Positions 1-37,263 of a stretch of DNA of 37,263 nucleotides are shown here, in pieces. Where the stretch lies: IMG/VR virus record IMGVR_UViG_2778261172_000006, positions 1 through 37,263 of that record. The stretch is one strand, 5' to 3'. Position numbers and translations under genes: made by a program. The notes below the pieces were generated by a model. The model was not told where the DNA came from. It did not search any database and saw nothing but the letters and a program-made list of their open reading frames with translations. Source of the DNA: a virus. Its lineage: Duplodnaviria; Heunggongvirae; Uroviricota; Caudoviricetes. Numbering within the stretch: the first letter of the stretch is position 1; the number at the start of each line of letters is the position of its first letter.

Positions 1-993
1 CTAATCGATGGACAGTTTATGGACACTTTCAGCCAGCGGATTAAAGTTGATCGCGTCCTGTAAGAAGTCCGGCGAAAAATGAGCGTACGTCATTGTTTGC
101 TGAATCGTTGCGTGCCCCAGGATTCGTTGCAACGTAACAATATTTCCGCCATTCATCATAAAGTGTGTGGCAAATGTATGACGCATGACATGCGTAGCCT
201 GCCCCTTCGGTAAATCCGGTTTCACCTCCTGAAGAATCTCCCGGAACTTCAGATAATCAACCTGATACAACAACCCCGTTCGACGGGTTTTAATCAGAGG
301 CACAACCGAATCCGCCACAGGAACCGAACGGGATTTTCCGTTTTTGGTGTTAAAGAACGTAACCCGGTTGCCAACGATATGCTCTCCACGTAGTTCTGAT
401 GCTTCACTCCATCGGGCACCAGTAGAAAGACACAGAATGGCAACACGACGCGCATCCCCCTCCAGCCGCTCAAGAAGCCGCTCAATCTCATCATCAGAAA
501 GAAAGGCCATCTCTGTGTTCTGAACTTTCAGCTTGCGTATACCGCGTACAGGGTTCGCGTTGTGAAAGACCTCAGCTTCAATCAGCACCGTGAACATGGT
601 AGACAGAACGCATAAGTCACGATTAATACTGGACGGCATTAATCCGGCCTGTAATTTCTCTGACCGATACTCGAGCATAAATTTTCGCGTCATCTGACTG
701 GCACGAGGATCCCCCATTTCACGAATAACCTTCCCTAACCTGACCCTGTAGCTATCCCCGTAAGCCTGATTACGCCCGTCAAGCATCCACCACGCATCAA
801 GTAACTCTGATAATCGCCGCTGATCAGCTGGCTTAGCCTGCCATGGCTTGTCATGGAAGTTCTGTAACACATACTTCTCAAACTCCTGAGCCTTTGATTT
901 CAGGGTGAAGATTTTTCGAATCCGCTTTCCTTCCGCACCCTGAGGCCTTACATCAACCTGATAACGTCCGTCTTTGAGTTGCTTAATCGACAT
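1..993 (-). CDS. int: tyrosine integrase (P2 Int family)
   Basis: 330-aa ORF starting MSIKQL at 993 with GGAGG upstream; stop codon is bases 1-3 of the window; C-terminal tyrosine-recombinase region (HVMRHTFATHF ... LGHATIQQTMTYAH). Confidence 0.93.
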   Translation of the reverse strand: MSIKQLKDGRYQVDVRPQGAEGKRIRKIFTLKSKAQEFEKYVLQNFHDKPWQAKPADQRRLSELLDAWWMLDGRNQAYGDSYRVRLGKVIREMGDPRASQMTRKFMLEYRSEKLQAGLMPSSINRDLCVLSTMFTVLIEAEVFHNANPVRGIRKLKVQNTEMAFLSDDEIERLLERLEGDARRVAILCLSTGARWSEASELRGEHIVGNRVTFFNTKNGKSRSVPVADSVVPLIKTRRTGLLYQVDYLKFREILQEVKPDLPKGQATHVMRHTFATHFMMNGGNIVTLQRILGHATIQQTMTYAHFSPDFLQDAINFNPLAESVHKLSID

Positions 994-1062
994 GATTAGC
1001 CCCTCCAACGGATAAATTAACTAAACACTCCTTGCGATATGTAATTCGCTCAATGTGTAGCG

Positions 1063-1404
1063 TCAGCCAACATTGCGGCCTGATCGGGGTGATTTTTGGG
1101 TAATGCCGATTGAAACCTGATCGCCCTCCGACTGAATAGAGCCATCAAGAGAGAGAGCCGGAGCAACCTGCCCGGCAGCGGGAAATGTTTTGTCGTGAAG
1201 TATCCACATAGTGTATTTTTCGAATCGCTCGACCTGGATTACTTTTTCTACAACCTCAATTCGCGCAGGTTTATATCCAGACTCATAATTTCCTATAGTC
1301 CCTACAGAAACCCCCGTTACTTGCGAAAACTGAGATTGTGTAAGTTTTTCCGCATTTCTGATCGCCTTTAGTTTTTTGGCGTAATCTCTTGACATGTTCA
1401 CCAT
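1063..1404 (-). CDS. immunity repressor, P2 C-like
   Basis: 113-aa ORF from ATG at 1404 (AGAGGA RBS); HTH segment LTQSQFSQVTGVSVGTIGNYESG; C-terminal FEKYTMWILHD...GQVAPAL resembles the remembered P2 C C-terminus; sits between int and cox-like gene. Confidence 0.8.
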   Translation of the reverse strand: MVNMSRDYAKKLKAIRNAEKLTQSQFSQVTGVSVGTIGNYESGYKPARIEVVEKVIQVERFEKYTMWILHDKTFPAAGQVAPALSLDGSIQSEGDQVSIGITQKSPRSGRNVG

Positions 1405-1507
1405 ACGATGAGTATCCTCTTTTCGCTCTTCACCACACGGTGAAGAAAACAAACCAAAACAAACCATCACAAGGCGCAACAAGCGCACCAACGCAAGAGG
1501 ATAACAA
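1405..1507. promoter_or_regulatory. immunity switch region between repressor and cox-like gene; candidate operators and early/repressor promoters
   Basis: Perfect 8-bp inverted repeat TCTTCACC-ACAC-GGTGAAGA at 1427-1446 followed by tandem direct repeat AAAACAAACC x2 at 1446-1465; promoters not pinpointed. Confidence 0.4.
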
Positions 1508-2029
1508 ATGCGGGACTTCATTGCCGATAAAGAGTTATCTGACCACCAACCACTTCAGGAAAGTGACACACTCAGCGGATCCATTGATGCCGCCAACGAC
1601 GACGAACACGAAGAAAACAAGAAAAAGCGCTCCTACAAAAAAGGAGCGACTTTACGGCTGGATGGTCCGATCGCCGGGCTTTGCTCTCTGGAAAAAGGCG
1701 CGGCATATATTGGCCTAACAAAATCTGCACTGCGCGTAGCCATTCATCGCGGTCAAATGCCGGGACACAAAACGCGCACAAACCCAGAAGATGAAAACTC
1801 AGACGGAGTATGGTGGTTTAACGCCAAAGAGTGGGACAAGTTGGCTGATGAGCTACCAGAGTACGAGCCCCCAGAATGGCACAACTGGAAAAGTTACTGG
1901 ACGTATGACCGCCAGAAAAGAAAGTTCTCTCCAGCCGACAAAGAAGACTGCCAGACCGTTAACGGAAAACGGGTTTATATGGGTAGAAGCTCAAAGCTGG
2001 AGCGACTCAAAAGCAGCGAAGGCAACTAA
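1508..2029 (+). CDS. Cox-like excisionase/early regulator with N- and C-terminal extensions
   Basis: ATG at 1508 with AGAGGA RBS; central segment GAAYIGLTKSALRVAIHRGQMPGH and GVWWFNAKEW resemble the P2 Cox HTH and aromatic motif; 173 aa versus about 90 for Cox. Confidence 0.55.
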   Translation: MRDFIADKELSDHQPLQESDTLSGSIDAANDDEHEENKKKRSYKKGATLRLDGPIAGLCSLEKGAAYIGLTKSALRVAIHRGQMPGHKTRTNPEDENSDGVWWFNAKEWDKLADELPEYEPPEWHNWKSYWTYDRQKRKFSPADKEDCQTVNGKRVYMGRSSKLERLKSSEGN

Positions 2030-2039
2030 ACACACAAAA

Positions 2040-2246
2040 ATGACCAACAACATCACCAATATCATTTTGACCCTCGTTCTTTTTGAAGTGGGCGTGGTAG
2101 TGATTTGGCTTCTTCGCAAATTAACAGGGTATGAGGAACGCTTTATGGCTCTCAATGTTGAATACATCACTGCTTATGCCAGAGGTCTTTTTCCGGCTGC
2201 CATTGGGGCAATGATCATGGTGTTTGTCATCTGGTTTATCGGGTAG
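2040..2246 (+). CDS. small hydrophobic membrane protein (68 aa)
   Basis: ATG at 2040; two hydrophobic stretches (ITNIILTLVLFEVGVVVIWLL and FPAAIGAMIMVFVIWFI); weak RBS. Confidence 0.45.
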   Translation: MTNNITNIILTLVLFEVGVVVIWLLRKLTGYEERFMALNVEYITAYARGLFPAAIGAMIMVFVIWFIG

Positions 2247-2257
2247 AGGTGCAAAAA

Positions 2258-2611
2258 ATGAATAAGCAACAGCGTAATTCTTCACAGCAGCGCTTCCGCA
2301 ACGGCGCAGAACGCCATGCTAACCGTTTCGCTACCAGTGCATCACGTAGCAACTCTCGCTACAGCCTGAGCGAAACACACGCAACGCCGGATGGCTACCC
2401 AGTAAAACAAATCGGCGAGCATACCTGGCTGATTGAGAAAGCTGGAATCGTGGTCCACAAATGCCCACGCAATCCGTTTACCGGAAACCGCATTTTTGCA
2501 TTGAGCTGCGGCGACAATCAGTTCGGGCAGGATTTCACATTATACGAAGCATTACGCACGGTTGATCGTCTGCTTCGCGGGCAAAGTTTTATTAAACAGA
2601 CTGATTTATAA
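2258..2611 (+). CDS. hypothetical early protein (117 aa)
   Basis: ATG at 2258 with GAGGTG RBS; ORF in the early-operon orientation. Confidence 0.5.
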   Translation: MNKQQRNSSQQRFRNGAERHANRFATSASRSNSRYSLSETHATPDGYPVKQIGEHTWLIEKAGIVVHKCPRNPFTGNRIFALSCGDNQFGQDFTLYEALRTVDRLLRGQSFIKQTDL

Positions 2612-2621
2612 CAGGTGCGTT

Positions 2622-2909
2622 ATGACCAAAGAGCATGCACAAAGTGTATTTATCCGTTTTATTGATTTTCGCGGTGAACTGTTATTACGTGCATCCGCTA
2701 TTGATGGAGTGACTCCGGCGGGTAAAAACGGAGCCGACGAAGCCACTTACGTTTATCTGAACGGCACGCGACTGCTTGTGGAACTTCCGTACCAGACCGT
2801 ACGAGAAATCATTAGCGAAGCTGAAAAGGCACGCCAGGTTAATGGCGATGAACCCTATATCGAAATTATTTGTATGGATTCAGAAACTGAAATTCAGAAA
2901 GCAGATTAA
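2622..2909 (+). CDS. hypothetical early protein (95 aa)
   Basis: ATG at 2622 with AGGTG RBS. Confidence 0.5.
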   Translation: MTKEHAQSVFIRFIDFRGELLLRASAIDGVTPAGKNGADEATYVYLNGTRLLVELPYQTVREIISEAEKARQVNGDEPYIEIICMDSETEIQKAD

Positions 2910-2920
2910 AGGGCGTTGCG

Positions 2921-3163
2921 ATGGGCAAAGAATATAAAACTCTCATTAACAAAGCACTTGAGCGTTTTTATTTTCGCTTAAGTGCATCAGGCGCTCATGC
3001 TGAACGTGCAGCCCGTGACTCATTGACCAGGGCAATCCGGAGTCTGTATGACGTGGCTTTTTACGCTGATGATCTGGATGCACTTAACGAACTTTCCGAG
3101 CTGATCTGTGCCGCAGAATGCGGGGAACATATTGAACCGTATAAGCTGGGGAATATCGCATGA
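2921..3163 (+). CDS. hypothetical early protein (80 aa)
   Basis: ATG at 2921; stop overlaps next start (ATGA at 3160-3163). Confidence 0.5.
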   Translation: MGKEYKTLINKALERFYFRLSASGAHAERAARDSLTRAIRSLYDVAFYADDLDALNELSELICAAECGEHIEPYKLGNIA

Positions 3164-3273
3164 GTATATTTATCTCATGGCTTGTTCTGATTATTTCGGT
3201 GGTCTGCGCCATTGGGATTATGCGAATTATTAATTCAGTAAAAAAGATTGAACGCTTTTTCACTGGTGAATAA
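3160..3273 (+). CDS. small single-TM peptide (37 aa), not in the ORF track
   Basis: ATG overlapping the upstream stop; translation MSIFISWLVLIISVVCAIGIMRIINSVKKIERFFTGE is a hydrophobic helix followed by a basic tail. Confidence 0.35.
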   Translation: MSIFISWLVLIISVVCAIGIMRIINSVKKIERFFTGE

Positions 3274-3359
3274 CAGCGCAAATAAAACCACAGATTAAAT
3301 AAGAAAACGTGAAAACAATCCGCATTCGCGGAGGTATTCGCACATGCCAAGGAGGCGCA

Positions 3360-3563
3360 ATGGCAATTAAGCGTTTTTCCGTCATTCGTTTCACATCCAG
3401 AGGGCGTGAATACGAAGTTGACGAACGGCTGATTAAAACGCTCGACCGTCACCGTTCGCAACCTGACGCGCATCACATTTATCTCACTGACGACACTTAC
3501 TTCTGCGCCACCAACGTGGTGCAGGTGAACCTTATCCGACAGGTACAGGAGTCACGCAGATGA
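3360..3563 (+). CDS. hypothetical early protein (67 aa)
   Basis: ATG at 3360 preceded by AGGAGG; stop overlaps next start. Confidence 0.5.
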   Translation: MAIKRFSVIRFTSRGREYEVDERLIKTLDRHRSQPDAHHIYLTDDTYFCATNVVQVNLIRQVQESRR

Positions 3564-3805
3564 CCATTCTGGACTACATCGCCGCCAATCCGGGTTGTAG
3601 CGGCGGAGAAATCGCCGCAGCACTGAATACCCCAACCACAGCCATTAATGCTGAGTTACGCCGACTCTGGCGCGACGGCTTAGTCATCAGAGAAGAACGC
3701 AAAACAGGCGGTCGATTCTCTTACCAGGTAAACCCGATGCCGTTCGGGTGTGGCAACCCGCTTACTCACTTGTTTAACCAGCTACTGAAGGAAGCCAGAG
3801 CATGA
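3560..3805 (+). CDS. small winged-helix-like DNA-binding protein (81 aa)
   Basis: ATGA overlap with upstream and downstream genes; segment GCSGGEIAAALNTPTTAINAELRRLWRDGLV resembles a wHTH. Confidence 0.5.
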   Translation: MTILDYIAANPGCSGGEIAAALNTPTTAINAELRRLWRDGLVIREERKTGGRFSYQVNPMPFGCGNPLTHLFNQLLKEARA

Positions 3806-4101
3806 GCACCATCAACCACCAGGAACTACGCGAACTGGCGACTGACCTGCAACGAATGGCAACGCATCAAAAATTACTGGCGTTTCGCGCAATGCTCTCG
3901 CCGTCTGCCGTGCTGGCGCTACTGGATGAACTGGAGCACGCCAGAACCATGGCTCCTGCCATTCGCCTGACGCTCCATCATGAAATCGCTGATTTCTGCG
4001 CACCACTGGGTTCGCCTGGTGAACCAGAAACGCCGGAAGCAATGCAACGAGAGCTACTGCAACGCATCGACAAGGTTTTTGATTTTTTCCTTAACCAGTA
4101 A
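3802..4101 (+). CDS. hypothetical early protein (99 aa)
   Basis: ATGA-coupled ORF; predicted helical. Confidence 0.5.
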   Translation: MSTINHQELRELATDLQRMATHQKLLAFRAMLSPSAVLALLDELEHARTMAPAIRLTLHHEIADFCAPLGSPGEPETPEAMQRELLQRIDKVFDFFLNQ

Positions 4102-4112
4102 AGGACCGCGAT

Positions 4113-4316
4113 ATGAACAAAAAGACCTGGTTTCGCGCATACATGTGGGCGCTGGTATGCGTCCTCGTTTCTCTCATTCTGTATGCAGGACTACTCCCCC
4201 GAATGATTTCATCAGACAGCTCCTTCCTGGTATTGCTGGGCATTTTCATTGCCATGCTGTACCCGGCAGGCGTTGTTCGCCTTTTCAGTAAGTACATCAA
4301 GGAAATCAAACAATGA
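4113..4316 (+). CDS. small two-TM membrane protein (67 aa)
   Basis: Two hydrophobic helices (YMWALVCVLVSLILYAGLL and FLVLLGIFIAMLYPAGVV); stop overlaps the SPFH gene start (ATGA at 4313). Confidence 0.55.
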   Translation: MNKKTWFRAYMWALVCVLVSLILYAGLLPRMISSDSSFLVLLGIFIAMLYPAGVVRLFSKYIKEIKQ

Positions 4317-5143
4317 AGAAATTCAAACTCTTTCAGATTATCCCGCTTTTTGCCGCCATCCTGCTGGCTGGTTGCGATCGCGTTGAGCCAGGTAATGTGG
4401 GCATCAAAGTCAACAAACTGGGCGACGACAAAGGCGTCGGCGAAGTGGTCGGCGTTGGCCGCTACTGGACTGGCTGGAATACAGAGGTTTACATCTTCCC
4501 AACCTTCAAACAAATGAAGACCTACGATGAGCCGTTCAGCTTCCAGATGAGTGACGGCACAACCATCGGCTATCACATCGGCGTGGCTTACAAGGTTGAT
4601 CCATCCAAAGTTACCACAGTGTTTCAGACCTACCGCAAAGGCGTGGATGACATTACCGACACTGACCTGCGCCAGAAGATCGCCGACGCACTCAACCGAC
4701 TGGCCAGCAAAATGACCACCGATAAATTCATCGACGGTGGCAAGTCTGAACTGCTGGATTCAGCACTTAAAGATATTCAGGCAGAAATGACACCCATCGG
4801 CATTCAGGTAATGAGCCTCTCTTATGTCGGTAAACCGGAATACCCGCCAACCGTGATCGACAGCATTAATGCCAAAGTCACAGCGAACCAGAAAACCCTG
4901 CAACGCGAACAGGAAGTAAAACAGCGCGAAGCAGAAGCCAACATGTTGCGCGCAGAAGCTGCCGGACAGGCTGATGCCATTCGCACAAAAGCCCAGGCTG
5001 AAGCCGACGCCATTCGTTTACGCGGTGAAGCTCTGCGCCAGAATCCCGGCGTTATGGAGCTGGAAGCAATCAACAAATGGAACGGCACGCTGCCGCAATA
5101 CATGACCAGCAATACCGCTGTTCCGTTTGTTCCGGTGAAGTAA
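4313..5143 (+). CDS. SPFH/band-7 (prohibitin-like) domain lipoprotein
   Basis: N-terminal signal with lipobox LLAGC; central SPFH-like core; C-terminal Ala/Glu/Gln/Arg-rich coiled-coil (QREQEVKQREAEANMLRAEAAGQADAIR...). Confidence 0.75.
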   Translation: MKKFKLFQIIPLFAAILLAGCDRVEPGNVGIKVNKLGDDKGVGEVVGVGRYWTGWNTEVYIFPTFKQMKTYDEPFSFQMSDGTTIGYHIGVAYKVDPSKVTTVFQTYRKGVDDITDTDLRQKIADALNRLASKMTTDKFIDGGKSELLDSALKDIQAEMTPIGIQVMSLSYVGKPEYPPTVIDSINAKVTANQKTLQREQEVKQREAEANMLRAEAAGQADAIRTKAQAEADAIRLRGEALRQNPGVMELEAINKWNGTLPQYMTSNTAVPFVPVK

Positions 5144-5311
5144 TTAAACCCGGCCAGTGAAAATCGCTGGCCGGAGCAGTATCAGGATTTTTTAGTATGC
5201 CGTTCTCACAAAAAAACCGCTTGCCATGCCGCAATCAGTCAGGTTACATTTCCGCTGCACCTCATAAAACGGGTGCCGGGATTTCCACCCCGCTGACAAC
5301 TACAGCGCACA

Positions 5312-5331
5312 ACCGCGCCAGCGGTTTTTTT
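5312..5331 (+). terminator. candidate intrinsic terminator
   Basis: ACCGC-GCCA-GCGGT hairpin directly followed by seven T residues. Confidence 0.5.
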
Positions 5332-5510
5332 GTGCGTACTGTATCGCCACGTCTTTTTCGCACACGAATTATGGTGGGGCGTACGGGGCCGACTTCGGTC
5401 GGGCCGGGTTCTGTAGTTGCCGGTTGTGGAAACCCTGTACGTCTCACCACCCCGAGTTTTCCACCTCTGGATGGTGAGTTTTCAAAACTTGCAACTACAG
5501 AGGCCACACC

Positions 5511-5741
5511 ATGGCAAACCGCAAACAGCACCGCGCTATCGCGGAGCGTCGTCACATCCAGACTGAAATCAACCGCAGACTTTTCCGCGCATCACGCGTC
5601 GCGCAAATCATGCACATCAATATGCTGCATGAACGCAGTCACGCACTATCGAACAGCTATTCCGCCTCTGTTTTCAGCTATCTGGCGGATGATCTGCGCG
5701 AGCTTCAGCAGCTCATCCAGCAGCAAAACAAACTCCATTAA
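5511..5741 (+). CDS. hypothetical small basic protein (76 aa)
   Basis: ATG at 5511 with AGAGG about 8 nt upstream; Arg/His-rich helical sequence; overlaps antisense and alternative ORFs so coding status is uncertain. Confidence 0.4.
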   Translation: MANRKQHRAIAERRHIQTEINRRLFRASRVAQIMHINMLHERSHALSNSYSASVFSYLADDLRELQQLIQQQNKLH

Positions 5742-5813
5742 TTCTGGTTCCGGGCCTTTCCTGCACCTTGCGGCGGGAGGCCTTCGCACATCTGTAACAA
5801 GAGGATTGCCGCA

Positions 5814-6179
5814 ATGATTCTCGCCAACGACTTTCTTGAATACCTGCTCAACACAGAGCGCGATCTTGCCGTTCGCGTGCGTGACCGTTATGACATGTAC
5901 CTGAAATCCCTGCCTGTACCGCAGCTCGCTGACGGAAAGATTGTTATTGATGGCCGCTACATGATTGACAGCCACGAGGGAAATTACAGGCTTTACCGCA
6001 TTGAAGGCGGCACCCCGTCCGTTATTGGCATTTACCAGCACCCATCCTCTGCGATCGTCGATGTGATTGCAGACAGCATCCGCATCACACATCGCTATGC
6101 CGACACAGAAGACACCGTACTGGAAATTCAGCGGCTGGCTGCCGTTTGCCGTGACACCCTGAACGGTATGACGAAGTAA
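5814..6179 (+). CDS. hypothetical protein immediately upstream of A (121 aa)
   Basis: ATG at 5814 with AAGAGGA RBS. Confidence 0.55.
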   Translation: MILANDFLEYLLNTERDLAVRVRDRYDMYLKSLPVPQLADGKIVIDGRYMIDSHEGNYRLYRIEGGTPSVIGIYQHPSSAIVDVIADSIRITHRYADTEDTVLEIQRLAAVCRDTLNGMTK

Positions 6180-6185
6180 ATCAGT

Positions 6186-9008
6186 ATGACGACAGAGTAC
6201 ATCAGGGACTGGCAACAACCGCGCCACGCAGTAGGGCGTGAAGGAACGGGGATCCCCACTCCTGAATCCGCGCTTTCCTCCTGGCTGGATGCCTACCGGG
6301 CAGAGAACGAGCGCCACCAGGAAAAGGCTGATGCGGCGTTCTCCGCCACGCCACTGGGCAACCTGATTAATAAAAGCCTGGACGCACAGGAAAAACAGGA
6401 CAAAACCATCACGCTGGCAGGAGAAGCCAGAAGACAGACACGCGGCACGGTGGATGAAGCCATGGCCTCGCTGCGCCTGCTGCCGTCCTATCTGCGCGAT
6501 CCGCTTATTCGCCACCTCTCCTTCCTGCGCAAAAAACAGGAAGCCGATCTCCGGAAAGAAAAAAATGCCTGGCAGGCAGAAAACTATGCACGCGGAACCC
6601 TGCGCAAGATATTCGTTCGCATTAACCGTGCCGACAGTCGCTGGCTGACACCGGGTTATCGCTCCCTCGCCGGACGTGAGCGTCTGGATGATTTGCTTTA
6701 CCTGCCGCAGCTCAATAAACACCAGATACAGACACTGGCCACCATGACAGCGGCAATGTTCAGCAGCACCTTCGAAACACTCTGTGATGGTTTCGGTGCC
6801 AAAGATGGCGAGCTGACCATGGAGGTGGCACTGAAGGCGTATCAGATGCTGGCCCGCATGGCGTTACACCTGCACACCGTGCCGCCGCATTACGAAGCAC
6901 TGACAACAGACAAAGACCGGAGGAACGAACCGGACACGGAGCTGCTGCCGGGCGCAATCCTTCGTCTGACCTGTGCGGAATGGTGGAAACGCAAACTGTG
7001 GCTGTTACGTTGCGAGTGGCGGGAAGAACAACTCCGTGCCGCCTGTCTGGTTTCCAGAAAAACATCGCCCTATCTGAGCCAGGACGCGTTAAGCGAGTTT
7101 CGCGCACAGCGCGAGAAAACACGCGATTTTCTGAAAAGTTTCATGCTGGAAAACGAAGACGGGTTCACGATTGATCTCGAGACAGTGTATTACGCGGGAG
7201 TAAGTAACCCGGTTCACCGTAAGGCAGAAATGATGGCCACCATGAAGGGGCTGGAACTTCTGGCCGAAGCCCGTGGCGACAAAGCGGTGTTTCTGACTGT
7301 CACCTGCCCGTCAAAATACCACGCCACAACGGAGAACGGTCATCCGAACCCCAAATGGAACGGGGCCACCATGCGCGACTCCAGCGATTACCTGGTTAAC
7401 ACGTTTTTTGCGGCGGTCCGCAAAAAACTGAACCGCGACGGTCTTCGCTGGTATGGCATCCGCACGGTGGAGCCTCACCATGACGGCACCGTGCACTGGC
7501 ATATGATGGTCTTTGCTCATCCGGAAGAAATCGACAGCATCGTGGCCATCACCCGCGATATTGCCATTCAGGAAGACCGCCACGAGCTGGGTGATGATAT
7601 TACCCCACGCTTTAAGGTGGAGTATGTCGACGGCTCAAAAGGCACACCAACCAGCTACATCGCCACCTACATCGGAAAGAACCTGGACAGCCGCGCCGTG
7701 GATGGCATCGACCCGAAAACGGGCAAGCCACGCGTTGACCACGAAACAGGAAAATCAATGACCGAGAGCGTGGAACGCGCCATCGGCTGGGCGCGCCTTC
7801 ACCGGGTCCGCCAGTTCCAGTTCTTTGGCATTCCCTCCCGTCAGGTGTGGCGTGAACTCCGCCGCCTTGCCAGCCAGATGGCACGCAACCCGGAAGGCCC
7901 GCAACGGCTGAAGAATGACGCAATGGATGCGGTACTCGCTGCCGCCGATGCCGGGTGTTTTGCCTCCTACATTGAAAAACAGGGCGGCGTACTTGTTCCA
8001 CGCAAAGACTACCTGATTCGCACCGCCTACGACCTCGCAGATGAGCCGAACGATTACGGCGAACAGAGCGTACAGATTTACGGGATCTGGTCACCACTCA
8101 TCGGGGAATCCTCCCGTGTGTGCACGCACCCGGATAACTGGAAGCTGGTAAGACGTAAACCGGAAGCGGAAGACAACACCCGCGAAAATGGTTTTGACCT
8201 TCAGGGCGGCCCTGCCGCCCCTTGGACTCGTGGCAATAACTGTCCCCGTGTACAGGAAACGGACAACAACGGGACAGAACAGCCGGAAGAACGGCCAGCA
8301 CCGTGGCCGCAGCTTCCTGACGGCATTGAAGTGAACGAATGGATGCGCTCACTGAAACGGCACGAACGCCGGGCGCTGATGCGTTCGCTTCGTGACAAAC
8401 AGGCAAAAAACAGCAGTGATGAAATGCAGAGCTGGACACAGAGCCGCAAACAGCAGCGGCCTTTGCCTGATAACCACGAATTACTCGCTAGAGAATGGCG
8501 GGAGTCTGCTGAATCTCTCGGCCTGCATATCGGTGAACAACAAATGCAGCACCTGTTACGGGGCGGCAGTCTGTACGTTGACGGCAGCATCATTGCACCG
8601 CAGGGATTTGAAATTGTACGCAAACCGGATACCCGCCCGGACAGCCGAATCACGCAGCTCTGGCAACGCCTGAGCCGTAATCACGGCGTAAGCAGCACGG
8701 AGATCCGCCATAACCCGGTCGCCAGCTATCTGGAACAGCTGGGGGCATCAGACCCTGAAGCCGCCGCACGCCTGGCATCCACACTTCAGCAGGACCAGAA
8801 CACCATGAAAACACCCGTTACCGTGCTTTCTGACATGCTGCGCGCCATCCGCGACGCAGAGCACGCACAGAGAATCAGTGAAACCACTGAACGCGCCCGC
8901 CGCAAAGCAGACCTGCTGCGGGGTGGCCTGACCAGTGGAAACAAAAAACAGACAGAAACGGGATTCACAAATCCCGTAAATGAGCAAAAAACGCGCCGCG
9001 ATATATGA
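6186..9008 (+). CDS. A: replication initiation endonuclease, P2 gpA family, with long C-terminal extension
   Basis: 940-aa ORF; HxH-type motif (TVHWHMMVF) and P2 A-like core around residues 330-600; position between early genes and the cargo region. Confidence 0.88.
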   Translation: MTTEYIRDWQQPRHAVGREGTGIPTPESALSSWLDAYRAENERHQEKADAAFSATPLGNLINKSLDAQEKQDKTITLAGEARRQTRGTVDEAMASLRLLPSYLRDPLIRHLSFLRKKQEADLRKEKNAWQAENYARGTLRKIFVRINRADSRWLTPGYRSLAGRERLDDLLYLPQLNKHQIQTLATMTAAMFSSTFETLCDGFGAKDGELTMEVALKAYQMLARMALHLHTVPPHYEALTTDKDRRNEPDTELLPGAILRLTCAEWWKRKLWLLRCEWREEQLRAACLVSRKTSPYLSQDALSEFRAQREKTRDFLKSFMLENEDGFTIDLETVYYAGVSNPVHRKAEMMATMKGLELLAEARGDKAVFLTVTCPSKYHATTENGHPNPKWNGATMRDSSDYLVNTFFAAVRKKLNRDGLRWYGIRTVEPHHDGTVHWHMMVFAHPEEIDSIVAITRDIAIQEDRHELGDDITPRFKVEYVDGSKGTPTSYIATYIGKNLDSRAVDGIDPKTGKPRVDHETGKSMTESVERAIGWARLHRVRQFQFFGIPSRQVWRELRRLASQMARNPEGPQRLKNDAMDAVLAAADAGCFASYIEKQGGVLVPRKDYLIRTAYDLADEPNDYGEQSVQIYGIWSPLIGESSRVCTHPDNWKLVRRKPEAEDNTRENGFDLQGGPAAPWTRGNNCPRVQETDNNGTEQPEERPAPWPQLPDGIEVNEWMRSLKRHERRALMRSLRDKQAKNSSDEMQSWTQSRKQQRPLPDNHELLAREWRESAESLGLHIGEQQMQHLLRGGSLYVDGSIIAPQGFEIVRKPDTRPDSRITQLWQRLSRNHGVSSTEIRHNPVASYLEQLGASDPEAAARLASTLQQDQNTMKTPVTVLSDMLRAIRDAEHAQRISETTERARRKADLLRGGLTSGNKKQTETGFTNPVNEQKTRRDI
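8956..8980. repeat. 25-bp palindromic element, copy 1 (AAACGGGATT-CACA-AATCCCGTAAA)
   Basis: 8-bp inverted repeat ACGGGATT/AATCCCGT with 4-nt spacer, inside the 3' end of A. Confidence 0.7.
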
Positions 9009-9028
9009 AGCGCGCACAAAACAGGCAA

Positions 9029-9053
9029 AAACGGGATTTCAGAATCCCGTAAA
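9029..9053. repeat. 25-bp palindromic element, copy 2 (AAACGGGATT-TCAG-AATCCCGTAAA)
   Basis: Near-identical copy 73 bp downstream of copy 1, 32 bp upstream of the parM-like start. Confidence 0.7.
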
Positions 9054-9084
9054 CGATTAATTAATCAACATAAGGAAAAGCGAC

Positions 9085-10044
9085 ATGAAAATTTGTATCG
9101 ACGACGGCTCCACCAACATCAAGCTGGCATGGACTGAGAACGGCGAACGCCGCAACGCCATCAGCCCGAACAGCTTCAAGTCGGAATGGTCTGCGCCGTT
9201 CGGTGGCACGCAGCCCGCGAACTACATGCTTGATGGCGTGCGCTATGGTTTTGATCCGGTCAGCGATCGCTTTGTCCAGACGACCGACACGCAATACCAG
9301 TACAGCGATGTGAATGTCATTGCCATTCATCACGCGCTGGTCAAATCAGGCATCACGCCACAGGAGGTGGATGTGGTTGTCACCCTGCCACTGAGCGAGT
9401 ATTTCGACACAAACGCACAGCCGGACATGGCCAACATCAACCGCAAAAAAGCGAACGTTATGCGCCCGGTGGAGTACCAGAACGGCGAAGCATTCACTAT
9501 CCGTAACGTGCGGGTTATGCCTGAATCCATTCCGGCTGGCTTTAAGGCACTGGCTGACATGAGTCCGTTTGAATCCCTGCTGATTGTGGATTTAGGCGGA
9601 ACCACGCTGGATGTGGCAAAGGTTCAGGGGCAACTGGCAGGTATCAGCCAGGTGTTTTGCGATCCACACGTAGGCGTTTCCCTGATGGTCGATGCCGTGC
9701 TGTCGGTGATGGCCGCTAACGGTATGCGTACCAGTCACCACATCGCCAATACCATTATCGAACATCGCCATGATGAAGCCTGGTTGCGCCAACACATCCA
9801 CAATGACGCGCATTACGCCAGCCTGATGGCGGTTATTCGTGAAAAGGAAGAAACACTGAAACAACGCGTGATCCGCGCGCTGGCGGGTTTTTCGGGTTAC
9901 GGACGGGTGATGGTTGTCGGTGGCGGGGCGGAGATTGTGGCACCCGCTATCCGCGAAGCCTGCGGAGTTAATGCGACTTTCATCGCGGACGGGGTGCCAC
10001 AGTTTGCTCTGGTTAATGGGCTGTACGCAATGGACAAGGAGTAA
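9085..10044 (+). CDS. parM: ParM/StbA-like actin-type segregation ATPase
   Basis: 319 aa; N-terminus MKICIDDGSTNIKLAW, SDVNVIAIHHAL, VMPESIPAG, DLGGTTLD and VVGGGAE match remembered plasmid R1 ParM motifs along the whole length. Confidence 0.85.
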   Translation: MKICIDDGSTNIKLAWTENGERRNAISPNSFKSEWSAPFGGTQPANYMLDGVRYGFDPVSDRFVQTTDTQYQYSDVNVIAIHHALVKSGITPQEVDVVVTLPLSEYFDTNAQPDMANINRKKANVMRPVEYQNGEAFTIRNVRVMPESIPAGFKALADMSPFESLLIVDLGGTTLDVAKVQGQLAGISQVFCDPHVGVSLMVDAVLSVMAANGMRTSHHIANTIIEHRHDEAWLRQHIHNDAHYASLMAVIREKEETLKQRVIRALAGFSGYGRVMVVGGGAEIVAPAIREACGVNATFIADGVPQFALVNGLYAMDKE

Positions 10045-10048
10045 ACCA

Positions 10049-10363
10049 ATGACGACACCAACCAGACGGATAAGTTTCTATCTGAAGCCCGCCGCCGTCA
10101 ATAGTGAACGGAAGGCGTGTAATTACCTCGACAGCCTGCCAGCCTCTGAACGCAGCCGCGCGCAACGCGCGGCCTTTCTGGCCGGGCTGGCACTCATAAA
10201 ACGCGATCCTGCATTTGCCTATTGGTTGGCCGAATGGCCGGAAGAAGGAGCTGCGCCAGCAAAGAATAATATTCAGAGTAAATATGCCAGCACACCTGCC
10301 ACCGGAAGCAATCACAGCACTAGCGAGATAAGAAAGAACATTCAGTCATTTTTCCCGGAGTGA
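10049..10363 (+). CDS. parR: ParR/StbB-like centromere-binding adaptor
   Basis: ATG at 10049 with AAGGAG RBS; RRISFYLKP...CNYLDSLPASERSRAQRAAFLAGLAL parallels R1 ParR (RRTIAFKLNP...CDTLDSIPQGERSRLNRAALTAGLAL). Confidence 0.75.
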   Translation: MTTPTRRISFYLKPAAVNSERKACNYLDSLPASERSRAQRAAFLAGLALIKRDPAFAYWLAEWPEEGAAPAKNNIQSKYASTPATGSNHSTSEIRKNIQSFFPE

Positions 10364-10382
10364 AAACAGGAGAGGTGCATCT

Positions 10383-10814
10383 ATGGCAACTATTCCCAAA
10401 AAATGGTTACAACGCAAAATCGCAGACCTTGAATCGTGTCGTGAAGACATCCCATTTGGCCTTGATGAAAACGATCACAATATGTTAATCGCACTGAAAA
10501 TCGCACTCACATCGCTGGAAGCGAAACCTGTTGCATGGACTGATGATGAGGAACTGCGTGATGTCAAGCAGTATGGTTTCGGTGAGATATTTCAGTGTCC
10601 GCCAGATAAATACGCGGATCCGCGCCGTGTTATCCCTATGTATCAAGAGCCGCCAGCGCCAGCAGTACCAGATGGGCTGGTTAGAGCGGTGCGTTTCTAT
10701 GAACAGGTTAAGCGTGAAAATCCGCCAGCCGAAACCGGAGCATGGAAAGACGCTGTTGACTGGGTGCTCAAAGAGGCCTGCCAAGTTGTAAACACTGGCA
10801 TCAAAGGAGACTGA
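10383..10814 (+). CDS. hypothetical protein (143 aa)
   Basis: ATG with GGAGAGG RBS; contains motif IALKIALTSLEAKPVAW. Confidence 0.55.
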   Translation: MATIPKKWLQRKIADLESCREDIPFGLDENDHNMLIALKIALTSLEAKPVAWTDDEELRDVKQYGFGEIFQCPPDKYADPRRVIPMYQEPPAPAVPDGLVRAVRFYEQVKRENPPAETGAWKDAVDWVLKEACQVVNTGIKGD

Positions 10815-10815
10815 T

Positions 10816-11025
10816 ATGGCTATTGCCGCAAGTTACACCATGCATCTCTATTGTGATTGCCTCCAGTGTACAGATGGCAAATATAAGTCGCCAGACTTCG
10901 GTGAGTATATAGGTACGTCATGGGCTGGCTGTGCAAAAGAGGCGCGCAAGGATGGCTGGCGAATAAGCAAAGACAAAACGCGTGCTTTTGCGCCCGGGCA
11001 TAAAGTTTTGAGGATTAACAAATGA
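10816..11025 (+). CDS. hypothetical small Cys-rich protein (69 aa)
   Basis: ATG 1 nt after upstream stop; CDCLQC...C pattern. Confidence 0.5.
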   Translation: MAIAASYTMHLYCDCLQCTDGKYKSPDFGEYIGTSWAGCAKEARKDGWRISKDKTRAFAPGHKVLRINK

Positions 11026-11282
11026 CCACTTTAACCGACAAAGAACTGATTAAAGAAATCAAAGAGCGCATAGGCAGCCTAGACGTGAGAGACAATATTG
11101 AACGCCGTGCTTATGAAATTGCTCTGGTATCGCTGGAAGCAGAGCCAGTAGCATGGATGCATGTAAATAACGGCATCGGAATACCAGCAATAACAAGGAG
11201 TAAAGAGGTTGCAGAGAGTTGGTTATCAAAAGGCTGGTATGTCCAACCCTTACATCTAGCCCAGCCTGCATCAAAGCTATAG
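11022..11282 (+). CDS. hypothetical protein (86 aa)
   Basis: ATGA overlap with upstream ORF; shares motif IALVSLEAEPVAW with the 10383 ORF. Confidence 0.5.
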   Translation: MTTLTDKELIKEIKERIGSLDVRDNIERRAYEIALVSLEAEPVAWMHVNNGIGIPAITRSKEVAESWLSKGWYVQPLHLAQPASKL

Positions 11283-11292
11283 AAATGAGCCA

Positions 11293-11319
11293 AAACGCCC
11301 TCTTCCAGGGCGTTTATTT
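11293..11319 (+). terminator. intrinsic terminator after the parMR-linked operon
   Basis: 9-bp stem AAACGCCCT/AGGGCGTTT with 5-nt loop followed by TATTT. Confidence 0.6.
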
Positions 11320-11322
11320 CAA

Positions 11323-11349
11323 TGCACAATAGTGCACAAATTTGCACAA
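11323..11349. repeat. three TGCACAA heptamers phased at exactly 10 bp (11323, 11333, 11343)
   Basis: Direct reading; a fourth copy at 11415-11421 and a GGATCCGT direct repeat at 11393-11411 lie nearby. Confidence 0.7.
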
Positions 11350-11848
11350 TTTTTTTGAACGACTTTTTGCCCTTCCGGCCCGCGGGGCGACTGGATCCGT
11401 CAAGGATCCGTGCGTGCACAAAAAAACGCGCTTTTTCTGCGCGCAGGTGACGGGGGAACAGCCCGCGTTTCAGGGGGTAAATAGCATTCCCTGAACGATG
11501 TCGCAGCGACACAACAGAATGGCTGTCTTTCTCACGCTGAGCGTAAAAAAGACGTGAGGGCTTTTGATTTGATGGGGTGGCAGATAAGGCCGTCAAAATC
11601 GCACTGAGGCGGCGAGAACATGCAGTCAGCGCAGTGGGATTGCGTAAGAGTCTGACCGTCGATGATGGAAATAAGCAGGAAAGCGTCGTGAAATTATCTG
11701 ACTGATACAGGAGCTGGAGAGTCGGGGCATAAATTTTTTATGCCCCGGCGAAGCAGCAGACAAGCGAAGCGCGTCAGCGATACGGCACCTTGCCGACCAT
11801 ACTTCATAAGTGCAAAATACGAGCAAAGAAATCAATGGAGGCTGTCTT

Positions 11849-12373
11849 ATGGTCATTAATTACAAGCAGTTAAGAGAAAAACGGGAGCAGGTAAAGGAGA
11901 GCTTTCGCCGCAATGAAGATCTGACCCCGCTTGTACGCCTTGCCCAGGGCATTGTTGACGCTTATGAAATCTCGCTGGAGCTGCCATCACAGACCTGGAC
12001 AGATAGCGACGGTAATCGCCAGCATTACATTTCATGCGGACTGGAAGCAGCCGAAGGATTTCGCAGAATGCCTTTATCCCAGATCCCTGCCGCAACCCCC
12101 AAAGCAAGAGGCAGCAATGATGAGCGAAAACTGACTTTCAGCATTGAGACAGTGGTTGACGACACACCTGGCGAAGTCGCGTTCGTGCACACTCCTGTTT
12201 CGATCGCAATGTATAACGATGAAATACAGGTTCGCGTTAATAATAATATCGTGCCACTTAAAGAAGGTAATTCACCCTACACCACCGTTTGTGAAGCCAT
12301 TCAATATTACGTTCTCTCTGAAATTGATAATCTCAAGCCTGACGGCACCCAGAAAATGGTTCAACTCTGGTAA
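11849..12373 (+). CDS. hypothetical protein (174 aa) between cos-proximal region and portal gene
   Basis: ATG at 11849 with GGAGG 8 nt upstream; convergent with Q and ending in a strong hairpin terminator. Confidence 0.55.
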   Translation: MVINYKQLREKREQVKESFRRNEDLTPLVRLAQGIVDAYEISLELPSQTWTDSDGNRQHYISCGLEAAEGFRRMPLSQIPAATPKARGSNDERKLTFSIETVVDDTPGEVAFVHTPVSIAMYNDEIQVRVNNNIVPLKEGNSPYTTVCEAIQYYVLSEIDNLKPDGTQKMVQLW

Positions 12374-12379
12374 AAAGGA

Positions 12380-12404
12380 CAGCCCCATCACGGGGCTGTT
12401 TTTT
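12380..12404. terminator. bidirectional intrinsic terminator between the 174-aa ORF and Q
   Basis: CAGCCCC-ATCA-CGGGGCTG hairpin flanked by AAAAA upstream and TTTTTT downstream. Confidence 0.65.
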
Positions 12405-13434
12405 CATCAAGAAGAGCATAAGAGTTAAAACGGATCACCTCTTCGCCAAGCCAGTCATTGATATGCTTCATGGCCTCCATGACGGGCATCAGCTCGTTAA
12501 TTGCGTAAACCCGCGCGGCCTTCTCCACATCACCAAACGCACTTTTTTCACCCGGCATCGCCCCCATCAGTTGCGGCGGAACGCGGTGCGCAGCCAGCAC
12601 GTCATCACGGGATGCCGCCTTAACATTCATGAACTCATCTTTTGCGGTGATCTGCTGGAACGGCAAAATTTGCACACCTTCTTTGCCCCCGTTGGGCGCA
12701 TGAATGAGCACGTTTTTAAACGCACCACCACCACGTGCACCCTGTAACGTTTCTTTCAGGGAGTCCATGCTTTCGCGGTTTACCTGTGCTGCACCGATGT
12801 AGATGATGCACCCGGCGTGGGATCCGTTGTCGTAATACAGTTTTCTGAACATGTCCGCCGAATGAGACAGGCTGGCCGAGAGTAATGCGCCGAGATATTC
12901 CGGCATGCCGTAGATTTCCTGGTTAATATCCGGATTCATCAGGTGGCACACTTTGCCAGGGCGAAACTGGAACGCGTCCTTGCCATCCTGCACATACCAC
13001 CATGATTCAAGATCGCTTCCGCGTCGCATGTATTTCGCCAGTGCGTGCCGTAATTTAAGCGGTTCGCCGAGCATATTGCTTCGAAGCTCAAGGAATGCGT
13101 TACCGAACACAAACCAGTCCAGCGCCAGCGCCGAGAAATCCTGCCGGGAAAGCAGCGGGTGCGGGATGTAGCAACCGAGTAATACATTGCGCTTAAAGTA
13201 AAGCGCAGACTGATGCCAGGACGTTTGCCGGGCAGCTCTCGCCAGACCGTACCAGTCCACCGGGGTTTCATACCACCGCCCGTTATCAGCACAGTACATA
13301 TTGTCCAGCAGGTCATGCCCGGTCAGGCGATAAGGACCATCAAATGTGAATGCACTGAGCGATGATTCTTTCCTGAGCGCATCAGCGAGATCAATGCGTG
13401 AACTCATGCGCACTTTTTTATTTTTTCTGCTCAT
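12388..13434 (-). CDS. Q: portal protein (P2 gpQ family)
   Basis: 348-aa ORF; start overlaps P stop on the minus strand; P2 Q-like sequence and position next to terminase. Confidence 0.9.
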   Translation of the reverse strand: MSRKNKKVRMSSRIDLADALRKESSLSAFTFDGPYRLTGHDLLDNMYCADNGRWYETPVDWYGLARAARQTSWHQSALYFKRNVLLGCYIPHPLLSRQDFSALALDWFVFGNAFLELRSNMLGEPLKLRHALAKYMRRGSDLESWWYVQDGKDAFQFRPGKVCHLMNPDINQEIYGMPEYLGALLSASLSHSADMFRKLYYDNGSHAGCIIYIGAAQVNRESMDSLKETLQGARGGGAFKNVLIHAPNGGKEGVQILPFQQITAKDEFMNVKAASRDDVLAAHRVPPQLMGAMPGEKSAFGDVEKAARVYAINELMPVMEAMKHINDWLGEEVIRFNSYALLDEKTAP

Positions 13435-15185
13435 CAGAACTCCATAACCGTGAAACGCTCGTTTTCTCCTTCGCCGCCAATCGGTTCGTTAATGACAGCA
13501 AGCATGGTTGCCCACGCAAGGTCGCCGTGGCTGATCCCCCTCGCTCGGTCCGTTTCGTAAGTGATAAAGCCGCCCGGTGTTTTCACCTTACGCACGGCGT
13601 TAAAGGCCGCGACCAGCTCGCGTTCGGCGCGATCGTATTCCCACCGCCCGGCACGCATTATTTGCAGCATTTTCAGTACCAGCGACCGTTTTGATGACAG
13701 CGTGAAGGTGTACGGAATAGCAGCAGGGAAAAACCGTTTCACTATCTGATAAACAGCCTCCCCGTTCCCGCCCGTCACATCAATCCCGATGTGTTCCACG
13801 TTATAGCGACACGTGAACTCTTCAATGACTCTGGCCTGTTCTTCAAACTCCAGCCCCTGAACGCGTCGCGTCTCCACCGTTCGAAAACGGCCACCAGGAA
13901 CAGCCGGAGGAACCACCACGGACACAGCACCGCTGTCGCCGTTGCCACTGCTGCCGTTTGCGTCATACCCAATCCATACCGGACGATTCCCCATCGGGCG
14001 GGGAGCAAAAGGTTTCCAGTCTTTCCAGTCGTCGTATCCATCAACACCGCAGCCAATCAGGATATTCAGGTTAAATGCCGATTCCCCTTCGCGGACAAAC
14101 TCACACATATAGAGATTGCGGAACTCGTCTTCGGTGTTTTCATCACGAATTTCATCAATATCGGTGTGTTTCCAGCCGTGATTAACCACATCTTCCAGCG
14201 TGACAATTTGCCGCCACGTCCGGTCAGGGCAGATAAGCCCGTTATGCAGCGTTTTCCAGTCCACAGAAAAACGCTGGCGTTTATGCGAGGCCTTTTTCTC
14301 GTTCCAGCGGTCGCCGTTCCAGTAGGCGTATGCCTCGTGCGTTTCGGTGGATGGCGTGGAGAAGTAGGTGCGCCGCAGTCCGCTGAGGGTTGCCATAGCG
14401 CCAGCCACCTTGCGCAGTTCAGCAAAGCGACTGACCCAGAAAAATTCATCAAAATAAAAATTGCCCGTATAGGACTGTGCCGACGCAGCAGAAGTGCCGA
14501 GAAAATGCAGCTCTGCGCCGTTGGAGAGGATGATTTTATCACCCCCTTTCAGCTCCACATCAACTTCAGCCGCAGCCTTCTGAATAATGCTTTTAAACTG
14601 GAACGCCTGACGACGCGACGCAGACAAAAAAATCTGGTTACGCTGGTAAGGTTGCGCCACATCGTCACGCAGCGCCATCAGCAGTGCTTCCTGTGCAAAA
14701 TACCAGGTCGCCCCAATCTGTCGGGATTTCAGGATCATCCTGTTACGTATCCCGGCTTCCCTGCAAAGGGTCAGGGAGTCAAACCAGCCCCGCTGATGCC
14801 ACTCCAGCCTGCTGATGATTTTTTCCCGCAGTGCGGCAATCTGCTCCGGCGTGAAATGATTTTTGAGTTTTTTCGCCCGGCCTTTCTTTCCTGTGGCCGT
14901 CGCATCCGGCTGGCCATCATGCAGTTTTTTAAGCTGCCGGGTCAGCAGGTCTATTTCCTTAAAGTCACCACCTGTTTTATTCTGTTTTTCAGTAAGCTGG
15001 ATGAGGCGCGCATCGATGGACTGCGTGACACGCTGCACGGGTGGCGTTTCATCCCACTGGTCGCGTTTTTTCCACGCATAAATCGTGTTCGGGTTTATTC
15101 CCATCAGACGTGATATTTCTGCGGGCGGATAACCCTGCCAGTAAAGTTGCCGCGCACGCTGGCGCACAAAAGCGTCCTGAATCAT
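13434..15185 (-). CDS. P: terminase large (ATPase) subunit (P2 gpP family)
   Basis: 583-aa ORF with GGGGGAG RBS; P2 P-like sequence; divergent from O. Confidence 0.93.
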   Translation of the reverse strand: MIQDAFVRQRARQLYWQGYPPAEISRLMGINPNTIYAWKKRDQWDETPPVQRVTQSIDARLIQLTEKQNKTGGDFKEIDLLTRQLKKLHDGQPDATATGKKGRAKKLKNHFTPEQIAALREKIISRLEWHQRGWFDSLTLCREAGIRNRMILKSRQIGATWYFAQEALLMALRDDVAQPYQRNQIFLSASRRQAFQFKSIIQKAAAEVDVELKGGDKIILSNGAELHFLGTSAASAQSYTGNFYFDEFFWVSRFAELRKVAGAMATLSGLRRTYFSTPSTETHEAYAYWNGDRWNEKKASHKRQRFSVDWKTLHNGLICPDRTWRQIVTLEDVVNHGWKHTDIDEIRDENTEDEFRNLYMCEFVREGESAFNLNILIGCGVDGYDDWKDWKPFAPRPMGNRPVWIGYDANGSSGNGDSGAVSVVVPPAVPGGRFRTVETRRVQGLEFEEQARVIEEFTCRYNVEHIGIDVTGGNGEAVYQIVKRFFPAAIPYTFTLSSKRSLVLKMLQIMRAGRWEYDRAERELVAAFNAVRKVKTPGGFITYETDRARGISHGDLAWATMLAVINEPIGGEGENERFTVMEF

Positions 15186-15339
15186 TGCTCCCCCTGAGTA
15201 ATTACAGGAAGATTACCCGCGCGCGAAACCGTTCTCCTTAACCCCCTGTTCTGGCCGTTTTCTTACAACAAAAGCCCTTTGTATCAGCCTGTTACGCTTT
15301 GCCATCATGACTGAAGAACCAGTCAGAGGGGCAAAAACT
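15186..15339. promoter_or_regulatory. divergent late promoter region for P-Q (leftward) and O-N-M-L (rightward)
   Basis: Position equivalent to P2 PP/PO; imperfect dyad TGT-N15-ACA at 15247-15267; promoters not resolved. Confidence 0.4.
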
Positions 15340-16176
15340 ATGGCTAATGAAAAAAAGACATCCCGCAAAAAGTTTCGCGTGGCTGTCTCCGGATCAACTG
15401 TTGATGGCCGCGAAATCAGTCCGGTACATCTGCGTGAAGCCGCCGAGAACTTCAACCCGGATGTTTACGCTGCCCGCGTGAACGTTGAGCACTATCTCTC
15501 GCCATGCCCGTCAAGCGAATTTTCCGCAATGGGCGATGTCACCGCGCTGAGTACGGAAGATATTACGGAAGGCCCGCTGGCCGGACGTACTGCGCTGTAT
15601 GCAGAAATCGAACCGACCGAGCGCATGAAGCAGCTTGTCGCTGACGGCAAGAAAATCTATTCCAGTATCGAACTGCACCCGCAGTTCTCCGTTAACGGGC
15701 GCGCCTATCTGGTCGGGCTGGCGATGACCGACACCCCGGCAAGCCTGGGCACTGAGCGCCTGAAATTCACGGCACAGCAACGTCAGGCGGTGATGACGTT
15801 CAACAGTATCCAGGGTGAAGCACCGCTTATCTCCGAAGCCATCGAGTCTGAAATCATCGAAATGGCAGAACAACGCCAGGAAGAAGGCACCCAGTGGTTT
15901 AACCGCGTAATGGGGATTATTGGCCGTGGCCGCAAAGCGGATGACACCAGTTTCTCCCGCATTCAGGAAGCGGTGGAAGGCGTCGCAACGTCACAGGCCG
16001 ACATTATCGACCGTTTTAATGCACTGGAAACCCGCCATCAGCAGGACAGCCAGAAAATCACTTCACTGACCACAGAGCTGGCAGCACTGAAGGAAAAACT
16101 GCGCACGCAGGACGGCGATCCGCAGAACCGGTTCACCGCAACGGGCGCAGCCTCCGATCAACTGGCTGACTTCTGA
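15340..16176 (+). CDS. O: capsid scaffolding protein (P2 gpO family)
   Basis: ATG at 15340 with GAGGGG RBS; FRVAVSGSTVDGREISPVHLREAAENFNP resembles the P2 O N-terminus. Confidence 0.85.
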   Translation: MANEKKTSRKKFRVAVSGSTVDGREISPVHLREAAENFNPDVYAARVNVEHYLSPCPSSEFSAMGDVTALSTEDITEGPLAGRTALYAEIEPTERMKQLVADGKKIYSSIELHPQFSVNGRAYLVGLAMTDTPASLGTERLKFTAQQRQAVMTFNSIQGEAPLISEAIESEIIEMAEQRQEEGTQWFNRVMGIIGRGRKADDTSFSRIQEAVEGVATSQADIIDRFNALETRHQQDSQKITSLTTELAALKEKLRTQDGDPQNRFTATGAASDQLADF

Positions 16177-16199
16177 TAAGACAAAGGAGCAAATTTTTT

Positions 16200-17252
16200 A
16201 TGAATCTGGTGATGTCAGATATTACCCGCAACAAGCTGGGTTGCTATATGGCGCAGCAGGCGTCGCTTAACAACATCCCGGTATCTGCACTGGTATCGCG
16301 ATTTACCGTGGAACCCGCGGTACAGCAGCGTTTTGAAAACGCCTCAAAGGACAGCACAGAATTAACGAAAAGAATTAACGTGATCGGCGTGACCGACCAG
16401 AAAGGCGAAAAAATCCTCCTGGATACCACAGGACCGATTGCGCGCACGAATACCAGTTATGACGGCACAAAACGCCGTAACCCGAATAACGTGGTTGATC
16501 TGAAAAACCGCAAATACCAGTGCGAACAAGTGAACTACGACACGTTTATTTCATATCCGCAGCTTGATGCCTGGTCGGCACACCCTGATTTTCAGTCCCG
16601 CATCAGCGCACAGATTGCCCGACAGGTGGCACTTGATCGCATCATGATCGGTTTCAACGGCACGTCTCACGCGGATGAGTCCAACTTCAGCGCCAACAAG
16701 CTGCTTCAGGACGTTAACGTGGGATGGCTGGAGCACATCAGAACCAACGCCAGCGAGCGCGTAATGAATGACGTGACGCTGACCTCCCGCAACATGGACA
16801 ACACCGTGGCGCACGCGGGTAAGTATGCGAACCCTGATGCACTGGTACAGGACGCGCGCTCATCCCTGCTGGATGAATGGCACAAGGAAGCAGACGACCT
16901 CGTGGTGATTATGGGGCGCAACCTGTTTAACTCGCTGCGTCTGCCCGTGCTGAACAGCATCAGCGGCCAGAGTCCCAATGCGGAATTACTCGCCGGGCAG
17001 CTCATTCTGTCATCGCGCACCATTGGCGGGCTGGGCGTGTTCCTTGCGCCGTTCTTCCCGGATTCAACGATGCTGATCACCTCGTTCAACAACCTGTCGA
17101 TTTACTGGCAGAAAGGTTCAATGCGTCGTCTGATGAAAGACGAACCGGAATACAACCGCATCGCCACCTACCAGTCCATCAATGACGCTTATGTCGTTGA
17201 AGACTATGGCAAGTGCGCGATGGTCACTGGCCTGAAGTTCGCCGACAGCTAA
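16200..17252 (+). CDS. N: major capsid protein (P2 gpN family)
   Basis: 350 aa; SRFTVEPAVQQ, ITSFNNLSIYWQ and YVVEDYG match remembered P2 N motifs. Confidence 0.9.
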   Translation: MNLVMSDITRNKLGCYMAQQASLNNIPVSALVSRFTVEPAVQQRFENASKDSTELTKRINVIGVTDQKGEKILLDTTGPIARTNTSYDGTKRRNPNNVVDLKNRKYQCEQVNYDTFISYPQLDAWSAHPDFQSRISAQIARQVALDRIMIGFNGTSHADESNFSANKLLQDVNVGWLEHIRTNASERVMNDVTLTSRNMDNTVAHAGKYANPDALVQDARSSLLDEWHKEADDLVVIMGRNLFNSLRLPVLNSISGQSPNAELLAGQLILSSRTIGGLGVFLAPFFPDSTMLITSFNNLSIYWQKGSMRRLMKDEPEYNRIATYQSINDAYVVEDYGKCAMVTGLKFADS

Positions 17253-17297
17253 TCACCTCACGGCGGGCATCATGCCCGCCTGTAACGGAGAGAAAAA

Positions 17298-18098
17298 ATG
17301 ATTACTCCTGCACAGCAACACTGGCAGAACGTGATGGCACAGCGCGCAGGCCGGGCGAATGAAGGCGTGGACCACGCCGCGCGTACCGCGCATGAAGAGG
17401 TGCTGTATCGTCTGCGTCTGGCACAGGCCCGGCTTAAGGGCGTACAGGCCAGAAGCGCGAAAGCCGCCATCAAAAAAGAGTTATTGCCGGACTTTTCCGG
17501 CTGGATTGAGGGAACGCTGGAGGCTGACGGCGGGCAGCAGGATGAAGTGATTGCCACGCTGATGGTGTGGGCGATTGACTGCGGCGATCTTCCGCTGGCG
17601 CTGCGTATTGGTGCGTATGTGGTCCGTCATAACCTCATTATGCCGGATAACTTTGGCCGTACTGCTGCCACGGTACTGACCGAAGAAATCTGCAACCCGG
17701 TACTGACGCAGGCCGGGACGGATGCCGACGCGGATTTATCCGCCTTTATCGAACCACTGGATACCCTCCGGGAGATTGTCACCGACCAGGACATGCCGGA
17801 CGAAGTGCGCGCCAAATTATGCAAGGCGTGTGCCTTTGCCCGTCGTGGCCTGACCGATGCAGACAGCATGGCCTCATCACTGAAGCTGCTGCGCGAAGCG
17901 ATGCACCTGAACCCGAACGCAGGTGTGAAACGCGAGATTGCAACCCTTTCCCGCGCCCTGAAAAAAGCCGATTCCGCAGCCGCACCAGAAGACGCCAGCA
18001 CACAGCAGACGCAGGACGAAAGCAGCAAAAGTAAAAAGACAACGCGGAAGCCTGCAACACGAAAAACCACCGCGACGCAGAAAGCGAAGCGCGGTTAA
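17298..18098 (+). CDS. M: terminase small (endonuclease) subunit (P2 gpM family)
   Basis: 266 aa; DMPDEVRAKL and AGVKREI motifs as in P2 M; basic C-terminal tail. Confidence 0.85.
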   Translation: MITPAQQHWQNVMAQRAGRANEGVDHAARTAHEEVLYRLRLAQARLKGVQARSAKAAIKKELLPDFSGWIEGTLEADGGQQDEVIATLMVWAIDCGDLPLALRIGAYVVRHNLIMPDNFGRTAATVLTEEICNPVLTQAGTDADADLSAFIEPLDTLREIVTDQDMPDEVRAKLCKACAFARRGLTDADSMASSLKLLREAMHLNPNAGVKREIATLSRALKKADSAAAPEDASTQQTQDESSKSKKTTRKPATRKTTATQKAKRG

Positions 18099-18200
18099 CG
18101 ACTGACCCCGTCAGCGGGCGGCGTGCGCGGTGTTCCGGTTTGACTCCGTGACCGTTTACACCGCGTACCCACCGCCCGATTTTTTTCAGGAGTGAACCCC

Positions 18201-18695
18201 ATGAGTATGGTTGCCAGAACCACCCCCGGACCCGCAGAGGACGACATCACCGATACCGATGATGGTGATACCCGTATTTCAGCGGGTGCATTCTGGCCGG
18301 ATATTGTGCTGCGCGAGCTGCGTCTGGCGATACGACTGCCGGGCCGTGTGACCACCTCCCGCCTGCTGCATACCGCCACCGGGGCCGTGGCACACGTTAC
18401 CCGCGAGCTGGAAGCATGGCAGCAGGAACAGCAGGCGGCTGGCCATCAGACGCTGGCCGATGTTCCGGCACCCGTAATTAACGGAGAAAGCGTCAATCTC
18501 TGGCACTGGCGCAATGCTGTTTATACCGCCACACGCGCCCTGATTCTGGAGCGTTATCGTGATGCAGACACAACGGACAAGGGCGACCGCCGGGCGGACG
18601 CTCTGGATATACAGACATCGGATTTGTGGCGTGATGTGAGCTGGGCCATCTCTGACATTCTGTGCCGCCCGCGAATCTTTGCGGAGTTGTGCTGA
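18201..18695 (+). CDS. L: capsid completion protein (P2 gpL family)
   Basis: ATG at 18201, 10 nt after AGGAG (track start 18192 is GTG); stop overlaps X start. Confidence 0.8.
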   Translation: MSMVARTTPGPAEDDITDTDDGDTRISAGAFWPDIVLRELRLAIRLPGRVTTSRLLHTATGAVAHVTRELEAWQQEQQAAGHQTLADVPAPVINGESVNLWHWRNAVYTATRALILERYRDADTTDKGDRRADALDIQTSDLWRDVSWAISDILCRPRIFAELC

Positions 18696-18895
18696 TGAAA
18701 GTGAAGGCACTGGAAGGCGACACCGTGGATTCGCTCTGTTTCCGGTACTACAGCACGACGCAGGGTGTCACCGAAAAGGTGCTGGATGCCAACCCCGGAC
18801 TCTGTCAGCAGGTATTTCTGGACGCCGGGCAGGAAGTGGAGATGCCGGAGCCGGAGAAGAAGAAACGAGAAATGATTCAGTTGTGGGGGGAGTAG
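18695..18895 (+). CDS. X: tail protein X (P2 gpX family)
   Basis: 66 aa starting MKVKALEGDTVDSLCFRYY, parallel to P2 X; ATGA overlap with L. Confidence 0.75.
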   Translation: MKVKALEGDTVDSLCFRYYSTTQGVTEKVLDANPGLCQQVFLDAGQEVEMPEPEKKKREMIQLWGE

Positions 18896-18897
18896 TA

Positions 18898-19221
18898 GTG
18901 AGCACCATTCAAACAGGGATCACAGAGCAGGTTATTGCGTGGCTCTTTGACCACCTGCCAACGGTGTATGCAGCAGGCGCGGCGGTCAGCATTTCCGCGC
19001 TGATGAGTCTTTATGACGGACGAACGCTGGTTCAAACCGTAACGGGATCGCTGGCGTGCGGCGTTCTTGCCATGGCCGTGGCCGGGTCGTTGCGCTTCTT
19101 CGGAGTTCCTGAAGATGCCGTGACGTTTTTCGGCGCATCTATCGGTTTTATGGGCGCAGAAAAAGCACGCGACAAGATCATTGCCGCCTTTAACCGCATA
19201 ACCCAAAAGGGAGATGAATAA
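18898..19221 (+). CDS. putative holin
   Basis: GTG start after GGGGGAG; 107 aa with two or three hydrophobic helices and a charged C-terminus; directly upstream of endolysin. Confidence 0.55.
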   Translation: MSTIQTGITEQVIAWLFDHLPTVYAAGAAVSISALMSLYDGRTLVQTVTGSLACGVLAMAVAGSLRFFGVPEDAVTFFGASIGFMGAEKARDKIIAAFNRITQKGDE

Positions 19222-19275
19222 GTCGCAGGCTTAAAGCCGGTAATCACCATAAAAATCATTCACAGAGGTGACGAA

Positions 19276-19821
19276 ATGAAATCGAAAGACGAAATTTTTG
19301 ATGTCGTTCTTGGCAAAGAAGGCGGCTACGTCAATCACCCGGATGACAGAGGCGGTCCGACAAAATGGGGTATCACTGAAAAGGTGGCACGGGCACACGG
19401 ATACCGTGGCGATATGCGTGATTTAACGCGCGGACAGGCACTGGAAATCCTTGAAGCTGATTACTGGTACGGACCGCGTTTTGATCAGATAGCGAAGCTG
19501 TCCCCGGATATTGCCGCAGAACTGTGTGACACCGGAGTAAATATGGGGCCGTCTGTGGCAACCAGAATGCTTCAGCGCTGGCTGAACGTATTCAATCAGG
19601 GCGGGAAACTGTATCCCGATATGGACACAGACGGACGCACTGGCCCACGCACGATTAATGCATTGCGTGCATATCTGGAAAAACGCGGTCGGGACGGCGA
19701 GATGGTGATGTTAACAGCACTGAACTGTACACAGGGTGAACGCTATCTGGAGCTGGCGGAAAAACGCGAAGCCAACGAGTCGTTTGTCTACGGCTGGATA
19801 AAGGAACGCGTGGCAGCATGA
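19276..19821 (+). CDS. endolysin, GH108-like with peptidoglycan-binding region
   Basis: Motif EGGYVNHPDDRGGPTKWGIT near the N-terminus typical of GH108-type phage lysins; GAGGTG RBS. Confidence 0.75.
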   Translation: MKSKDEIFDVVLGKEGGYVNHPDDRGGPTKWGITEKVARAHGYRGDMRDLTRGQALEILEADYWYGPRFDQIAKLSPDIAAELCDTGVNMGPSVATRMLQRWLNVFNQGGKLYPDMDTDGRTGPRTINALRAYLEKRGRDGEMVMLTALNCTQGERYLELAEKREANESFVYGWIKERVAA

Positions 19822-20225
19822 GGTTATGGACTTCTCTGGGCGTCGCTTTTCTTCTGATTGCCGCATGGGGAACATCCATGCGTCTGTCGTGGTCGCTGGG
19901 CCGGGAGAACGCCAGAAACGAAGCGCAGGCCAGCACCCTGAAAAGTACCGTCGACACCCTGAATATCATCAGCACCGGGGTACAGGATATGCAGCAGGTG
20001 CTGGCGCAACTCCGCGTGGAAAATCAGCAACGCAATCAGGACGGAGAGGTAAGACGTGAACAGCTACGCAACGATATTGCAAAAGATGAATGCGCCCACG
20101 CTTTGCCTGACGCTCGTTTTACTGACAGGCTGCGCAGGCACGCAGAACGCGCCACTGCCAGCGCCGTCAGTCCGGCTTATACCGCAGACGCTGACCATAC
20201 CGGTAACGCCTCCCCCCTTCCCTGA
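19818..20225 (+). CDS. lysB: inner-membrane spanin (LysB/Rz-like)
   Basis: N-terminal TM (LGVAFLLIAAWG) followed by a Gln/Arg-rich helix; ATGA overlap with endolysin stop. Confidence 0.6.
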   Translation: MRLWTSLGVAFLLIAAWGTSMRLSWSLGRENARNEAQASTLKSTVDTLNIISTGVQDMQQVLAQLRVENQQRNQDGEVRREQLRNDIAKDECAHALPDARFTDRLRRHAERATASAVSPAYTADADHTGNASPLP

Positions 20226-20376
20226 TACTCCCACATGGGGAAATCTCGGTATATGGGGCGACCGCCTTCTGGATGCACTGGAAACCTGTAACGCGGATAA
20301 ACGGGCCATTGAATTACTGGAACAGCGCAGGCTGCAACGACTGAACAACGAGGATAACAATCATGCTGAAAACTGA
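20056..20376 (+). CDS. lysC: outer-membrane lipoprotein spanin (LysC/Rz1-like), start embedded in lysB in another frame
   Basis: GTG start after GGAGAGG; lipobox LLTGC; proline-rich mature part. Confidence 0.6.
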   Translation: MNSYATILQKMNAPTLCLTLVLLTGCAGTQNAPLPAPSVRLIPQTLTIPVTPPPFPDTPTWGNLGIWGDRLLDALETCNADKRAIELLEQRRLQRLNNEDNNHAEN

Positions 20377-20830
20377 TTCCCTGCGTGAAGCCATGACCCG
20401 TTCATGCCGATGGTGTCAGGCTAACCCGGAAAAATTCACCATTTTCGTGGAGAGCGGCAACATTGAAACGACCGGAGAAACGCCCTCGTTTGTTTACCGC
20501 TATCAGATGGTGATGTTTGTCATGGATTACGCCGGGGAGCTGGACGACCTCACGCTGCCGCTACTGGCGTGGTTATCCGAAAATCAGCCACAGTTGTTGC
20601 TCAATCCGGAGCGTAATCAGGACATCAAATTTTCCGCCGTTATCAATGACGATGACAGCGCCGATCTCCTGTTTACGCTCCCCCTGCGGGAACGCGTTCG
20701 CATTACGCGCAGCAGTCAGGGGACACCGCAGGCAGAACACCTGCCGGAGCCAAAACCACGTCTGCCCTCTTCCGAAGGCGACTGGTCGCATGTATTCCAG
20801 GATATGACGTGGGGTAAAAGCGATGGATAA
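20363..20830 (+). CDS. R: tail completion protein (P2 gpR family)
   Basis: 155 aa; MLKTDSLREAMT...LLAWLSENQP parallels the P2 R N-terminus. Confidence 0.82.
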   Translation: MLKTDSLREAMTRSCRWCQANPEKFTIFVESGNIETTGETPSFVYRYQMVMFVMDYAGELDDLTLPLLAWLSENQPQLLLNPERNQDIKFSAVINDDDSADLLFTLPLRERVRITRSSQGTPQAEHLPEPKPRLPSSEGDWSHVFQDMTWGKSDG

Positions 20831-21458
20831 GGCATTCACCCGTGTGGATGAAACCTTTGAGGCTATCCGCGACAGCCTGAATCAGCAGGCCATCAATAAC
20901 ATCGCCAGAAAGCTGGCACAGGATTTACGCCGCGCCCAGCAGGCGCGTATCCGGTCACAGAAAGCGCCGGACGGGACCGCGTGGACACCACGCAGACACC
21001 GCGTAACCCGGATACAGGAACGCATTCGCTTTATCTGGAATAACGAAGCACGCACGCTGAAAAACTGGCATCACGACACGGGGAAATATGGGCGAACCAT
21101 TACCGGGTGGGATGAGGATAAAAACAATATCCGCACGTTTTACCGGGATGACATCGACCGTTTTCTGGAAATACGCACCCGGCGCATCAACCAGGACAGC
21201 ACCAGGCGCGTCCCCATGTTCGTAAAACTGCGCACCGCCCGCTACCTGAAAGCCCGTGCAGATGCTTCCGGTGTGACGGTGGGTTACAGCGGCGTGGCCG
21301 CACGTATTGCACGCGTTCATCAGTTCGGTGAGCGCGATCAGGTTGCGCCGGGCATTTTCACCGATTACCCGGTACGTGAGCTGCTGGGTATCAGCCAGGC
21401 AGATGAGCGCCTGATTTATAACACGGTGCTGGGCCGGATTGCGGAGGCTTTACGGTGA
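20823..21458 (+). CDS. S: tail completion / virion morphogenesis protein (P2 gpS-like)
   Basis: Position between R and V with overlapping junctions; longer than P2 S (211 aa). Confidence 0.7.
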   Translation: MDKAFTRVDETFEAIRDSLNQQAINNIARKLAQDLRRAQQARIRSQKAPDGTAWTPRRHRVTRIQERIRFIWNNEARTLKNWHHDTGKYGRTITGWDEDKNNIRTFYRDDIDRFLEIRTRRINQDSTRRVPMFVKLRTARYLKARADASGVTVGYSGVAARIARVHQFGERDQVAPGIFTDYPVRELLGISQADERLIYNTVLGRIAEALR

Positions 21459-22036
21459 GCGCAGAACTCATGCGACTGCTGAGCAATATCATCCGCACCG
21501 GGATCATCTCTGAAGTTGATGAGAAGTCCTGGCGCGTGCGCGTTCGCAGCGGCGAACTGGAAACAGGCTGGTTGCGCTGGAACACCACGCGCGCGGGAGC
21601 CTTCAATGTGTGGCTGCCGCCATCACCAGGCGAACAGGTGGTAATTGCCTGCATTGGCGGCAACCCGGAAACCGCCATGATAATTGGCAGCCTGTGGAGT
21701 GATGCCAGTCCGGCCCCCGGCAAAAGCCTGAAAGAAATCGTGGTCAGCGCGCCGGATGGCGCGGTGTTCCGCTACGACGCAGACGCTGGCGCACTGAGCG
21801 CCAGCGGCATGAAAACAGCCACCCTGCAGGCATCCGTCAGCGTGACACTGGACACGCCCGTCGTGGAATGCACAAACCTTCTGAGAACAGCGACGCTTGA
21901 CGTCACAAAAGGAGGAAAGATGAGCGGCAATATCACGCACAGCGGCGGCGATTTCACCTCAAACGGCATCACAGTGCATACGCATAAGCACGGTGGCGTT
22001 AAAGGTGGCAGCGATTCGACAGGAGGCCCGCAGTGA
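21455..22036 (+). CDS. V: baseplate spike protein (P2 gpV family)
   Basis: GTG start overlapping S stop; LSNIIRTGII N-terminus and C-terminal HTHKHGG as in P2 V. Confidence 0.88.
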   Translation: MSAELMRLLSNIIRTGIISEVDEKSWRVRVRSGELETGWLRWNTTRAGAFNVWLPPSPGEQVVIACIGGNPETAMIIGSLWSDASPAPGKSLKEIVVSAPDGAVFRYDADAGALSASGMKTATLQASVSVTLDTPVVECTNLLRTATLDVTKGGKMSGNITHSGGDFTSNGITVHTHKHGGVKGGSDSTGGPQ

Positions 22037-22383
22037 CAACCCGCTACACAGGAATGAACCCGGACGGAACGGGAAACCTGAACGATATGGAGCACCTGAA
22101 ACAGTCAGTCAGGGACATCCTGACCACCCCGCTGGCAAGCCGGGTTATGCGACGGGAATATGGCAGCCTTGTGCCTGATTTGATTGACGAACCCATGAAT
22201 AACACCACGCGTCTGCAATGCATGAGTGCTGCCGTGATTGCGCTGACACGATGGGAACCCCGCATTGCCCTGGACGCCATCGACGTTGTCTGGAAAGCGG
22301 GAGGCCGCGCCGGGGTGACGCTGTCGGGCACTGTCATGCAGACCATGCAGAATGTTGAGTTAACCATCACGCTGAGGGAGTAA
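22033..22383 (+). CDS. W: baseplate protein (P2 gpW, gp25-like)
   Basis: GTG start overlapping V stop; MTTRYTGMN...RVMRREYGSL parallels P2 W. Confidence 0.88.
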   Translation: MTTRYTGMNPDGTGNLNDMEHLKQSVRDILTTPLASRVMRREYGSLVPDLIDEPMNNTTRLQCMSAAVIALTRWEPRIALDAIDVVWKAGGRAGVTLSGTVMQTMQNVELTITLRE

Positions 22384-22386
22384 ATC

Positions 22387-23283
22387 ATGCCCGCCGTTGA
22401 CCTTTCACAGTTACCGGAACCCGCCATCATCGCGGAGCCTGACTTTGAGGCAATTCTGGCTGACACAAAGGCCATGATGATTGCGGCTTATCCCGCCGAA
22501 CAGCGTGAAGCCGTCTCCGCCGCGCTGGAGCTGGAATCGGAACCCCTGAACGTTATCGCCCAGACAACAGCGTTTCGTGAAATGCTGTTACGCCAGCGGG
22601 TCAATGAGGGTGCACGCGCCTGCATGTTAAGCCACAGCGCCGGGACAGACCTGGACAACCTCGCGGGCAATATGAACACAAAGCGCCTGGTTATCACTCC
22701 GGCAACGGATACCACCGACGCGGTGATGGAAAGCGACACCTCGCTGAGACTGCGGGCGCAACGGGCGTACGACGGCCTGAGTGTTGCTGGCCCGTCAGGT
22801 GCATACGAGTATTTTGCCCGCAGCGCCAGCGGTCTGGTGCGTGATGCGCGGGCTATCAGTCCGTCTCCGGCAAATGTGACGGTTTCCATCCTGTCCACTG
22901 AAGGCGACGGCACAGCAACGGAGGCGTTGCTTAATACCGTTCGCGCCGTTCTGAATGCAGAGGATACCCGCCCGGTGGCCGACCGCCTGACCGTACAGAG
23001 TGCCAGAATCGTGACATGGCGGCTGAATGCAAAACTGTACTTTTACCCCGGCCCGGAATCCGAACCTATTCTGGCCGCGGCGGAATCGTCGTTCAGGAAG
23101 TGGCTGTCTGAGCAGGGGCTTATCGGTCAGGACGTGGCGTTGTCCGCCATTGCTGCCGCACTGCATGTGCACGGTGTGCAACGCGTGGAGATAATCGAAC
23201 CCACACAAAATATGGCCATCAGCGACATACAGGCGGCGCGCTGTGAGTCATTCACCATCAGCGAAGGTGGGCGTAATGAGTAA
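22387..23283 (+). CDS. J: baseplate protein (P2 gpJ family)
   Basis: 298-aa ORF, GGGAG RBS, conserved position. Confidence 0.88.
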   Translation: MPAVDLSQLPEPAIIAEPDFEAILADTKAMMIAAYPAEQREAVSAALELESEPLNVIAQTTAFREMLLRQRVNEGARACMLSHSAGTDLDNLAGNMNTKRLVITPATDTTDAVMESDTSLRLRAQRAYDGLSVAGPSGAYEYFARSASGLVRDARAISPSPANVTVSILSTEGDGTATEALLNTVRAVLNAEDTRPVADRLTVQSARIVTWRLNAKLYFYPGPESEPILAAAESSFRKWLSEQGLIGQDVALSAIAAALHVHGVQRVEIIEPTQNMAISDIQAARCESFTISEGGRNE

Positions 23284-23806
23284 TTCACTGTTACCGCCAT
23301 CAGCCAGCAATTTCATGCGTTGTGCCGAAGCTGTCGGAACGCGCATTACAGACATTCCGGTAGACCTCAACACGCTGTGGTCGCCGGATACCTGCCCGGT
23401 GCATCTGCTGCCTTATCTCGCCTGGGCGTTTTCCGTTGACCGCTGGGATCGCAACTGGCCGGAAGAGACAAAGCGACAGGTGATTCGTGATGCATGGCTG
23501 ACACACCGACACAAAGGGACCATCAGCGCACTGCGCCGGGCCATTGAGCCGCTGGGATACCTCATTCGCGTGTCTGAGTGGTGGGAGTTCGGCGGAGAAC
23601 CGGGAACATTTACCGTTGAAGTCGGCACACTGGACAGTGGTGTGACGGAGGAAATGTATCTGGAAATGGAGCGGTTGATTGCTGATGCCCGTCCGGTCAG
23701 CCGCCACATGACAGGGCTAAATATCATTCAGGAAATTCCGGGGGATATTTTCGCAGCGGCGGCAACTTATGACGGTGAAGTTATTACCATTTATCCAGGC
23801 GATTAA
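23276..23806 (+). CDS. I: baseplate protein (P2 gpI family)
   Basis: ATG at 23276 overlapping J stop; 176 aa. Confidence 0.83.
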   Translation: MSNSLLPPSASNFMRCAEAVGTRITDIPVDLNTLWSPDTCPVHLLPYLAWAFSVDRWDRNWPEETKRQVIRDAWLTHRHKGTISALRRAIEPLGYLIRVSEWWEFGGEPGTFTVEVGTLDSGVTEEMYLEMERLIADARPVSRHMTGLNIIQEIPGDIFAAAATYDGEVITIYPGD

Positions 23807-23808
23807 GT

Positions 23809-25911
23809 ATGAGTACCACAACACGAAAATTTAAAACCGTTATCACCGATACGGGCGCAAAAAAATTAGCTCAGGCAGCCGCGCCAGATGGTAAGCCTGT
23901 CCGCCTGACTCATATGGCCGTGGGCGACGGTGGCGGCACGTTGCCCACACCAGACAGTAAGCAGACCCGTCTGGTGCATGAGGTGTGGCGACACACTGTT
24001 AATCGCGTCATCCTGGACGCAACACATCAGAACCGCATTATTGCGGAGCTGGTTATTCCTCCTGAAACGGGCGGATTCTGGATCCGGGAAATTGGTGTAT
24101 TTGATGAGCACGGCGATTTAATCGCGGTGGGCAATACTGCCGAAAGTTACAAACCAACCGTTGCCGAAGGGTCCGGACGTGCACAAACATTTCGCACCAT
24201 TCTGACCGTATCCAGCACTGCCACCGTGGCGCTTACCGTGGATAACACCATGGTGATGGCCACAGTGGATTACGTGGATGACAAACTGAAAGAGCATGAA
24301 CAGTCACGACGTCACCCGGACGCCTCGCTGACCGCAAAAGGCTTTGTTCAACTCAGTAGCGCCACTAACAGCGATTCTGAAACGCTGGCTGCAACGCCGA
24401 AAGCGGTTAAGGCCGCGTATGACCTGGCTAACGGAAAATATACCGCTCAGGACGCCACGACGGCACGAAAAGGGATAGTCCAGCTCAGCAGTGCAACCAA
24501 CAGCACGTCTGAAACGCTGGCAGCGACACCAAAAGCGGTTAAGGCGGTAATGGATGAAACGAACAAGAAAGCCCCATTAAACAGCCCGGCACTGACCGGA
24601 ACGCCAACAACACCAACTGCACGACAGGGAACGAATAATACCCAAATCGCAAGCACGGCTTTCGTTATGGCCGCGATTGCCGCACTTGTAGATTCGTCAC
24701 CTGACGCACTGAACACGCTGAACGAGCTGGCGGCGGCGCTGGGCAACGACCCGAATTTTGCGACCACCATGACTAACGCGCTTGCGGGTAAGCAACCGAA
24801 AGATGCCACCCTGACGGCGCTGGCCGGGCTTGCTACTGCGGCAGACAGGTTTCCGTATTTTACGGGGAATGATGTCGCCAGCCTGGCAACCCTGACAAAA
24901 GTCGGGCGGGATATTCTTGCGAAATCGACCGTTGCTGCCGTTATCGAATACCTCGGTTTACAGGAAACGGTAAATCAGGCTTCTGGCGCATTACAGAAAA
25001 ACCAGAACGGCGCAGATATTCCGGGAAAAGATACCTTCACCAAAAATATTGGGGCCTGCCGCGCATATAGCGCATGGCTGAATATTGGTGGCGATAGTCA
25101 GGTCTGGACAACCGCGCAATTTATTTCGTGGCTGGAGAGTCAGGGAGCATTTAACCATCCTTACTGGATGTGCAAAGGCTCATGGGCTTATGCAAATAAT
25201 AAGGTCATTACAGATACAGGTTGCGGAAATATTTGTCTTGCAGGTGCTGTGGTGGAAGTTATTGGTACTCGCGGCGCAATGACCATACGCGTTACTACGC
25301 CGAGCACGTCCAGCGGTGGCGGAATTACTAACGCTCAATTCACTTATATTAATCATGGTGATGCTTATGCTCCTGGCTGGCGACGAGACTACAACACGAA
25401 AAATCAACAACCTGCATTTGCTTTAGGGCAAACAGGAAGCACTGTCGGAAATGATAAAGCTGTTGGCTGGAACTGGAATAGCGGGGTCTATAACGCAAAC
25501 ATTGGTGGCGCATCGACATTAATCCTCCACTTCAATATGAATACGGGGAGCTGCCCTGCTGTACAGTTCCGCGTGAATTACAGGAACGGCGGTATTTTTT
25601 ATCGTTCAGCGCGTGATGGTTATGGATTTGAGGCTGACTGGTCAGAGTTTTACACCACGACCCGCAAACCCTCTGCGGGAGATGTTGGTGCATACACGCA
25701 GGCAGAATGTAACTCAAGGTTTATTACAGGTATTCGCCTTGGCGGTCTGTCATCTGTTCAGACATGGAATGGCCCCGGCTGGTCTGACAGGTCAGGTTAT
25801 GTCGTTACGGGTTCAGTTAACGGAAACCGTGATGAATTAATTGATACAACACAGGCAAGGCCAATTCAGTATTGCATTAATGGAACGTGGTATAACGCGG
25901 GGAGTATTTAA
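23809..25911 (+). CDS. H: tail fibre protein (P2 gpH family); C-terminal part encoded inside the invertible segment
   Basis: 700 aa; internal SSATNS-ETLAATPKAVKA repeats; C-terminus CINGTWYNAGSI; constant part ends at the left crossover site. Confidence 0.9.
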   Translation: MSTTTRKFKTVITDTGAKKLAQAAAPDGKPVRLTHMAVGDGGGTLPTPDSKQTRLVHEVWRHTVNRVILDATHQNRIIAELVIPPETGGFWIREIGVFDEHGDLIAVGNTAESYKPTVAEGSGRAQTFRTILTVSSTATVALTVDNTMVMATVDYVDDKLKEHEQSRRHPDASLTAKGFVQLSSATNSDSETLAATPKAVKAAYDLANGKYTAQDATTARKGIVQLSSATNSTSETLAATPKAVKAVMDETNKKAPLNSPALTGTPTTPTARQGTNNTQIASTAFVMAAIAALVDSSPDALNTLNELAAALGNDPNFATTMTNALAGKQPKDATLTALAGLATAADRFPYFTGNDVASLATLTKVGRDILAKSTVAAVIEYLGLQETVNQASGALQKNQNGADIPGKDTFTKNIGACRAYSAWLNIGGDSQVWTTAQFISWLESQGAFNHPYWMCKGSWAYANNKVITDTGCGNICLAGAVVEVIGTRGAMTIRVTTPSTSSGGGITNAQFTYINHGDAYAPGWRRDYNTKNQQPAFALGQTGSTVGNDKAVGWNWNSGVYNANIGGASTLILHFNMNTGSCPAVQFRVNYRNGGIFYRSARDGYGFEADWSEFYTTTRKPSAGDVGAYTQAECNSRFITGIRLGGLSSVQTWNGPGWSDRSGYVVTGSVNGNRDELIDTTQARPIQYCINGTWYNAGSI
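24340..24558 (+). repeat. tandem repeat of about 132 bp inside H, encoding GxVQLSSATNSxSETLAATPKAVKA twice
   Basis: Two 44-aa units visible in the H translation. Confidence 0.75.
24941..24974 (+). repeat. left crossover (gix-like) site
   Basis: TTATCGAATACCTCGGTTTACAGGAAACGGTAAA, inverted copy of 28002-28035 (31 of 34 identical); contains the TTCCTGTAAACCGAGGTTT core I recall for Mu gix. Confidence 0.85.
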
Positions 25912-25913
25912 TT

Positions 25914-26447
25914 ATGATGCACTTAAAAAATATTACAGCTGGCAACCCTAAAACAAAAGAGCAATACCAGCTAACGAAACAATTTAACATCAAATGGCTT
26001 TATACAGAGGATGGGAAAAACTGGTATGAGGAACAAAAGAACTTTCAGCCTGATACGTTGAAAATGGTCTATGACCACAACGACGTTATTATTTGTATTG
26101 AAAAGGATGTTTCAGCAATTAATCCAGAAGGCGCAAGCGTCGTTGAGGTTCCTGATATTACAGCAAATCGCCGGGCTGATATTTCGGGTAAATGGATGTT
26201 CAAAGATGGCGTAGTGATAAAGCGAACTTATACCGAGGAGGAACAGAGGCAGCAGGCAGAGAATGAAAAGCAAAGCCTGTTGCAACTTGTCAGGGATAAA
26301 ACCCAGCTATGGGACTCACAGCTACGGCTGGGCATCATTTCCGACGAGAATAAACAAAAATTAACCGAGTGGATGCTCTATGCGCAGAAGGTCGAATCCA
26401 CAGACACCTCCAGCCTGCCAGTAACGTTTCCCGAACAACCTGAATGA
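25914..26447 (+). CDS. G: tail fibre assembly chaperone (P2 gpG / Tfa family)
   Basis: 177 aa starting MMHLKNITAGNPKT; directly follows H. Confidence 0.85.
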   Translation: MMHLKNITAGNPKTKEQYQLTKQFNIKWLYTEDGKNWYEEQKNFQPDTLKMVYDHNDVIICIEKDVSAINPEGASVVEVPDITANRRADISGKWMFKDGVVIKRTYTEEEQRQQAENEKQSLLQLVRDKTQLWDSQLRLGIISDENKQKLTEWMLYAQKVESTDTSSLPVTFPEQPE

Positions 26448-26450
26448 GAC

Positions 26451-26480
26451 AAGGCCCGCTATCGGGCCTTAATTTTTATT
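26451..26480. terminator. bidirectional terminator between the convergent tfa genes
   Basis: AAGGCCCG-CTAT-CGGGCCTT hairpin followed by AATTTTTATT. Confidence 0.65.
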
Positions 26481-27003
26481 CAGGCTTTTGTGGCCATTCA
26501 GGATTTGCCGTATCCACACGGCTGACCAGAACACTGTAGCGTTCCCATGACTCCAGTCGTGCGCGCTCCTCATCCGTCGCCATATTCAGCCTGACAGCGC
26601 GTTCCAGTGGCTGAATAACGCTTTCTGCTTCGGAAAGTAACGCAGCCTTTTGTGATTCGGCCTGTTGTTGCTGTTCATCAGCCGTATAAATCCGTTTAAC
26701 CACAGCTCCGTCCTTAAACATCCACTTTCCTGAATCATCAGCGCGGCGGTTGGCTGTAATATCGGGAACCTCAACGACGCTAAAGCCTTCAGGGTTAAGC
26801 GTAGAGGCATCCTTGGTGATAGCGACAATAATATTATTTTCATCGTAAACAATCTTTATTGTGTCTGGCTGAAAGTTTTTCACTTCCTCATACCAGTTTT
26901 TTCCGTCTTCGGACCACAACCAGATAACGTCAAAATTCTTTGTTAATTCGTACTGCTCCAGTGTTTTAGCATTACCCGTTTTTATATTCTTTAAGTGCAT
27001 CAT
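26476..27003 (-). CDS. alternative tail fibre assembly chaperone (Tfa', inverse orientation)
   Basis: 175 aa, N-terminus [14 protein letters not shown] paralogous to G; minus strand inside the invertible segment. Confidence 0.85.
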
Positions 27004-27004
27004 A

Positions 27005-27985
27005 CTAAACGCTCGCTACATTATACCAGGTGCCATTTATATACTTTTGAACGGGTCTGTAATAAACGCCCGCTATATTATCGGCAGAGTTGGACCCTGT
27101 ATCCTGAACATTAATACCAGACAATACATGACCTGACGGGCACTGGAAATTCCATGTTTGCCAGTTGTTCACTCCATAATATTGCTGTGAACCAAGTCGA
27201 ACATCTTTCACATATCTGGAATCAAAATTGCCATAGTTGCCGGGAATAACTTGCGAGCCGCAAAGCCAGTTCCCGTTATTATCCATGTACGCCTGACCAT
27301 CGGTACCATTGGCTGTCCTTGAGTTATTAATCATGTAGATGCCAAATTGCTTATTCCCCAATCCACCTATCATGAACTTGCGGTCGGCGTGATTCTGGCG
27401 AAGCAACGCCTGAGCGCTATCAGTGTTAACTATATTTTTCCCAAAGATAGCGTTGTTATCGCGCATCTGAATCCACATACCATTACTGCTGTTAATAGCA
27501 AAACGGTCTGAAAGTGTCTCCCCTGAAACATTAAGACCACGCCCCATCGAAACAGCGCCAGTAGCGTTATTAATCCATAATGGCCTTAATCCGTTATAAG
27601 TCCCCATGTTGTCACCGGAGTTTGTCAACATGAAGTATGTATTTGAACCATCATTACGAATAAAGAATCCGTAATTACCATAAGCAATACGTAGGCCGTT
27701 TGCTGATTTTGATATGACTTCGCCATTTACAATGGCATTGACAAGAACATACAAAGCATCCCATTTAAGATTCATCAGGTCTTTTGTTGTGGTGCTTTGT
27801 TTGCTTCTCCATTTGAAATATTCATTGCCGTTGTCGCCTGTTTCAAACCACATGAATGAATCAGTATCGCTGTCGGCATCATTTTTAAAACCAATCTTCG
27901 CCCAGTCGGTATTTCGAATCCATGCAAGAATTGAGTCGTTTTCAAAAGTAAGTCCACCGGACAAGATATCGCCTGTCTTTTGCAC
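27005..27985 (-). CDS. alternative tail-fibre C-terminal cassette (no start of its own; reading frame stays open through the right crossover site to 28027)
   Basis: Frame upstream of the track start reads [15 protein letters not shown], matching EYLGLQETVN at the H crossover; C-terminus [11 protein letters not shown] paralogous to the H C-terminus. Confidence 0.8.
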
Positions 27986-28001
27986 GGCGTTACCAGCCTT
28001 G

Positions 28002-28035
28002 TTTACCGTTTCCTGTAAACCGAGGTTTTAGATAA
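28002..28035 (-). repeat. right crossover (gix-like) site
   Basis: TTTACCGTTTCCTGTAAACCGAGGTTTTAGATAA. Confidence 0.85.
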
Positions 28036-28089
28036 TGGCCGTTTCCGGCCTGCATGGCATGATTTGCGCTTTTGGACGGGAGATTCAGC

Positions 28090-28677
28090 GTGCTGATTGG
28101 CTATGTAAGGGTATCAACAAATGACCAGAATACAGACCTGCAACGAAACGCTCTTGTTTGTGCAGGATGTGAACAAATATTTGAAGATAAATTAAGCGGG
28201 ACAAAGACAGACCGACCGGGATTAAAACGCGCTTTAAAGCGCCTTCAAAAAGGTGACACGCTGGTTGTCTGGAAACTGGATCGCCTCGGGCGAAGCATGA
28301 AACATCTGATTTCTCTCGTCGGGGAACTACGGGAGCGAGGAATTAATTTTCGCAGTCTGACCGACAGCATAGATACATCTTCTCCAATGGGGCGTTTTTT
28401 CTTCCACGTGATGGGTGCCCTGGCTGAAATGGAACGTGAATTAATTGTTGAACGTACACTGGCCGGACTGGCGGCAGCACGCGCACGGGGGCGCACAGGC
28501 GGACGTCGACCGAAGCTGACAAAAGAACAGCATGAGCAAATAGCAAGGCTAATCAAAAACGGGCACGACAGAAAACAACTGGCAATAATTTACGGCATTG
28601 GTATATCGACGATTTATCGTTACCACCCCGCAGGAGAATCAAGGGGAACAATTGAGAAGAGTCAGGAAACAAAATAA
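28090..28677 (+). CDS. serine DNA invertase (Gin/Pin/Cin/Hin family)
   Basis: GTG start after GGGAG; VLIGYVRVSTNDQNTDLQRNALVCAGCEQIFEDKLSGT... is near-identical to the remembered Mu Gin sequence, including the catalytic Ser region and C-terminal HTH. Confidence 0.95.
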   Translation: MLIGYVRVSTNDQNTDLQRNALVCAGCEQIFEDKLSGTKTDRPGLKRALKRLQKGDTLVVWKLDRLGRSMKHLISLVGELRERGINFRSLTDSIDTSSPMGRFFFHVMGALAEMERELIVERTLAGLAAARARGRTGGRRPKLTKEQHEQIARLIKNGHDRKQLAIIYGIGISTIYRYHPAGESRGTIEKSQETK

Positions 28678-28705
28678 CCGCTAATCTGACCATTAGCGGT
28701 TTTTG
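28678..28705. terminator. terminator between invertase and U (bidirectional candidate)
   Basis: CCGCTAAT-CTGACC-ATTAGCGG hairpin followed by TTTTT. Confidence 0.6.
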
Positions 28706-28712
28706 TGTTAAA

Positions 28713-29207
28713 TCAGAACAGCCCTTTAACTGAACTGGCCGCGCTGTTAAGAGATGATGTCACCTTATCTTTGAAGCCGGACAGCATATCGCTGAATGAT
28801 GAGGATTGCAGGCGCTCCCGCAAATCCTCATCACAGCGTTCAAGGGTCAGTGAAAATTCTATCTTTTTCGCCTTACCGTAGCGATCAAACTCGGAACGGG
28901 TCGTATTCGTTTCAGTCAGCACATACATGCCGTAAATCTGCCCGACACCATCAATCAGAGGCCAGGGGCGTCCTGTATATGCCTGCGTGGTCAGCAACGA
29001 AAGCGACACTTCGCCACCTGTAATTTCAGGATAAAGCACGCCGGAAAGCACAATGCGATCATCACCTGCACCTATATACTGCCAGCTTGCTGAACGGTTA
29101 ACGCGTTCATTTTTCACATGCCGCCAGCTTTTGTTTTGCTGTAACTGCTGATGCGGCAGTGTGCGCAGCTCAAAAACAAACATGCCGTAGATCATCATCA
29201 TGACCAT
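28713..29207 (-). CDS. U: tail protein (P2 gpU family)
   Basis: 164 aa starting MVMMMIYGMFVFEL, like P2 U; start among several adjacent Met codons. Confidence 0.8.
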   Translation of the reverse strand: MVMMMIYGMFVFELRTLPHQQLQQNKSWRHVKNERVNRSASWQYIGAGDDRIVLSGVLYPEITGGEVSLSLLTTQAYTGRPWPLIDGVGQIYGMYVLTETNTTRSEFDRYGKAKKIEFSLTLERCDEDLRERLQSSSFSDMLSGFKDKVTSSLNSAASSVKGLF

Positions 29208-29213
29208 GACTCC

Positions 29214-32030
29214 TCAATCTTTATCGTAAAAACTGCCACGTCCGGCACGGGCGCGCCGTTCCATCTCTGCCCTGACCATTTCACCGACCAGTTTCGCCAG
29301 TTCGCGGGGATTCTGCGTAACAACGTTATGCAGATGAACATGAATTTCACCGCCAAATCCGGAGACAACAGGCTCCCGGTTACGGGAAGTTGCAGGAATT
29401 GATGCCACTGGCGATCGTATGGCCTCCGCCACCGGACGGGAGCTGGCCGCAACAACAGGGACCAGCGCCGGAGGCAGAGGAGCCGGGACTACGGGTGTGA
29501 TGTTGATTGCGGAAGCAGACTTACTGGCCTGCGCAATCTTCCGCTCCTGCCACTCCCCACGAACAGCAAGTGCGCGGGGCAGGTTCTTAAAGACAATATC
29601 GCCGGGGCCAATGCGTTTTTTCGTCTCATCAACCAGCTTACCTGTGTTATCAGCAATTTTGCTGAGTCTGCGTAGCGTACCGGTATTGCTGTCTGTGAGC
29701 GGTTTATTGTCTTTGGGTTTATCACCTCCGGTGCCATTGCCATTTTCCGCAGGCTTCGGCGGATTGATTTTCGCAAGGTCCCCCTGAAGCAAGGCAACCT
29801 TGTCCTGAAGAATGGCCGCACGCTGTGCGTCTTCGATTTTCTTGCGCGCCCTTTCCGCTTCATCCGGAAGGACGCCAAGTTTTTCAAGTATCCACGCCAG
29901 CGTATCCAGTAGCATTTTTGCAGGTGTCAGAACAAGCTGTAACGCACCGCCAAGAACGTTACCGAATATCTCGCCAGCACTGGTACATTTATCCAGCGTT
30001 TCCTTGCTGGACTCCATCGGTGATAGCAGCGATTTAAACCAGTTAAAGACCTGAATAATCCCATCACGCACGACATCAAAAACAGGACCGAACCGTTCAA
30101 AGGTTTCGCGCAACGGAGCCAGCCGTTCCATAATCCCACTGAACACCCCGGCATAAAACGCCTTGATGGGTTCCCAGTATTTCCAGATGAGAACCGCCGC
30201 AGCCACAAACGCAGCAACAATCAATCCAACCGGACTGAGCAGCGCCCCGATAGCGCCACCCAGCAACGAGATGGAACCTGTTACCATTCCCCATAGTGCT
30301 GGCAGCACCCTGACGACATTCATTGATCCTGTCAGGAGAGAAAAACCGAGACGTAACGTAGCCAGCTTCCCGTGAAGCACCCCAATAACCAGAGACAACG
30401 AACCAACCGTTGCTGTTGTCGCCAGCAGTGCACCTCCCGCTATCAGTAGCTGGCGCGTCAGTGCCGGATGGGCCTGCGCCAGCGCCGTCACCCTTGATAC
30501 CACCCGCGTGAGCCACTGCGTGACAGAACGCAGCGGACCGTCAATCAGATCTGCAATGCGGATGCGCAACCCTTCCCATGCACTGCCGAGTGATTTCAGA
30601 TCGCCGTCAAGGTTGTTGGCCATAACCTTTGCCGTGCGTTCAGCCTCACCGCGCGCGCCTTCAAGTTCTTTTCTCAGTTTGGGTAAGGAGCCGTCACCTG
30701 CCGCATCAACGAGGGCCATAAATGATGTGAAAGCCTCTTCTCCGGCAATGTCCTTAAAGAACGATACCCGGTCAACTTCCCCGTATTTGCGGGTGGCTTT
30801 ATAAAGGTCAGCCAGCACATCCTCCATCGGGCGCATTTTGCCCCCGGCATCCGAGACAGACACGCCAAGCTCTTTCAGCGCCTCTGCTGCCGCCTTTGGC
30901 GGTGATGCCAGACGAGCCAGGCTGGCACGCATTGCCGTCCCGGCATCACTCCCTCTGATACCCATATTCGCCAGCACGCCCGCCATCGCTGCGGCCTGCT
31001 CCAGCGATATTCCCAGCTTACCCGCCACCGGACCTGCATATTTCATGGTTTCGCCCAGCGCGCGAAGGTCAGTGTTAGTACGGGTAAACGCTGCTGTAAG
31101 CGTGTCACCGACCCGGTCCATCTGGTCAGCGGAGAGGCCGAACTGCGTCAGGATATTTGAGCCAATATCTGCCGTCTCGCCGAGATCCATACCGCCAGCC
31201 GTTGCCATGCTCAGCACGCCGGGAAGCGCAGCCTGAATGGCCTGCGGAGTGAAGCCAGCCATTGCAAGAAATGCCTGCCCACTGGCGGCATCGCCTGCGG
31301 TGAACTGCGTTTCAGAGCCAAGTTTTAACGCCTGCTCACGCAGCGCCTTAAACTGCGGGCTGTTCTGGTCGATTCGCGTCAGTGCCTGAACGCGGGACAT
31401 CTCTTTCCCGAACCCGATCGCAGGCTGCAAAAAACGCCCGGCAGCATAGCCGCCCGCCGCTGCCGCACCAATTGCCAGTGCACCACCTGTTTTCAGTTTT
31501 CCCGCTGTTTCCTGCGCGCGCGAATACCGCTCACGCGCCCGCGTTACACGCGCAAGCGCCTGCCGTTCGCGTTCAAGCTGGTTGTTATACTGTTCGGTGC
31601 GTCTGATGGCCTGCTGGATGGTGTTATCGCTGCCTGTCAGGGAAATGCCGTGGCGTTTCAGCTCTCCGCCAAGCTCCCGCATTTTCTGAATTTCCCGTGT
31701 GCGCGATTCATTCAGGCGTTCAAGCCGGGTGCTTAACTGCTGCATCAGCTTTTGTTGTTTTTCGCTGAGCACTGTACCCGTGCGTTGTAACTGATTAAGG
31801 GCGTTAAGCTGGCGTCGTGCTTTCACGATACCCGCATCCGCTTTACTGACAGCGTCGCGGGCGCGCTCAAATGAACGCGCCTGACGCTCGAGATTTTTGA
31901 TCGCCCCCTGCGTTCGCTGGATGGAGTCACCAAACTGCCCCATCAGGCGGCGTGCGTTTTCGGCAGGTCGGGTCAGCCTGTCAACGGCGCTGAAAGCGAC
32001 CCGGATATCAAGAGTCTTCATTGTCTGCAT
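29214..32030 (-). CDS. T: tail tape measure protein (P2 gpT family)
   Basis: About 940 aa, Ala/Gly-rich with coiled-coil N-terminal half; start ambiguous between 32021, 32030 and 32057. Confidence 0.88.
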   Translation of the reverse strand: MQTMKTLDIRVAFSAVDRLTRPAENARRLMGQFGDSIQRTQGAIKNLERQARSFERARDAVSKADAGIVKARRQLNALNQLQRTGTVLSEKQQKLMQQLSTRLERLNESRTREIQKMRELGGELKRHGISLTGSDNTIQQAIRRTEQYNNQLERERQALARVTRARERYSRAQETAGKLKTGGALAIGAAAAGGYAAGRFLQPAIGFGKEMSRVQALTRIDQNSPQFKALREQALKLGSETQFTAGDAASGQAFLAMAGFTPQAIQAALPGVLSMATAGGMDLGETADIGSNILTQFGLSADQMDRVGDTLTAAFTRTNTDLRALGETMKYAGPVAGKLGISLEQAAAMAGVLANMGIRGSDAGTAMRASLARLASPPKAAAEALKELGVSVSDAGGKMRPMEDVLADLYKATRKYGEVDRVSFFKDIAGEEAFTSFMALVDAAGDGSLPKLRKELEGARGEAERTAKVMANNLDGDLKSLGSAWEGLRIRIADLIDGPLRSVTQWLTRVVSRVTALAQAHPALTRQLLIAGGALLATTATVGSLSLVIGVLHGKLATLRLGFSLLTGSMNVVRVLPALWGMVTGSISLLGGAIGALLSPVGLIVAAFVAAAVLIWKYWEPIKAFYAGVFSGIMERLAPLRETFERFGPVFDVVRDGIIQVFNWFKSLLSPMESSKETLDKCTSAGEIFGNVLGGALQLVLTPAKMLLDTLAWILEKLGVLPDEAERARKKIEDAQRAAILQDKVALLQGDLAKINPPKPAENGNGTGGDKPKDNKPLTDSNTGTLRRLSKIADNTGKLVDETKKRIGPGDIVFKNLPRALAVRGEWQERKIAQASKSASAINITPVVPAPLPPALVPVVAASSRPVAEAIRSPVASIPATSRNREPVVSGFGGEIHVHLHNVVTQNPRELAKLVGEMVRAEMERRARAGRGSFYDKD

Positions 32031-32537
32031 TCCCGCTGCGAAGTGCCGCCCGCTCACGCCAGCTAACCACTTCGCCGGGCGTCATCATGAAGATTTCGGC
32101 GGGCGACCAGTTAAAAATGGCGGCAATATCCGCCACAAAGTCTTCTATGTGCTCAAAGCACACAACCGTGATCAGGCTTCCGTCGCCTGTTCGTTCTTCC
32201 CGCCAGAGTCCGCACCGCTCAAAAAATTTACGGCAACCACACATAACTGAATAAAGTCACGGGATGCCATTTTTTTGATCGTCACTTCATCCAGTCGCGG
32301 TGATGTCACGCGTGACAGCAGCGTAAACATGGATTCCGCTTTCAGACTCAGCACATCAGACAGCGACAAATCTCGCAGAGATCCAGCCTGCTCAATAGCC
32401 CCGGTGATCTCCACATACGTGATTTTTTCGCCGCCTCGCTCAATGGGTTGGGTAAGTTTTACGCCACGCTCACTGGTTTCTTTCACAGTGTCAGCAACTA
32501 CCGTATTTTCGGTATCGATGTTTTTCGTCTCTTTCAT
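32008..32537 (-). CDS. E+E' product of programmed -1 frameshift
   Basis: TTTTTTG heptamer (minus strand, 32220-32226) in the E frame; -1 frame stays open to 32008 and overlaps the T start, as in P2 E/E'. Confidence 0.7.
32172..32537 (-). CDS. E: tail assembly chaperone E (P2 gpE family)
   Basis: ATG at 32537 with AAGGAG RBS; 121 aa; contains slippery heptamer near the 3' end. Confidence 0.8.
   Translation of the reverse strand: MKETKNIDTENTVVADTVKETSERGVKLTQPIERGGEKITYVEITGAIEQAGSLRDLSLSDVLSLKAESMFTLLSRVTSPRLDEVTIKKMASRDFIQLCVVAVNFLSGADSGGKNEQATEA
32220..32226 (-). other. -1 ribosomal frameshift slippery site TTTTTTG
   Basis: Read directly; E frame AAT TTT TTG, shifted frame AAA TTT TTT GAG. 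Confidence 0.7.
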
Positions 32538-32591
32538 CAGGAAACTCCTTTCAGTCAGAGGCGACGCACTGCGCCGCCTGCATATTACTTA

Positions 32592-33104
32592 TCAGCCAAG
32601 CCCGAGCGCGGAACGGATGCGATCGGGCACAATGTCCTTGCCGTCCTTCCGGTAAATGAAGTTCAGCAGGTCAATCTCCCACAACGGGCGATCGTTAACA
32701 CTCAGCTTGTAGTAGGTGTTTTTAATGGCGTAAGTGTGTGATGTGGCTTCGCCCTGTTTGGCTTCCCCCATATCAATTTCCGTCACACGTCCGCGCATTT
32801 CGACTTCATACAGGTCGCTTTCTGCATCGGTGTAGTATTCACCCGCAAAACGCAGCAGCGTGCCGTCAATCGTGCCGCCATACTTAAGGAACAGCTCACG
32901 AACTGCGCCCCCCATGACAAAGCTCGCATCAAGCGCGGAGTCGTCCAGGCCGAGATCAATACTTACCGCCCCCATCATGCCACCACCCCGGTAGCTGTCG
33001 GTTTTGCGCGTCAGCTTAGGCAAAGTGACGGACGTCACCTTACCCACTTCGTTTTCACCATCCACAAACAGCGTAAAAAAGCGAAGATGTTTTGGCACAG
33101 CCAT
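32592..33104 (-). CDS. FII: tail tube protein (P2 gpFII family)
   Basis: 170 aa; GGGAGG RBS; start overlaps FI stop. Confidence 0.88.
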   Translation of the reverse strand: MAVPKHLRFFTLFVDGENEVGKVTSVTLPKLTRKTDSYRGGGMMGAVSIDLGLDDSALDASFVMGGAVRELFLKYGGTIDGTLLRFAGEYYTDAESDLYEVEMRGRVTEIDMGEAKQGEATSHTYAIKNTYYKLSVNDRPLWEIDLLNFIYRKDGKDIVPDRIRSALGLG

Positions 33105-34288
33105 CAGGCACCTCCCAGCACCGCAAATGCGGGTTCAAAGTATTCATCAGTAAACGTCTGGTAAAGCTCCATGTCTTCCAGTGGCGGAACGGGCGTATAT
33201 TTGTAGCGAATACGCACACGCCCCTGACGTAAATCCGTGGTGCTGTTATCCACCACGTCATACCAGCACTCCGCGCCAATCAGTTTCCCGGCAGTCACCA
33301 GTGAATCCAGTTTTGCCCTGATGGCACTGATAACATCCTTCACGTTCGCAGGCGTCAGTGGACTGTCGATGGTTTCAAACTGCGCTTCCGCAATTGAATC
33401 AGCCAGCACCTGTGCGGTTCGGGTATACACCTCAAAAATGTAGGCGTTCGTTTCCGGTGTGCGGTTGCCCCAGAAGCGGAACCCGTTGCGACGAATAATG
33501 GTCGTGATTTCTTTGTTGTTGAGGCTGTTGGCATCGCTGTCTTCGGCCTGCAACGACCAGAACACATGCCTCGACATCCCCAGCACATTTTTAACCGGAA
33601 CGTTGGACAGCGATTTGTGCCAGCCCTGCTCATGGTCAATGTACGCACGAAGGCCGCACGCATAAGCAGGCGCGGGGAACGTTTCGTTTTCGCCACTTTT
33701 CGGGTTGTAGGCGATGAAGTCCGGCCATAAGAGCATCACTTCACGTTCGTTGAATTTCTGGCGGTAGGTAATCGCTTCAGCCATCGTGTTACAGCCGTGA
33801 CATGAGGCATACACAAATGCGCGCAGTTTACCCGCAATCACGCACAGGGATTTTGTCACCGCCTCCGTGTCCAGCTCCGGCGCGGCCAGAATACGCGGAC
33901 GGTATCCGATGCTTTCATCCTGCTCTGCAACAAGCAGCGCATACATCCCCGTATAGCTGCCGTCATCCTCAGAACCACCGATAACCAGTTGATCCTGCGT
34001 CTTTTCGTCTTCTTCTTTGTGTTCAGCCACGCGAACGACGATCACCTTTGTGCTCACCTGGTCTGCGATGGCCTTAAGCGCACGATAAAGCGTCCCCGTT
34101 GTTCCGCATTTTCCCAGCACGTCATTGACGCGGGTCAGCAGTGTGGGCTTGTTCAGCGGGAACAACTTCGCGTCCGCATCATCCGCCGTTGCCACGATAC
34201 CGATAACGCTGGAATCAACATCGTTAATCGCTGTTACCAGGTCGGTATTTTCCGTAACACGGGCACCATGAAAACGAGTTTCACTCAT
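33104..34288 (-). CDS. FI: tail sheath protein (P2 gpFI family)
   Basis: 394 aa; IRRNGFRFWGNRT and YKYTPVPPLE motifs as in P2 FI; AAGGGG RBS. Confidence 0.9.
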   Translation of the reverse strand: MSETRFHGARVTENTDLVTAINDVDSSVIGIVATADDADAKLFPLNKPTLLTRVNDVLGKCGTTGTLYRALKAIADQVSTKVIVVRVAEHKEEDEKTQDQLVIGGSEDDGSYTGMYALLVAEQDESIGYRPRILAAPELDTEAVTKSLCVIAGKLRAFVYASCHGCNTMAEAITYRQKFNEREVMLLWPDFIAYNPKSGENETFPAPAYACGLRAYIDHEQGWHKSLSNVPVKNVLGMSRHVFWSLQAEDSDANSLNNKEITTIIRRNGFRFWGNRTPETNAYIFEVYTRTAQVLADSIAEAQFETIDSPLTPANVKDVISAIRAKLDSLVTAGKLIGAECWYDVVDNSTTDLRQGRVRIRYKYTPVPPLEDMELYQTFTDEYFEPAFAVLGGA

Positions 34289-34445
34289 AGCTTCAGCCCC
34301 TTGTATCCGTTAAATGATTCGGCAACAATCATCACCCACCACGCGCGTAATCTCACCCCTGCGCCGTTCTCCCGCCACGGCGACAACAAAAAGCAGTAAC
34401 CCCCTCCGCACGCACATGCGACCATGCCACACAGGGAGGGAGCAG

Positions 34446-35555
34446 ATGACCGACACCACCATGCAATTGCTCAGTCAGGGCACAGACCCCGTGAAAATGC
34501 CGGATTTTGATATTCTCGCCGAGGGTAAAACGCTGTCCGGCGTGGCAGAACGCCTGATGAGCCTGTCACTGACCGACAACCGGGGATTTGAGGCGGACCA
34601 GCTCACCATCACGCTGGATGATGCTGATGGTCAGTTGCAGTTGCCGCCACGGGGCGCTCGCCTGACGGTTCTCATTGGCTGGAAAGGCGAACCGCTGACA
34701 GAAAAAGGCACTTACATTGTTGATGAAATTGCTCATGAAGGACCGCCCGACAGACTGACCATTTCAGCCAGAAGCGCAGATTTTCGGGATGAATTTAACG
34801 TCAAGCGCGAAGTGTCCTGGCATGATGTGACCGTTGAGCGAGTGGTATCCGCCATCGCTCATCGGTACGGTCTGAAACCGCAAATCAGCGAAATGCTGAT
34901 GGATATCGAAATCGACCACGCCGACCAGACCGAAGAAAGTGACATGTCCTTCCTTACGCGCATGGCGGAAATGCTGGGCGCAATCACCACGGTAAAAAGC
35001 GGCAATCTGTTATTCATCATGCCCGGTGGTGGCGTGAACGCACAGGGCCAGCCGTTGCCCTCGTTCGCCATTACACGCAGCAGCGGCGATCGCCATCAGT
35101 TCCGTATTGCTGACCGCGAGGCGTATACGGGGGTACGCGCCTACTGGCTTGATCTTAATTACGGGAAAAAGAAAAAGGTCAGCGTAAAACGCCGTAAACC
35201 GCCAAAACCCAAAAAGGAGAAAAGCAGCAGCCGTGAAGGTGATTATATGGAAGGTGCGGAAGGCAATGTGTTTGTGTTACGCAAGACTTATCAGAACGAG
35301 CAGGCAGCAAGACGCGCAGCGGCGGCAAAGTGGCAGCAGCTACAACGCGGAGCCGCATCATTTTCCATCACGCTGGCACGTGGACGTGCAGAACTCTACC
35401 CCGAAATGCATGGCACGGTAACAGGATTTAAAAGCGAGATTGATAATCAGGACTGGATTATTGCAAAAGCCGAGCACACCATTGATAACAGCGGCTTTAC
35501 CACGCAGCTTGAGCTTGAGGCAAAAATCCCGGAATGGATAGCGGAAACAGAGTGA
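34446..35555 (+). CDS. D: late tail protein D (P2 gpD family)
   Basis: ATG at 34446 after GGGAGGGAG; 369 aa; position immediately before ogr. Confidence 0.88.
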   Translation: MTDTTMQLLSQGTDPVKMPDFDILAEGKTLSGVAERLMSLSLTDNRGFEADQLTITLDDADGQLQLPPRGARLTVLIGWKGEPLTEKGTYIVDEIAHEGPPDRLTISARSADFRDEFNVKREVSWHDVTVERVVSAIAHRYGLKPQISEMLMDIEIDHADQTEESDMSFLTRMAEMLGAITTVKSGNLLFIMPGGGVNAQGQPLPSFAITRSSGDRHQFRIADREAYTGVRAYWLDLNYGKKKKVSVKRRKPPKPKKEKSSSREGDYMEGAEGNVFVLRKTYQNEQAARRAAAAKWQQLQRGAASFSITLARGRAELYPEMHGTVTGFKSEIDNQDWIIAKAEHTIDNSGFTTQLELEAKIPEWIAETE

Positions 35556-35597
35556 GCAACTTAGAATAGCGGCAGCACCACGTTAAGGGAGGTCGCT

Positions 35598-35858
35598 ATG
35601 TTCCGTTGTCCGCTTTGTGGCGCATCTGCCCGTATCCGCACCAGTCGTCCAGAAAATGATTCAAACACCGTGCGGCAAAAGTATTACCAGTGTAACAATC
35701 TGGAATGCGGCGTATGCTTCTCAACACTGGAAGCTTTCCATAAATTCACATCAAAACACGCCTCCGGCGTTCACTCTTCAGAAGGTATCCCGTGGCATGA
35801 TCTGCCAGCTTCACACAGGGGAAACAATCAGATGAGTTTGCCTTTACCTCAGAATTAA
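35598..35858 (+). CDS. ogr: zinc-finger late transcription activator (Ogr/Delta family)
   Basis: MFRCPLCGASARIRTSR...YYQCNNLEC has the C-x2-C ... C-x4-C pattern and resembles P2 Ogr; GGAGG RBS. Confidence 0.85.
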   Translation: MFRCPLCGASARIRTSRPENDSNTVRQKYYQCNNLECGVCFSTLEAFHKFTSKHASGVHSSEGIPWHDLPASHRGNNQMSLPLPQN

Positions 35859-36256
35859 CAGACAGAATTGCCGGAGTAACAAAAAAAGCGATACACCCAT
35901 TTACCCGGCAGTACCACTCCCCCGCCCCATAGCTGGCAGTGAGGCGGGATGTTTTGCCTACCCGCCAGCAGGCACCATCGTGGAAATATCCAACATTGAA
36001 GGACGCCCGGATAAGCCTGTTATCAGGCAAATCTTACCCATCGGTCATAACCTGCCTGATGTAAAGCCCGGCGAACAATTGCAACAACAGCGTGCAGAAG
36101 TGTTTCAGCATGTCACGACTGACGGAAGCTGGCGCAGAAAAACCGACCAGCAAATCCAAGAAGAAAAGCGCGTAAAACGATCACTGCTGATGTGGCGTTT
36201 CTTTATACAAGCTGCTATTTGCGATATGCTGAACACATCAACCTGTGGAGTGCATT

Positions 36257-36883
36257 ATGAAACAAAAATCAAAGTCTGCTGCCATTGCTGCTATTGCTAC
36301 AGCTCTGACAGCATCACTGGCTCCGGTGCCAGCTAAAAGCACGATACTACCAACAACAGTTATTGAATCCGTGACACACGCCAGAGTGGTTTCAATGCTT
36401 ACATTTGAGCATCATGATGGTCAGGTGTTTCTGCCTCTTGAAGAAGCTATTGAATATATCAACGGGCTGAATGACAACATGCGTGCCGCGCTCAATGCAG
36501 TCATTGAAGAACGACAGAACAGAGGCAAGGGAGCTCTGTTTGCTGACAAAACCGCAAAAATCATAAAAATATGCGAAGAGTCACTTAAGCAGCACAGCCG
36601 TGTTAAAGAGGCTGTCAAAATTGTAATGGATCCGGATAACCTGGCAAAAATGTATCCGGATAGCATGGAGCAAAGAATCGCCTATCGCAATAAACTGGTT
36701 CGTTTTGGTCGGGCAATTGCGCAGGGAGAGTTTATCGCTCGTGATGCCATCAACGCCATCAAACGAAGCACCGCACCAGACAAAACGACCAGCCTGGGCA
36801 ATACGCTGTCTGACGGAAATGTGAAAGCAATGATTATTGCCGAGCATAAAAACATGGGACTCCCGGCACCGGAGTTTTCCTGA
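36257..36883 (+). CDS. hypothetical protein (208 aa), upstream partner of YafO-like gene
   Basis: ATG at 36257 with GGAG RBS; Ala-rich hydrophobic N-terminal segment AAIAAIATALTASLAPVPA; stop overlaps downstream start (ATGA). Confidence 0.55.
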   Translation: MKQKSKSAAIAAIATALTASLAPVPAKSTILPTTVIESVTHARVVSMLTFEHHDGQVFLPLEEAIEYINGLNDNMRAALNAVIEERQNRGKGALFADKTAKIIKICEESLKQHSRVKEAVKIVMDPDNLAKMYPDSMEQRIAYRNKLVRFGRAIAQGEFIARDAINAIKRSTAPDKTTSLGNTLSDGNVKAMIIAEHKNMGLPAPEFS

Positions 36884-37263
36884 TGGCAAGCAAAGTAAGC
36901 ATTCATAAAGATGTTGAATACCAGGACATTGCAAAAGTTTACGGAAAGGCTCTGGAAAACTGGTTAAATACCGGTGTTCTCCCTGACAGATTCGGCAATG
37001 AAGGGCAGTGGGAAGATAACGCAAGATTATGTGGTTCGTTTGTATATAAATTACACATAAGACTACCGTCAGAACCACCATGGAAGAAAAGCAAAGCCCA
37101 AATAGACAGAACTTCAAATATCTATCTGGTTTATACAAGGCACTGGATGGATTATGACAATATACAAATCATCAGCATCATGGCCCCAGATGCTCACGAA
37201 AAAGCCAAAACTTCTTTCATGGCTGAGCTGGAAAGACGGGCAGAAGAATTCCAGAACTCATAA
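36883..37263 (+). CDS. YafO-like toxin (type II TA ribosome-dependent mRNA interferase family)
   Basis: 126 aa; GVLPDRFG, HIRLP, SNIYLVYTRH and IISIMAPDAHEKA parallel remembered E. coli YafO motifs (GVLPDIFG, HIHL, EAHLVYCQG, LIAILKPEPHKLA). Confidence 0.65.
   Translation: MASKVSIHKDVEYQDIAKVYGKALENWLNTGVLPDRFGNEGQWEDNARLCGSFVYKLHIRLPSEPPWKKSKAQIDRTSNIYLVYTRHWMDYDNIQIISIMAPDAHEKAKTSFMAELERRAEEFQNS

Follow-up and report, generated by a model that had tools for sequence, protein, structure and literature searches.

The window analysed here, a stretch of 37,263 nucleotides from a Caudoviricetes virus (IMG/VR record IMGVR_UViG_2778261172_000006), contains a pair of genes on the plus strand, as are all features described below. 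The upstream gene (ORF 4113–4316) codes for 67 residues, and the downstream gene (ORF 4313–5143) codes for an SPFH protein of 276 residues. The two are joined by a 4-nt ATGA overlap at 4313–4316, which bears out the translational coupling proposed in an earlier note on this DNA. A Shine-Dalgarno-like AAGGA (4101–4105) is situated 7 nt ahead of the ATG of the small gene. The SPFH start also has a Shine-Dalgarno-like site, AGGAAA at 4300–4305, so that the coupling junction (4300–4316) consists of this site within the 3' end of the small gene, the SPFH ATG at 4313, and the small-gene TGA at 4314–4316. The pair is preceded by a run of overlapping small ORFs (3360–3563, 3560–3805, and 3802–4101), in which the earlier note had recognized a winged-helix-like protein; the ORF at 3560–3805 indeed matches a MarR_2/HTH_24 winged helix (profile match, E = 2e-8), and the ORF at 3802–4101 has a weak Ead/Ea22-like match. 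Directly past the SPFH stop lies a stable 11-bp hairpin (5150–5174) with an RNA folding energy of −21.8 kcal/mol (z = −4.0; 0 of 200 shuffled sequences folded equally well). It was not called by the terminator scan and, with a T-run that begins only about 12 nt later, does not qualify as a canonical terminator.

Phage P88 is ∼96% identical to the window and collinear with it across the whole region (94.6% by blastn), with 95.6% nucleotide identity over 3300–5300 and 98.9% identity for the SPFH protein. Comparison by blastn with the sister phage P88_4B11 reveals that the two genes and the downstream hairpin are contained in a cassette (4102–5206) that is a precise 1,105-bp insertion relative to that phage. 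The flanks correspond closely, as window positions 2504–4101 match P88_4B11 positions 1705–3301 (93%) and window positions 5207–7000 match positions 3320–5113 (92%), and only 18 bp separate the two blocks in P88_4B11. The presence of a different gene in this slot was ruled out by blastn; the cassette is simply absent. A 618-bp “transcriptional regulator” of P88_4B11 is an ORF over the isrK/C4 RNA region, which is common to both phages. The pair is present in ∼10% of complete E. coli genomes. The two genes form a membrane module that is complete in itself and moves horizontally, and they keep together across many phage families and several bacterial phyla.

In this P88-like prophage of the P2 family, the pair lies within the early lytic operon (cox-to-A), in keeping with the phage early region supposed in the earlier note. 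Only 11 nt separate the stop of the upstream Ead-like ORF from the ATG of the small gene, leaving no space for a promoter of the cassette's own. The promoter scan did not detect a sigma-70-like site near 4113, and in the region overall it found four such sites compared with 5.0 expected. Homologues also occur in the early or middle regions of virulent phages, where N4 gp19/gp20 adjoin the RNAP II genes and the BcepF1 homologues are genes 001/002. In phiP27, the homologues are found in the leftward int-xis operon.

The SPFH protein starts with a lipoprotein signal peptide (4313–4372, residues 1–20, MKKFKLFQIIPLFAAILLAG), in which the lipobox L-A-G precedes Cys-21. The N terminus consists of a positively charged MKKFK and a hydrophobic core running into LLAG before Cys-21, with an aspartate at position +2, and the arrangement MKKFK-LFQIIPLFAAIL-LAG-C21 fits the lipobox pattern [LVI][ASTVI][GAS]C of a predicted Sec/SPII substrate. 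The lipobox Cys column is nearly invariant across 20 SPFH homologues. The mature SPFH/prohibitin-like lipoprotein (4373–5143, Cys-21 to Lys-276) comprises an SPFH core, a long coiled-coil helix, a conserved KWNGxLP motif, and a C-terminal tail, and it belongs to the P88 gp12 and N4 gp20 family (PHROG 200; E = 8.4e-112 to phrog_200). A search with SPFH profiles, proposed earlier as a check, gave a highly significant match to Pfam Band_7 (PF01145; E = 7.6e-31, 107.9 bits against a cut-off of 23.6 bits) that spans residues 23–209, corresponding to profile positions 2–176 of 176. Together with the lipobox and a helix at residues 179–243, this upholds the earlier description of a 276-residue SPFH/band-7 lipoprotein with a coiled-coil tail.

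Profile matches to Protein Data Bank entries were obtained for prohibitin, HflC, HflK, erlin, and QmcA, with an E value of 4e-10 for prohibitin-2. The AF2 model of the monomer (mean pLDDT 78) contains a β-rich core (residues 20–176), a 65-residue helix (residues 179–243), and a further helix (residues 245–255). Using Foldseek, this model matched HflC/HflK (7vhq, E = 1.7e-13) as well as prohibitin (8rrh) and erlin, and the probability was 1.00 to HflC/K, prohibitin, erlin, stomatin, and flotillin; QmcA was a weaker structural match (E = 7e-8). The NCBIfam equivalog cut-offs for HflC and HflK were missed (TIGR01932, 24.8 versus 134.4 bits; TIGR01933, 22.7 versus 159.4 bits), and many homologues are called “prohibitin family protein” by NCBI.

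The mature SPFH proteins of P88, P1, and phiP27 show 97–98% amino acid identity at 86–93% nucleotide identity. The signal peptide diverges much faster, with 32–37% identity to the P1 and phiP27 versions. Judged from these sequences, strong purifying selection acts on the mature SPFH part. Retention in the inner membrane is classically signaled by an aspartate at +2, and the +2 rule is predictive only. The arginine at +3 of the SPFH protein may weaken this retention. In T5-like homologues the residue at +2 is glutamate, so that some members of the family could reach the outer membrane.

The product of the small gene (4113–4316) is a two-transmembrane (2-TM) hairpin of the P88 gp11 and N4 gp19 family (PHROG 1130; E = 1.3e-22 to phrog_1130). 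Its two hydrophobic 17-residue segments (residues 12–28 and 39–55, with mean Kyte-Doolittle values of 2.5 and 2.4) agree with the two-helix membrane protein proposed previously. The tails are both positively charged, with three Lys/Arg residues in the N-terminal tail and four in the C-terminal tail, and the loop is nearly neutral. Both termini are predicted to face inward (N-in, C-in), and the short loop LLPRMISSDSS, which contains Pro-29, would accordingly be periplasmic. This proline is invariant in an alignment of 15 partner homologues, and their loops follow the motif P-x-[ML]-[IV]-S-[SA]. Single-sequence searches with the 67-residue partner returned only close relatives (19 matches in a word-indexed and 14 in an exhaustive search). 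The family is too short and too divergent for such searches, and members were therefore found through the neighbors of SPFH genes. One of the 14 exhaustive-search matches, P0265, was rejected as a spurious repeat protein. The partners of the P88, P1, and phiP27 versions are only 22–43% identical. No match of the partner to NfeD was found in Pfam at E ≤ 0.1, and among the 15 homologues there was no NfeD match at E ≤ 1 and no consistent Pfam family either. With 67 residues and just two transmembrane helices, the partner has no space for the soluble OB-fold domain of NfeD.

Searching 11,792 ORFs in 280 phage loci with the partner HMM gave 256 matches (E ≤ 1e-3). All 256 lie directly upstream of an SPFH gene on the same strand, when the position of the partner is scored from the HMM-aligned SPFH start, and the −4-nt overlap is kept in 210 of the 256 homologous pairs. 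This is well beyond what chance would give. The two genes are thus conserved as a unit, whereas the earlier note had named a lack of such conservation among its grounds for refutation, and the pair was also confirmed by hand in 16 phage loci. The partner is found directly upstream of SPFH in P2-, P1-, lambda-, N4- (gp19/gp20), and T5-like phages, and the same order is present in phages of Pseudomonas, Burkholderia, Rhizobium, and Alcaligenes. Among the carriers are strictly virulent phages (N4-like, T5-like, Felix O1-like, and Kayvirus). A third gene conserved with the pair was not found in these loci, and the partner is the sole neighbor kept across lineages. SPFH homologues that lack this partner occur in a Cytophagales subfamily, phiEa104, Ccr2, and Staphylococcus phage K, with other or no small transmembrane proteins in its place. 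Databases label the two genes separately, the one as lipoprotein, SPFH, or “serine protease” and the other as membrane or hypothetical protein. In the literature searched, no paper handles P88 gp11/gp12 or N4 gp19/gp20 as a unit, and neither the phage SPFH pair nor N4 gp19/gp20 was found to have an experimentally established function.

The pair is also present in bacterial chromosomes. Species-level bacterial genome loci were drawn from Gammaproteobacteria, Bacteroidota, Leptospira, Dependentiae, and Actinobacteria, and the partner lies directly upstream of SPFH in 56 of the 79. An ORF-length filter had hidden four partners in high-GC genomes; loci L291, L314, and L324 contain additional partners below this filter, beyond the 56, and in L342 and L343 the partner is displaced upstream of the SPFH gene. 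In Leptospira, a syntenic non-prophage chromosomal pair adjoins sdhCAB in all seven species, and a syntenic non-prophage pair is found in about 24 of 37 species of Rhodanobacteraceae. The pairing is therefore not local, as homologues recognized by sequence show the same 2-TM partner conserved in unrelated phages and in some bacterial chromosomes. In two cases, a P1-like element (P0020) and an Iamiaceae metagenome-assembled genome (L298), the partner and SPFH are fused in-frame, and the fusions are independent. Both follow the order 2-TM hairpin, signal-peptide helix, SPFH domain, which agrees with a topology in which the hairpin is N-in and the SPFH domain is periplasmic. A search of PADLOC-DB v2 did not give a match for the SPFH protein, and for the small protein it gave only a whole-sequence match at 0.0078, with no passing stretch. 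The lack of a PADLOC match, together with the chromosomal housekeeping copies, suggests that the activity of the module is basically a general membrane function rather than dedicated defense.

[quoted passage not shown] For most bacterial members, published accounts still leave the physiological role unclear, and SPFH genes have been noted in phage genome papers for 20 years with their role repeatedly called unclear. P88 gp11/gp12 and N4 gp19/gp20 belong to the same family as the pair described here (PHROG 1130 plus PHROG 200) and are uncharacterized orthologues without material difference; N4 has the same gene arrangement, an SPFH protein that is about 62–66% identical, and a partner with the same loop motif. 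The E. coli HflK/HflC-FtsH complex has the SPFH fold, the long helix, and the C-terminal segment in common with the phage protein, whose domain is predicted to lie on the periplasmic side as in HflK/HflC, and both would be of the cage type. In contrast to HflK/HflC, only one SPFH gene is present in the phage module, with no K/C heteropair, and its anchor would be a lipid (after cleavage of the signal) plus a separate 2-TM protein, where HflK and HflC each use their own N-terminal transmembrane helix. Mitochondrial prohibitin PHB1/2 and endoplasmic reticulum erlin1/2 give the best profile matches and are among the top structure matches, and they face the topological equivalent of the periplasm. 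They differ in being eukaryotic hetero-oligomers with their own transmembrane or hairpin anchors, and they have neither a lipobox nor a separate 2-TM partner.

Three further systems combine an SPFH protein with small membrane proteins. The SPFH-NfeD complexes (E. coli QmcA-YbbJ and Pyrococcus stomatin PH1511/PH1510) are also operon pairs in which the small membrane protein is thought to aid oligomerization, and the phage pair differs from them in having no NfeD domain, no protease domain, and a location predicted to be periplasmic, not cytoplasmic. In Bacillus subtilis SamG/SamH-SamI (YdjGHI), small membrane proteins recruit an anchorless SPFH protein, which is a precedent for a membrane partner other than NfeD; SamI, however, is found in the cytosol and acts together with PspA, the reverse of the topology predicted for the phage pair. 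MbpV/MbpS of Kayvirus (Staphylococcus phage K) resemble the pair in that the gene of a small transmembrane protein directly adjoins the SPFH gene of a virulent phage, but the SPFH protein is only about 25% identical to that of the phage pair, and MbpV has one transmembrane helix with a long charged tail and was missed by the partner HMM. The Kayvirus host is Gram-positive, and thus there is no periplasm and no lipobox-Asp logic. The authors who described MbpV/MbpS only speculate about function.

The overall best explanation for these observations, which we favor tentatively at just short of an even chance, is that the pair forms a split-anchor, periplasm-facing SPFH scaffold that is expressed with the early lytic genes. 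After export and lipidation at Cys-21, the SPFH protein would be tethered at the periplasmic face of the inner membrane, where the aspartate at +2 would retain it. The subunits may then assemble through the long helix and the C-terminal segment into a ring or dome; to our knowledge, every structurally solved full-length SPFH protein forms one or the other. A lipid anchor reaches the outer leaflet only, and the part that spans the membrane would therefore come from the coupled partner. Its two helices would form a transmembrane fence, the role played by the proteins' own N-terminal helix in HflK/C, prohibitins, and erlins, and its conserved periplasmic loop, with the invariant proline, would touch the SPFH domain. 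The analogy to a cage is drawn because the best structural matches, namely HflK/C (in the periplasm), prohibitin, and erlin, are cage-forming with non-cytoplasmic domains. The HflK/C-FtsH complex is described as extending into the periplasm.

Early in lytic development, such a cage could enclose or condition either a patch of the inner membrane or a client of the host residing there, much as HflK/C encloses FtsH, and the envelope and membrane proteome of the infected cell might thereby be held in a state favoring phage production. This role in lytic development is the weakest step, and the pair would most likely be an accessory fitness factor rather than a dedicated prophage-expressed defense. 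Nothing specific points to a link of the module with FtsH or another client. As a counterpoint, the SPFH proteins are 97–98% identical when their partners are so diverged, and the partner could act independently. If the two form an intimate 1:1 complex, then the specificity would reside only in the short loop motif. A bolder form of the proposal, which we consider rather unlikely, is a portable nanocage, with a lipid-tethered periplasmic dome on a ring of 2-TM hairpins, that serves in housekeeping in several bacterial phyla, was captured by at least 10 unrelated phage groups, and is fired early to wall off the inner membrane.

The alternative to be taken most seriously, although unlikely, is superinfection exclusion, in which an early, periplasm-facing lipoprotein and its inner-membrane partner would act at the inner membrane to block DNA entry by a secondary phage or lysis-from-without, by analogy with T4 Imm/Sp and HK97 gp15. 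The early position of the genes, the occurrence of the pair in virulent as well as temperate phages, its accessory, patchy, and cassette-like distribution, and the predicted envelope location are all compatible with exclusion, the partner diverges fast as arms-race genes would, and in one N4-species phage the gene immediately preceding the pair is labeled “superinfection exclusion protein”, although by annotation only. The chromosomal pairs of Leptospira and Rhodanobacteraceae, with their housekeeping neighbors, are nevertheless hard to square with a phage-specific role, and the strong purifying selection on the mature SPFH part also argues against it. Searches of Pfam, PHROGs, and PADLOC showed no resemblance to known Sie families, and the literature searched contains no experiment on exclusion by the pair.

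In both sequence and structure, HflC and HflK rank among the top matches, and they have the same periplasm-facing topology as that predicted for the phage protein, which raises the question of whether the pair mimics HflK/C and modulates FtsH to bias the lysis-lysogeny decision or to stabilize phage proteins. FtsH modulation is a recurrent idea in phage genome papers and was suggested by the authors on Burkholderia phage CSP3 and on Bruynoghevirus. We regard this mimicry as quite unlikely. The scores fall well short of the equivalog cut-offs for HflK and HflC, a single SPFH gene stands in place of a K/C pair, and the N-terminal transmembrane helix is lacking; moreover, many carriers are strictly virulent phages, and the cassette is situated within a lytic operon. 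We know of no CII-like FtsH substrate in P2-type phages, which also counts against it.

Very unlikely is a role in prophage-expressed abortive infection or defense, or as a lysogenic-conversion or virulence lipoprotein (moron), even if an accessory cassette in prophages, in P1-like plasmids, and in about a tenth of complete E. coli genomes would suit it. The prophage-encoded SPFH “HflK/C-like” protein Pmorf0222 of Pasteurella multocida is reported to be a TLR1/2-activating virulence factor (PMC9872710), which favors the moron reading insofar as its putative membership in the family holds. Against this stand the lack of a promoter-like site adjoining the cassette, its location inside a repressed early operon, the lack of a PADLOC match, the abundance of homologues in virulent phages, which have no lysogenic state, and the existence of syntenic cellular copies. 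The earlier note's likening of the pair to bacterial NfeD-SPFH operons holds for the adjacent, co-oriented, and coupled membrane gene, a resemblance to published nfeD-SPFH pairs, but as homology it is highly improbable, since none of the 15 partner homologues matches NfeD at E values up to 1, the 67-residue partner is too small for the OB-fold, QmcA is a weaker match than HflK/C, prohibitin, and erlin, and the signal peptide would place the SPFH protein, as an exported lipoprotein, on the opposite side of the membrane from the solved QmcA-YbbJ complex, which is reported to protrude into the cytoplasm.

The protein family was already catalogued, and what is new is the partner architecture. With it, a lone SPFH annotation becomes a defined system with a specific 2-TM partner, a mobile cassette, and cellular counterparts, and the pair is present in tractable model phages, namely N4 (gp19/gp20), P1 variants, the P2-like P88, and T5-like phages. 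As a split-anchor, periplasm-facing scaffold, it would provide a minimal two-gene handle on how SPFH scaffolds are anchored and on what they enclose, and it is a concrete candidate for a phage activity directed early at the inner membrane of the host. Should its role be plain membrane homeostasis, the pair would be a useful model and no surprise. A role in exclusion or counter-defense would make it relevant to host range in phage therapy and to prophage ecology. In the nanocage form, its possible purpose would be to shield against pore-forming or depolarizing abortive-infection effectors or against incoming DNA-entry machinery, and the module would then represent a new class of widespread phage device for counter-defense or exclusion and the first SPFH system whose defined partner is not NfeD.

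The small membrane protein and the lipoprotein are encoded by overlapping open reading frames at 4113–4316 (+, 67 aa) and 4313–5143 (+, 276 aa), as the earlier note had placed them. The two frames have an ATGA in common, which bears out the proposed coupling, and Shine-Dalgarno-like sites are present for both. The 67-aa protein contains two hydrophobic segments (residues 12–28 and 39–55), as expected of a protein with two transmembrane (TM) helices. Its tails are K/R-rich, and the charge pattern fits the positive-inside rule with an N-in/C-in hairpin. The assignment of the 276-aa protein to the SPFH/band-7 family is supported by a Pfam match to Band_7 (E = 7.6e-31). Its predicted N-terminal signal peptide ends in L-A-G-C21, followed by Asp-22, in keeping with the lipoprotein claim. 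Asp at position +2 is the classical Lol-avoidance (inner membrane retention) signal in E. coli. Cys-21 is conserved throughout the family, together with a C-terminal KW[ND]GxLP motif. Residue +2 is Tyr in N4-like homologues and Glu in T5-like homologues, so that localization may vary across the family.

A profile built from 20 homologues of the SPFH protein matched prohibitin-2 (E = 4e-10), HflC, HflK, erlin-1/2, and QmcA in the Protein Data Bank. The AF2 model (mean pLDDT 78) consists of a β-rich SPFH core (residues 20–176) and a 65-residue helix (residues 179–243), followed by a short helix and a disordered C terminus. Foldseek placed HflC/HflK (7vhq, E = 1.7e-13), the human prohibitin complex, and erlin1/2 first, with a probability of 1.00, and then stomatin, flotillin, and QmcA.

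A tblastn search found the SPFH protein in 670 phage records, which represent widely different groups. Sixteen phage loci were inspected, with SPFH identity ranging from 99% down to 25%. A partner of 62–84 aa with two TM segments abuts or overlaps the SPFH start in P88, a P1 variant and phiP27 (the ORF is unannotated in the latter two), Erwinia S6, N4-species AlfredRasser, Pseudomonas Hali, Rhizobium IC12, Burkholderia vB_E253 and BcepF1, and Alcaligenes QDWS595; in T5-like phages it lies one small ORF further upstream. The loop between the helices of all these partners reads P-x-[ML]-[IV]-S-[SA]-x-[DNS], with the Pro invariant. An HMM made from 11 partners was scanned against all 11,792 ORFs in the 280 phage loci; its 256 matches at E ≤ 1e-3 all lie on the same strand as the SPFH gene and directly upstream of it. 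The −4 nt overlap is identical in 210 of these pairs. Apparent misses, L223 and L160 among them, fall below the HMM threshold, yet have the same architecture and motif. More distant SPFH genes follow different small proteins, most with TM segments; U47 still belongs with the partner family by way of a nearby gene, but phiEa104, Ccr2, and Staphylococcus phage K (MbpV/MbpS) fall outside it. The partner is the only neighbor conserved across lineages, and no third gene conserved with the pair was found. From these comparisons, we regard the pairing as ancient and nearly obligatory.

In coliphage N4, the pair corresponds to gp19/gp20. Immediately 5′ of the gp19/gp20-type pair of AlfredRasser (L085), an ORF at 1413–1727 is annotated as a "superinfection exclusion protein." Some 850 nt downstream of that pair is a MoxR ATPase, likewise known by annotation only.

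Two independent in-frame fusions of partner and SPFH protein, each of which may be functional or a frameshift artefact, were identified as evidence of a physical and functional link: a 347-aa protein of a P1-like E. coli element (cluster P0020, 8 member sequences) and a protein encoded at 3785–4936 of L298, a locus in an actinobacterial Iamiaceae MAG. In both, the hairpin is followed by the signal-peptide helix and then by the SPFH domain. Only an N-in/C-in hairpin with the SPFH domain outside makes this order coherent. The P88, P1-variant, and phiP27 versions are 97–98% identical in the mature SPFH protein, 22–43% in the partner, and 32–37% in the signal peptide. At the DNA level, similarity to the lambdoid (phiP27/Stx) and P1-type versions sets in abruptly, 1–3 codons 5′ of the lipobox Cys (4364–4370; junction 4364–4373). 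Such an edge suggests modular recombination exactly where signal peptide and mature protein meet, more than it does gradual drift. The boundary indicates that one mature SPFH protein works with very different partners, and any contact must therefore rely on the short conserved loop.

The window belongs to a P2-family prophage (Peduoviridae, Xuanwuvirus) and, over 3300–5300, shares 95.6% identity with Escherichia phage P88. It encodes an integrase (1–1008, −), an HTH repressor (1063–1521, −), a Cox-like gene (1508–2029), and a GPA replication protein (6186–9008; Phage_GPA, E = 5.7e-130), 3′ of which the late region is P2-like. The overlapping small ORFs 5′ of the pair, including a MarR/HTH_24 winged-helix protein, proved to be real, and the pair does occupy an early-operon position. 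The window and the sister phage P88_4B11 are collinear to 4101 and again from 5207; between these blocks there are 1,105 bp in the window and 18 bp in P88_4B11. Within the insertion lie an RBS, both genes of the pair, and, at 5150–5174, a strong hairpin (−21.8 kcal/mol, z = −4.0) that does not qualify as a canonical terminator. The stop codon before the cassette is just 11 nt away, and no promoter-like site was found close by. Most likely, the genes are expressed from the early lytic promoter. Among 5,426 complete E. coli genomes, 536 contain DNA homologues. The full-length cassette is present in 145 E. coli genomes, and 200 places are on plasmid records. The plasmid records among those listed are about 75–103 kb, and 192 of the 197 matching plasmids in PLSDB are non-mobilizable; these carriers are consistent with P1-like phage-plasmids.

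Directly past the cassette are an isrK Hfq-binding sRNA (5257–5331, 63.6 bits) and a C4 antisense RNA (5367–5454, 80.5 bits), with a promoter-like site (5221–5250) ahead of both and a 76-aa ORF (5511–5741; Pfam "Derepression protein family," E = 3.8e-7) after C4. The region 5221–5741, common to the window, P88, and P88_4B11, has the look of an antirepressor or derepression module under RNA control in a P2-like early region. A 206-aa ORF (5197–5817, +), whose P88_4B11 counterpart (L002 3313–3930) is annotated "transcriptional regulator," is probably a spurious gene call because it overlaps the two Rfam-confirmed RNAs. Directly past replication gene A, a ParM/StbA-type actin-like segregation ATPase is encoded at 9085–10044 (+; StbA_N, E = 1.8e-82; ParM C-terminal, E = 3.9e-68), a plasmid-partition function that is unexpected in an integrating phage. 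Between the portal gene and the A/ParM region, at the position where P2 carries tin/old-type cargo, three ORFs (10383–10814, +; 11111–11596, −; 11810–12373, +) gave no Pfam or PADLOC matches and are uncharacterised cargo. A serine recombinase/invertase (28072–28677; Resolvase, E = 1.5e-50, and HTH_7) adjoins oppositely oriented ORFs at 26476–27003 (−) and 27005–27985 (−); upstream, a 700-aa ORF (23809–25911) is taken from its position as the tail-fibre gene. The segment 26476–28677 is probably an invertible host-range segment.

A bacterial scan with one genome per species yielded 79 SPFH loci. The partner is directly upstream in 56 of these, in 4 further loci missed by the filter (one an in-frame fusion), and displaced upstream in 2 more. 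In the latter (L342 and L343, Shigella flexneri and E. coli chromosomes), the partner lies ∼770 nt upstream of the SPFH gene without overlap, a spacing that implies inserted sequence. Genomes with both genes belong to Rhodanobacteraceae, Burkholderiales, Flavobacterium, Bacteroidales, Saprospirales, Leptospira, Dependentiae, and Actinobacteria; in a Cytophagales-type subfamily, the SPFH gene stands without a partner. The flanking genes are housekeeping genes: a BlaR1-type M56 peptidase, hemerythrin, and ribonucleotide reductase in Dyella, and sdhCAB (succinate dehydrogenase), ArsR, a beta-lactamase-fold protein, and YkuD in Leptospira. They are common to 7 of 7 Leptospira and ∼24 of 37 Rhodanobacteraceae species. 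The pair itself adjoins sdhCAB and a conserved 158-aa gene without a Pfam match in Leptospira (L349–L351, L354, L355, L357, and L359), and the M56 peptidase gene in ∼24 of 37 species at the Dyella/Rhodanobacteraceae loci (L281–L322). We conclude that the phage cassette is a mobile version of a two-gene membrane module found in bacteria.

Phage genome papers have noted the SPFH gene and either called its role unclear or speculated about lysogeny control, adsorption or DNA entry, or secretion; a Vi01-like homologue was seen by mass spectrometry. Our literature search, of incomplete coverage, found neither an experimental study of the phage pair nor mention of the conserved partner. HflK/C-FtsH, QmcA-YbbJ, and Bacillus subtilis SamG/SamH-SamI serve as useful comparators.

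In the mechanism that we favor, the lipidated SPFH protein would sit on the inner membrane, on its periplasmic side, and oligomerize into a dome, as, to our knowledge, all solved full-length SPFH proteins do. The partner hairpins would form a bilayer-spanning fence, a split anchor replacing the N-terminal helix that other SPFH proteins use, and the cage would then enclose a membrane patch or a client. Any client, and how the phage would benefit, are speculative; conditioning or sequestration during lytic growth is our tentative preference, and we give the model as a whole a little under even chances. Superinfection exclusion, raised in the earlier note beside membrane remodelling and abortive infection, seems unlikely; the bacterial copies lie among housekeeping genes. 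A mimic of HflK/C that modulates FtsH would suit the structural matches, but is improbable: the score of the SPFH protein falls far short of both the HflK and the HflC equivalog cut-off, and the protein is therefore of a prohibitin-like kind rather than an orthologue of either. That the pair is a defence or virulence factor expressed in the lysogen is very doubtful, given its likely dependence on the early lytic promoter. The likeness to NfeD-SPFH operons did not hold as homology when tested, and true NfeD-SPFH homology is hardly credible.

At the level of annotation, the reading as an SPFH lipoprotein with a small membrane protein holds, and databases already contain it (P88 gp11/gp12; PHROGs 1130 and 200). 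The novelty lies in the architecture: a nearly obligatory, non-NfeD 2-TM partner of a predicted periplasmic, lipid-anchored SPFH protein, and the mobility of the cassette across phage families together with its syntenic cellular counterparts. There is no sign so far of a radically new mechanism. The pair is tractable and broadly distributed, and what the module does at its core is probably of general use to membranes and nothing peculiar to phages.

Follow-up and report, generated by a model that had tools for sequence, protein, structure and literature searches.

A P2-family prophage near Escherichia phage P88 (genus Xuanwuvirus) very probably carries in its early operon an antisense-RNA immunity module, IsrK-C4, which is of the same type as the immunity region of satellite phage P4 (PLE-seqA-CI-seqC) and the immI region of P1/P7 (c4). 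The prophage was analysed as a window of 37,263 nucleotides (the entire stretch of DNA considered here), in which the region under study spans positions 5144-5510; the surrounding 1.9 kb are 96.9% identical to P88. Of 5426 complete E. coli genomes, 1154-1179 (~22%) contain the module together with the epsilon-like gene that follows it. The public labels for this stretch are a minus-strand hypothetical protein (P88 RefSeq) and "similar to ash family protein"; none of the public records inspected gives an RNA annotation here, and the passages of the papers on P88, phiSM and O157 Sakai that are reached by keyword describe no RNA module in P88-like phages. Because elements of this kind have been known for decades (P1 c4, P4 CI/seqA, N15 CA and Gifsy-1 IsrK), no new category is opened. 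The setting is somewhat new in that the phage is of the helper type within the P2 family, an epsilon-like gene lies directly at the controlled ribosome-binding site, and an Eta-like open reading frame (ORF) overlaps that gene out of frame.

An Rfam search of the whole window at gathering thresholds returned exactly two matches, both on the plus strand and both inside the stretch under study. The first, at 5257-5331, is an isrK or seqA-type RNA (RF01394; 63.6 bits against a gathering threshold of 50, E 1.7e-11, model positions 1-77 of 77) that consists of hairpin 1, hairpin 2 with a target segment (a1) in its loop, a linker with a second target segment (b1), and an intrinsic terminator (5311-5331) with a 6-bp stem followed by U7. 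The second, at 5367-5454, is a C4 or CI-type antisense RNA (RF01695; 80.5 bits against a gathering threshold of 45, E 2e-14, model positions 1-87 of 87) in which a closing stem of 17 bp surrounds two internal hairpins, one capped by UUCG and the other by a 12-nt loop. Since isrK ends in an intrinsic terminator, C4 would be producible by read-through only. No tRNA or tmRNA was found in the window by ARAGORN.

An earlier note on this DNA, made from the sequence, had pointed out three hairpins and had proposed a small RNA, an attenuator or a secondary promoter for gene A. All three hairpins were located where it had placed them, and two of them can now be named: the terminator-like hairpin with its T7 (stem at 5311-5326, seven T to 5331, in agreement with a terminator scan) is the terminator of isrK, and the hairpin with the UUCG tetraloop (CCGAC-UUCG-GUCGG at 5389-5402) is the first internal hairpin of C4. 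The suggested small RNA has materialized as two small-RNA genes, isrK and C4, by Rfam match. The family itself, that is, the module type of P4 seqA-CI, P1 c4 and Gifsy-1 IsrK, had escaped that note.

Both structures are maintained among the relatives. In isrK, the structure is paired to 96.6% and 6 pairs show compensatory change, with 0/500 shuffles as good; for the 27 pairs of C4, 99.8% of cells are paired and 13 pairs have changed on both sides, a result equalled by none of 500 shuffles and to be compared with 32-47% in slid controls. The segment 5257-5510 folds at -106.8 kcal/mol, compared with -82.2 +/- 5.0 kcal/mol for dinucleotide shuffles (z = -4.94, 0/200), and C4 folds with z -3.38 on the plus strand against -1.32 on the minus strand.

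A putative sigma-70-like internal promoter, TTGCCA-18-TACATT, lies on the plus strand at 5221-5250 and would be the counterpart of P4 PLE. It ends 6-7 nt ahead of the 5' end of isrK and is nearly invariant in close relatives, although as a string it is a 9/12 match to the consensus in a region that is no richer in such matches than shuffles. A -35/-10 pair occupies the same position before isrK in all nine lineages compared (the window, P4, N15, Stx F039, Stx JNE121849, mEp460, ST64B, phi191 and cdtI), and the order of the elements is likewise identical in 9/9. The proposal of a secondary promoter for A survives as far as this promoter-like site is concerned, but the first gene controlled would be the epsilon-like gene and not A directly. 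By analogy with the characterized relatives, promoter activity, processing of C4 and termination would be expected of the window's module as well.

The hairpin farthest upstream, at 5149-5174 on the plus strand (stem CCGGCCAG/CTGGCCGG), has a different affiliation. It folds well (MFE -21.8 kcal/mol, z = -4.08; an equal fold in 0/200 shuffles) and stands at the 3' end of an inserted two-gene cassette (4113-5143) that encodes a membrane protein and an SPFH protein. Its occurrence is limited to relatives with the SPFH cassette; four other upstream contexts lack it and keep the module. Because the conserved block starts at ~5197-5207 under any upstream context, five of which were compared, this hairpin is part of the SPFH cassette and lies outside the RNA module; judged by these comparisons, it belongs to the neighbouring SPFH moron. 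It was considered as a terminator of the module and rejected, its co-occurrence being with the SPFH cassette only; nor is it a canonical intrinsic terminator, given that the T-run begins 13 nt past the stem. The picture of one structured region with three hairpins therefore has to be divided: the second and third hairpins are in the module, whereas the first travels with the cassette.

The segments by which C4 would recognize its targets can be assigned in the window, all on the plus strand. The b' recognition loop (5409-5420; UUCUGUAGUUGC) is the 12-nt loop of C4, and the a' recognition segment (5426-5432; GUGGAAA) is an unpaired stretch of the same RNA. Complements of both are present upstream, with target a1 (5282-5288; UUUCCAC) in the loop of isrK hairpin 2 and target b1 (5297-5305; CAACUACAG) in the isrK linker, and again downstream, as target a2 (5458-5464; UUUCCAC) and target b2 (5491-5502; GCAACUACAGAG), the latter overlapping the Shine-Dalgarno sequence AGAGG of the epsilon-like gene, 8 nt ahead of the ATG at 5511. 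The complementarity is exact over 7 nt for a' (at 5282 and 5458) and over 9-12 nt for b' (at 5297 and 5491). The b'-b2 duplex is predicted to comprise 12 contiguous pairs (-24.3 kcal/mol) and to cover the Shine-Dalgarno sequence, and in the MFE fold of the read-through transcript the b'-b2 helix forms in cis. An alternative hairpin at 5443-5478, in which CUCACCA (5443-5449, from the 3' strand of C4) pairs with UGGUGAG (5472-5478) and a2 is held in an 8-nt loop, is present with covarying stems in 9/9 lineages; according to the folding model, this hairpin and the folded C4 cannot form together on one transcript.

The variation of these segments was followed among related loci. The comparison covered ~160 loci encoding the epsilon-like protein, taken from IMG/VR, GenBank phages and genomes; since a scan of one genome per species gave 3 loci only, the diversity was drawn from IMG/VR. 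In a set of 44 unique upstream sequences, variation is almost entirely confined to six patches (a1, b1, b', a', a2 and b2), which vary jointly while complementarity is kept, so that 5 a-types and ~12 b-types occur in 18 combinations (the b' variant of the L042 type, for instance, is CUUGUGUAG). The duplex energies of cognate pairs are much lower than those of non-cognate pairs: -16.3 against -7.7 kcal/mol for b'-b2, -12.9 against -6.4 kcal/mol for b'-b1, -17.3 against -11.9 kcal/mol for a'-a1 and -10.9 against -7.2 kcal/mol for a'-a2. Folding and covariance analysis across related prophages, the check that the earlier note had proposed, thus supports functional RNA-RNA recognition by way of the covarying patches.

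The equivalence of IsrK with seqA and of C4 with CI has been published (PMC3632133; PMC4825925; PMC10111431). Both Rfam models match P4 at the seqA and CI positions, as they do in the window, and the promoter is placed in the same way; the P4 order of PLE, seqA, CI, seqC, kil/eta, epsilon and later alpha is paralleled in the window. P4 seqC is built like the corresponding part of the window, with a2 and with b2 fused to GGAGG (P4) or GAGG (window) and then an ATG. In both, a long ORF that matches Phage_ASH starts upstream of the internal promoter and spans the RNAs, and an epsilon homologue followed by a replication gene lies downstream. Unlike P4, which is a satellite, the window is a complete P2-family phage; it has no kil, and the epsilon-like gene itself lies at the C4-controlled ribosome-binding site. 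The spacer between isrK and C4 is 35 nt in the window compared with 107 nt in P4, and for replication the window has a gene of the P2 A type where P4 has an alpha primase.

A similar arrangement is reported for P1/P7 immI (c4 - icd - ant), said to have been described by Citron and Schuster in 1990, with a C4-family RNA as in the window. There too, both a' and b' reportedly find one target upstream (a1/b1) and another downstream (a2/b2), b2 is said to lie on the ribosome-binding site of the first gene with an anti-repressor encoded downstream, and heteroimmune variants are reported to show matched differences in loop and target. The reported differences from the window are that the downstream genes are icd and ant rather than the epsilon-like gene, orf121 and A, and that immI is a separate operon, not the early replication operon.

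The tandem of isrK and C4 is not limited to P4 and P2 relatives. N15 (CA RNA), mEp460, ST64B and cdtI resemble the window in having this tandem, the conserved promoter, the a2 hairpin and b2 beside the ribosome-binding site; the tandem is present in many further lambdoid phages, and both RNAs are annotated in at least one Stx phage record. N15 and the SfV-like lambdoid phages differ in that the regulated gene is of the Rha/Bro type and shares its frame with the Ash part. In a/b specificity, too, N15 and the lambdoid phages depart from the window, although the N15 a-type recurs in some P88-like phages. P2, which served as a negative control, has neither isrK nor C4 in its early region.

Most likely, to judge from the position of b2, the first gene under C4 control is the epsilon-like gene (5511-5741, plus strand), which encodes a "derepression" protein of 76 aa, a putative anti-repressor that matches the Pfam family Derepression (PF25738; 30.2 bits, cut-off 27). 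The protein aligns with P4 epsilon over 66 residues at 29% identity (E 6e-8) and has 214 homologues, most of which are named derepression protein. The further downstream cargo of the module, on the same strand, consists of orf121 (5814-6179; PHROG 3237) and the replication initiator A of the GPA family (6186-9008; Pfam Phage_GPA, 433 bits). For orf121 no Pfam family match was obtained; it was considered as a counterpart of P4 orf151 and rejected, there being no similarity between the two.

As its repressor, the window encodes a protein of the P2 C type (33% identity). P4 epsilon binds P2 C, in which Thr67 and Ile70 matter for the binding (PMC2995052); these two residues are not conserved in the window's C. 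The epsilon-like protein would, from its homology, target a P2 C-type repressor. A one-to-one pairing of anti-repressor and repressor is uncertain, because between the window and P88 the epsilon-like proteins are 96% identical and the C repressors only 33%.

The following mode of action may be proposed for the module. The internal promoter at 5221-5250 would be active in the lysogen, and most of its transcripts would end at the isrK terminator, giving a short IsrK RNA. Transcripts that read through would include C4, which is probably excised as a stable RNA of ~80 nt, release from a leader transcript by RNase P among other activities being a trait of the C4 family. Segments a' and b' of C4 would pair with a2 and b2, either within the unprocessed transcript (in cis) or, once C4 has been processed, in trans, and would cover the ribosome-binding site of the epsilon-like gene; the resulting block of translation, probably accompanied by premature Rho-dependent termination as in P4 and P1, would keep the epsilon-like gene, orf121 and A silent. 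Segments a1 and b1 in IsrK would act as decoys that draw on the same C4 segments, so that a change in the IsrK:C4 ratio could flip the switch, as in Gifsy-1. The attenuator envisaged in the earlier note would accordingly have two parts, the intrinsic terminator inside isrK and the predicted antisense pairing that would occlude the ribosome-binding site of the gene downstream. The evidence supports the view that the small RNA, the attenuator and the promoter suggested there hold together as parts of one known device.

The main output of the same module could instead be activation, as in a Gifsy-1-like induction switch: IsrK would open the ribosome-binding site of the epsilon-like gene in trans, the short RNA acting on the silent read-through RNA or on C4, and the anti-repressor would then inactivate the P2-type C and lead to induction. 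This is a serious possibility that we rate as somewhat short of probable. The Salmonella system isrK - orf45 (STnc1160) - anrP of Gifsy-1, which supplied the founding member of the isrK family, has a promoter that yields a short terminated IsrK and a translationally silent read-through mRNA, as in the model for the window, as well as a downstream processed RNA complementary to IsrK and an anti-repressor as the regulated product (PMC4825925). Binding of Hfq and activation of downstream translation in trans are documented for the IsrK of Gifsy-1 alone; there IsrK activates translation of AnrP, and IsrK is required for induction (PMC4825925). The account of Gifsy-1 differs from the model for the window in its emphasis on activation by IsrK in trans, in its output, namely AntQ-mediated toxicity together with the induction of a lambdoid prophage, and in that the C4-like part is called "orf45" (PMC4825925).

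Several observations on the window and its relatives are in line with activation. The a1/b1 segments in IsrK are identical in specificity to a2/b2, and the repressor to be overcome is, as noted, of the P2 C type, which is devoid of a self-cleavage motif. Sp13, a P2-like prophage of O157 Sakai with an epsilon-like gene, is nevertheless responsive to mitomycin C, and the passages of the 2009 paper that concern it note this response as unexpected (PMC2669165); P88 itself was obtained after mitomycin C treatment (PMC5285337). On the other side, no signal input is visible: a LexA box (CTGT-N8-ACAG) is absent from the vicinity of the module, and SOS control of the module was rejected, the sole match to this motif in the whole window lying inside gene A. 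Furthermore, the epsilon-like protein does not co-vary with C. Activation is compatible with the antisense-RNA immunity module and does not exclude it.

It is very improbable that the region amounts to no more than an intrinsic terminator or attenuator with incidental hairpins, set between accessory early genes and replication genes and giving rise to no trans-acting RNA. Such an element would be consistent with the hairpin and T7 at 5311-5331 and with the location between gene blocks, but not with two full-length covariance-model matches, nor with compensatory changes in stems other than that of the terminator, and the three-way covariation of loops and distant targets is unexplained by a simple terminator.

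The module is spanned by a long ORF (5197-5817, plus strand; 206 codons) that is Eta-like, being an "ash family protein" by its match to Phage_ASH (PF10554). The match is marginal (residues 17-108, 27.1 bits, cut-off 26). The ORF runs across isrK, C4 and a2/b2 and contains the whole epsilon-like gene out of frame, and its stop sits on the start codon of orf121 (ATGA); it is thus not nested in frame with the first controlled gene (5511 against 5197), unlike the eta/kil pair of P4, which is nested in frame. Its ATG at 5197 lies upstream of the -35 hexamer (5221), and an in-frame ATG is kept at this position in five unrelated upstream contexts. The description of the region as apparently noncoding is half correct: the ORF reaches the Phage_ASH cut-off and is open in most relatives. 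Likewise, its translation is indeed the junk-like, low-complexity sequence noted earlier, yet it has a Phage_ASH match and a counterpart in P4 eta.

Counted over 88 unique variants, the frame stays open in ~76 (~86%), ending a few nucleotides from the start of the next gene, mostly as ATGA, and is broken in 11-12 by a TGA 3 nt before the ATG inside C4. The 78 + 27 single-site variants in the epsilon gene and the spacer create no stop in the Eta-like frame, where ~3.6 would be expected (P ~0.03), a modest signal from a test that is limited in power because the relatives are close (76-100% identity of the epsilon-like protein by tblastn). PHROG matches of the ORF are confined to the first ~120 residues and end at about residue 123; its C-terminal half is without a match to any PHROG family.

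The P4 ORF at 8168-8812, listed at 214 codons, matches Phage_ASH over the whole profile (82.2 bits) and is taken here to be eta, a gene of 197 codons. A BLASTP comparison of the Eta-like ORF with this P4 ORF gave no significant alignment, although Phage_ASH is common to both. The half of this profile that derives from C4 is matched by N15 gp32 and by a Stx Rha ORF extended upstream. From the matches in P4, N15 and the Stx phage, Phage_ASH appears to be a conceptual translation of isrK and C4 in one frame, and the weak Eta/ash signal at the protein level probably follows from the conservation of the RNAs.

That the region is merely protein-coding, as an "ash family protein" or as the minus-strand hypothetical protein of P88, with the RNA-like features as by-products, deserves almost no credence. 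Although there are a Phage_ASH match, PGAP annotations and a mostly conserved ORF, variation is governed by base-pair complementarity and not by codon position, and the variable patches freely alter the predicted amino acids. The Ash profile matches C4-region translations in a single shared frame in P4, N15 and a Stx phage, with the ORF of the latter two starting from the ATG that lies within C4, and half of the window's ORF lacks any PHROG match. The minus-strand ORF at 5262-5555, a CDS in P88, was rejected separately: it has no family match, and the fold of the minus strand does not stand out from shuffles.

Within the antisense-RNA immunity module, the Eta-like ORF would have a role of its own. 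In P4, a constitutive promoter lies inside eta, and termination of its transcripts goes through the CI and seqA sites; only transcripts from the late promoter upstream give full-length Eta, and translation of Eta prevents termination (PMC10111431). In the lambdoid phages mEp460, ST64B and cdtI, the module lies in the early operon, after cro and before the replication genes. It is contained there in an annotated Rha/anti-repressor ORF of 383 aa that spans isrK-C4, overlaps the stop of the preceding gene and is coupled to it. It is somewhat more probable than otherwise that the Eta-like ORF of the window is functionally translated, and it would probably be read from early-operon transcripts to bypass the RNA block. 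Transcripts from the early promoter Pe would carry the ATG at 5197, and ribosomes on the Eta-like ORF would cross the terminator, C4 and the targets; such transcripts would thereby escape the block, as for P4 eta, and A would be expressed in lytic growth.

A more ambitious reading combines these elements. IsrK-C4 and the epsilon-like gene would be the missing induction switch for the SOS-blind C-type repressors of P2 in P88-like prophages; the freely recombining a/b patches would make up an RNA "immunity code", some types of which N15 and lambdoid phages would have in common or mirror; by means of this code, prophages in one host and P4-like satellites could silence or trigger one another; and the 206-codon ORF would be kept open only to carry ribosomes past the module. 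Taken jointly, these propositions are unlikely.

The module explains a commonly misannotated stretch in ~22% of complete E. coli genomes. A P4-type RNA gate placed before an epsilon-like gene and the replication gene of a helper-type phage suggests how P2-like prophages with non-self-cleaving repressors could come to respond to mitomycin, a behaviour so far unexplained (PMC2669165). The 18 a/b combinations on an almost constant background represent a natural compensatory-mutation data set for the specificity of RNA-RNA recognition. If the ambitious reading were true, prophages of this family would combine RNA-gated self-induction with a combinatorial immunity code between prophages.

The 3′ strand of the closing stem of the C4 antisense RNA (CUCACCA, 5443-5449) could alternatively pair with UGGUGAG at positions 5472-5478, and in the resulting alternative hairpin (5443-5478) the downstream target segment a2 would occupy the 8-nt loop. 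Covariation in this stem is apparent in all nine lineages compared, the two strands being, for instance, GCUAUCGCC and GGCGAUAGC in P4, GCUACCACC and GGUGGUAGC in N15, and CCACCGC and GCGGUGG in the Stx phage F039. Because the folded C4 RNA and the alternative hairpin are mutually exclusive on one transcript, the latter may function as a switch.

Comparison of the C4 recognition segment a′ of the window (5426-5432) with those of mEp460, ST64B, N15 and phi191 indicates that the recognition patches have been shuffled between phage families. The a-type of the window is mirrored in mEp460 and ST64B, with UUUCCAC serving as a′ and GUGGAAA as the targets, and one of the a-types of P88-like phages is identical to the a′ segment of N15 (UUGAGAA). 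In phi191, an a-type known from one Stx phage occurs together with a b-type known from a different Stx phage. Cross-talk between co-resident elements via these patches is conceivable.

The isrK (5257-5331) and C4 (5367-5454) RNA genes, when conceptually translated in one frame, appear to constitute the Pfam family Phage_ASH (PF10554, ‘Ash protein family’). The eta ORF of P4 matches positions 1-107 of this profile, and N15 gp32 and an extension of a Stx Rha-ORF match positions 49-106; accordingly, in E. coli genomes, the RNA region (the equivalent of 5197-5520 in the window) carries the PGAP label ‘ash family protein’. In 11 unique variants among the relatives of the window locus (L088, L089, L133, L136, L139, L142, L144, L148, L151, L153 and L157), a TGA located 3 nt upstream of a conserved ATG inside C4 (TGA-ATT-ATG) interrupts the Eta-like frame. 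This layout would allow termination followed by re-initiation, and it may represent either tolerated decay or a functional variant.

A conserved hairpin-like element (5753-5787; GGCCUUUCC...GGGAGGCC) is located within the 72-nt spacer that separates the epsilon-like gene from orf121, and its core, GCGGGAGGCCUUCGC, is retained, with different flanks, in a diverged epsilon lineage. On the upstream side, a two-gene moron (4113-5196) separates the stop codon of the Ead/Ea22-like ORF (4101) from the Eta-like ATG (5197) and comprises the genes for a 67-aa membrane protein and a 276-aa SPFH/Band-7 lipoprotein along with the 3′ hairpin of the SPFH gene. Most of the relatives lack this moron; the SPFH gene itself shows 86-93% identity to genes of phiP27, Stx phages and P1-like phages.

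The C repressor of the window (1063-1521, minus strand) is only 33% identical to its P88 counterpart (L001, 1170-1451, minus strand) and 33% identical to P2 C, whereas the remaining early region is ~97% identical between the window and P88. This looks like an immunity-region swap that left the epsilon-like gene unchanged.

Shortly after gene A, in the region comprising 9085-10044 and the ORF that follows, the window encodes a ParM-type actin-like segregation protein with StbA_N and ParM C-terminal domains, and in P88 the homologue of this gene adjoins an annotated partition protein. An integrase is present in the same P2-family phage, a setting that hints at a plasmid-like maintenance option.

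Follow-up and report, generated by a model that had tools for sequence, protein, structure and literature searches.

A probable parC-type site of two palindromes upstream of the parM–parR pair in a P88-like prophage

INTRODUCTION

Why an integrating phage should carry a plasmid segregation machine, and on which DNA site such a machine would act, are the questions raised by a parM–parR pair in a P2-like prophage. A passing mention in the literature (PMC9122126) calls such a pair, in the gpA–gpQ hotspot of P2-like phages, a 'putative plasmid partitioning system' and gives its frequency as about one in four of the phages. Our literature searches on parC of P88 or Xuanwuvirus returned nothing relevant to the site described here. 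The DNA analysed in the present study (the window, 37263 bases in all) is a P88-like (Xuanwuvirus, P2-like) prophage of E. coli integrated beside pdxB, in which two palindromes sit between the replication gene A and an R1-type parM/parR (StbA/StbB) pair. The original prediction had proposed a parC-type centromere and operator at these palindromes, with transcription attenuators or part of the replication origin as alternatives. Judging from sequence comparisons, we consider it probable (about 70%) that the palindromes and their A-rich flanks (~8942–9056) are the cis-acting parC of a type II (ParMRC) partition cassette carried by the phage.

RESULTS

Table 1 Features of the A–parM–parR region of the prophage
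Feature	Position	Strand	Evidence
Gene A, replication endonuclease, 940 aa	6186–9008	+	Phage_GPA 5.7e-130
Homologue of the P2 ori nick site, GCCGCGCCTCGGAGTCCTGTCAATAAC, inside A	8205–8246	+	Sequence and protein alignment
Repeat unit 1 of the putative parC, within the 3′-terminal part of the A ORF (palindrome 1 with an A-rich flank on its left and GTAAATGA on its right)	8942–8983		42-nt direct repeat
Palindrome 1, ACGGGATT-CACA-AATCCCGT	8958–8977		
Central spacer: GC-rich, TATA-like CGATATA, contains the A stop codon	8984–9014		
Intergenic repeat unit 2 of the putative parC	9015–9056		42-nt direct repeat
Palindrome 2, ACGGGATT-TCAG-AATCCCGT	9031–9050		
12-bp perfect palindrome GATTAATTAATC, after palindrome 2 and before the parM ribosome-binding site	9055–9066		
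parM ribosome-binding site AAGGA	9072–9076		
parM, actin-like segregation ATPase, 319 aa	9085–10044	+	Pfam StbA_N 1.8e-82, ParM 3.9e-68; 1MWK E 9.1e-93
parR/stbB, adaptor, 104 aa	10049–10363	+	PF10784 5.9e-26

The two genes downstream of A, previously termed parM-like and ParR-like, proved to be a genuine R1-type pair. ParM matched the Pfam families StbA_N and ParM as well as the structure of R1 ParM (PDB 1MWK), and the SD context CATAAGGA is common to the parM of the window and R1. ParR matched PF10784 and was 45% identical with residues 5–62 of R1 ParR (BLASTP, E 9e-17). Its N-terminal ribbon-helix-helix part (with the strand TRRISFYLKP) is joined by a hypervariable linker to the C-terminal tail NIQSFFPE, which is conserved. 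The protein aligned end to end with the ParRs of R1 and other plasmids, tail included, and lacks a middle segment of 12–35 aa that plasmid ParRs have. The profile match with pB171 ParR (2JD3) was weak (E 0.009). A monomer model of ParR gave a helix-helix arrangement after an unstructured N-terminus at low confidence (pLDDT 62), and a Foldseek search of this model against the PDB returned only noise. Between 5197 and 11282, every annotated gene runs in the + direction.

The palindromes follow the pattern ACGGGATT-N4-AATCCCGT, which, with up to two mismatches allowed, matched exactly twice in the window and never in 100 dinucleotide shuffles; a third site is absent from the window. They had been described as two 25-bp palindromes, and both 25-nt forms are indeed present with a start-to-start distance of 73 bp (AAACGGGATTCACAAATCCCGTAAA at 8956–8980 and AAACGGGATTTCAGAATCCCGTAAA at 9029–9053). 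The palindromy itself is confined to the inner 20 bp (8-bp arms around a 4-nt loop), the outer AAA...AAA being direct rather than inverted. The shorter core GGGATT-N4-AATCCC with two mismatches allowed had no significance alone, so that it is the full match of all 16 arm bases, together with the duplication, that makes the pattern significant. A flanking similarity of approximately 40 bp had also been noted, and it corresponds to a 42-nt direct repeat, 81% identical and again spaced by 73. Relative to the parM ATG, the palindromic cores are at −127 and −54. Both predicted positions were borne out, copy 1 lying in the A coding sequence and copy 2 being intergenic and ending 32 nt ahead of the parM start. 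The A stop codon (9006–9008) falls between the copies, and the final ~22 codons of A come from the putative parC DNA. Palindrome 1 may be read as two inverted half-sites with the core GGGATT and centres 10 bp apart. A search for additional ParR half-sites in the centre and flanks gave only two-mismatch matches of doubtful meaning. The 12-bp palindrome next to repeat unit 2 is disrupted in Hafnia (GATTAATAAAGC). A repeat of the MITE or REP type was rejected, since the element is confined to one locus in the window.

We analysed the distribution of the site in relatives with and without the parMR genes. Among exact palindrome matches in IMG/VR viral contigs, 73 of the 75 that could be assessed lie 30–140 nt upstream of parM. 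Of 5426 complete E. coli genomes, 1373 carried the A–parMR junction, nearly always in the chromosome; O157:H7 and ST131 strains were among them. Neither palindrome occurs in P88-like prophages that match the DNA of the A 3′ end at 94–97% identity and have other cargo in place of parMR (a KAP NTPase, or an AAA ATPase plus an S8 peptidase); one of these prophages retains only a decayed relic. The palindromes are likewise absent from P2 itself and from the A homologues of SEN8 and Klebsiella phages. The boundary of gene A moves relative to the site, as its stop codon precedes copy 1 in E. marmotae but closely follows it in Hafnia, and in the window falls between the two copies. At a further locus a different 155-aa ORF runs into copy 1, and homology with the window begins at ~8946, a mosaic boundary. 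Thus the palindromes travel with the parMR cassette and not with gene A. The expectation of a parC-type position was upheld in this respect: the palindromes are directly upstream of an R1-type parM–parR and co-inherited with it, and close relatives lacking parMR lack them. The original prediction had named palindromes in relatives without parMR as an observation that would count against it, and these close relatives did not show them.

These distributions also bear on a reading in which the palindromes belong to the origin of phage replication, or serve the A protein as an accessory site. P2-family origins are located within gene A, as is copy 1. However, the homologue of the P2 nick site (annotated at 29892 in AF063097) is found ~730 bp upstream of the palindromes, in the part of A that aligns with residues 611–625 of P2 A; moreover, the palindromes are missing where the A 3′ end is nearly identical, and in E. 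marmotae both copies are outside A. We therefore regard a role in the origin as extremely improbable, and this alternative of the original prediction is less well supported than the parC-type site, the P2-type ori homologue being at about 8205–8246.

The cores of the site and their spacing were conserved. In 60 unique haplotypes the core was invariant, with GG at positions 4–5 in 240 of 240 half-sites, and the start-to-start spacing was 73 in 91 of 94 loci. The Hafnia locus has diverged considerably, its parM being just 71.7% identical with that of the window at synonymous third positions (28% diverged). It nevertheless retains 24 of 24 core bases (GGGATT/AATCCC; p=3e-4, post hoc) and 28 of 32 arm bases (p=0.03), and its spacing is exactly 73 although the centre needs a +1/−1 pair of indels; the block ACAAAACAGGCAAAAACGGGATTT of repeat unit 2 is 100% identical. 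The cores are also kept in E. marmotae except for one half-site per copy, in which GGGATT became GGGGTT. The loop of palindrome 2 varies (TCAG, TAAA, TGAA or TCTG) with the cores retained. The central spacer is the most variable segment (mean minor-allele frequency 0.047, compared with 0.006–0.03 in the flanks), and within E. coli the arms were not less polymorphic than the neighbouring sequence. All natural arm variants in the 60 haplotypes are one-sided and none is compensatory, which fits half-sites that are read independently and argues against an RNA hairpin.

A hairpin on the plus strand of the A–parM transcript might serve for attenuation, for processing or for stabilizing the mRNA. The plus-strand hairpins fold better than shuffled sequences (z=−4.6 and −3.8), and variants of copy 2 on this strand give 37 G-U pairs compared with six mismatches. 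Variants of copy 1, on the other hand, give 29 mismatches, no pair shows a compensatory double change in the 60 haplotypes, the changes in E. marmotae preserve pairing on no single strand, and Rfam returned no match. Neither hairpin is followed by a plus-strand U-tract (GTAAATGAG and GTAAACGAT), making intrinsic attenuation unlikely, so the attenuators of the original prediction are also less well supported than the parC-type site. Overall we judge plus-strand hairpins to be a very unlikely explanation.

On the minus strand the palindromes might be tandem rho-independent terminators, which would stop antisense or read-through transcription (for example from the leftward late P–Q operon or from cargo genes) before the essential gene A. 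On this strand a T-rich run follows each hairpin, and the two hairpins rank first and second among the terminator-like sites of 8000–10500; hairpin energies are about −11 to −12 kcal/mol. Hafnia retains the T-rich flanks, and copy 1 variants give 27 G-U pairs compared with three mismatches. The copy 2 variants, however, give 39 A-C mismatches, the minus-strand z-scores are weak (−2.5 and −2.0), and no minus-strand promoter was found in 8000–10500. There is no minus-strand gene upstream, the nearest being the portal gene, which ends at 12388, ~3.3 kb away, with + ORFs between. An insulator for A should also be independent of the cargo, yet the element is missing in relatives without parMR. Compatibility with G-U pairing points to opposite strands for copy 1 and copy 2, on the basis of approximately three mutation events. 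We consider termination an unlikely explanation of the palindromes, but one that could coexist with ParR binding.

ParR is the candidate reader of the cores. Its predicted DNA-reading strand TRRISFYLKP is unchanged across ParR variants of 48–97% identity, and this match of an invariant strand to an invariant core was counted in favour of ParR as the putative reader. Tabulation of 32 N-terminal ParR variants against palindrome variants showed no pattern of covariation; as the putative reading strand never varies, this comparison is uninformative rather than negative. When ParM was searched against phages, plasmids, IMG/VR and one genome per species, identities were at least 94% or at most 53%, apart from one partial plasmid match of 62%. 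Intermediate relatives were absent from these collections, which thus hold no deep comparative data.

Is there also an operator? We found no sigma-70 consensus promoter on either strand in 8000–10500, and thus none between the sites or next to them, so that the analogy with parC finds no support where the operator is concerned. All that is conserved in the centre is a weak TATA-like CGATATA, and transcription may enter parM from gene A.

DISCUSSION

From its sequence, the site would most likely be two Arc-like operators for a ribbon-helix-helix ParR, in which pairs of inverted repeats replace the usual direct-repeat array. Each 20-bp palindrome would present a pair of inverted half-sites of ~10 bp, with the core GGGATT and centres one helical turn apart, and we infer that two ParR dimers would bind per palindrome, as at Arc/Mnt-type operators. 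Being 73 bp (seven helical turns) apart, the two palindromes would flank the variable centre on one face of the helix, a layout that may mirror R1 parC, in which two iteron clusters flank the par promoter and the ParR complex is U-shaped. For centromere activity, the conserved C-terminal tail of ParR would couple this complex to growing ParM filaments, which would push circular copies of the phage genome apart; as an operator, the same ParR binding would probably also modulate transcription entering parM.

The lack of the middle segment in ParR means that a canonical solenoid segrosome may not form. A bolder version of the scheme is a minimal centromere, in which two in-phase Arc-like tetramer operators seven turns apart would be held by the shortened ParR in a small clamp, in place of a solenoid segrosome such as those of R1, pB171 or pSK41. 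The integrating P2-like phage would then use the site to segregate circular non-integrated genomes after infection or excision, or for incompatibility towards related phages. We put this forward as speculation with rather low odds. If true, it would mean that capture of ParM filaments needs far fewer adaptor dimers than current models assume. With a probable cis site defined, the reason why a phage that integrates has plasmid segregation genes can be put to the test. If functional, the site would extend the recognition of ParR proteins beyond the direct-repeat arrays of the accepted rule and would provide a very small and tractable ParMRC system for structural work.

Direct iteron arrays in known type II loci are phased at 10–11 bp, with ten 11-bp repeats in R1, a 10-bp repeat in pB171 and four 20-bp repeats in pSK41. 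The palindromes described here do not form such an array, and the architecture is atypical relative to R1, as the original prediction had recognized. Related plasmid loci carry direct iterons phased at 11 bp. All characterized ParRs bind direct repeats (PMC9426499), and in R1 parC five plus five iterons surround a 39-bp promoter region in a U-shaped ParR complex (PMC2241845). The phage site resembles R1 parC (parMRC, or stbAB of NR1) in its position immediately upstream of parM–parR, in having two repeat-bearing blocks around a centre, in its homologous ParM and ParR proteins, and in its A-rich blocks with a similar AAnCCC core (AAACCC in the R1 iteron, AATCCC in the half-site). It differs in that R1 has ten 11-bp direct iterons, whereas here there are four half-sites in two inverted pairs; the blocks are 42 nt rather than 55 nt, with a start-to-start distance of 73 rather than 94. 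In addition, the centre has no recognizable promoter, the phage ParR lacks the middle segment, and the carrier is an integrating phage rather than a plasmid.

Operators of the Arc/Mnt/CopG type are palindromes of ~20 bp with half-sites approximately one turn apart, each bound by one ribbon-helix-helix dimer. The phage palindromes have the same geometry, and the resemblance is geometric only: the former belong to proteins that act purely as repressors of transcription, with one operator at a promoter, whereas here two operators would occupy the centromere position of a partition operon. The srpMRC locus of SXT/R391 ICEs offers a parallel as a type II partition system on an element that is normally integrated in the chromosome, but SrpR has no detectable homology with ParR/StbB, the repeat differs in sequence and layout, and the carrier is an ICE rather than a phage. 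A likeness is also seen in two uncharacterized StbAB plasmid loci, from an Erwinia MAG and from Rouxiella, which encode the same protein families and have inverted half-site pairs (TCTCAA-T-TTGAGA) upstream of parM, twice in the Erwinia locus. Their half-sites differ in sequence, with centres 7 bp apart rather than 10, and they have extra direct copies and a plasmid context. These inverted pairs use an iteron that is found in direct orientation in relatives, and the two loci may thus provide a precedent within the family for inverted half-sites.

Two palindromes precede parM in a P88-like prophage

The window represents a prophage of the P88-like type (Xuanwuvirus, Peduoviridae). Across 701 nt spanning the site, identity to phage P88 and to 13 further records was 97–99%, and a 100% identical copy adjoins pdxB in E. 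coli EcPF14, where it carries integrase, repressor, Cox, A, ParM, ParR, portal and the remainder of a P2-type genome. The junction between A, the replication endonuclease gene, and parMR, an R1-type parM/parR (StbA/StbB) pair, was present in 1373 of 5426 complete E. coli genomes, 1533 of its 1535 places being chromosomal.

Features of the A–parMR junction (window coordinates unless stated)
Feature	Position	Description
Replication endonuclease A	6186-9008	ORF; Phage_GPA
Direct repeats enclosing the palindromes	8942-8983 and 9015-9056	42 nt; 81% identical; spacing 73
Palindrome 1	8958-8977	8-bp arms ACGGGATT/AATCCCGT; 4-nt loop
Palindrome 2	9031-9050	8-bp arms ACGGGATT/AATCCCGT; 4-nt loop
Perfect 12-bp palindrome	9055-9066	GATTAATTAATC; between palindrome 2 and the parM Shine-Dalgarno
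ParM	9085-10044	ORF; StbA_N and ParM domains; 1MWK, E 9e-93
StbB/ParR	10049-10363	ORF; 104 aa; PF10784
Extra ORF of the relative L043	3457-3924 of L043	155 aa; between A and the putative parC, reading into palindrome 1

The sequence here contains ...AACAAAAAACAGACAGAAACGGGATTCACAAATCCCGTAAATGAGC... and ...CACAAAACAGGCAAAAACGGGATTTCAGAATCCCGTAAACGATTAATTAATC..., after which parM begins with the ATG at 9085. The palindrome pattern matched only twice in the 37-kb window with up to two mismatches allowed, and never in 100 shuffles. The original prediction of two palindromic elements 73 bp apart with similar flanks was thus borne out by the 42-nt direct repeat, although their length of 25 bp was slightly overstated: the inner 20 bp are palindromic, whereas the outer AAA triplets are direct repeats. 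E. coli retains the adjacent 12-bp palindrome, which is disrupted in Hafnia (GATTAATAAAGC). A lone extra half-site, AATCCCGT, lies on the minus strand at 328-335, near the pdxB/prophage boundary; it is probably without meaning, as chance alone would give roughly one in the window.

The palindromes accompany parMR

Four lines of evidence from sequence comparison place the palindromes with parMR and not with A. The stop codon of A falls before copy 1 in E. marmotae prophages, immediately past copy 1 in a Hafnia prophage and between the copies in the window, and in L043, a relative carrying the palindromes, it is a separate ORF and not A that reads into copy 1. The DNA from ~8946 onward is nevertheless common to all four, indicating that the conserved feature at the site is not the A reading frame. 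In L043 (3870-3960) both palindromes carry the same left-arm G-to-A change (ACAGGATT), a pattern suggestive of gene conversion between the repeat units.

The original prediction of a parC-type site, the centromere and operator of such a pair, survived a search of relatives lacking parMR. The palindromes were absent from P88-like prophages of E. coli APEC E12053 (L155) and SA31-1 (L156), in which the 3′ end of A is 94–97% identical at the DNA level and parMR is replaced by a KAP NTPase or by an AAA ATPase and an S8 peptidase respectively; L155 (3140-3200) retains a decayed relic of palindrome 1 only, AAACGGAGTTTGAAAATCAAATGA. Such cargo fits the gpA-gpQ defence hotspot. The motif was also absent from the more distant A homologues of SEN8, Klebsiella phages and P2.

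Scanning IMG/VR with the exact palindrome pattern yielded at least 78 new loci. Among the 78 listed, parM starts 30–140 nt downstream in 73 and three are cut by contig ends; the remaining two lie singly in unrelated, AT-rich contigs. Among these viral contigs the exact palindrome is tied to parM.

Core and spacing are conserved

The Hafnia ParM is 94% identical to that of the window, with only 71.7% identity at synonymous third positions. Both GGGATT-N4-AATCCC cores are intact there (24 of 24 bases; 0.717^24 = 3e-4, for a core chosen post hoc), and 28 of 32 arm positions are kept when all 32 are taken a priori (p = 0.03). Hafnia does not keep the outer AC/GT pairs, so that the 6-bp core is probably the functional unit. 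The Hafnia spacing is exactly 73, though the centre can be aligned only with a +1/−1 indel pair; of 94 loci examined, 91 had a spacing of 73 and three a spacing of 72 or 74.

Among 60 unique E. coli haplotypes the arms were not less polymorphic than neighbouring sequence. Within the arms, all 240 half-sites had GG at positions 4-5, and A6, T8 and C2 were kept in at least 234. The centre (8993-9014) was the most variable segment.

A DNA site is favoured over an RNA hairpin or a replication origin

Natural variants had only one arm changed in every case, and no compensatory double change occurred in any pair among the 60 haplotypes. In E. marmotae one half-site per palindrome has GGGATT changed to GGGGTT, the right in copy 1 and the left in copy 2, which looks like tolerated half-site degeneracy and not stem maintenance. 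Variants of copy 1 would retain G-U pairing solely on the minus strand, and those of copy 2 solely on the plus strand (approximately three events), so that no single transcript is consistently favoured.

A plus-strand RNA element, with which the copy 2 variants would agree, is very unlikely given the one-sided changes, the opposite behaviour of copy 1 and the lack of any Rfam match. Neither hairpin is followed by a U-tract on this strand, which speaks against the suggested transcription attenuators. A minus-strand terminator, which could coexist with ParR binding, is unlikely: T-runs occur on that strand, both sites score terminator-like there and the copy 1 variants would pair, but the copy 2 variants would not, and no minus-strand gene or promoter was found upstream within ~3 kb.

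In P2 the annotated nick site lies at nt 29892, where the sequence codes for residues ~620 of A. The homologous stretch of the window A (GGPAAPWTRGNNCP) is encoded at ~8205-8246, its codons aligning with P2 A residues 611-625, and the nick-site sequence is kept inside the gene (window GCCGCCCCTTGGACTCGTGGCAATAACTGT; P2 GCCGCGCCTCGGAGTCCTGTCAATAACTGT). This stretch is probably the replication origin of the phage. With the origin placed elsewhere in A, and the palindromes absent from prophages with a nearly identical A 3′ end, the proposal that they form part of the origin loses ground, and a role as an ori accessory site is extremely unlikely.

ParR and a proposed mechanism

The window ParR can be aligned over its full length with the ParRs of R1 and other plasmids, with 45% identity across the N-terminal 58 residues and a conserved C-terminal tail (...RKNIQSFFPE; R1 ...KKNAMKLIN), but it is without a 12–35-residue middle segment present in plasmid ParRs. 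A profile built from 20 ParR variants gave a weak match to the pB171 ParR crystal structure 2JD3. Among the variants the linker (residues ~65-95) is hypervariable, with overall identity down to 48%, whereas the N-terminal 63 residues and the NIxxFFPE tail are kept; two N-terminal types, LPASERSRAQRA and LTPEARKSGQRV, are both paired with the same palindromes. Enterobacterial loci also occur in assemblies that bear the names Vagococcus sp., Streptomyces morookaense, uncultured Clostridiales and Lachnospiraceae (L101, L123, L124, L141), most likely through assembly contamination: the P88-type parM of L101 shares 97% identity with that of the window, the ParR of both L123 and L124 matches R1 ParR exactly, and the ParR of L141 is identical to that of an E. 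coli IncF plasmid (L085).

The parMR cassette brings its own conserved upstream module of ~145 bp, which includes the two phased palindromes with their A-rich flanks as well as the parM Shine-Dalgarno. Half-site centres are 10 bp apart within each palindrome, the classical Arc/Mnt geometry, and each palindrome would bind two ParR RHH dimers. The two bound tetramers would lie on the same helix face, seven turns apart; the A-tracts may help them to fold the centre in an R1 parC-like manner, and the conserved ParR tail would recruit ParM. Since scanning the region revealed no plus-strand terminator between A and parM and no promoter, parMR may be co-transcribed with the early operon. In that case partition might act on the circular genomes present once the phage has infected or been induced, and not on the integrated state. 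In the complete E. coli assemblies of strains 520873 and 503458, two P88-like genomes (CP025923.1 and CP025874.1) are entered as replicons of their own, which may hint at an extrachromosomal state where a partition system would matter.

Taken together, the comparative evidence of association with parMR, absence without it and conservation of core and spacing makes the parC site of an R1-family ParMRC locus the best-supported reading of the palindromes, with a probability of about 0.7.

Comparison with known partition sites

Rousset et al. (PMC9122126) noted that the gpA-gpQ hotspot of about a fourth of P2-like phages houses a putative partition system. Although this is a very common element among E. 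coli genomes, no description of its cis site was found in the literature searched; with this site, the role that partition systems play in integrating phages can be tested.

Relatives on plasmids and phage-plasmids (ParM 40–53% identical) have two clusters of direct iterons with ~11-bp phasing upstream of parM, and the GGGATT palindrome was absent from those examined. R1-type iterons (AAACCCAAAAA / CAACCCACACC / ...) have a cluster spacing of 94, compared with 73 in the window; IncL/M iterons (CTGTATTTTTCT) share the 73-bp spacing, and D6 and many other loci use (T/A)TCTCA. The half-site AATCCC is similar to AAACCC, the core of the R1 iterons; the presumed DNA-facing strand of ParR has different residues (R1 RRTIAFKLNP; window TRRISFYLKP).

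According to the published view, every characterised ParR binds direct repeats (PMC9426499). R1 parC has two sets of five 11-bp iterons flanking a 39-bp promoter region, in a U-shaped complex with approximately one ParR dimer per iteron (PMC2241845), and the predicted atypical architecture of the two palindromes is evident against it. The srpC site of the functional srpMRC of SXT/R391 integrative elements mixes direct and inverted 13-bp repeats (PMC4489591). Moreover, in plasmid StbA/StbB loci of an Erwinia MAG (L104; −75 and −35 from parM) and Rouxiella (L142; −80), the common TCTCAA iteron occurs as inverted pairs, TCTCAA-T-TTGAGA, and not as direct repeats. Orientation flips thus occur within the StbAB family, and these loci would be an unstudied precedent for palindromic parC sites. 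ParMRC itself is a well-known kind of system; what is new is a putative centromere of two inverted-repeat operators, in place of the iteron array of R1-family parC, carried by an integrating phage.

Follow-up and report, generated by a model that had tools for sequence, protein, structure and literature searches.

Layout of the locus

The DNA analysed here, a stretch of 37,263 nt that we call the window, holds a P88-like (Xuanwuvirus) P2-like prophage in which two partition genes, parM and parR, are preceded by a pair of repeats (Table 1). Both open reading frames had the lengths and positions given for them in an earlier note on this DNA. The ATG of parR follows the end of parM after a gap of 4 nt. 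Upstream, in the same gene cluster and co-directional with parMR, lies the gene of the replication endonuclease gpA, whose last approx. 65 nt overlap repeat 1. As gpA was found upstream and the portal gene downstream, the module was placed between gpA and Q.

The early region contained only an integrase, an HTH repressor, DUF4761, an SPFH protein, an Ash-family protein and gpA. The tyrosine integrase has been kept by the phage. A plasmid-type Rep or replicon was not found in the phage, and the sole replication initiator was gpA, encoded in the repressor-controlled early operon. The three small ORFs 3' of parR matched PHROGs of unknown function only and probably share a transcript with parR; in sister phages the region that they occupy was unrelated.

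Table 1. Features of the gpA-parMR region, numbered from the first nucleotide of the window.
Feature	Position	Strand	Evidence or remark
gpA replication endonuclease, rolling-circle initiator, 940 aa	6186..9008	+	Pfam Phage_GPA 5.7e-130
Repeat 1, candidate parC-like centromere	8942..8983	.	Inside gpA 3' end; repeat finder
Repeat 2, candidate parC-like centromere	9015..9056	.	Intergenic; repeat finder
Shine-Dalgarno-like AAGGA upstream of parM	9072..9076	+	Read from sequence
parM, actin-fold ATPase of type II partition system, 319 aa	9085..10044	+	Pfam StbA_N and ParM C-terminal domain
parR, putative centromere-binding adaptor, 104 aa	10049..10363	+	Pfam PF10784 2.6e-26; PHROG 2515
Three small ORFs (143, 69 and 86 aa), variable hotspot cargo 3' of parR	10383..11282	+	ORF list
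First convincing terminator-like hairpin and T-run after gpA	11332..11357	+	Terminator scan
Portal gene	12388..13434	-	Downstream of module

ParM and ParR

The two genes are already named in RefSeq and in PHROGs, where ParM belongs to PHROG 691, 'partition protein'. According to Rousset et al. 2022 (PMC9122126), roughly one in four E. coli P2-like phages carries a putative partition system, "perhaps" for plasmid maintenance, and both the observation and the plasmid idea have thus been published in passing. What is added here is the linkage to gpA, the position across genera, the selection on ParM, the failure to detect a promoter in the repeat region, in contrast to a plasmid control, and the lack of a plasmid-type replicon.

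The profile search that the earlier note had proposed matched both the ParM/StbA and the ParR families. In Pfam, StbA_N covered residues 1-157 of the 319-aa protein (1.8e-82) and the ParM C-terminal domain residues 159-316 (3.9e-68), and both matches cleared the curated cut-offs by a wide margin. The solved structure of R1 ParM (1mwk) aligned with it end to end over residues 2-316 with an E-value of 9.1e-93, and the identity to plasmid ParMs was approx. 52-53% over the full length. As a 53%-identical protein of solved structure matches it end to end, the fold of the phage protein is certain. The segments IDDGSTNIK, MPESIPAG, DLGGTTLD and GGGAE align with R1 ParM, and the nucleotide-binding motifs IDDGST, MPESIPAG, DLGGTTLD and GGGAE showed no variation across 10 prophage ParMs. 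A neighbour-joining tree of sequences of known context placed the prophage ParMs in two groups that were found only in prophage contexts, each with 100% bootstrap support. The split that unites both groups against the plasmid ParMs had a bootstrap value of 59%, and the capture may therefore have happened once or twice.

The likeness to plasmid R1 had been expected to extend along the whole length of both proteins; this was true for ParM, and for ParR it was confined to approx. 60 N-terminal residues and a short C-terminal motif. Residues 6-66 of the 104-aa protein matched PF10784 (Plasmid_stab_B), and the match to ParR/StbB of pB171 (2jd3) was weak, with an E-value of 0.004. An N-terminal domain of the ribbon-helix-helix type (codons 1-62, 10049-10234) is followed by a variable linker and by the conserved C-terminal motif EIRKNIQSFFPE at 10325-10360. 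All prophage ParRs contained a motif of the type (R/K)xN(I/A)xx(F/L)FP, here in the form xNIxxxFP, and an alignment of prophage and plasmid ParRs revealed a similar motif, xNAxxMF, in the plasmid tails. The C-terminal tail of R1 ParR binds ParM.

Upstream repeats and transcription signals

The repeats that the earlier note had pointed out upstream of parM proved to be real, in the form of two direct repeats of 42 nt each with their starts 73 nt apart. Each contains a palindrome with 8-bp arms, ACGGGATT-CACA-AATCCCGT at 8958-8977 in repeat 1 and ACGGGATT-TCAG-AATCCCGT at 9031-9050 in repeat 2. Elsewhere in the window the palindrome was absent; 0.11 matches were expected by chance. The start-to-start spacing was 73 nt in 59 of the 61 related loci, and blocks 72-73 nt apart were also found in a Plesiomonas phage (L007) and, as iteron blocks, in plasmid parC at two loci (L013 and L014). 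Comparable dyads or inverted repeats were present in four other lineages. By its position and architecture, the region 8942-9056 is a candidate for the centromere bound by ParR. Among 88 close relatives the palindrome arms were not better conserved than their flanks (0.93-0.95 against 0.95-0.98), and some common variants in this set break the dyad. For such a comparison these relatives have diverged too little, and repeat 1 also encodes part of gpA.

The most conserved intergenic stretch was 9057-9084, with a mean major-allele frequency of 0.98 among 68 distinct upstream sequences. A crude consensus scan detected no sigma-70-like promoter at 8700-9100, where a weak or non-sigma-70 promoter could escape it, and a manual search for sigma-70 hexamers around 8960-9084 gave weak matches only. 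The same scan found no promoter in the Plesiomonas phage, and at two further loci (L008 and L009) its matches overlapped the start codon. As a positive control, it detected a promoter scoring 10/12 that separates the blocks of iterons in the L014 plasmid parC. A promoter embedded in parC and autoregulated by ParR, as type II systems have it, was accordingly not apparent in the phage at the resolution of this crude scan.

The terminator scan detected no plus-strand terminator between gpA and parM, and its other plus-strand matches were weak and lay inside parM. The gpA-parMR transcript likely ends at the first convincing hairpin downstream (Table 1). Co-direction, tight spacing and the lack of a detected promoter or terminator in between suggest that gpA and parMR are co-transcribed. 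The two repeat hairpins were also considered as minus-strand terminators and rejected: the terminator of the Q-P operon was found at 12379-12399, so that no leftward transcription unit ends at the repeats.

Prevalence, linkage to gpA and conservation

Near-identical modules were present in 1304 of 5426 complete E. coli genomes (24%). At a coverage of at least 80%, ParMR was detected in 1277 E. coli genomes and this type of gpA in 1321, which corresponds to a linkage of approx. 97%. The nucleotide identity was 95-100% from the 3' end of gpA through parM and broke approx. 35 nt into parR. It is there, downstream of parM and within parR, that the gpA-Q 'defence hotspot' of these phages begins, which matters for defence mining based on such hotspots.

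The wider distribution was obtained from a homologous-protein search and gene-context look-ups; a contig scan with a single protein had returned only 3 near-identical loci. At the A-Q junction of related prophages, where the earlier note had suggested a survey, ParMR was located between gpA and the portal gene in P2-like prophages of Hafnia, Plesiomonas, Serratia and Enterobacter. ParM was 54-62% identical in these four genera, as compared with 27-47% for portal, terminase and capsid proteins. In E. albertii, where gpA and parM were 95% and 99% identical, this block lay beside a structural module of only approx. 30% identity. The dN/dS values were 0.04-0.13 for ParM and 0.14-0.35 for the N-terminal domain of ParR. 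The linkage to gpA, the conservation continuous with the gpA 3' end and the same place in four genera argue against cargo of the old/tin kind, and we concluded that ParMR is a core part of the replication/early module. The module had been assigned to the A-to-cos cargo position; the P2-like context between gpA and Q was correct, and the term cargo did not hold.

The neighbourhood of the P2 defence hotspot, which in P2 harbours old and tin (PMC9122126), raised the question of exclusion, a role that had also been suggested beforehand. ParR and ParM of the prophage could disturb related phages or plasmids with similar centromeres by incompatibility or mis-positioning. Two old ParR allele classes, each beside a nearly identical parM, form a pattern that can accompany conflict. 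Both classes, however, share the same N-terminal DNA-binding strand, C-terminal motif and repeats, so the specificity has not diversified. The PADLOC defence models gave zero matches for ParM, ParR and the four downstream ORFs, and the module, conserved and tied to gpA, does not vary in presence as anti-phage cargo of the hotspot would. The nearest plasmid ParMs are only approx. 53% identical and their iterons unrelated, and expression in the lysogen, which defence needs, was not supported. We found no support for exclusion and regard it as very unlikely.

A role directed at the host is even harder to reconcile with these data. A prophage-expressed moron acting on a chromosomal locus or on host DNA segregation would suit the high prevalence in E. 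coli, and a paper on Citrobacter rodentium phiSM names the module among putative fitness factors (PMC6456863). Against this, no promoter of its own was detected, and it sits in a lytic early gene block, unlike a moron-like cassette, which would bring a promoter and a terminator of its own. That it travels with gpA across genera and structural modules points to a phage rather than a host function, and we judged a host-directed role highly improbable.

The last possibility raised by the distribution, that the module is an inert relic of an old plasmid-phage recombination hitchhiking on gpA, we consider barely credible. In its favour, some database entries of ParM are truncated, and one related locus (L102) has lost one of the repeats through a 73-bp deletion. 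The truncated entries form clusters with hundreds of members (P0006, P0010 and P0017) and may be partial sequences at contig ends or real decay. Two records (520873 and 503458) were looked at as ParM pseudogenes or episomes and discounted, because gpA and the portal gene were fragmented in them as well, as is the case in low-quality assemblies. The relic reading is contradicted by dN/dS values of 0.04-0.13 for ParM, which indicate strong purifying selection, by the parM ORF being intact in all 80 sampled IMG/VR loci (the best-scoring 80 of 202, a sample biased towards intact genes), and by the retention of all catalytic and interaction motifs. The position, moreover, has been kept over a divergence that left the structural proteins approx. 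30% identical.

Chromosomal or extrachromosomal state

A stable episomal state, similar to that of a phage-plasmid, had been one of the explanations offered for the module. The copies of ParMR in E. coli were chromosomal in 1442 of 1444 cases, and the remaining 2 were on plasmids. One of the 72,556 records in PLSDB was a phage-sized circle with ParMR. This record, NZ_CP148288.1, is a complete circular copy of 34.5 kb that has been deposited as a plasmid. P2-like phages without ParMR, used here as a control, also occur as phage-sized circular 'plasmid' records, for example pENTAS02 and pESL4.2, and such circles are therefore not evidence of a state that depends on ParMR. A dedicated plasmid initiator that works independently of lytic replication was not found in the early region, and a stable plasmid-prophage state was not supported.

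In this explanation, which Rousset et al. 2022 have voiced as well, the phage would be a facultative phage-plasmid that ParMRC keeps stably as a low-copy extrachromosomal prophage, for instance in cells whose attB is missing or already taken. In the plasmid relatives ParMRC does act as a genuine stability system, the circular NZ_CP148288.1 would be such a form, and the phage-plasmid D6 carries a ParM of the StbA type that is 48% identical. The P2-like Burkholderia phage KS14 lives as a plasmid prophage, with a RepB initiator and ParA (PMC3091744). Here, in contrast, the sole initiator is gpA under repressor control, and the tyrosine integrase has been retained. The 2 of 1444 places on plasmids, within 1304 complete E. 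coli genomes, the circles of phages that lack ParMR and the fact that no promoter was detected in the centromere region also speak against it, and we consider a facultative phage-plasmid possible but unlikely.

Proposed role

The cassette most likely serves to move temporary free circles of the phage, rather than to maintain it like a plasmid. Genome positioning during replication, which had been mentioned beforehand as another role for the filament system, fits the evidence better than an episomal state. In the model that we favour, with a probability of roughly one in two, transcription of the early (gpA) operon runs on into ParMRC, and the system acts on transient rolling-circle phage circles. 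Dimers of ParR would bind the two dyad repeats that overlap the end of gene A, and the C-terminal peptide of ParR would capture the ends of ATP-dependent ParM filaments, whose growth would push the ParR-bound circles apart. Transcription of parMR by read-through from the operon that also makes gpA, together with the lack of a detected promoter in the centromere, would mean that ParMR is made when the genome is a free circle replicated by gpA. This would be the case between infection and integration, and again once an induced prophage has excised; a quiescent prophage in the chromosome would not make ParMR, although a weak or non-sigma-70 promoter may allow expression in the lysogen. The job of the module might be to spread or segregate the transient circles, either for efficient replication and packaging or to prevent loss of the phage in dividing cells before integration.

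A ParMRC spindle needs at least two centromere-bearing copies, and a benefit in a lytic burst of approx. 100 circles is not obvious. Another version is that the phages with the module, about a quarter of the E. coli P2-like phages, are facultative phage-plasmids that gpA rolling-circle replication, together with ParMRC, maintains for many generations as low-copy heritable episomes when integration is blocked, or that ParMRC makes lysogenisation more frequent because each daughter cell receives copies; we think this distinctly unlikely. If either the facultative-plasmid or the lysogenisation reading were true, one of the commonest E. coli prophage families would regularly use an actin-like cytoskeleton in its life cycle.

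The movement of transient circles, if true, would provide a genetically tractable E. coli model for a phage-encoded actin-like cytoskeleton. The module, with its putative role, is carried by approx. 24% of the complete E. coli genomes and recurs among P2-like prophages in several more genera of enterobacteria.

Comparison with known systems

The closest relatives of the module are the ParMRC systems of R1 and pB171 par2. They have the same order of repeats, parM and parR. Their ParM shares 52-53% identity with the phage protein from end to end, including every nucleotide-binding motif, and their ParR likewise combines the PF10784 N-terminal domain with a C-terminal tail of the xNxxxx(F/L)F type. 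Related plasmid parC also has two repeat blocks approx. 72-73 nt apart. Unlike these plasmid-borne systems, the phage module resides in an integrated phage, and its ParMs fall into prophage-only groups. The plasmid parC is built of arrays of short direct iterons, whereas each phage block is a single 20-bp dyad without an iteron array, and the promoter found between the blocks of the plasmid control was not detected in the phage. Plasmid ParRs are 126-138 aa long, and the phage ParR, with 104 aa, lacks their second conserved helical segment.

Temperate phages with plasmid-type partition genes are also known among the plasmid prophages P1, N15, D6 and KS14. D6 shares a StbA/ParM homologue, and KS14 has P2-like structural genes. 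These phages live as plasmids with a dedicated replicon, whereas the phage studied here has an integrase and no plasmid Rep.

AlpAC/alpS of the Corynebacterium glutamicum prophage CGP3 is induced early upon excision and needed for efficient replication of the phage DNA (Donovan et al. 2015, PMC4446434). It is likewise a combination of an actin-like filament former and a DNA-binding adaptor in an integrated prophage. The AlpAC adaptor binds upstream of its operon, where the phage ParR has candidate sites only. AlpAC differs in its Gram-positive host, in belonging to a large unrelated prophage, and in gene order and adaptor family; AlpC is a distant actin-like protein, whereas the phage protein is a close ParM. 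The P2-like module is known here from its sequence.

The SrpMRC locus of the SXT/R391 ICEs is switched on only along with the excision operon, and it stabilises the element in its excised rolling-circle form (Carraro et al. 2015, PMC4489591). It belongs to an ICE and not to a phage, and its adaptor SrpR is not homologous to ParR, whereas the phage encodes a true ParR. The function of SrpMRC has been shown, whereas that of the phage module is proposed here from sequence comparison. Both are type II partition loci conserved across their family, and both reside in integrative elements with an HUH-type nickase that form a rolling circle when excised. As in the model proposed for the phage, transcripts of SrpMRC come from an upstream operon linked to activation rather than from the centromere, and only the transient excised form requires the locus. 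If the phage module indeed segregates or positions transient circles, the principle known from SXT/R391, that integrative elements with rolling-circle replication need partition while excised, would extend to phages.

ParM and ParR in a P88-like prophage

The window was found to be a P88-like prophage (genus Xuanwuvirus, Peduoviridae). A near-identical copy in the chromosome of E. coli EcPF14 showed the full P2-like order: integrase, repressor, Cox, early genes, gpA, ParM, ParR and small ORFs, followed by portal Q and terminase P on the opposite strand. This order, with gpA just upstream of parM, confirmed the P2-like setting proposed in the earlier note, which had also given the two ORFs correct coordinates and the right names. 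The 319-aa protein could be aligned over its whole length with the R1 ParM structure (1mwk, E 9.1e-93), and its motifs for phosphate binding and for adenosine (IDDGSTNIK, MPESIPAG, DLGGTTLD and GGGAE) were conserved; judged by these matches and the Pfam profiles it is unambiguously ParM. By its PF10784 match the 104-aa protein is ParR; pB171 ParR (2jd3) matched it weakly (E 0.004). Alignment to ParRs of plasmids and prophages showed that the P88-type ParR retained the N-terminal domain and C-terminal tail but was shortened (104 aa versus 116-138 aa) and missed the second conserved helical segment of other lineages. From its sequence, the module is very probably a functional ParMRC-type system.

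Features of the partition module and of the surrounding prophage
Feature	Position	Strand	Length	Match or setting
SPFH/Band 7 protein	4313-5143	+	276 aa	Pfam 7.6e-31; early operon, between small early genes and Ash-family gene
gpA	6186-9008		940 aa	Phage_GPA replication endonuclease; upstream of parM
Direct repeats	8942-8983 and 9015-9056		42 nt each	starts 73 nt apart; upstream of parM
Palindrome 2	9031-9050			
parM	9085-10044	+	319 aa	Pfam StbA_N 1.8e-82; ParM C-terminal domain 3.9e-68
parR	10049-10363	+	104 aa	PF10784 2.6e-26, residues 6-66
Small ORFs	10383-10814 and 11022-11282	+		two of three past parR; motif SLEA-x-PVAW
ORF	11810-12373	+	187 aa	PHROG 5091; between hotspot terminators and portal gene, near expected cos
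Tail-fibre assembly chaperones	25914-26447 and 26476-27003	+ and -		
Alternative tail-fibre C-terminus	27005-27985	-		
Serine invertase	28072-28677	+		Resolvase and HTH_7
YafO-family type II toxin	36883-37263	+		right edge of window, past gpD

Further features of the prophage were recorded. The SPFH/Band 7 gene was missing at the equivalent position in the EcPF14 annotation, and the 187-aa ORF was missing from the EcPF14 module neighbourhood, which was otherwise 99.9% identical. The two small ORFs with a common N-terminal domain (matches to PHROGs 660, 5117 and 60) appear to be paralogues within the variable hotspot. Positions 25914-28677 look like an invertible tail-fibre segment, and the YafO-family toxin is probably host flank or part of an end-of-prophage toxin-antitoxin pair.

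Linkage, conservation and selection

A coverage of at least 80% was reached by the gpA type in 1321 E. coli genomes and by ParMR in 1277, a linkage of about 97%. Among ten aligned relatives the nucleotide identity was 95-100% from the gpA 3' end across the repeats and the whole of parM, fell to approx. 66-70% from about 35 nt inside parR and to 40-50% in the ParR linker, and was noise thereafter. Since the genes past parR also varied between phages, we concluded that the variable hotspot starts inside parR. The linkage and the identity through parM spoke against the earlier reading of the module as cargo.

The 54-62% identical ParM homologues examined all lay between gpA and the portal gene of P2-like prophages, from Hafnia and Plesiomonas (both 62%), Serratia (59%) and Enterobacter (54%). 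The nearest plasmid ParMs were about 52-53% identical and that of phage-plasmid D6 48%; the neighbourhoods of the four examined homologues at or below 53% were those of plasmids or ICEs and contained Rep3, ParA or Tra genes. In neighbour-joining trees two prophage ParM groups each had 100% bootstrap, and their union versus plasmid ParMs a moderate 59%. In P2-like prophages of other genera ParM was better conserved than the rest of the genome (Hafnia: ParM 62%, gpA 34%, portal 31%, capsid 28%), and in E. albertii gpA (95%) and ParM (99%) formed a block next to a structural module with an identity of about 30% only. On a Dickeya chromosome (CM001975.1, ParM at 8001-8957) a ParM/ParR pair with 49% identity lay in an ICE-like region, alongside an integrase, TraG_N and TraU; this is a further case of a type II partition locus on an integrative element.

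The dN/dS values were 0.04-0.13 for ParM and 0.14-0.35 for the ParR N-terminal domain; both are under purifying selection. The full 319-aa ParM ORF was found in 80 of 80 IMG/VR loci, the best-scoring 80 of 202 and thus a sample leaning towards intact genes, and the protein database also held truncated ParM clusters. That the module is an inert relic was considered the least probable of all readings.

Two old parR allele classes were distinguished, with a between-class dS of 0.7-0.9 in the N-terminal domain versus 0.05-0.17 for the neighbouring parM. The N-terminal strand PTRRISFYLKPAAV was identical in both, and the C-terminal tail xNIxxxFP(E/K/D) was common to them. Sampling of the window parR and its equivalents in related loci L002-L004, L015-L020 and L024-L103 gave approx. 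53/76 for class 2 and 23/76 for class 1. The recombination breakpoint between the classes lay about 35 nt inside parR, and parM alongside was nearly identical.

Candidate centromere and transcription

The repeats noted earlier upstream of parM proved real. Each 42-nt repeat held the palindrome ACGGGATT-N4-AATCCCGT, which occurred at these two sites only in the 37-kb window (chance expectation 0.11 matches). In Plesiomonas the candidate centromere consisted of a pair of 26-nt repeats at a distance of 72 nt, both containing a CGGG-N10-CCCG dyad, and in Hafnia of a similar single dyad; in Serratia and Enterobacter there were inverted arms of 14-20 nt, separated by 26-28 nt. The classical arrangement, two short-iteron blocks 72-73 nt apart, was seen in related plasmid loci. 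Among close relatives the palindrome arms were not better conserved than the flanks, and common variants broke the dyad. The arm substitutions common in palindrome 2 (A1 to G and C18 to T) would break the DNA dyad but preserve pairing, as G-U, in a hairpin of the plus-strand RNA; an RNA-level role, for instance in processing or stability of the transcript in the gpA-parM interval, may be considered. A natural single-repeat variant was found in an IMG/VR relative (L102), where a 73-bp deletion left one merged repeat; lost with it were the original stop codon of gpA and one half of the candidate centromere.

A crude consensus scan detected, in the control plasmid locus, a 10/12 sigma-70 promoter located precisely between the two blocks of iterons, and none in the gpA-parM interval of the window or of the Plesiomonas prophage; in related loci L008 and L009 the sole matches overlapped the start codon. 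The gpA-parM interval of the window also showed no plus-strand terminator, the first convincing one lying at about 11332, past small ORFs. The simplest reading is thus that parMR would be transcribed by read-through from the early operon expressing gpA.

Distribution and lifestyle

The module matched 14 phage records, among them P88, Citrobacter phiSM and P884B11, and 1304 of 5426 complete E. coli genomes. RefSeq names the proteins 'plasmid segregation protein ParM' and 'plasmid partitioning/stability family protein', and PHROGs labels both families 'partition protein'. Rousset et al. 2022 (PMC9122126), in a survey of the gpA-gpQ locus in P2-like phages of E. coli, remarked on a putative partition system in roughly a quarter of them, perhaps serving maintenance as a plasmid, and the phiSM paper (PMC6456863) gave the module as a putative fitness factor. 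Observation and plasmid idea were therefore already in the literature; the finding is correctly identified, yet already annotated and remarked on in print. We found no functional test of the module in the literature. New here are a conserved, selected module within the gpA replication block across genera, a hotspot boundary inside parR, a centromere candidate without a detected promoter, and a distribution that argues against plasmid lysogeny and for a transient extrachromosomal role.

The stable episomal state suggested earlier, a facultative plasmid segregated by ParMR, appears unlikely. It predicts phage-sized circles to be common among complete genomes, which they were not: 1442 of 1444 E. 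coli module places were chromosomal and 2 on plasmids, and PLSDB held a single complete circular copy (NZ_CP148288.1, 34,461 bp), with the integrase retained. A control with terminase genes showed that P2-like phage-sized circles exist without ParMR (pENTAS02 of Enterobacter soli, pESL4.2 of Pantoea dispersa), so that circular records would be excised or replicating phage caught by assembly rather than a ParMR-dependent state. The early region contained only integrase, HTH repressor, DUFs, SPFH, Ash-family protein and gpA; no plasmid-type initiator was found there, unlike in KS14, the only P2-like phage known as a plasmid, which carries RepB and ParA (PMC3091744). The Plesiomonas contig (WEKF01000002.1, 32,167 bp) comprised approximately one P2-like genome and ended 142 bp past the integrase gene; the apparent break of its assembly at the attachment site could come from integrated and excised forms occurring together.

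Proposed role and comparison with known systems

In ParMRC of plasmid R1, ParR binds the centromere, its tail captures ParM filament ends, and the growing filaments push ParR-bound circles apart. By analogy, the phage ParR would bind both dyad repeats at the gene A end and capture ParM filament ends with its C-terminal tail, and growing filaments would separate the ParR-bound phage circles. With parMR apparently part of the early operon, activity of the system would be expected while the phage is a free circle in gpA rolling-circle replication, and not in the repressed integrated prophage. We assign this whole model, timing and role included, a probability of about 0.5. Of the roles offered in the earlier note besides the episome, genome positioning during replication fits the distribution, which favours a role in a transient extrachromosomal phase, and exclusion, here taken together with incompatibility, is improbable. 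A further reading, a host-directed moron, is slightly more improbable still. The prevalence of the module makes the question of its role a good one and easy to test.

Two experimentally studied systems work in the way proposed for ParMR. SrpMRC, a conserved type II partition locus of SXT/R391 ICEs, is transcribed solely together with the excision operon; it stabilises the ICE in its transient excised state, in which the relaxase drives rolling-circle replication from oriT (PMC4489591). The integrated prophage CGP3 encodes AlpAC, which is switched on early upon excision and without which phage DNA does not replicate efficiently (PMC4446434).

Follow-up and report, generated by a model that had tools for sequence, protein, structure and literature searches.

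In phage lambda, the small terminase gpNu1 binds the R3-I1-R2-R1 sites of cosB, which are located beside cosN. Phage P2 packages its DNA from monomeric circles and not from concatemers. The ends annotated in the records of P2, 186 and P4 are experimentally derived, and in the P2 and 186 records cos directly follows the portal gene at its 3' end. A 55-bp core of the P2/P4 cos was defined by Ziermann and Calendar (1990; as cited in PMC5694545 and PMC9594776), and sequence flanking this core increases cosmid transduction more than 1000-fold, an effect for which that paper gives no explanation (PMC9594776). Repeats upstream of the P2 core are not mentioned in the accessible papers, which do not include Ziermann and Calendar (1990). 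The stretch between the replication gene gpA and the portal gene Q is a published hotspot of accessory and defence genes that adjoins cos (PMC9122126). P4 shares little with its helper P2 besides cos.

Here we analyze a stretch of 37,263 nucleotides (the window; IMG/VR record IMGVR_UViG_2778261172_000006) that constitutes a P88-like prophage (Xuanwuvirus, P2 family) with ~96% identity to phage P88 and its relatives, and we focus on the putatively noncoding gap at 11283-11848 (Table 1). A first-pass annotation of this gap had proposed from its position that it should hold the cos site together with terminase recognition elements. Our analysis agrees, in that a homologue of the P2 cosL is present and is preceded by repeats at the same offsets as in P2, 186 and P4, repeats that would most likely be bound by terminase. 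We therefore conclude with good confidence that a P88-like prophage of the P2 family has its cos packaging site here and that TGCACAA is the version used by this lineage of a terminase recognition repeat found family-wide. The element itself (11323-11464) is flanked on one side by the accessory region that follows gpA and on the other by the leftward Q-P operon, an order that is identical in P2 and 186. For most P88-like phages that have other upstream genes, homology sets in precisely at the first TGCACAA (11323) and ends at ~11781, and within this conserved block the P88 record has two small hypothetical ORFs annotated. With this assignment, cos and the probable ends of the virion DNA are placed for a type of prophage whose element is present in 1107 of 5426 complete E. 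coli genomes (~20%), nearly always on the chromosome, and in which this segment is unannotated. No description of the cos site or the virion ends of P88-like phages was found in the accessible literature.

Table 1. Genes and sequence elements in and around the gap, in window coordinates; offsets are relative to the predicted top-strand nick.
Feature	Position	Strand	Remarks
gpA-type replication protein	6186-9008	+	
ParM	9085-10044	+	PF06406/PF21523
ParR/StbB-like protein	10049-10363	+	PF10784
Three small ORFs	up to 11282	+	
Gap under study	11283-11848		Between accessory ORFs
Stem-loop AAACGCCCT/AGGGCGTTT with T-rich tail	11293-11315	+	Perfect 9-bp inverted repeat; just outside the conserved cos block
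Putative distal recognition array, three TGCACAA	11323-11349	+	Offsets -123, -113 and -103; left boundary of cos
T7 tract	11350-11356	+	Directly 3' of the third repeat; the fourth repeat is followed by a mirroring A7 tract (TTTTTTTG / CAAAAAAA)
GC-rich middle element, GCCCTTCCGGCCCGCGGGGCGAC and GGATCCGT direct repeat	11369-11411	+	At the position of the CGCCAG..CTGGCG-CGG hairpin of 186, P4 and many relatives
Fourth TGCACAA running into an A tract (TGCACAAAAAAA)	11415-11426	+	Offset -31; counterpart of TGCATTAAAACC in the 55-bp core common to P2, 186 and P4
Nick-adjoining dyad ACGCGC-TTTTTCT-GCGCGC	11426-11444	.	Counterpart of P2 CCGCCCCG-TGAA-GCGGGCGG
Predicted 19-nt cohesive end GGTGACGGGGGAACAGCCC	11446-11464	+	13/19 identical to the annotated P2 cosL GGCGAGGCGGGGAAAGCAC
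Right flank of cos	11465-11722	.	~94-96% conserved, in P88-like phages only; inverted repeats at 11469-11495 and 11525-11553
Perfect 11-bp stem-loop CGGGGCATAAA-TTT-TTTATGCCCCG	11723-11747	.	Equivalent of terminators tQ (P2) and tW (186)
174-aa accessory ORF	11849-12373	+	Inserted between the hairpin at 11723-11747 and Q
Portal Q	12388-13434	-	
Large terminase gpP	13434-15185	-	PF06056 Terminase_5, HTH_23, Terminase_6N and 6C; 44% identical to P2 gpP
Scaffold O	15307 onwards	+	
Small terminase gpM	17298-18098	+	PF05944 (E=5.6e-37); 35-36% identical to P2 gpM and 186 R

The array was correctly described by the first-pass annotation, with plus-strand copies of TGCACAA at 11323, 11333, 11343 and 11415 that are separated by 10, 10 and 72 bp. 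Its further suggestion, a shared helical face for the four copies, applies to the three copies at 10-bp spacing but is only approximate for the fourth, which lies 72 bp from the third, or ~6.9 turns at 10.5 bp per turn. When up to three mismatches are allowed, the pattern TGCACAA-N3-TGCACAA-N3-TGCACAA occurs once in the window, while the single heptamer is observed 8 times across the whole window against an expectation of 9.85. Since TGCACAA alone is not enriched window-wide, the signal resides in the clustering and phasing of the copies and not in the word itself. The array could in principle be a weak intrinsic terminator (GTGCA-CAAATT-TGCAC followed by T7) or a functionless product of slippage, as a terminator scan flags 11332-11347 with its T run on the plus strand and TGCA is self-complementary, which allows neighbouring copies to pair. 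However, the stem is just 5 bp long with three GC pairs and a far stronger hairpin is located 20 bp upstream. Additionally, the three-copy array was recovered in 0 of 100 dinucleotide-preserving shuffles with the same three mismatches allowed, and repeats at the same fixed offsets are conserved in clades whose sequence permits neither a hairpin nor a T run, such as P2, 186, P4 and the Pantoea-type loci, which makes this reading extremely improbable. As for the T7 tract itself, TGCACAATTTTTTTGA is conserved throughout the TGCACAA clade and the tract may constitute an intrinsic bend.

Downstream of the fourth copy is the segment that we predict to become the cohesive end of the virion DNA. The first-pass annotation could not match the P2 cohesive-end sequence, and a homologue is nonetheless present at 11446-11464; it was missed because it carries six substitutions relative to the P2 19-mer. 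Intermediate forms of the cohesive end in relatives, such as GGCGAGGCGGGGGAGCAAG, link GGTGACGGGGGAACAGCCC to P2, and divergent relatives read ...TGCACAAAAAGAGGCGCGTTTAGCGCGCA|GGCGAGGCGGGGG..., the latter being the start of the P2 cohesive end. An alignment that includes IMG/VR relatives indicates that GGTGACGGGGGAACAGCCC is preceded on its left by TGCA..AAAA and then by a GC dyad, as it is in P2, 186 and P4, with the dyads of these phages and of the IMG/VR relatives having another sequence at the equivalent place but the same form. Based on this homology, the top strand is predicted to be nicked between 11445 and 11446 and, provided that the overhang has the length found in P2, the bottom strand after 11464, which would leave the 19-nt GGTGACGGGGGAACAGCCC as a 5' overhang. 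We also considered an alignment in which TGCGCGCAGGTGACGG is matched to the P2 sequence right of the cohesive end (TGCGCGCTGACGG), and rejected it on the grounds that distant relatives reading ...GCGCGCA|GGCGAGGCG... show that the cohesive end begins with GGTGACGG. As a mapped end we likewise rejected the point at which the one linear record, LR595891 (P88_4B11), begins, equivalent to window position 11368/11369: this break falls 77 bp left of the predicted end between the repeats and the GC element, the record has no terminal repeat, and the break has no counterpart in P2, 186 or P4. No deposited P88-like phage record begins at 11446. Read on the minus strand (11444 to 11426), the nick-adjoining dyad is also a terminator-like hairpin followed by T7.

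The remaining elements of the gap differ in how widely they are shared. The hairpin at 11293-11315 is likely the terminator of the upstream accessory operon, and it is absent from relatives that have other upstream genes. Next to the array the first-pass annotation had pointed to a direct repeat and to GC-rich palindromes, and both are there: the two copies of GGATCCGT occupy 11393-11400 and 11404-11411, and the palindromes comprise CCCGCGGG within 11376-11389, a pair of GGATCC sites and the dyad at 11426-11444. Most members of the family have a GC dyad between roughly -80 and -55, and the sequence of this middle element is variable even among close P88-like phages. The GGATCCGT repeat is unlikely to be a core element since it is confined to the P88 lineage and is lost in more distant relatives. 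To the right of the cohesive end, family-wide conservation drops to background past about +32. The hairpin at 11723-11747 directly follows the portal gene in relatives, with the Q stop codon adjoining it. A scan of 11283-11848 for sigma-70-like promoters and an Rfam search of the same interval returned no candidates.

To sample the family without bias, we gathered 80 genomic loci by means of their small terminase gpM and located cos in them with an nhmmer profile of the cos core. This profile was built only on positions -40 to +25, such that the distal repeats were excluded from it. A homologous site was found ~5.2 kb left of gpM in ~60 of the 80 gpM-anchored loci (E=1.5e-13 in near-identical relatives), and dereplication left 52 cos regions for comparison. 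The four heptamers of the window match the positions of TGCAT in P2 (-123, -111, -101 and -29 from the nick) and in 186 and P4 (-124, -111, -101 and -29). Among the 52 cos regions, a plus-strand YGCAYR is present at -124/-123 in 25, at -113/-111 in 33, at -103/-101 in 38 and at -31/-29 in 37, where the background is 0.006 per position. The three distal windows are jointly filled in 22 of the 52 regions and in none of 76 shifted controls; the use of three upstream YGCAYR copies at about -124, -112 and -102 as a criterion derives from the present analysis and is not a published definition. Thus, the repeats are maintained at fixed offsets across the P2 family. The array is kept, for example, in Enterobacter, Klebsiella, Pantoea, Symbiopectobacterium and other relatives, and the more distant Enterobacter phage phiT5282H retains all three repeats and the spacers that belong to them, a fourth copy followed by the A tract, and TGCGCAGGTGACGGGGGAACAGCCC. 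Information content across the 52 regions is high at -29 to -21 (consensus TGCA..AAA) and rises above background solely between about -125 and about +32, from which it follows that the footprint of cos is ~160 bp long, is lopsided to the left and has the first repeat as its left edge. Strict helical phasing is not a rule of the family since clades differ in the spacing from the first to the second repeat (10 as opposed to 13 bp). The functional P2-family cos appears to extend past the often-quoted 55-bp core by a wide margin, as far as ~125 bp from the nick on one side, and the distal array may explain why P2/P4 cosmids with longer cos fragments perform better (PMC9594776).

The first-pass annotation also allowed for the array belonging to partition or replication functions. 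This fallback is contradicted by the distribution of the array, which is found in many relatives without ParM/ParR, occurs with gpA proteins of only 31-35% identity, and is mirrored in P4-like satellites, which have nothing but the cos region in common with their helpers. The partition alternative holds that the repeats are the parC centromere of the type II system encoded at 9085-10363, with ParR dimers occupying the 10-bp repeats and coupling them to ParM filaments. Type II ParR proteins such as those of R1 and pSK41 recognize tandem arrays of short direct repeats that recur every ~10-11 bp, a period that the array resembles, and genes for ParM and a ParR-like StbB protein are indeed located 1-2 kb upstream. 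However, a scan of IMG/VR with the three-repeat pattern yielded 120 loci, 108 of them in P2-family context, and among the 63 loci in which the whole interval from gpA to the repeats is covered, 25 have the array without ParM or ParR. The array of phiT5282H likewise has no ParM/ParR annotated within 4 kb upstream, and the same geometry is present in P2, 186 and P4, where no ParMR is annotated in the cos-flanking stretches that we examined. Loci that do have ParMR carry it anywhere between ~0.4 and 4 kb from the array. In the window the array is not upstream of parM but ~960 bp downstream of parR, past three ORFs and a terminator-like hairpin. A better candidate for parC is the palindrome AAACGGGATTnnnnAATCCCGTAAA, two copies of which flank the gpA stop codon just upstream of parM (8958-8981 and 9032-9055) and are conserved in all ParM-bearing relatives; the canonical place of a type II parC is directly upstream of parM, where it overlaps the promoter. 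ParR is either ~50% or >90% identical to that of the window among relatives, and neither the AAACGGGATTnnnnAATCCCGTAAA palindromes nor the repeats change with the allele, such that the alleles do not discriminate between the parC candidates. The co-occurrence data largely refute the partition reading, which we regard as very unlikely.

A role in replication, with the repeats being origin iterons or a control site for the gpA-type initiator (6186-9008), is a second alternative. Origins typically have short phased direct repeats beside A/T tracts, and the array is located downstream of the replication gene. Against this, P2-type gpA nicks an origin inside gene A, and an identical array is found with gpA proteins that are 31-35% identical and with those that are >90% identical to the gpA of the window. 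P4 furthermore has its own alpha replication protein and annotated ori repeats elsewhere, and yet keeps the cos-proximal repeats. The array is consequently independent of the type of initiator, and an origin function can be given next to no credence.

What the repeat word does follow is the terminase. All loci whose gpM is at least 52% identical to that of the window have GCACRA repeats, whereas none of the loci with a gpM closer to P2 have GCACRA and most of these have GCAT. A group from Photorhabdus, Pectobacterium and Citrobacter with an intermediate gpM exhibits a mixture of TGCACAA and TGCATAA. Loci L153-L168 have P2-like GGCGAGGCGGGGG ends and yet mostly have GCACAA-type repeats together with a window-like terminase. 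The motif type follows the terminase clade, as defined by gpM and by the N-terminal helix-turn-helix of gpP, and not the type of cohesive end. The gpP domain in question is a homeodomain-like helix-turn-helix at residues 6-63 (PF06056/HTH_23), and its putative recognition helix tracks the repeat word no less cleanly than gpM: N-x-N-T-[IVL]-Y-x-W-K-K-R is found with TGCACAA, x-A-T-V-H-S-W-K-K-R with YGCATGA, and R-P-T-V-Q-S-W-K-Q-R with TGCAT(T/G)A. This pattern points to gpM or the gpP helix-turn-helix as candidate readers of the repeats. A search for loci with discordant gpM and gpP clades found none, and the two subunits are inseparable as readers because their clades never disagree; the covariation also reflects few independent events since only a few deep clades underlie it. 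A sequence search of the PDB with gpM gave no solved homologue, and no binding data for gpM or gpP of any P2-family phage were found in the accessible literature. Tentatively, the sequence-specific reader of cos may be the N-terminal helix-turn-helix of gpP (PF06056) and not the small terminase, with a simple apparent recognition code, a possibility that we entertain without favoring it. If this were so, then divergence of the helix-turn-helix code would set the packaging specificity between co-resident P2-like prophages and would also decide which helpers are open to P4-like satellites.

P4-like satellites provide a view of which parts of cos are retained outside of the phages themselves. We collected 75 satellite cos regions by means of Psu (48 distinct sequences, with Psu down to 62% identity), and these retain the three distal TGCAT copies and the copy at -29, with a single-base exception in one locus (L226), while the spacers diverge. 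This retention ties the repeats to packaging. All 75 sampled satellite cos regions are of the TGCAT type and none are of the TGCACAA type, such that under the gpP helix-turn-helix code P88-like phages may be invisible to these satellites. One locus (L126) initially taken as a TGCACAA satellite was rejected, as its truncated portal gene identifies it as an ordinary prophage fragment. More generally, a repeat word that depends on the terminase clade would act as a swappable specificity determinant, and we suggest that it is a barrier deciding which helper phages P4-like satellites can exploit.

In the most likely mechanism, several DNA-binding domains of the terminase holoenzyme would contact the copies of TGCACAA over ~100 bp on one side of the nick, and reading would fall to gpM, the small subunit, or to the helix-turn-helix at the N-terminus of gpP, the large subunit. 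Bending or wrapping of the DNA is probably aided by the A/T tracts and GC dyads. This arrangement would position the gpP nuclease at the nick-adjoining dyad and would functionally resemble lambda cosB beside cosN. An alternative concerns the step of packaging, initiation or termination, that the repeats serve: they may belong to cos but serve not in cosB-like initiation but at the end of packaging, like lambda cosQ, or as a site for an architectural protein other than terminase. The side of the nick that holds the repeats gives rise to the right end of virion DNA, lambda cosQ is likewise upstream of cosN, and the A and T tracts together with the dyads hint at a part in shaping the DNA. On the other hand, cosQ is a single short element as opposed to a 3+1 array spread over 100 bp, and the IHF consensus WATCAANNNNTTR is absent from 11283-11848 with up to one mismatch allowed. 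Furthermore, the motif changes with the terminase clade within the same host species, as seen with P2 and P88-like phages in E. coli, and this tracking favors a phage-encoded reader over a host protein. We thus consider a termination or architectural role unlikely, and a function as recognition repeats for terminase assembly remains our preferred interpretation.

A cos site with terminase-binding repeats is a well-known kind of element, and the present results do not overturn current understanding. What is added is the placement of the cohesive end, the fixed-offset architecture across the family, and a candidate link between the repeat word and the DNA-binding domains of terminase. Comparison with P2, 186 and P4 indicates that the cos of the window shares with theirs a location left of the portal gene Q, a G-rich 19-mer starting with GG(C/T)GA, the succession of TGCA..AAAA, GC dyad and nick, and three further TGCA-core repeats in the same orientation at about -124, -112 and -102. 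They differ in that the repeat word is TGCAT(T/G) in those phages and TGCACAA here, with a first-to-second spacing of 12-13 bp as opposed to 10 bp. The cohesive ends of P2 and the window, the former mapped and the latter predicted, differ by six substitutions in 19 nt, there is no sequence relationship in the middle GC element or anywhere in the right flank, and the terminases are only 35% (gpM) and 44% (gpP) identical to those of P2.

Two further systems, parC and lambda cosB, resemble the element in part. The parC of ParMRC from plasmid R1 also consists of short direct repeats with a ~10-11 bp period, and ParM/ParR genes do occur in this prophage, but the array of the window has only 3+1 copies, is not upstream of parM and is found without ParMR. 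Lambda cosB would share with the present element an array of short repeats extending ~100 bp on one side of the nick for terminase assembly and a specificity that appears to co-evolve with terminase. There is no sequence relationship between the two, and the repeats described here are all in one orientation with no IHF consensus between them and are on the opposite side relative to the terminase genes. Unlike in lambda, the large terminase subunit of this prophage additionally has an N-terminal helix-turn-helix of its own that is a possible reader of the repeats.

Of 5426 complete E. coli genomes, 1107 carry the segment comprising the TGCACAA repeats and the predicted cos site (11310-11480), with identities of 90-100% and at most four copies per genome, and no annotated feature lies beneath it among the E. 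coli matches listed. All but one of its 1255 E. coli places are chromosomal, despite the plasmid-type ParMR system that the phage encodes. Phased arrays of three or more TGCAC(A/G)A copies also occur in non-P2 contexts in unrelated IMG/VR viral contigs (L024, L029, L034, L040, L057, L086, L087 and L111), and in L040 the unit is TGCACAATTT, repeated four times upstream of a promoter-like TTGACA. In these unrelated contigs the copies probably form independent arrays of operators or iterons.

To the right of the predicted cohesive end there is a stretch of approximately 260 bp (11465-11722) that is 94-96% conserved among P88-like phages and is unrelated in phiT5282H-type and P2-type phages. It contains inverted repeats (see table below) as well as two small hypothetical ORFs that are annotated in the P88 record, and it has no Rfam match. 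On the other side, the predicted nick is abutted by a dyad that, with the A/T run beside it, has the form of an intrinsic terminator acting on leftward transcription in the window, and P2 (locus L006, ~1556-1575) appears, as judged by eye, to share this form. Such a terminator would end transcription from the portal-terminase operon side right at cos. The sole linear P88-like record, LR595891 (Xuanwuvirus P88_4B11), has its break (position 1 of locus L002, end of locus L004) at the equivalent of 11368/11369, where the T-rich spacer gives way to the GC-rich middle element, and thus at a distance of 77 bp to the left of where the nick is predicted. There is no terminal repeat at this break, which may have arisen arbitrarily in assembly or may reflect some property of the ends.

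Features of the cos-proximal region and of the region upstream of parM
Feature	Coordinates	Strand	Details
24-bp palindrome-containing element, copy 1	8958-8981		AAACGGGATT(CACA/TCAG)AATCCCGTAAA
24-bp palindrome-containing element, copy 2	9032-9055		as copy 1
Nick-adjacent dyad with A/T run	11426-11444	-	
Inverted repeat in right flank	11469-11495		
Inverted repeat in right flank	11525-11553		
ORF of 174 aa	11849-12373	+	GGAGG ribosome-binding site

No Pfam family matches the 174-aa ORF, which is an insertion separating the tQ-like hairpin from the portal gene. Only some relatives have it (loci L018, L023, L027, L050 and L055 among them), at 94-99% identity, and it behaves as an accessory gene of the known cos-proximal hotspot.

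Most relatives among the IMG/VR loci L013-L123 encode a ParM that is 95-99% identical to that of the window, yet their ParR is only ~50% identical to the window's (10049-10363); in a few it is 70-98% identical. Thus, ParR has two or more alleles, which are paired with a nearly invariant ParM and with invariant upstream palindromes. The two copies of the 24-bp element are located 74 bp apart, with the gpA stop codon between them and parM just downstream, and the pair is kept in all ParM-bearing relatives regardless of ParR allele. The pair is likely to be the true parC or an operator of the ParMR system.

TGCACAA-type repeats occur in none of the 75 cos regions of P4-like satellites (IMG/VR loci L216-L295), and therefore P88-like phages may not be helpers for the satellites sampled. 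All 75 instead carry TGCAT-type repeats and P2/186-type cohesive ends, and in several of them one left arm is joined to differing cohesive-end variants (GGCGAGGCGGGGAAAGCAC, GGCGTGGCGGGGAGAGCAT).

Follow-up and report, generated by a model that had tools for sequence, protein, structure and literature searches.

A PHROG 5091 gene beside the portal gene of a P88-like Escherichia coli prophage is a probable mobile accessory gene of temperate phages

Background

P2-like prophages are a major reservoir of defence and accessory genes in Escherichia coli, and several new systems have already come from the interval between the replication gene A and the portal gene Q (gpA-gpQ), a documented cargo and defence hotspot of P2 (PMC9122126; PMC13586616; bioRxiv 10.1101/2024.10.15.618418). 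A partition system is found in about a quarter of P2-like phages (Rousset et al. 2022, PMC9122126). In P2 itself, Q abuts cos, as noted in the first-pass annotation of the sequence described here; in the P2 record, cosL spans 1-19, the terminator tQ 160-181 and Q 187-1221.

Another described class of phage accessory genes is that of the morons, which are said to have been defined by Hendrix and colleagues. In lambdoid phages, the moron slots lie between Q and S (the stx position) and between Rz and cos (the bor position).

Here we describe a 174-codon open reading frame (ORF) located between cos and Q in a P2-like prophage. "The window" denotes the whole stretch of DNA analysed, 37,263 nucleotides of IMG/VR record IMGVR_UViG_2778261172_000006. 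The protein (WP_000236495 / WP_000236489) is listed as 'hypothetical' in Table S5A of Rousset et al. 2022, within StbA + Plasmid_stab_B arrangements (PMC9122126), and a literature search under RefSeq accessions, phrog_5091 and phage names found no study of it.

Results and discussion

Organization of the prophage

The window represents a complete P88-like prophage (Xuanwuvirus, Peduoviridae, P2-like) of E. coli. From left to right, it contains the integrase gene, an early region, gene A (6186-9008), a ParM/ParR pair and three small ORFs, followed by a conserved non-coding block, the 174-aa ORF, the late genes Q, P, O, N, M and L and, beyond gene L, genes for lysis, baseplate, tail fibres and tail. 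The partition pair, located directly after gpA (9085-10363, plus strand), consists of ParM (StbA_N and ParM C-terminal domain) and a ParR-like protein (Plasmid_stab_B), in agreement with the reported frequency of such systems in P2-like phages. The three small ORFs (143, 69 and 86 aa; 10250-11280, plus strand) represent window-specific cargo that is mostly missing in five related genomes. The 143-aa and 86-aa cargo proteins have N-terminal PHROG families 660, 5117 and 60 in common, which points to a paralogous domain.

Several other segments distinguish this prophage. Its early region encodes an SPFH/Band-7 protein (4313-5143, plus strand) that, of the genomes compared, is common to P88 only. 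Rfam matches above the gathering score, to the isrK Hfq-binding RNA (5257-5331, 63.6 bits) and the C4 antisense RNA (5367-5454, 80.5 bits), lie shortly before the derepression and gpA region (5257-5454, plus strand), which suggests that this P2-like prophage carries an antisense immunity element of the P1/P7 type. The lysis cassette appears to have been swapped: the segment at 19250-19820 (plus strand), missing in all five genomes compared, carries a GH108 + PG_binding_3 endolysin (19276-19821), in place of which P88, PhiR44_2, Chuche and the element of the ST131 lineage have an M15 peptidase. A resolvase-type DNA invertase (28072-28677, plus strand) adjoins opposed tail-fibre segments, forming an invertible host-range cassette.

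Coding capacity and expression signals

The ORF occupies positions 11849-12373 on the plus strand (ATG at 11849-11851, TAA at 12371-12373) and encodes a protein of 174 aa (19.8 kDa, pI 5.0) that belongs to PHROG 5091. It is convergent with the portal gene Q (12388-13434, minus strand), with 14 nt between the two stop codons, so the first-pass annotation had placed it correctly in the gap between the cos-proximal region and the portal gene. A program-made list of ORFs contained a longer version of 187 aa starting from GTG at 11810. We prefer the start at 11849 because the homologues all begin with MVINY/MxITY and because GGAG and the ATG are invariant in the upstream alignments. The strong ribosome-binding site claimed for the gene is indeed there, in the form of a Shine-Dalgarno sequence, GGAGG, at 11837-11841 (plus strand), 7 nt before the ATG.

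The substitution pattern shows a genuine gene, one that is under purifying selection. Pairwise dN/dS values (Nei-Gojobori) are 0.03-0.11 among the E. coli alleles and 0.17-0.19 for divergent homologues, and the 174-codon frame is intact in 40 of the 42 cassette-bearing loci (16 protein alleles, with one truncated allele found). This signature of selection argues that the ORF is neither decaying nor a chance reading frame; a lack of conservation, which the first-pass annotation had named as a finding that would speak against its proposal, was not observed. As a non-coding control, we used the annotated 42-aa ORF with a GTG start at 11577-11705 (plus strand), a hypothetical protein in P88, PhiR44_2 and P88_4B11. 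Among its 20 alleles, substitutions are distributed 89/97/85 by codon position, codon differences are non-synonymous in 158 cases and synonymous in 73, and one allele contains an internal stop; this ORF is probably non-coding.

A candidate sigma-70-like promoter was identified upstream of the gene (11790-11818, plus strand), with the -35 element TTGCCG at 11790-11795, a 17-nt spacer and the -10 element CAAAAT at 11813-11818. It matches the consensus in 8 of 12 positions, which is under the threshold of the promoter scan, and was not called by it. In upstream alignments of five lineages (60-100% protein identity), CTTGnC-N17-CAAAAT, GGAG and the ATG are invariant and the spacer is variable, a phylogenetic footprint from which we infer the activity of a modest, putative sigma-70 promoter. 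No Ogr-type late-promoter dyad (TGT-N12-ACA) was detected upstream of the ORF, but this pattern is uninformative, as the window contains 6 such dyads vs 9.7 expected. Rfam gave no match within 11200-12500.

Downstream, the ORF and Q have in common an intrinsic terminator at 12379-12405 (stem 12379-12386/12392-12399, T-run 12400-12405, A-run 12372-12376). Its hairpin (12379-12399) folds at -19.9 kcal/mol (z = -6.0) on the plus strand and at -16.8 kcal/mol (z = -4.1) on the minus strand. Given the A-tract upstream, TTTTTT downstream and a stable fold on both strands, the terminator is bidirectional, as had been proposed.

A presence/absence cassette at the portal gene

Pairwise alignment with phage P88 delimits a cassette of 628 bp (11778-12405), in place of which P88 has the 14 bp GATGTGGGCTGGGT. 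The cassette comprises the promoter-like element, the Shine-Dalgarno sequence, the coding sequence, the terminator and the last five codons of the portal gene, the stop codon of which (12388-12390) lies inside the terminator loop. Because the indel boundary falls inside the portal gene, the portal protein ends in EKTAP in the presence of the ORF and in TQPTS in the ORF-less P88; save for these last 5 residues, the portal proteins of phages with and without the ORF are 98% identical. The cassette flanks are 94-98% identical between relatives that have the 628 bp and those that have the 14 bp. P88 has kept a remnant of the right arm of the terminator, GGGCTG, which hints at deletion. However, the left junction, GCGCGTCAG, is the same for three different sequences that abut it, which suggests that alleles are exchanged by flanking recombination.

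We found the cassette in 397 of 5426 complete E. coli genomes, always on the chromosome and always beside the portal gene. The flanking junction is present in 1146 E. coli genomes, so the cassette occupies about one third of the junctions and is missing in about two thirds. Many of the 397 carriers are clonal (ST131, O111) and have degraded prophages, so this prevalence overstates independent retention. In a spread sample of 60 rows of ranked hits, the 56 full-length rows fell into two junction lengths and no other, 561 bp (37 rows) and 1175 bp (19 rows); within this sample, the exact site of the ORF exhibits only two states, empty or occupied by the 174-aa ORF, with no alternative cargo. Such variability among related prophages, which the first-pass annotation had proposed to examine, is also seen among P88-like phage records, 4 of 16 of which have the ORF and 12 of which do not. 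PhiR44_2 is an example of a phage with the ORF. The ORF is missing in P88, phiSM, Chuche and P2 itself. P88 and phiSM are active phages, inducible or plaque-forming (PMC6456863), and Chuche is an environmental isolate; the ORF does not behave as a conserved structural or packaging gene of this lineage, the other outcome that would have counted against an accessory gene.

The ST131 elements with the ORF are tail-less remnants that end after the lysis genes and whose deposited sequences also include host DNA (11-18 kb, from dmsABC to ycaO); their records represent prophages identified in silico (bioRxiv 10.1101/2022.06.29.498070). In the O111 copy, gpA is truncated. These ST131 and O111 loci are L061 (PV468777), L057 (ON470599) and L008 (NZ_AP019761).

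When the whole window was compared by blastn with three genomes that have the ORF and two that lack it, the cassette was the sole segment common to all of the former and missing in both of the latter. Head modules are 96.4-97.9% identical to those of the window in both groups of phages alike (blastn). No conserved adjacent partner gene was detected that could make up a toxin-antitoxin (TA) or two-gene abortive-infection module with the ORF; its 42-aa neighbour occurs without it in P88. These genome comparisons show that the ORF is dispensable for lytic growth and virion assembly. Its description as a candidate accessory gene thus holds: it is missing in viable relatives, varies among junction genomes, and forms a self-contained unit with no co-segregating gene.

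Position relative to cos

The conserved non-coding block to the left of the cassette (11320-11777, 460 bp) is 90-98% identical in more than 1100 E. coli genomes. It contains three TGCACAA repeats (11323, 11333 and 11343) in 10-bp phase, which recall the TGCAT repeats located to the right of cos in P2. In the linear record LR595891, the two ends correspond to 11367|11368 of the window and, as in P2, the portal gene begins 402 nt from the left end. A second candidate for cos is the 18-mer GGTGACGGGGGAACAGCC at 11446-11463, which is exactly conserved in Salmonella relatives. Locating cos by similarity to the P2 19-mer was abandoned, since the 13/19 match at 11446 is no better than chance sites elsewhere. 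The block also includes a perfect dyad, TGTCGC-A-GCGACA, at 11499-11511 and a hairpin with an 11-13-bp stem and no U-tract at about 11721-11749, which adjoins the portal stop codon in the ORF-less P88. Its 96-bp core was not found in additional elements such as P4-like satellites of E. coli.

Both candidate positions put the ORF between cos and Q. The first-pass annotation had assigned it to the variable cargo locus of P2-like phages. This assignment stands insofar as the gpA-gpQ hotspot is documented and the presence of the ORF is variable, but the hypervariable cargo occupies the part from gpA to cos, whereas the ORF lies on the opposite, Q side of the cos block, at a two-state site.

The PHROG 5091 family and its genomic contexts

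The ORF had been described as an orphan, which proved incorrect. Residues 1-168 of the protein match profile positions 1-164 of 164 of PHROG 5091 with E = 7.7e-67. The sensitive profile search proposed in the first-pass annotation, run exhaustively, retrieved 87 representatives (clusters at 50% identity, E <= 1e-3) from diverse temperate phages. About 75 of the 87 are full length (155-200 aa, 21-33% identity), and all 41 aligned family members match PHROG 5091. Word-index searches had retrieved only about 25 clusters from E. coli, Salmonella and Trabulsiella; in light of the exhaustive search, this picture of a tiny Enterobacteriaceae-only family is an artefact that arose because the word-index searches are of limited sensitivity. 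PHROG 5091 carries no annotation, is not covered by a Pfam or NCBIfam model and contains no representative that has been studied.

Members of the family were found in six genomic contexts. The gene adjoins the portal gene, always in convergent orientation, in P2-like prophages of E. coli, Salmonella and Morganella, and the upstream cargo differs each time. In Trabulsiella, it is found just after gpA together with HicB and Phd-Fic cargo. In lambdoid phages, it occurs either between the antiterminator Q (or NinG) and the holin, in the stx-type slot with terminators on both sides, or between the lysis cassette and the terminase; one lambdoid homologue is followed by a terminator 20 nt past its stop codon. 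A further P2-like prophage has the gene 12 nt after ogr and beside HicAB. Finally, in a myovirus baseplate region, the gene is found between a gpV-like spike and a gpW-like protein. The lambdoid and myovirus relatives are co-directional with the late genes. Taken together, the six contexts are the pattern that a mobile accessory gene would leave, rather than that of a component tied to one structural module.

HicA/HicB genes adjoin two distant members of the family, at the Trabulsiella locus (L005, 6738-8053), which also has a Phd-Fic pair, and at the post-ogr locus (L070, 5725-6359). The cargo slots may simply coincide, or the association may be recurrent.

Within P2-like relatives, the ORF is located 21-188 bp from the 3' end of the portal gene and diverges with it, portal identities of 75/74/69% being paired with ORF identities of 62/59/55%. 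At one locus (L009), a 55%-identical ORF allele and a 69%-identical portal gene together abut a P88-type cos block at the breakpoint GCGCGTCAG, to the left of the ORF. We attribute the co-divergence to physical linkage of the two genes on the Q side of a recombination anchor at cos.

Predicted structure of the protein

No match to Pfam, NCBIfam or PADLOC was obtained for the protein or, across searches, for 9 and 41 family members; weak scores for Complex1_LYR (E = 0.16) and PADLOC SduA (E = 0.035, in 1 of 9 members) were dismissed as noise. The earlier statement that the protein has no recognisable motif is thus accurate with regard to these libraries and fails in that it is a full-length member of PHROG 5091. 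Neither a transmembrane segment nor a signal peptide was detected in the 174 residues.

Structure prediction, also proposed at the outset, yielded a confident fold and no convincing structural relative. The AlphaFold model based on the 41-sequence alignment (pLDDT 89.3, pTM 0.79) consists of helices 5-22 and 26-42, an antiparallel sheet across residues 49-135 and a helix at 143-159; a model from nine sequences has the same topology. Conservation mostly concerns structural or aromatic residues (Y39, S42, L43, L45, W50, G55, Y60, V61, F97 and T101), and only S42 and L43 are invariant in the 41-sequence alignment. Weak fold matches, which we regard as structural likeness only, were to the FP domain of PI31/Fbxo7, actin capping protein, the C-terminal domain of TnsE and DarA of phage P1. 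The first two of these are protein-protein interaction modules.

Two other leads were rejected. Profile hits in the PDB to designed helical-repeat proteins (E down to 5e-10) reflect a repeated helix N-cap motif (GNSP...), not homology. An E2/UBC- or RWD-like fold with a catalytic Cys148, which weak hits to BRE, FANCL, Cap2 and CENP-P and a 'VPL...SPY..VC' motif had suggested, was discarded upon an hhalign comparison with UBE2D2 (probability 0.6%) and because position 148 is S or T in several family members.

Proposed function and alternative explanations

That the ORF is a mobile accessory gene appears highly probable at the least. We give roughly even chances to a fuller statement, according to which it is a moron-type mobile accessory gene and its product a non-enzymatic binding protein made by the prophage and engaged in phage/host conflict. 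The gene would then form an autonomous transcription unit between the cos block and the portal 3' end (putative sigma-70-like promoter, strong Shine-Dalgarno sequence, coding sequence and bidirectional terminator) and would be expressed from the prophage, possibly with a boost from late read-through in other phages. The product, predicted to be a small acidic cytoplasmic alpha/beta protein in which a helical hairpin at the N terminus is followed by an antiparallel sheet and, at the C terminus, another helix, would act by binding another macromolecule rather than by catalysis, since neither a transmembrane segment nor a signal peptide is present and invariant catalytic residues are missing. It might serve as a conflict or conversion factor that excludes or interferes with competing phages or benefits the lysogen in some other way; P2 Tin, which binds a phage protein, provides a model for the proposed role in exclusion. 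Membership in a widespread, hitch-hiking accessory family makes the ORF a fair candidate for such a factor. Several observations weigh against a role in conflict: the putative promoter has only 8/12 consensus matches, no similarity to a known defence, exclusion or anti-defence protein was detected in comparisons with PADLOC and Tin, the site is two-state, without the cargo turnover typical of defence hotspots, and the ORF co-diverges with the portal gene within P2-like phages.

Alternatively, the protein could belong to the lytic cycle, as an accessory product that is made mainly late and possibly packaged in the virion, where it would function as an injected or late counter-defence factor or as a modulator of assembly or lysis. 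We consider this rather unlikely. Distant relatives are indeed co-directional in late units or head them (between Q and holin, lysis cassette and terminase, or gpV and gpW, or 12 nt after ogr), a placement that fits a role in the lytic cycle as well as one in the lysogen. However, in the window the ORF is convergent with the P-Q late operon, is isolated by a hairpin on either side and is preceded by a conserved putative sigma-70-like promoter of its own. Phages without it are viable, and their portal proteins are 98% identical to those of phages with it, apart from the last 5 residues. Furthermore, the family is found beside unrelated modules (portal, lysis, baseplate, ogr), so that no fixed structural partner is apparent. 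The constant location near the 3' end of the portal gene among P2-like relatives (21-188 bp away) and the co-divergence with the portal gene might be taken to indicate a structural or packaging gene conserved in the lineage, e.g. a portal- or terminase-associated factor, but linkage explains the co-divergence, as illustrated by the L009 breakpoint. With the ORF missing in about two thirds of the E. coli P88-like junctions and in functional phages, placed outside the late operon in the window and present in lambdoid phages far from the portal gene, this is the least probable of the readings considered.

The listing of the protein within StbA + Plasmid_stab_B arrangements (Rousset et al. 2022, PMC9122126) and the location of ParM/ParR 1.5 kb upstream of the ORF in the window are what would be expected if it were part of a multi-gene system with the partition module or other genes of the gpA-to-cos hotspot. 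Yet P88 and Chuche have ParM/ParR without the ORF, many loci with the ORF have different upstream cargo or no ParM, for example L017, L021, L031, L040 and Salmonella loci that encode an HTH-M78 peptidase or YafO. The cos block and hairpins separate the ORF from the cargo, and distant homologues reside in unrelated contexts. Judged by this lack of co-occurrence, such a system appears largely refuted, and we regard it as very improbable. A shade more improbable still is that the ORF is a selfish remnant, decaying or without function, for which one could cite the absence of a known domain, the many carriers with degraded prophages and the one truncated allele. Against it stand the dN/dS values of 0.03-0.19 and the 40 of 42 intact copies, full-length homologues down to 21% identity with conserved motifs in many phage types, the AlphaFold pLDDT of 89 and the 42-aa neighbour, which illustrates a non-coding pattern unlike that of the ORF.

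Returning to the proposed binding protein, it is possible, though we would sooner expect otherwise, that PHROG 5091 as a whole represents a single-protein conflict module, new and widespread among temperate enterobacterial phages, which would effect exclusion, defence or counter-defence by protein binding and would have a fold with no close structural relative. Its small size, its non-enzymatic nature and its location on the 'wrong' side of cos in P2-like phages would have kept it out of the defence catalogues. The family has changed place among at least six accessory slots of temperate phages, P2-like, lambdoid and others, and its carriers make up about 7% of complete E. coli genomes, including the ST131 and O111 lineages. 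With a single 525-bp gene and natural pairs of phages with and without it that have about 97% identical head modules, the ORF is a cheap and well-defined target. Work on it could give a function to the whole PHROG; otherwise, it would be one more ordinary hypothetical moron.

Comparison with known systems

The conversion genes of the P2 gpA-gpQ interval (old and tin), Z/fun and the hotspot cargo are, like the ORF, located near cos, non-essential, variable and organized as transcription units of their own. The ORF agrees with the hotspot cargo in lying between gene A and Q beside cos and in varying among close relatives. It differs from that cargo in being on the Q side of the cos block and not the gpA side, in occupying a two-state site and not a hypervariable one (the variability is found upstream, from gpA to the cos block), and in encoding a protein that has neither an enzymatic nor a transmembrane domain; its sequence showed no similarity to Tin (E = 0.33). 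An essential head or packaging gene of P2-like phages would be found in all functional members, which is not the case for the ORF.

Its function would be unrelated to that of any characterised moron. In organization, however, the cassette resembles the morons of lambdoid phages, in which a promoter, an ORF and a terminator are inserted with precise junctions between two conserved genes, with the difference that its promoter is putative. It is a precise indel between conserved genes, it has its own terminator, its product is assigned to PHROG 5091 by a significant full-length profile match, and the family is found at six sites, with distant homologues of the ORF located in exactly those lambdoid moron slots.

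Follow-up and report, generated by a model that had tools for sequence, protein, structure and literature searches.

The window (the whole 37,263-nt stretch that was analyzed) contains a tail fiber gene, H, whose 3′ part lies within a segment bounded by two inverted sites (Table 1). The 3,069 bp between the sites encode two fiber C-termini and two chaperones in opposite orientations, and a serine DNA invertase gene lies just beyond the right site. The constant part of H has 97 to 99% nucleotide identity to Xuanwuvirus-type prophages.

Table 1. Features of the tail fiber cassette and adjoining invertase gene (window positions)
Feature	Position	Strand	Remarks
Tail fiber gene H	23809-25911	+	ORF, 700 aa
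H constant N-terminal part, P2 H type	23809-24952	+	Tail-collar N-terminal domain and two Phage_fiber_2 repeats; Pfam PF12571, PF03406
Left crossover site, gixL-like	24941-24974	+	26-bp site, 24941-24966, TTATCGAATACC-TC-GGTTTACAGGAA; central TC, 24953-24954
Expressed variable H C-terminus (Sv), Mu S′ [G(-)] type	24955-25911	+	316/318 aa identical to Mu S′ C-terminus (99%)
Assembly chaperone of expressed tip, Mu U′ type, 177 aa	25914-26447	+	Pfam Caudo_TAP; 175/177 aa identical to Mu U′ (99%)
Terminator-like GC hairpin with T-run between the convergent chaperone genes	26451-26470	+	Consensus match only
Silent alternative chaperone, Mu U type, 175 aa	26476-27003	-	Pfam Caudo_TAP; 167/175 aa identical to Mu U (95%)
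Silent alternative H C-terminus (Sv′)	27005-28021	-	Mu S [G(+)]-like, SfMu-type receptor tip; PF21446
Right crossover site, gixR-like	28002-28035	-	26-bp site, 28010-28035, minus strand TTATCTAAAACC-TC-GGTTTACAGGAA; TC, 28023-22
Serine DNA invertase, 195 aa	28090-28677	+	GTG start as in Mu gin; 55 nt beyond right site
5′ part of invertase gene	28090-28330	+	97-100% nucleotide identity to Mu gin in 60-nt bins, first ~240 nt
Bidirectional terminator-like hairpin between invertase gene (+) and gpU (-)	28676-28701	.	

The left site (TTATCGAATACCTCGGTTTACAGGAAACGGTAAA) and the reverse complement of the right site (TTATCTAAAACCTCGGTTTACAGGAAACGGTAAA) are identical at 32 of 34 positions. The initial annotation had placed both sites correctly, but its count of 31 identities did not survive alignment. 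A repeat finder extended the inverted repeat to 62 nt at 79% identity (24937-24998 and 27978-28039). Both mismatches fall in the outer half-sites, and the inner halves and the central TC are the same on the left and right. Compared with gix of Mu (TTATCCAAAACC-TC-GGTTTACAGGAA), the outer half-site differs at two positions on the left and at one on the right. The two inverted 26-bp sites fit the gix consensus and share their central dinucleotide, as is characteristic of the Din family. A third crossover site, allowing shufflon-like multi-inversion as in one EPEC P2 prophage, was rejected, since the 20-nt core occurs at just these two sites in the window with up to three mismatches allowed (0 of 100 shuffles); with a looser core, the matches at 25710 and 28223 are no better than expected by chance.

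The left site falls within the reading frame of H (VIEYLGLQETVN), and each orientation would therefore make an in-frame fusion to one tip. The silent fiber end has no start of its own and reads ...AII(stop)NLGLQETVNKAGN..., with its TAA stop directly outside the crossover. The ORFs agree with the earlier description of about 3.1 kb that holds the H C-terminus and its chaperone on one strand and promoterless alternatives on the other. As had also been proposed, both crossover sites encode LGLQETVN and the tip swap stays in frame: flipping the segment in silico yields a 720-aa H. Each alternative 3′ end, together with its own chaperone, can thus be fused in frame to the constant 5′ part, which is another characteristic of the Din family. 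Sv′ is 87% identical to Mu S and diverges from it over the final ~70 aa; the tip is 97.8% identical to that of SfMu. The predicted flipped H is identical at 710 of 720 aa (98.6%) to a real gene in an E. coli genome that encodes the identical invertase (L015). The exact 720-aa protein is absent from a collection of 15 billion proteins, but this look-up is uninformative, because the window's own 700-aa H is known there from only two contigs.

The invertase has Pfam Resolvase (1.3e-50) and HTH_7 (1.6e-13) domains, and its structural matches include PDB entries 4m6f and 3uj3 (E of about 1e-101). Alignment to Gin shows that Ser9 and the wild-type Met114, the roles of which have been described (PMC3575834), are kept; a catalytic domain with Ser9 and a C-terminal HTH are the features of a small serine recombinase. 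Overall, 155 of 181 aa (86%) are identical to Gin, with ~98% identity over residues 1 to 120. By hand count on alignments, the DNA-binding domain shares only ~51 to 56% identity with its Gin and Hin counterparts (Hin, ~56%), and its recognition-helix region is Hin-like (IGISTIYRY versus IGVSTLYRY in Hin). At the DNA level the gene is a mosaic with a breakpoint near 28450, beyond which identity to Mu falls to ~50 to 58%. The initial annotation was therefore right about the position of the gene, whereas its "near-Gin-identical" holds for the catalytic two-thirds and not for the diverged DNA-binding domain. Because both that domain and the outer half-sites have diverged, the affinity of the invertase for these sites is deduced from relatives. 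The exact protein is present on 89 contigs.

In 1985, Kahmann et al. reportedly located a Fis-dependent recombinational enhancer (sis) in the 5′ part of Mu gin. Since the invertase gene is nearly unchanged from Mu over its first ~240 nt (Table 1), the Mu enhancer should be present within this part of the gene, judging from sequence. A scan with a loose, degenerate Fis motif was not decisive in placing the enhancer, none is annotated in the GenBank record of Mu, and a simple sigma-70 scan gave no convincing invertase promoter.

The host element is, by its sequence, a Xuanwuvirus (P88-like Peduoviridae) prophage of E. coli. Its gene order is that of P88_4B11 and phage 520873, and its flanks are 95 to 97% identical at the nucleotide level to members of the genus. 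As in other Xuanwuvirus genomes, the FI-FII-E-T-U block is inverted relative to V-W-J-I-H, with the invertase cassette between them. By these same data, the earlier label of a P2-like prophage stands as to P2 relatedness but is more exactly P88-like rather than P2 proper. The prophage looks complete, with integrase, replication, head, lysis, baseplate, and tail genes, and H is part of the late structural operon. The hallmarks of a Mu genome (the S constant part, a transposase, and mom downstream of gin) were not found; the surroundings are P2-type (GPA replication protein, P2 gpU, FI/FII, gpD, and the H N-terminus), and homology to Mu is confined to 24938-28478. We also considered the tail block (gpU-T-E-FII-FI on the minus strand and D on the plus strand) as a second, larger inversion and rejected it, since this layout is fixed in Xuanwuvirus genomes; no inverted repeat was found flanking the gpU-T-E-FII-FI block. 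Scanning the window for a tRNA that could mark an attachment site returned nothing.

The window sequence holds one orientation, and relatives were compared for the other. In the near-clonal O145 isolates RM8988-C1 and RM8995-C1 (loci L007 and L008), the flanks have no mismatches and a 3,087-bp segment is inverted exactly; at both crossover sites, the window and these two loci have the same spanning 30-mers. Ten loci encoding exactly the window's invertase protein were sampled, with orientation called from chaperone order: six have the orientation of the window and four the opposite one, and one near-identical pair among the ten differs by nothing but the flip. Among such loci, L009 has flanks 99.97 to 99.99% identical to those of L011 and L013, with the segment inverted. 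The inner half-sites of these loci are not identical, and they trade sides between L009 and the other two, which places the crossover within the common 11-bp core CCTCGGTTTAC. Across complete E. coli genomes, the observed junction occurs in 126 and the flipped junction in 356. At the level of sequence comparison, this argues strongly for real inversion.

Two further pairs were set aside. L006 and L007 are not a clonal pair, with only 91.8% identity in the right flank and different loci, and proved to be two different sister prophages. L004 and L005, from two O111:H11 strains, have opposite orientations but are not clone-level evidence, because the prophages are only about 97% identical. Decayed cassettes also occur among the relatives: L006 has frameshifts in the invertase, the chaperone, and the silent fiber C-terminus, and L014 carries an IS insertion.

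We consider it very probable that the locus is a Gin/Din-family site-specific inversion switch, a cassette of the Mu G segment type carried by a P88-like, P2-related E. coli prophage. In such a switch, invertase dimers would bind the two inverted 26-bp gix-like sites, and assembly of a synaptic tetramer would be aided by host Fis on an enhancer in the 5′ part of the invertase gene. The tetramer would cut both sites at the central TC, rotate, and religate, thereby flipping the 3,069 bp. Each orientation would join the constant 381-residue N-terminus in frame to one receptor-binding C-terminus or the other, with the chaperone gene of that tip immediately downstream. The captured state would correspond to G(-) of Mu, with the Mu S′ tip and the U′ chaperone, and the flipped state would combine the 720-aa H, bearing a Mu-S/SfMu-type tip, with the U-type chaperone. 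The sequence data suggest that the switch is most likely functional and, by inference, that the source strain has inversion activity; dependence on Fis and the enhancer would follow by analogy, as would, from Mu, a change of host range upon flipping.

A frozen state, in which a cassette from an invertible ancestor no longer flips and supplies a single fiber type as a result of poor invertase expression or poorly bound outer half-sites, seems improbable to us. It would accommodate the single orientation in the window, the outer half-sites that differ from Mu gix, the lack of a clear invertase promoter, and the decay of some relatives' cassettes (the frameshifts in L006 and the IS insertion in L014). 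However, the invertase ORF is unbroken and retains its catalytic residues, and both silent genes are intact ORFs with 87 to 95% identity to their Mu counterparts. The same invertase protein is moreover found with both orientations among near-identical prophages, as are, in other relatives, the same site-spanning 30-mers. It is hardly credible that the orientation differences arose from RecA-dependent homologous recombination or assembly choices rather than from the invertase. The segment does contain a longer inverted homology, between its two chaperone genes (71% over 353 nt), but the breakpoints in L007/L008 and L009/L011 are at the gix sites and not in the chaperone repeat, and in L009/L011 they are in the 11-bp core; the gix repeat itself (~34 nt, or 79% identity over 62 nt) is short for RecA to recombine efficiently. 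Assemblers do choose one orientation for a mixed population, yet a mixed population that forces this choice would itself imply active inversion.

The switch might also serve mainly the lysogen, through an invertase acting in trans or through adsorption-blocking fusions, with phage host-range diversification being secondary. When PinQ inverts the e14 P segment, a protein that blocks adsorption is produced, and such blocking has been reported for PinQ and e14 StfE2 (PMC12529663). E. coli genomes matching the H-through-invertase region have a median of two and up to 12 matching places, so trans targets exist. Against this, the prophage looks complete with H in the late structural operon, and both tips and chaperones are full phage-type modules, 87 to 99% identical to those of Mu; we give a mainly lysogen-serving role scant probability. 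It is likewise very unlikely that the cassette does more than switch host range, with the invertase, through its Gin catalytic domain and partly Hin-like DNA-binding domain, flipping in trans the other Din-type segments present in many E. coli genomes, or with an H fusion expressed by the lysogen blocking competing phages.

An inversion switch of the phage's own fiber, which we prefer, is real but already known: the cassette is the textbook one of Mu, and inversion in P2-like E. coli prophages has been shown experimentally (PMC4272514). Its importance beyond correct annotation is small. The locus is properly annotated as a single phase-variable fiber gene whose C-terminus has two alternatives, rather than as a "hypothetical protein" next to a partial "phage tail protein," and assemblies of such strains show an arbitrary orientation. 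Phage induced from a lysogen culture should be a mix of two adsorption specificities (Mu G(-)-like and Mu-S/SfMu-like), which bears on host-range assays and prophage typing. A block of ~3.5 kb that starts at gixL, spans the segment and gixR, and reaches into the 5′ part of gin is nearly unchanged between Mu-like and P2-like phages and is another case of modular tail fiber cassette exchange.

Among known systems, the window cassette is the same as the G segment/Gin system of Mu (found also in D108). The segment is 94% identical to Mu at the nucleotide level, and identity of ~94 to 95% starts at gixL and continues ~360 nt into the invertase gene. The gene order (Sv, U, U′, Sv′, and gin outside the right site), the 34-bp repeat with its central TC, and the GTG start are shared. 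Unlike in Mu, the constant part is a P2-type H N-terminus and not Mu S, the Mu homology beginning at gixL, and the C-terminal DNA-binding domain of the invertase has been replaced. In addition, the silent tip ends in the SfMu type rather than the Mu S type, and the captured state is G(-), whereas the Mu reference record is G(+).

The Xuanwuvirus phages (P88, P88_4B11, Escherichia phages 520873 and 503458, and Citrobacter phiSM) have the same genome layout as the window: V-W-J-I-H, two chaperones, a silent fiber end, and the invertase, then gpU-T-E-FII-FI on the opposite strand, and D. Their RefSeq records annotate the cassette as tail fiber, tail fiber assembly, and DNA invertase. They differ from the window in carrying partly other variable modules, and some of the records were captured in the opposite orientation; in P88_4B11 the inner half-site differs and the silent copy is truncated.

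Ongoing inversion has been reported for Mu and two P2-like prophages of EPEC E2348/69 (Goldberg et al. 2014, PMC4272514). In the EPEC prophages, sequencing found the orientations coexisting in clonal cultures, and all four variants of a three-repeat locus were confirmed by PCR as well (PMC4272514). As in the window, a serine invertase adjoins convergent fiber-assembly genes and alternative fiber ends in a P2-type tail region. The EPEC loci differ in having Pin/e14-type sites (AAACCTTGGTTTGGGAGAAG), segments of ~1.9 to 2.0 kb, other fiber modules, and tail genes in the canonical P2 orientation, and one of them has three repeats that give the four variants. The P1/P7 C segment (Cin), the e14 P segment (Pin), Salmonella Hin, and Fels-2 Fin share the DNA-invertase family and its logic. 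The C segments of P1 and P7 are 91 to 94% identical at the nucleotide level to most of the window segment, and in P1 the invertase gene presumably lies on the other side of the C segment. In the Hin system, it is a promoter that is flipped, not a coding end.

The initial annotation had read an invertible tail-fibre segment in this prophage; the observation is confirmed, and the reading is supported both by the anatomy of the cassette and by inversion in relatives. Two sites, in-frame alternative fusions, paired chaperones, and an intact serine invertase are present (see table), and site-limited, precise inversion is found in sister elements. With flipping read from those relatives and host range from phage Mu, the cassette is very probably a working Gin-type host-range switch.

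Features of the inversion cassette and the surrounding prophage
Feature	Position	Strand	Description
Integrase	left edge of window		
H (tail fibre)	23809-25911		700 aa; P2-type tail-collar N-terminal domain and two fibre repeats
Left 26-bp site			TTATCGAATACC TC GGTTTACAGGAA
Chaperone, expressed side	25914-26447	+	177 aa, Caudo_TAP
Chaperone, silent side	26476-27003	-	175 aa
Silent fibre C-terminus	27005-28021	-	
Right 26-bp site		-	TTATCTAAAACC TC GGTTTACAGGAA
Mu gix (for comparison)			TTATCCAAAACC TC GGTTTACAGGAA
Invertase gene	28090-28677		GTG start, as in Mu gin
gpU, tape measure, tube (FII), sheath (FI)	within 28713-35555, after invertase	-	
D (gpD)	within 28713-35555	+	

The pair of inverted 34-bp sites is indeed present, although the identity between them is 32 of 34 positions (24941-24974 against the reverse complement of 28002-28035) rather than the 31 originally counted, and a repeat finder extends the similarity around them to 62 nt at 79%. 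The two sites are the sole matches in the 37-kb window to the 20-nt core AACCTCGGTTTACAGGAAAC with up to 3 mismatches allowed, so that this search found no third crossover site there, and 0 of 100 dinucleotide-preserving shuffles contained a match. The left and right sites differ at two positions, both of them in the outer halves, which remain with the flanks on inversion; the central TC and the inner halves are the same in both, and the centres are 3,069 bp apart.

The left site sits within H, at ...VIEYLGLQETVN..., and the silent fibre copy, read outward on the minus strand, continues as ...AII*NLGLQETVNKAGN... This alternative C-terminus has no start codon of its own and meets a TAA stop directly outside the crossover. 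The proposed in-frame swap of the tip held: when the segment is inverted in silico about the central TC, H remains an unbroken reading frame of 720 aa, and the 175-aa chaperone gene follows 2 nt downstream, matching the layout of the expressed side. The observed H protein is an exact match to the E. coli RefSeq protein WP_089618364.1. Its constant part contains a 96-nt direct repeat (24318-24413 and 24450-24545, 76% identity) that corresponds to the two Phage_fiber_2 repeats.

The description of the invertase as nearly identical to Gin applies to residues 1 to 120, in which there are only two differences, but not to the later helix-turn-helix (HTH) domain; overall, 155 of 181 residues are identical. 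Ser9 and the wild-type Met114, whose roles have been described (PMC3575834), are both retained. The DNA of the gene shares 94-100% identity with gin up to 28449 (60/60, 58/60, 59/60, and 57/60 in the 5' bins) but only ~50-58% thereafter, so that the gene is a mosaic of a Gin catalytic domain and an HTH domain of another type. In its recognition-helix region, the replaced DNA-binding domain is more like Hin (IGISTIYRY). The Gin-like stretch includes the part that holds the Fis-dependent enhancer in Mu; the scans applied located neither a recombinational enhancer nor an invertase promoter. A terminator-like hairpin 3' of the gene is common to the convergent gpU gene.

Both orientations of the segment are found among relatives. 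The observed left junction was covered over at least 80% of a 600-nt query in 126 complete E. coli genomes, and the in-silico flipped junction was covered in 356. The O145 strains RM8988-C1 and RM8995-C1 carry the same prophage, with 0 mismatches across flanks of 6.2 kb and 4.3 kb and a 3,087-bp segment in opposite orientations; the alignments overlap with the flanks by ~42 bp at each end, and the window shares with them the 30-mers across both crossover sites. Among the 10 loci that encode exactly the invertase protein of the window, chaperone order places 6 in the orientation of the window and 4 in the other. The predicted flipped H is identical at 710 of 720 residues to a real 720-aa gene in one locus (L015) that also encodes this invertase. 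Taken together, the relatives amount to strong indirect evidence for flipping of the segment, of which the window captures a single orientation.

Inversion could in principle also arise by homologous recombination at the chaperone repeat (353 nt, 71%). The comparison that bears on this is that of L009 with L011 and L013, three of the loci with the same invertase protein, in which the flanks are 99.97-99.99% identical and a 2,712-bp segment is inverted. These loci carry a variant cassette, whose unlike inner half-sites (GGTTTACGAGAACT versus GGTTTACAGGAAAC, at L009 3241-3270 and 5919-5948) exchange sides, so that the crossover must fall inside the 11-bp core that they have in common, CCTCGGTTTAC, with the central TC in it. 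This is exactly what the staggered cut of a Gin/Hin-type enzyme predicts, and so narrow a core argues against recombination at the chaperone repeat and for site-specific inversion.

Strain RM8843-C1 (O145) apparently holds two sister prophages, L006 (NZ_CP035772.1, ~1.21 Mb) and a locus at ~3.03 Mb, captured with their segments in opposite orientations. L006 is 99.99% identical to the RM8988-C1 prophage in its left half and only ~92% identical in the right flank; the RM8988-C1 prophage matches the ~3.03 Mb locus at 99.8%. The invertase, chaperone, and silent fibre end of L006 are frameshifted. Multiple prophage copies in a genome provide targets in trans for invertases and substrates for recombination leading to chromosomal rearrangement. 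In a relative with a decayed cassette (L014), an insertion sequence (IS) element lies within the invertible segment (3173-4386) and splits a chaperone gene.

In Mu, the Fis-dependent enhancer is reported to lie in the 5' part of gin (Kahmann et al. 1985). By analogy with Gin and Hin (PMC3575834, PMC3798978), invertase dimers on both sites and Fis at the corresponding enhancer of the invertase gene would assemble an invertasome on supercoiled DNA, Ser9 would cut at the central dinucleotide, and a 180-degree subunit rotation would leave the segment inverted. If, as the biology of Mu suggests, the two fibres recognise different lipopolysaccharide cores or hosts, induced lysates would be expected to contain two adsorption types.

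The cassette is close kin to that of Mu, with 91-95% DNA identity to the G segment and the start of gin from 24938 to ~28478; most of the C segments of P1 and P7 are ~91-94% identical to the same block. The expressed tip and its chaperone match Mu S' (the G(-) fibre end; 316/318 aa) and U' (175/177 aa), so the arrangement captured in the window corresponds to G(-). The silent chaperone is identical to Mu U at 167 of 175 residues. The silent tip shares 87% identity with Mu S, but its final ~70 residues diverge, so that the alternative specificity is probably other than that of Mu G(+). Over its last ~70-90 aa (27005-27275, minus strand), the silent tip has 97.8% identity to Shigella phage SfMu, and the last ~90 aa have 100% identity to a minus-strand copy in a record named "Peduovirus P2" (NC_070904.1). 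The homology to Mu starts cleanly at gixL, the left site.

The window is a single prophage with an HTH repressor-like gene, a GPA-type replication protein, and a capsid/terminase/lysis region; baseplate genes V-W-J-I precede H. Accessory genes (4313-5143, 9085-10044, and, at the right edge, 36883-37263) encode an SPFH/Band-7 protein, a ParM-like actin (StbA_N, ParM_N), and a YafO-type toxin. The FI-to-U block, which directly adjoins the invertase gene, is reversed relative to phage P2. A second inversion was considered for it and rejected, because genomes of the genus Xuanwuvirus (P88-like Peduoviridae) have this arrangement as a fixed feature; a search for an inverted repeat flanking the block found none. 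The Xuanwuvirus phages P88_4B11 and Escherichia phage 520873 have the same gene order, with flanks 95-97% identical. Phage 520873 also carries an IS100 in its sheath gene (17415-19195 of locus L003).

The Mu G, P1 C, and e14 P inversion systems are textbook cases, and the same cassette is already annotated in RefSeq Xuanwuvirus genomes. Goldberg et al. (PMC4272514) found by sequencing, with PCR in addition for one locus, that inversion of Din-type segments is ongoing within clonal cultures, both in Mu and in two P2-like prophages of EPEC E2348/69; unlike the window, the EPEC loci have Pin-type sites and other fibre modules. Systematic surveys also include tail-fibre genes among the targets of programmed inversion (PMC9881135). 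Given these precedents, the finding is correct yet the switch is already known, and only its chimeric invertase, its SfMu-type silent tip, and the clean start of the homology to Mu at gixL are mildly notable beside the known systems.
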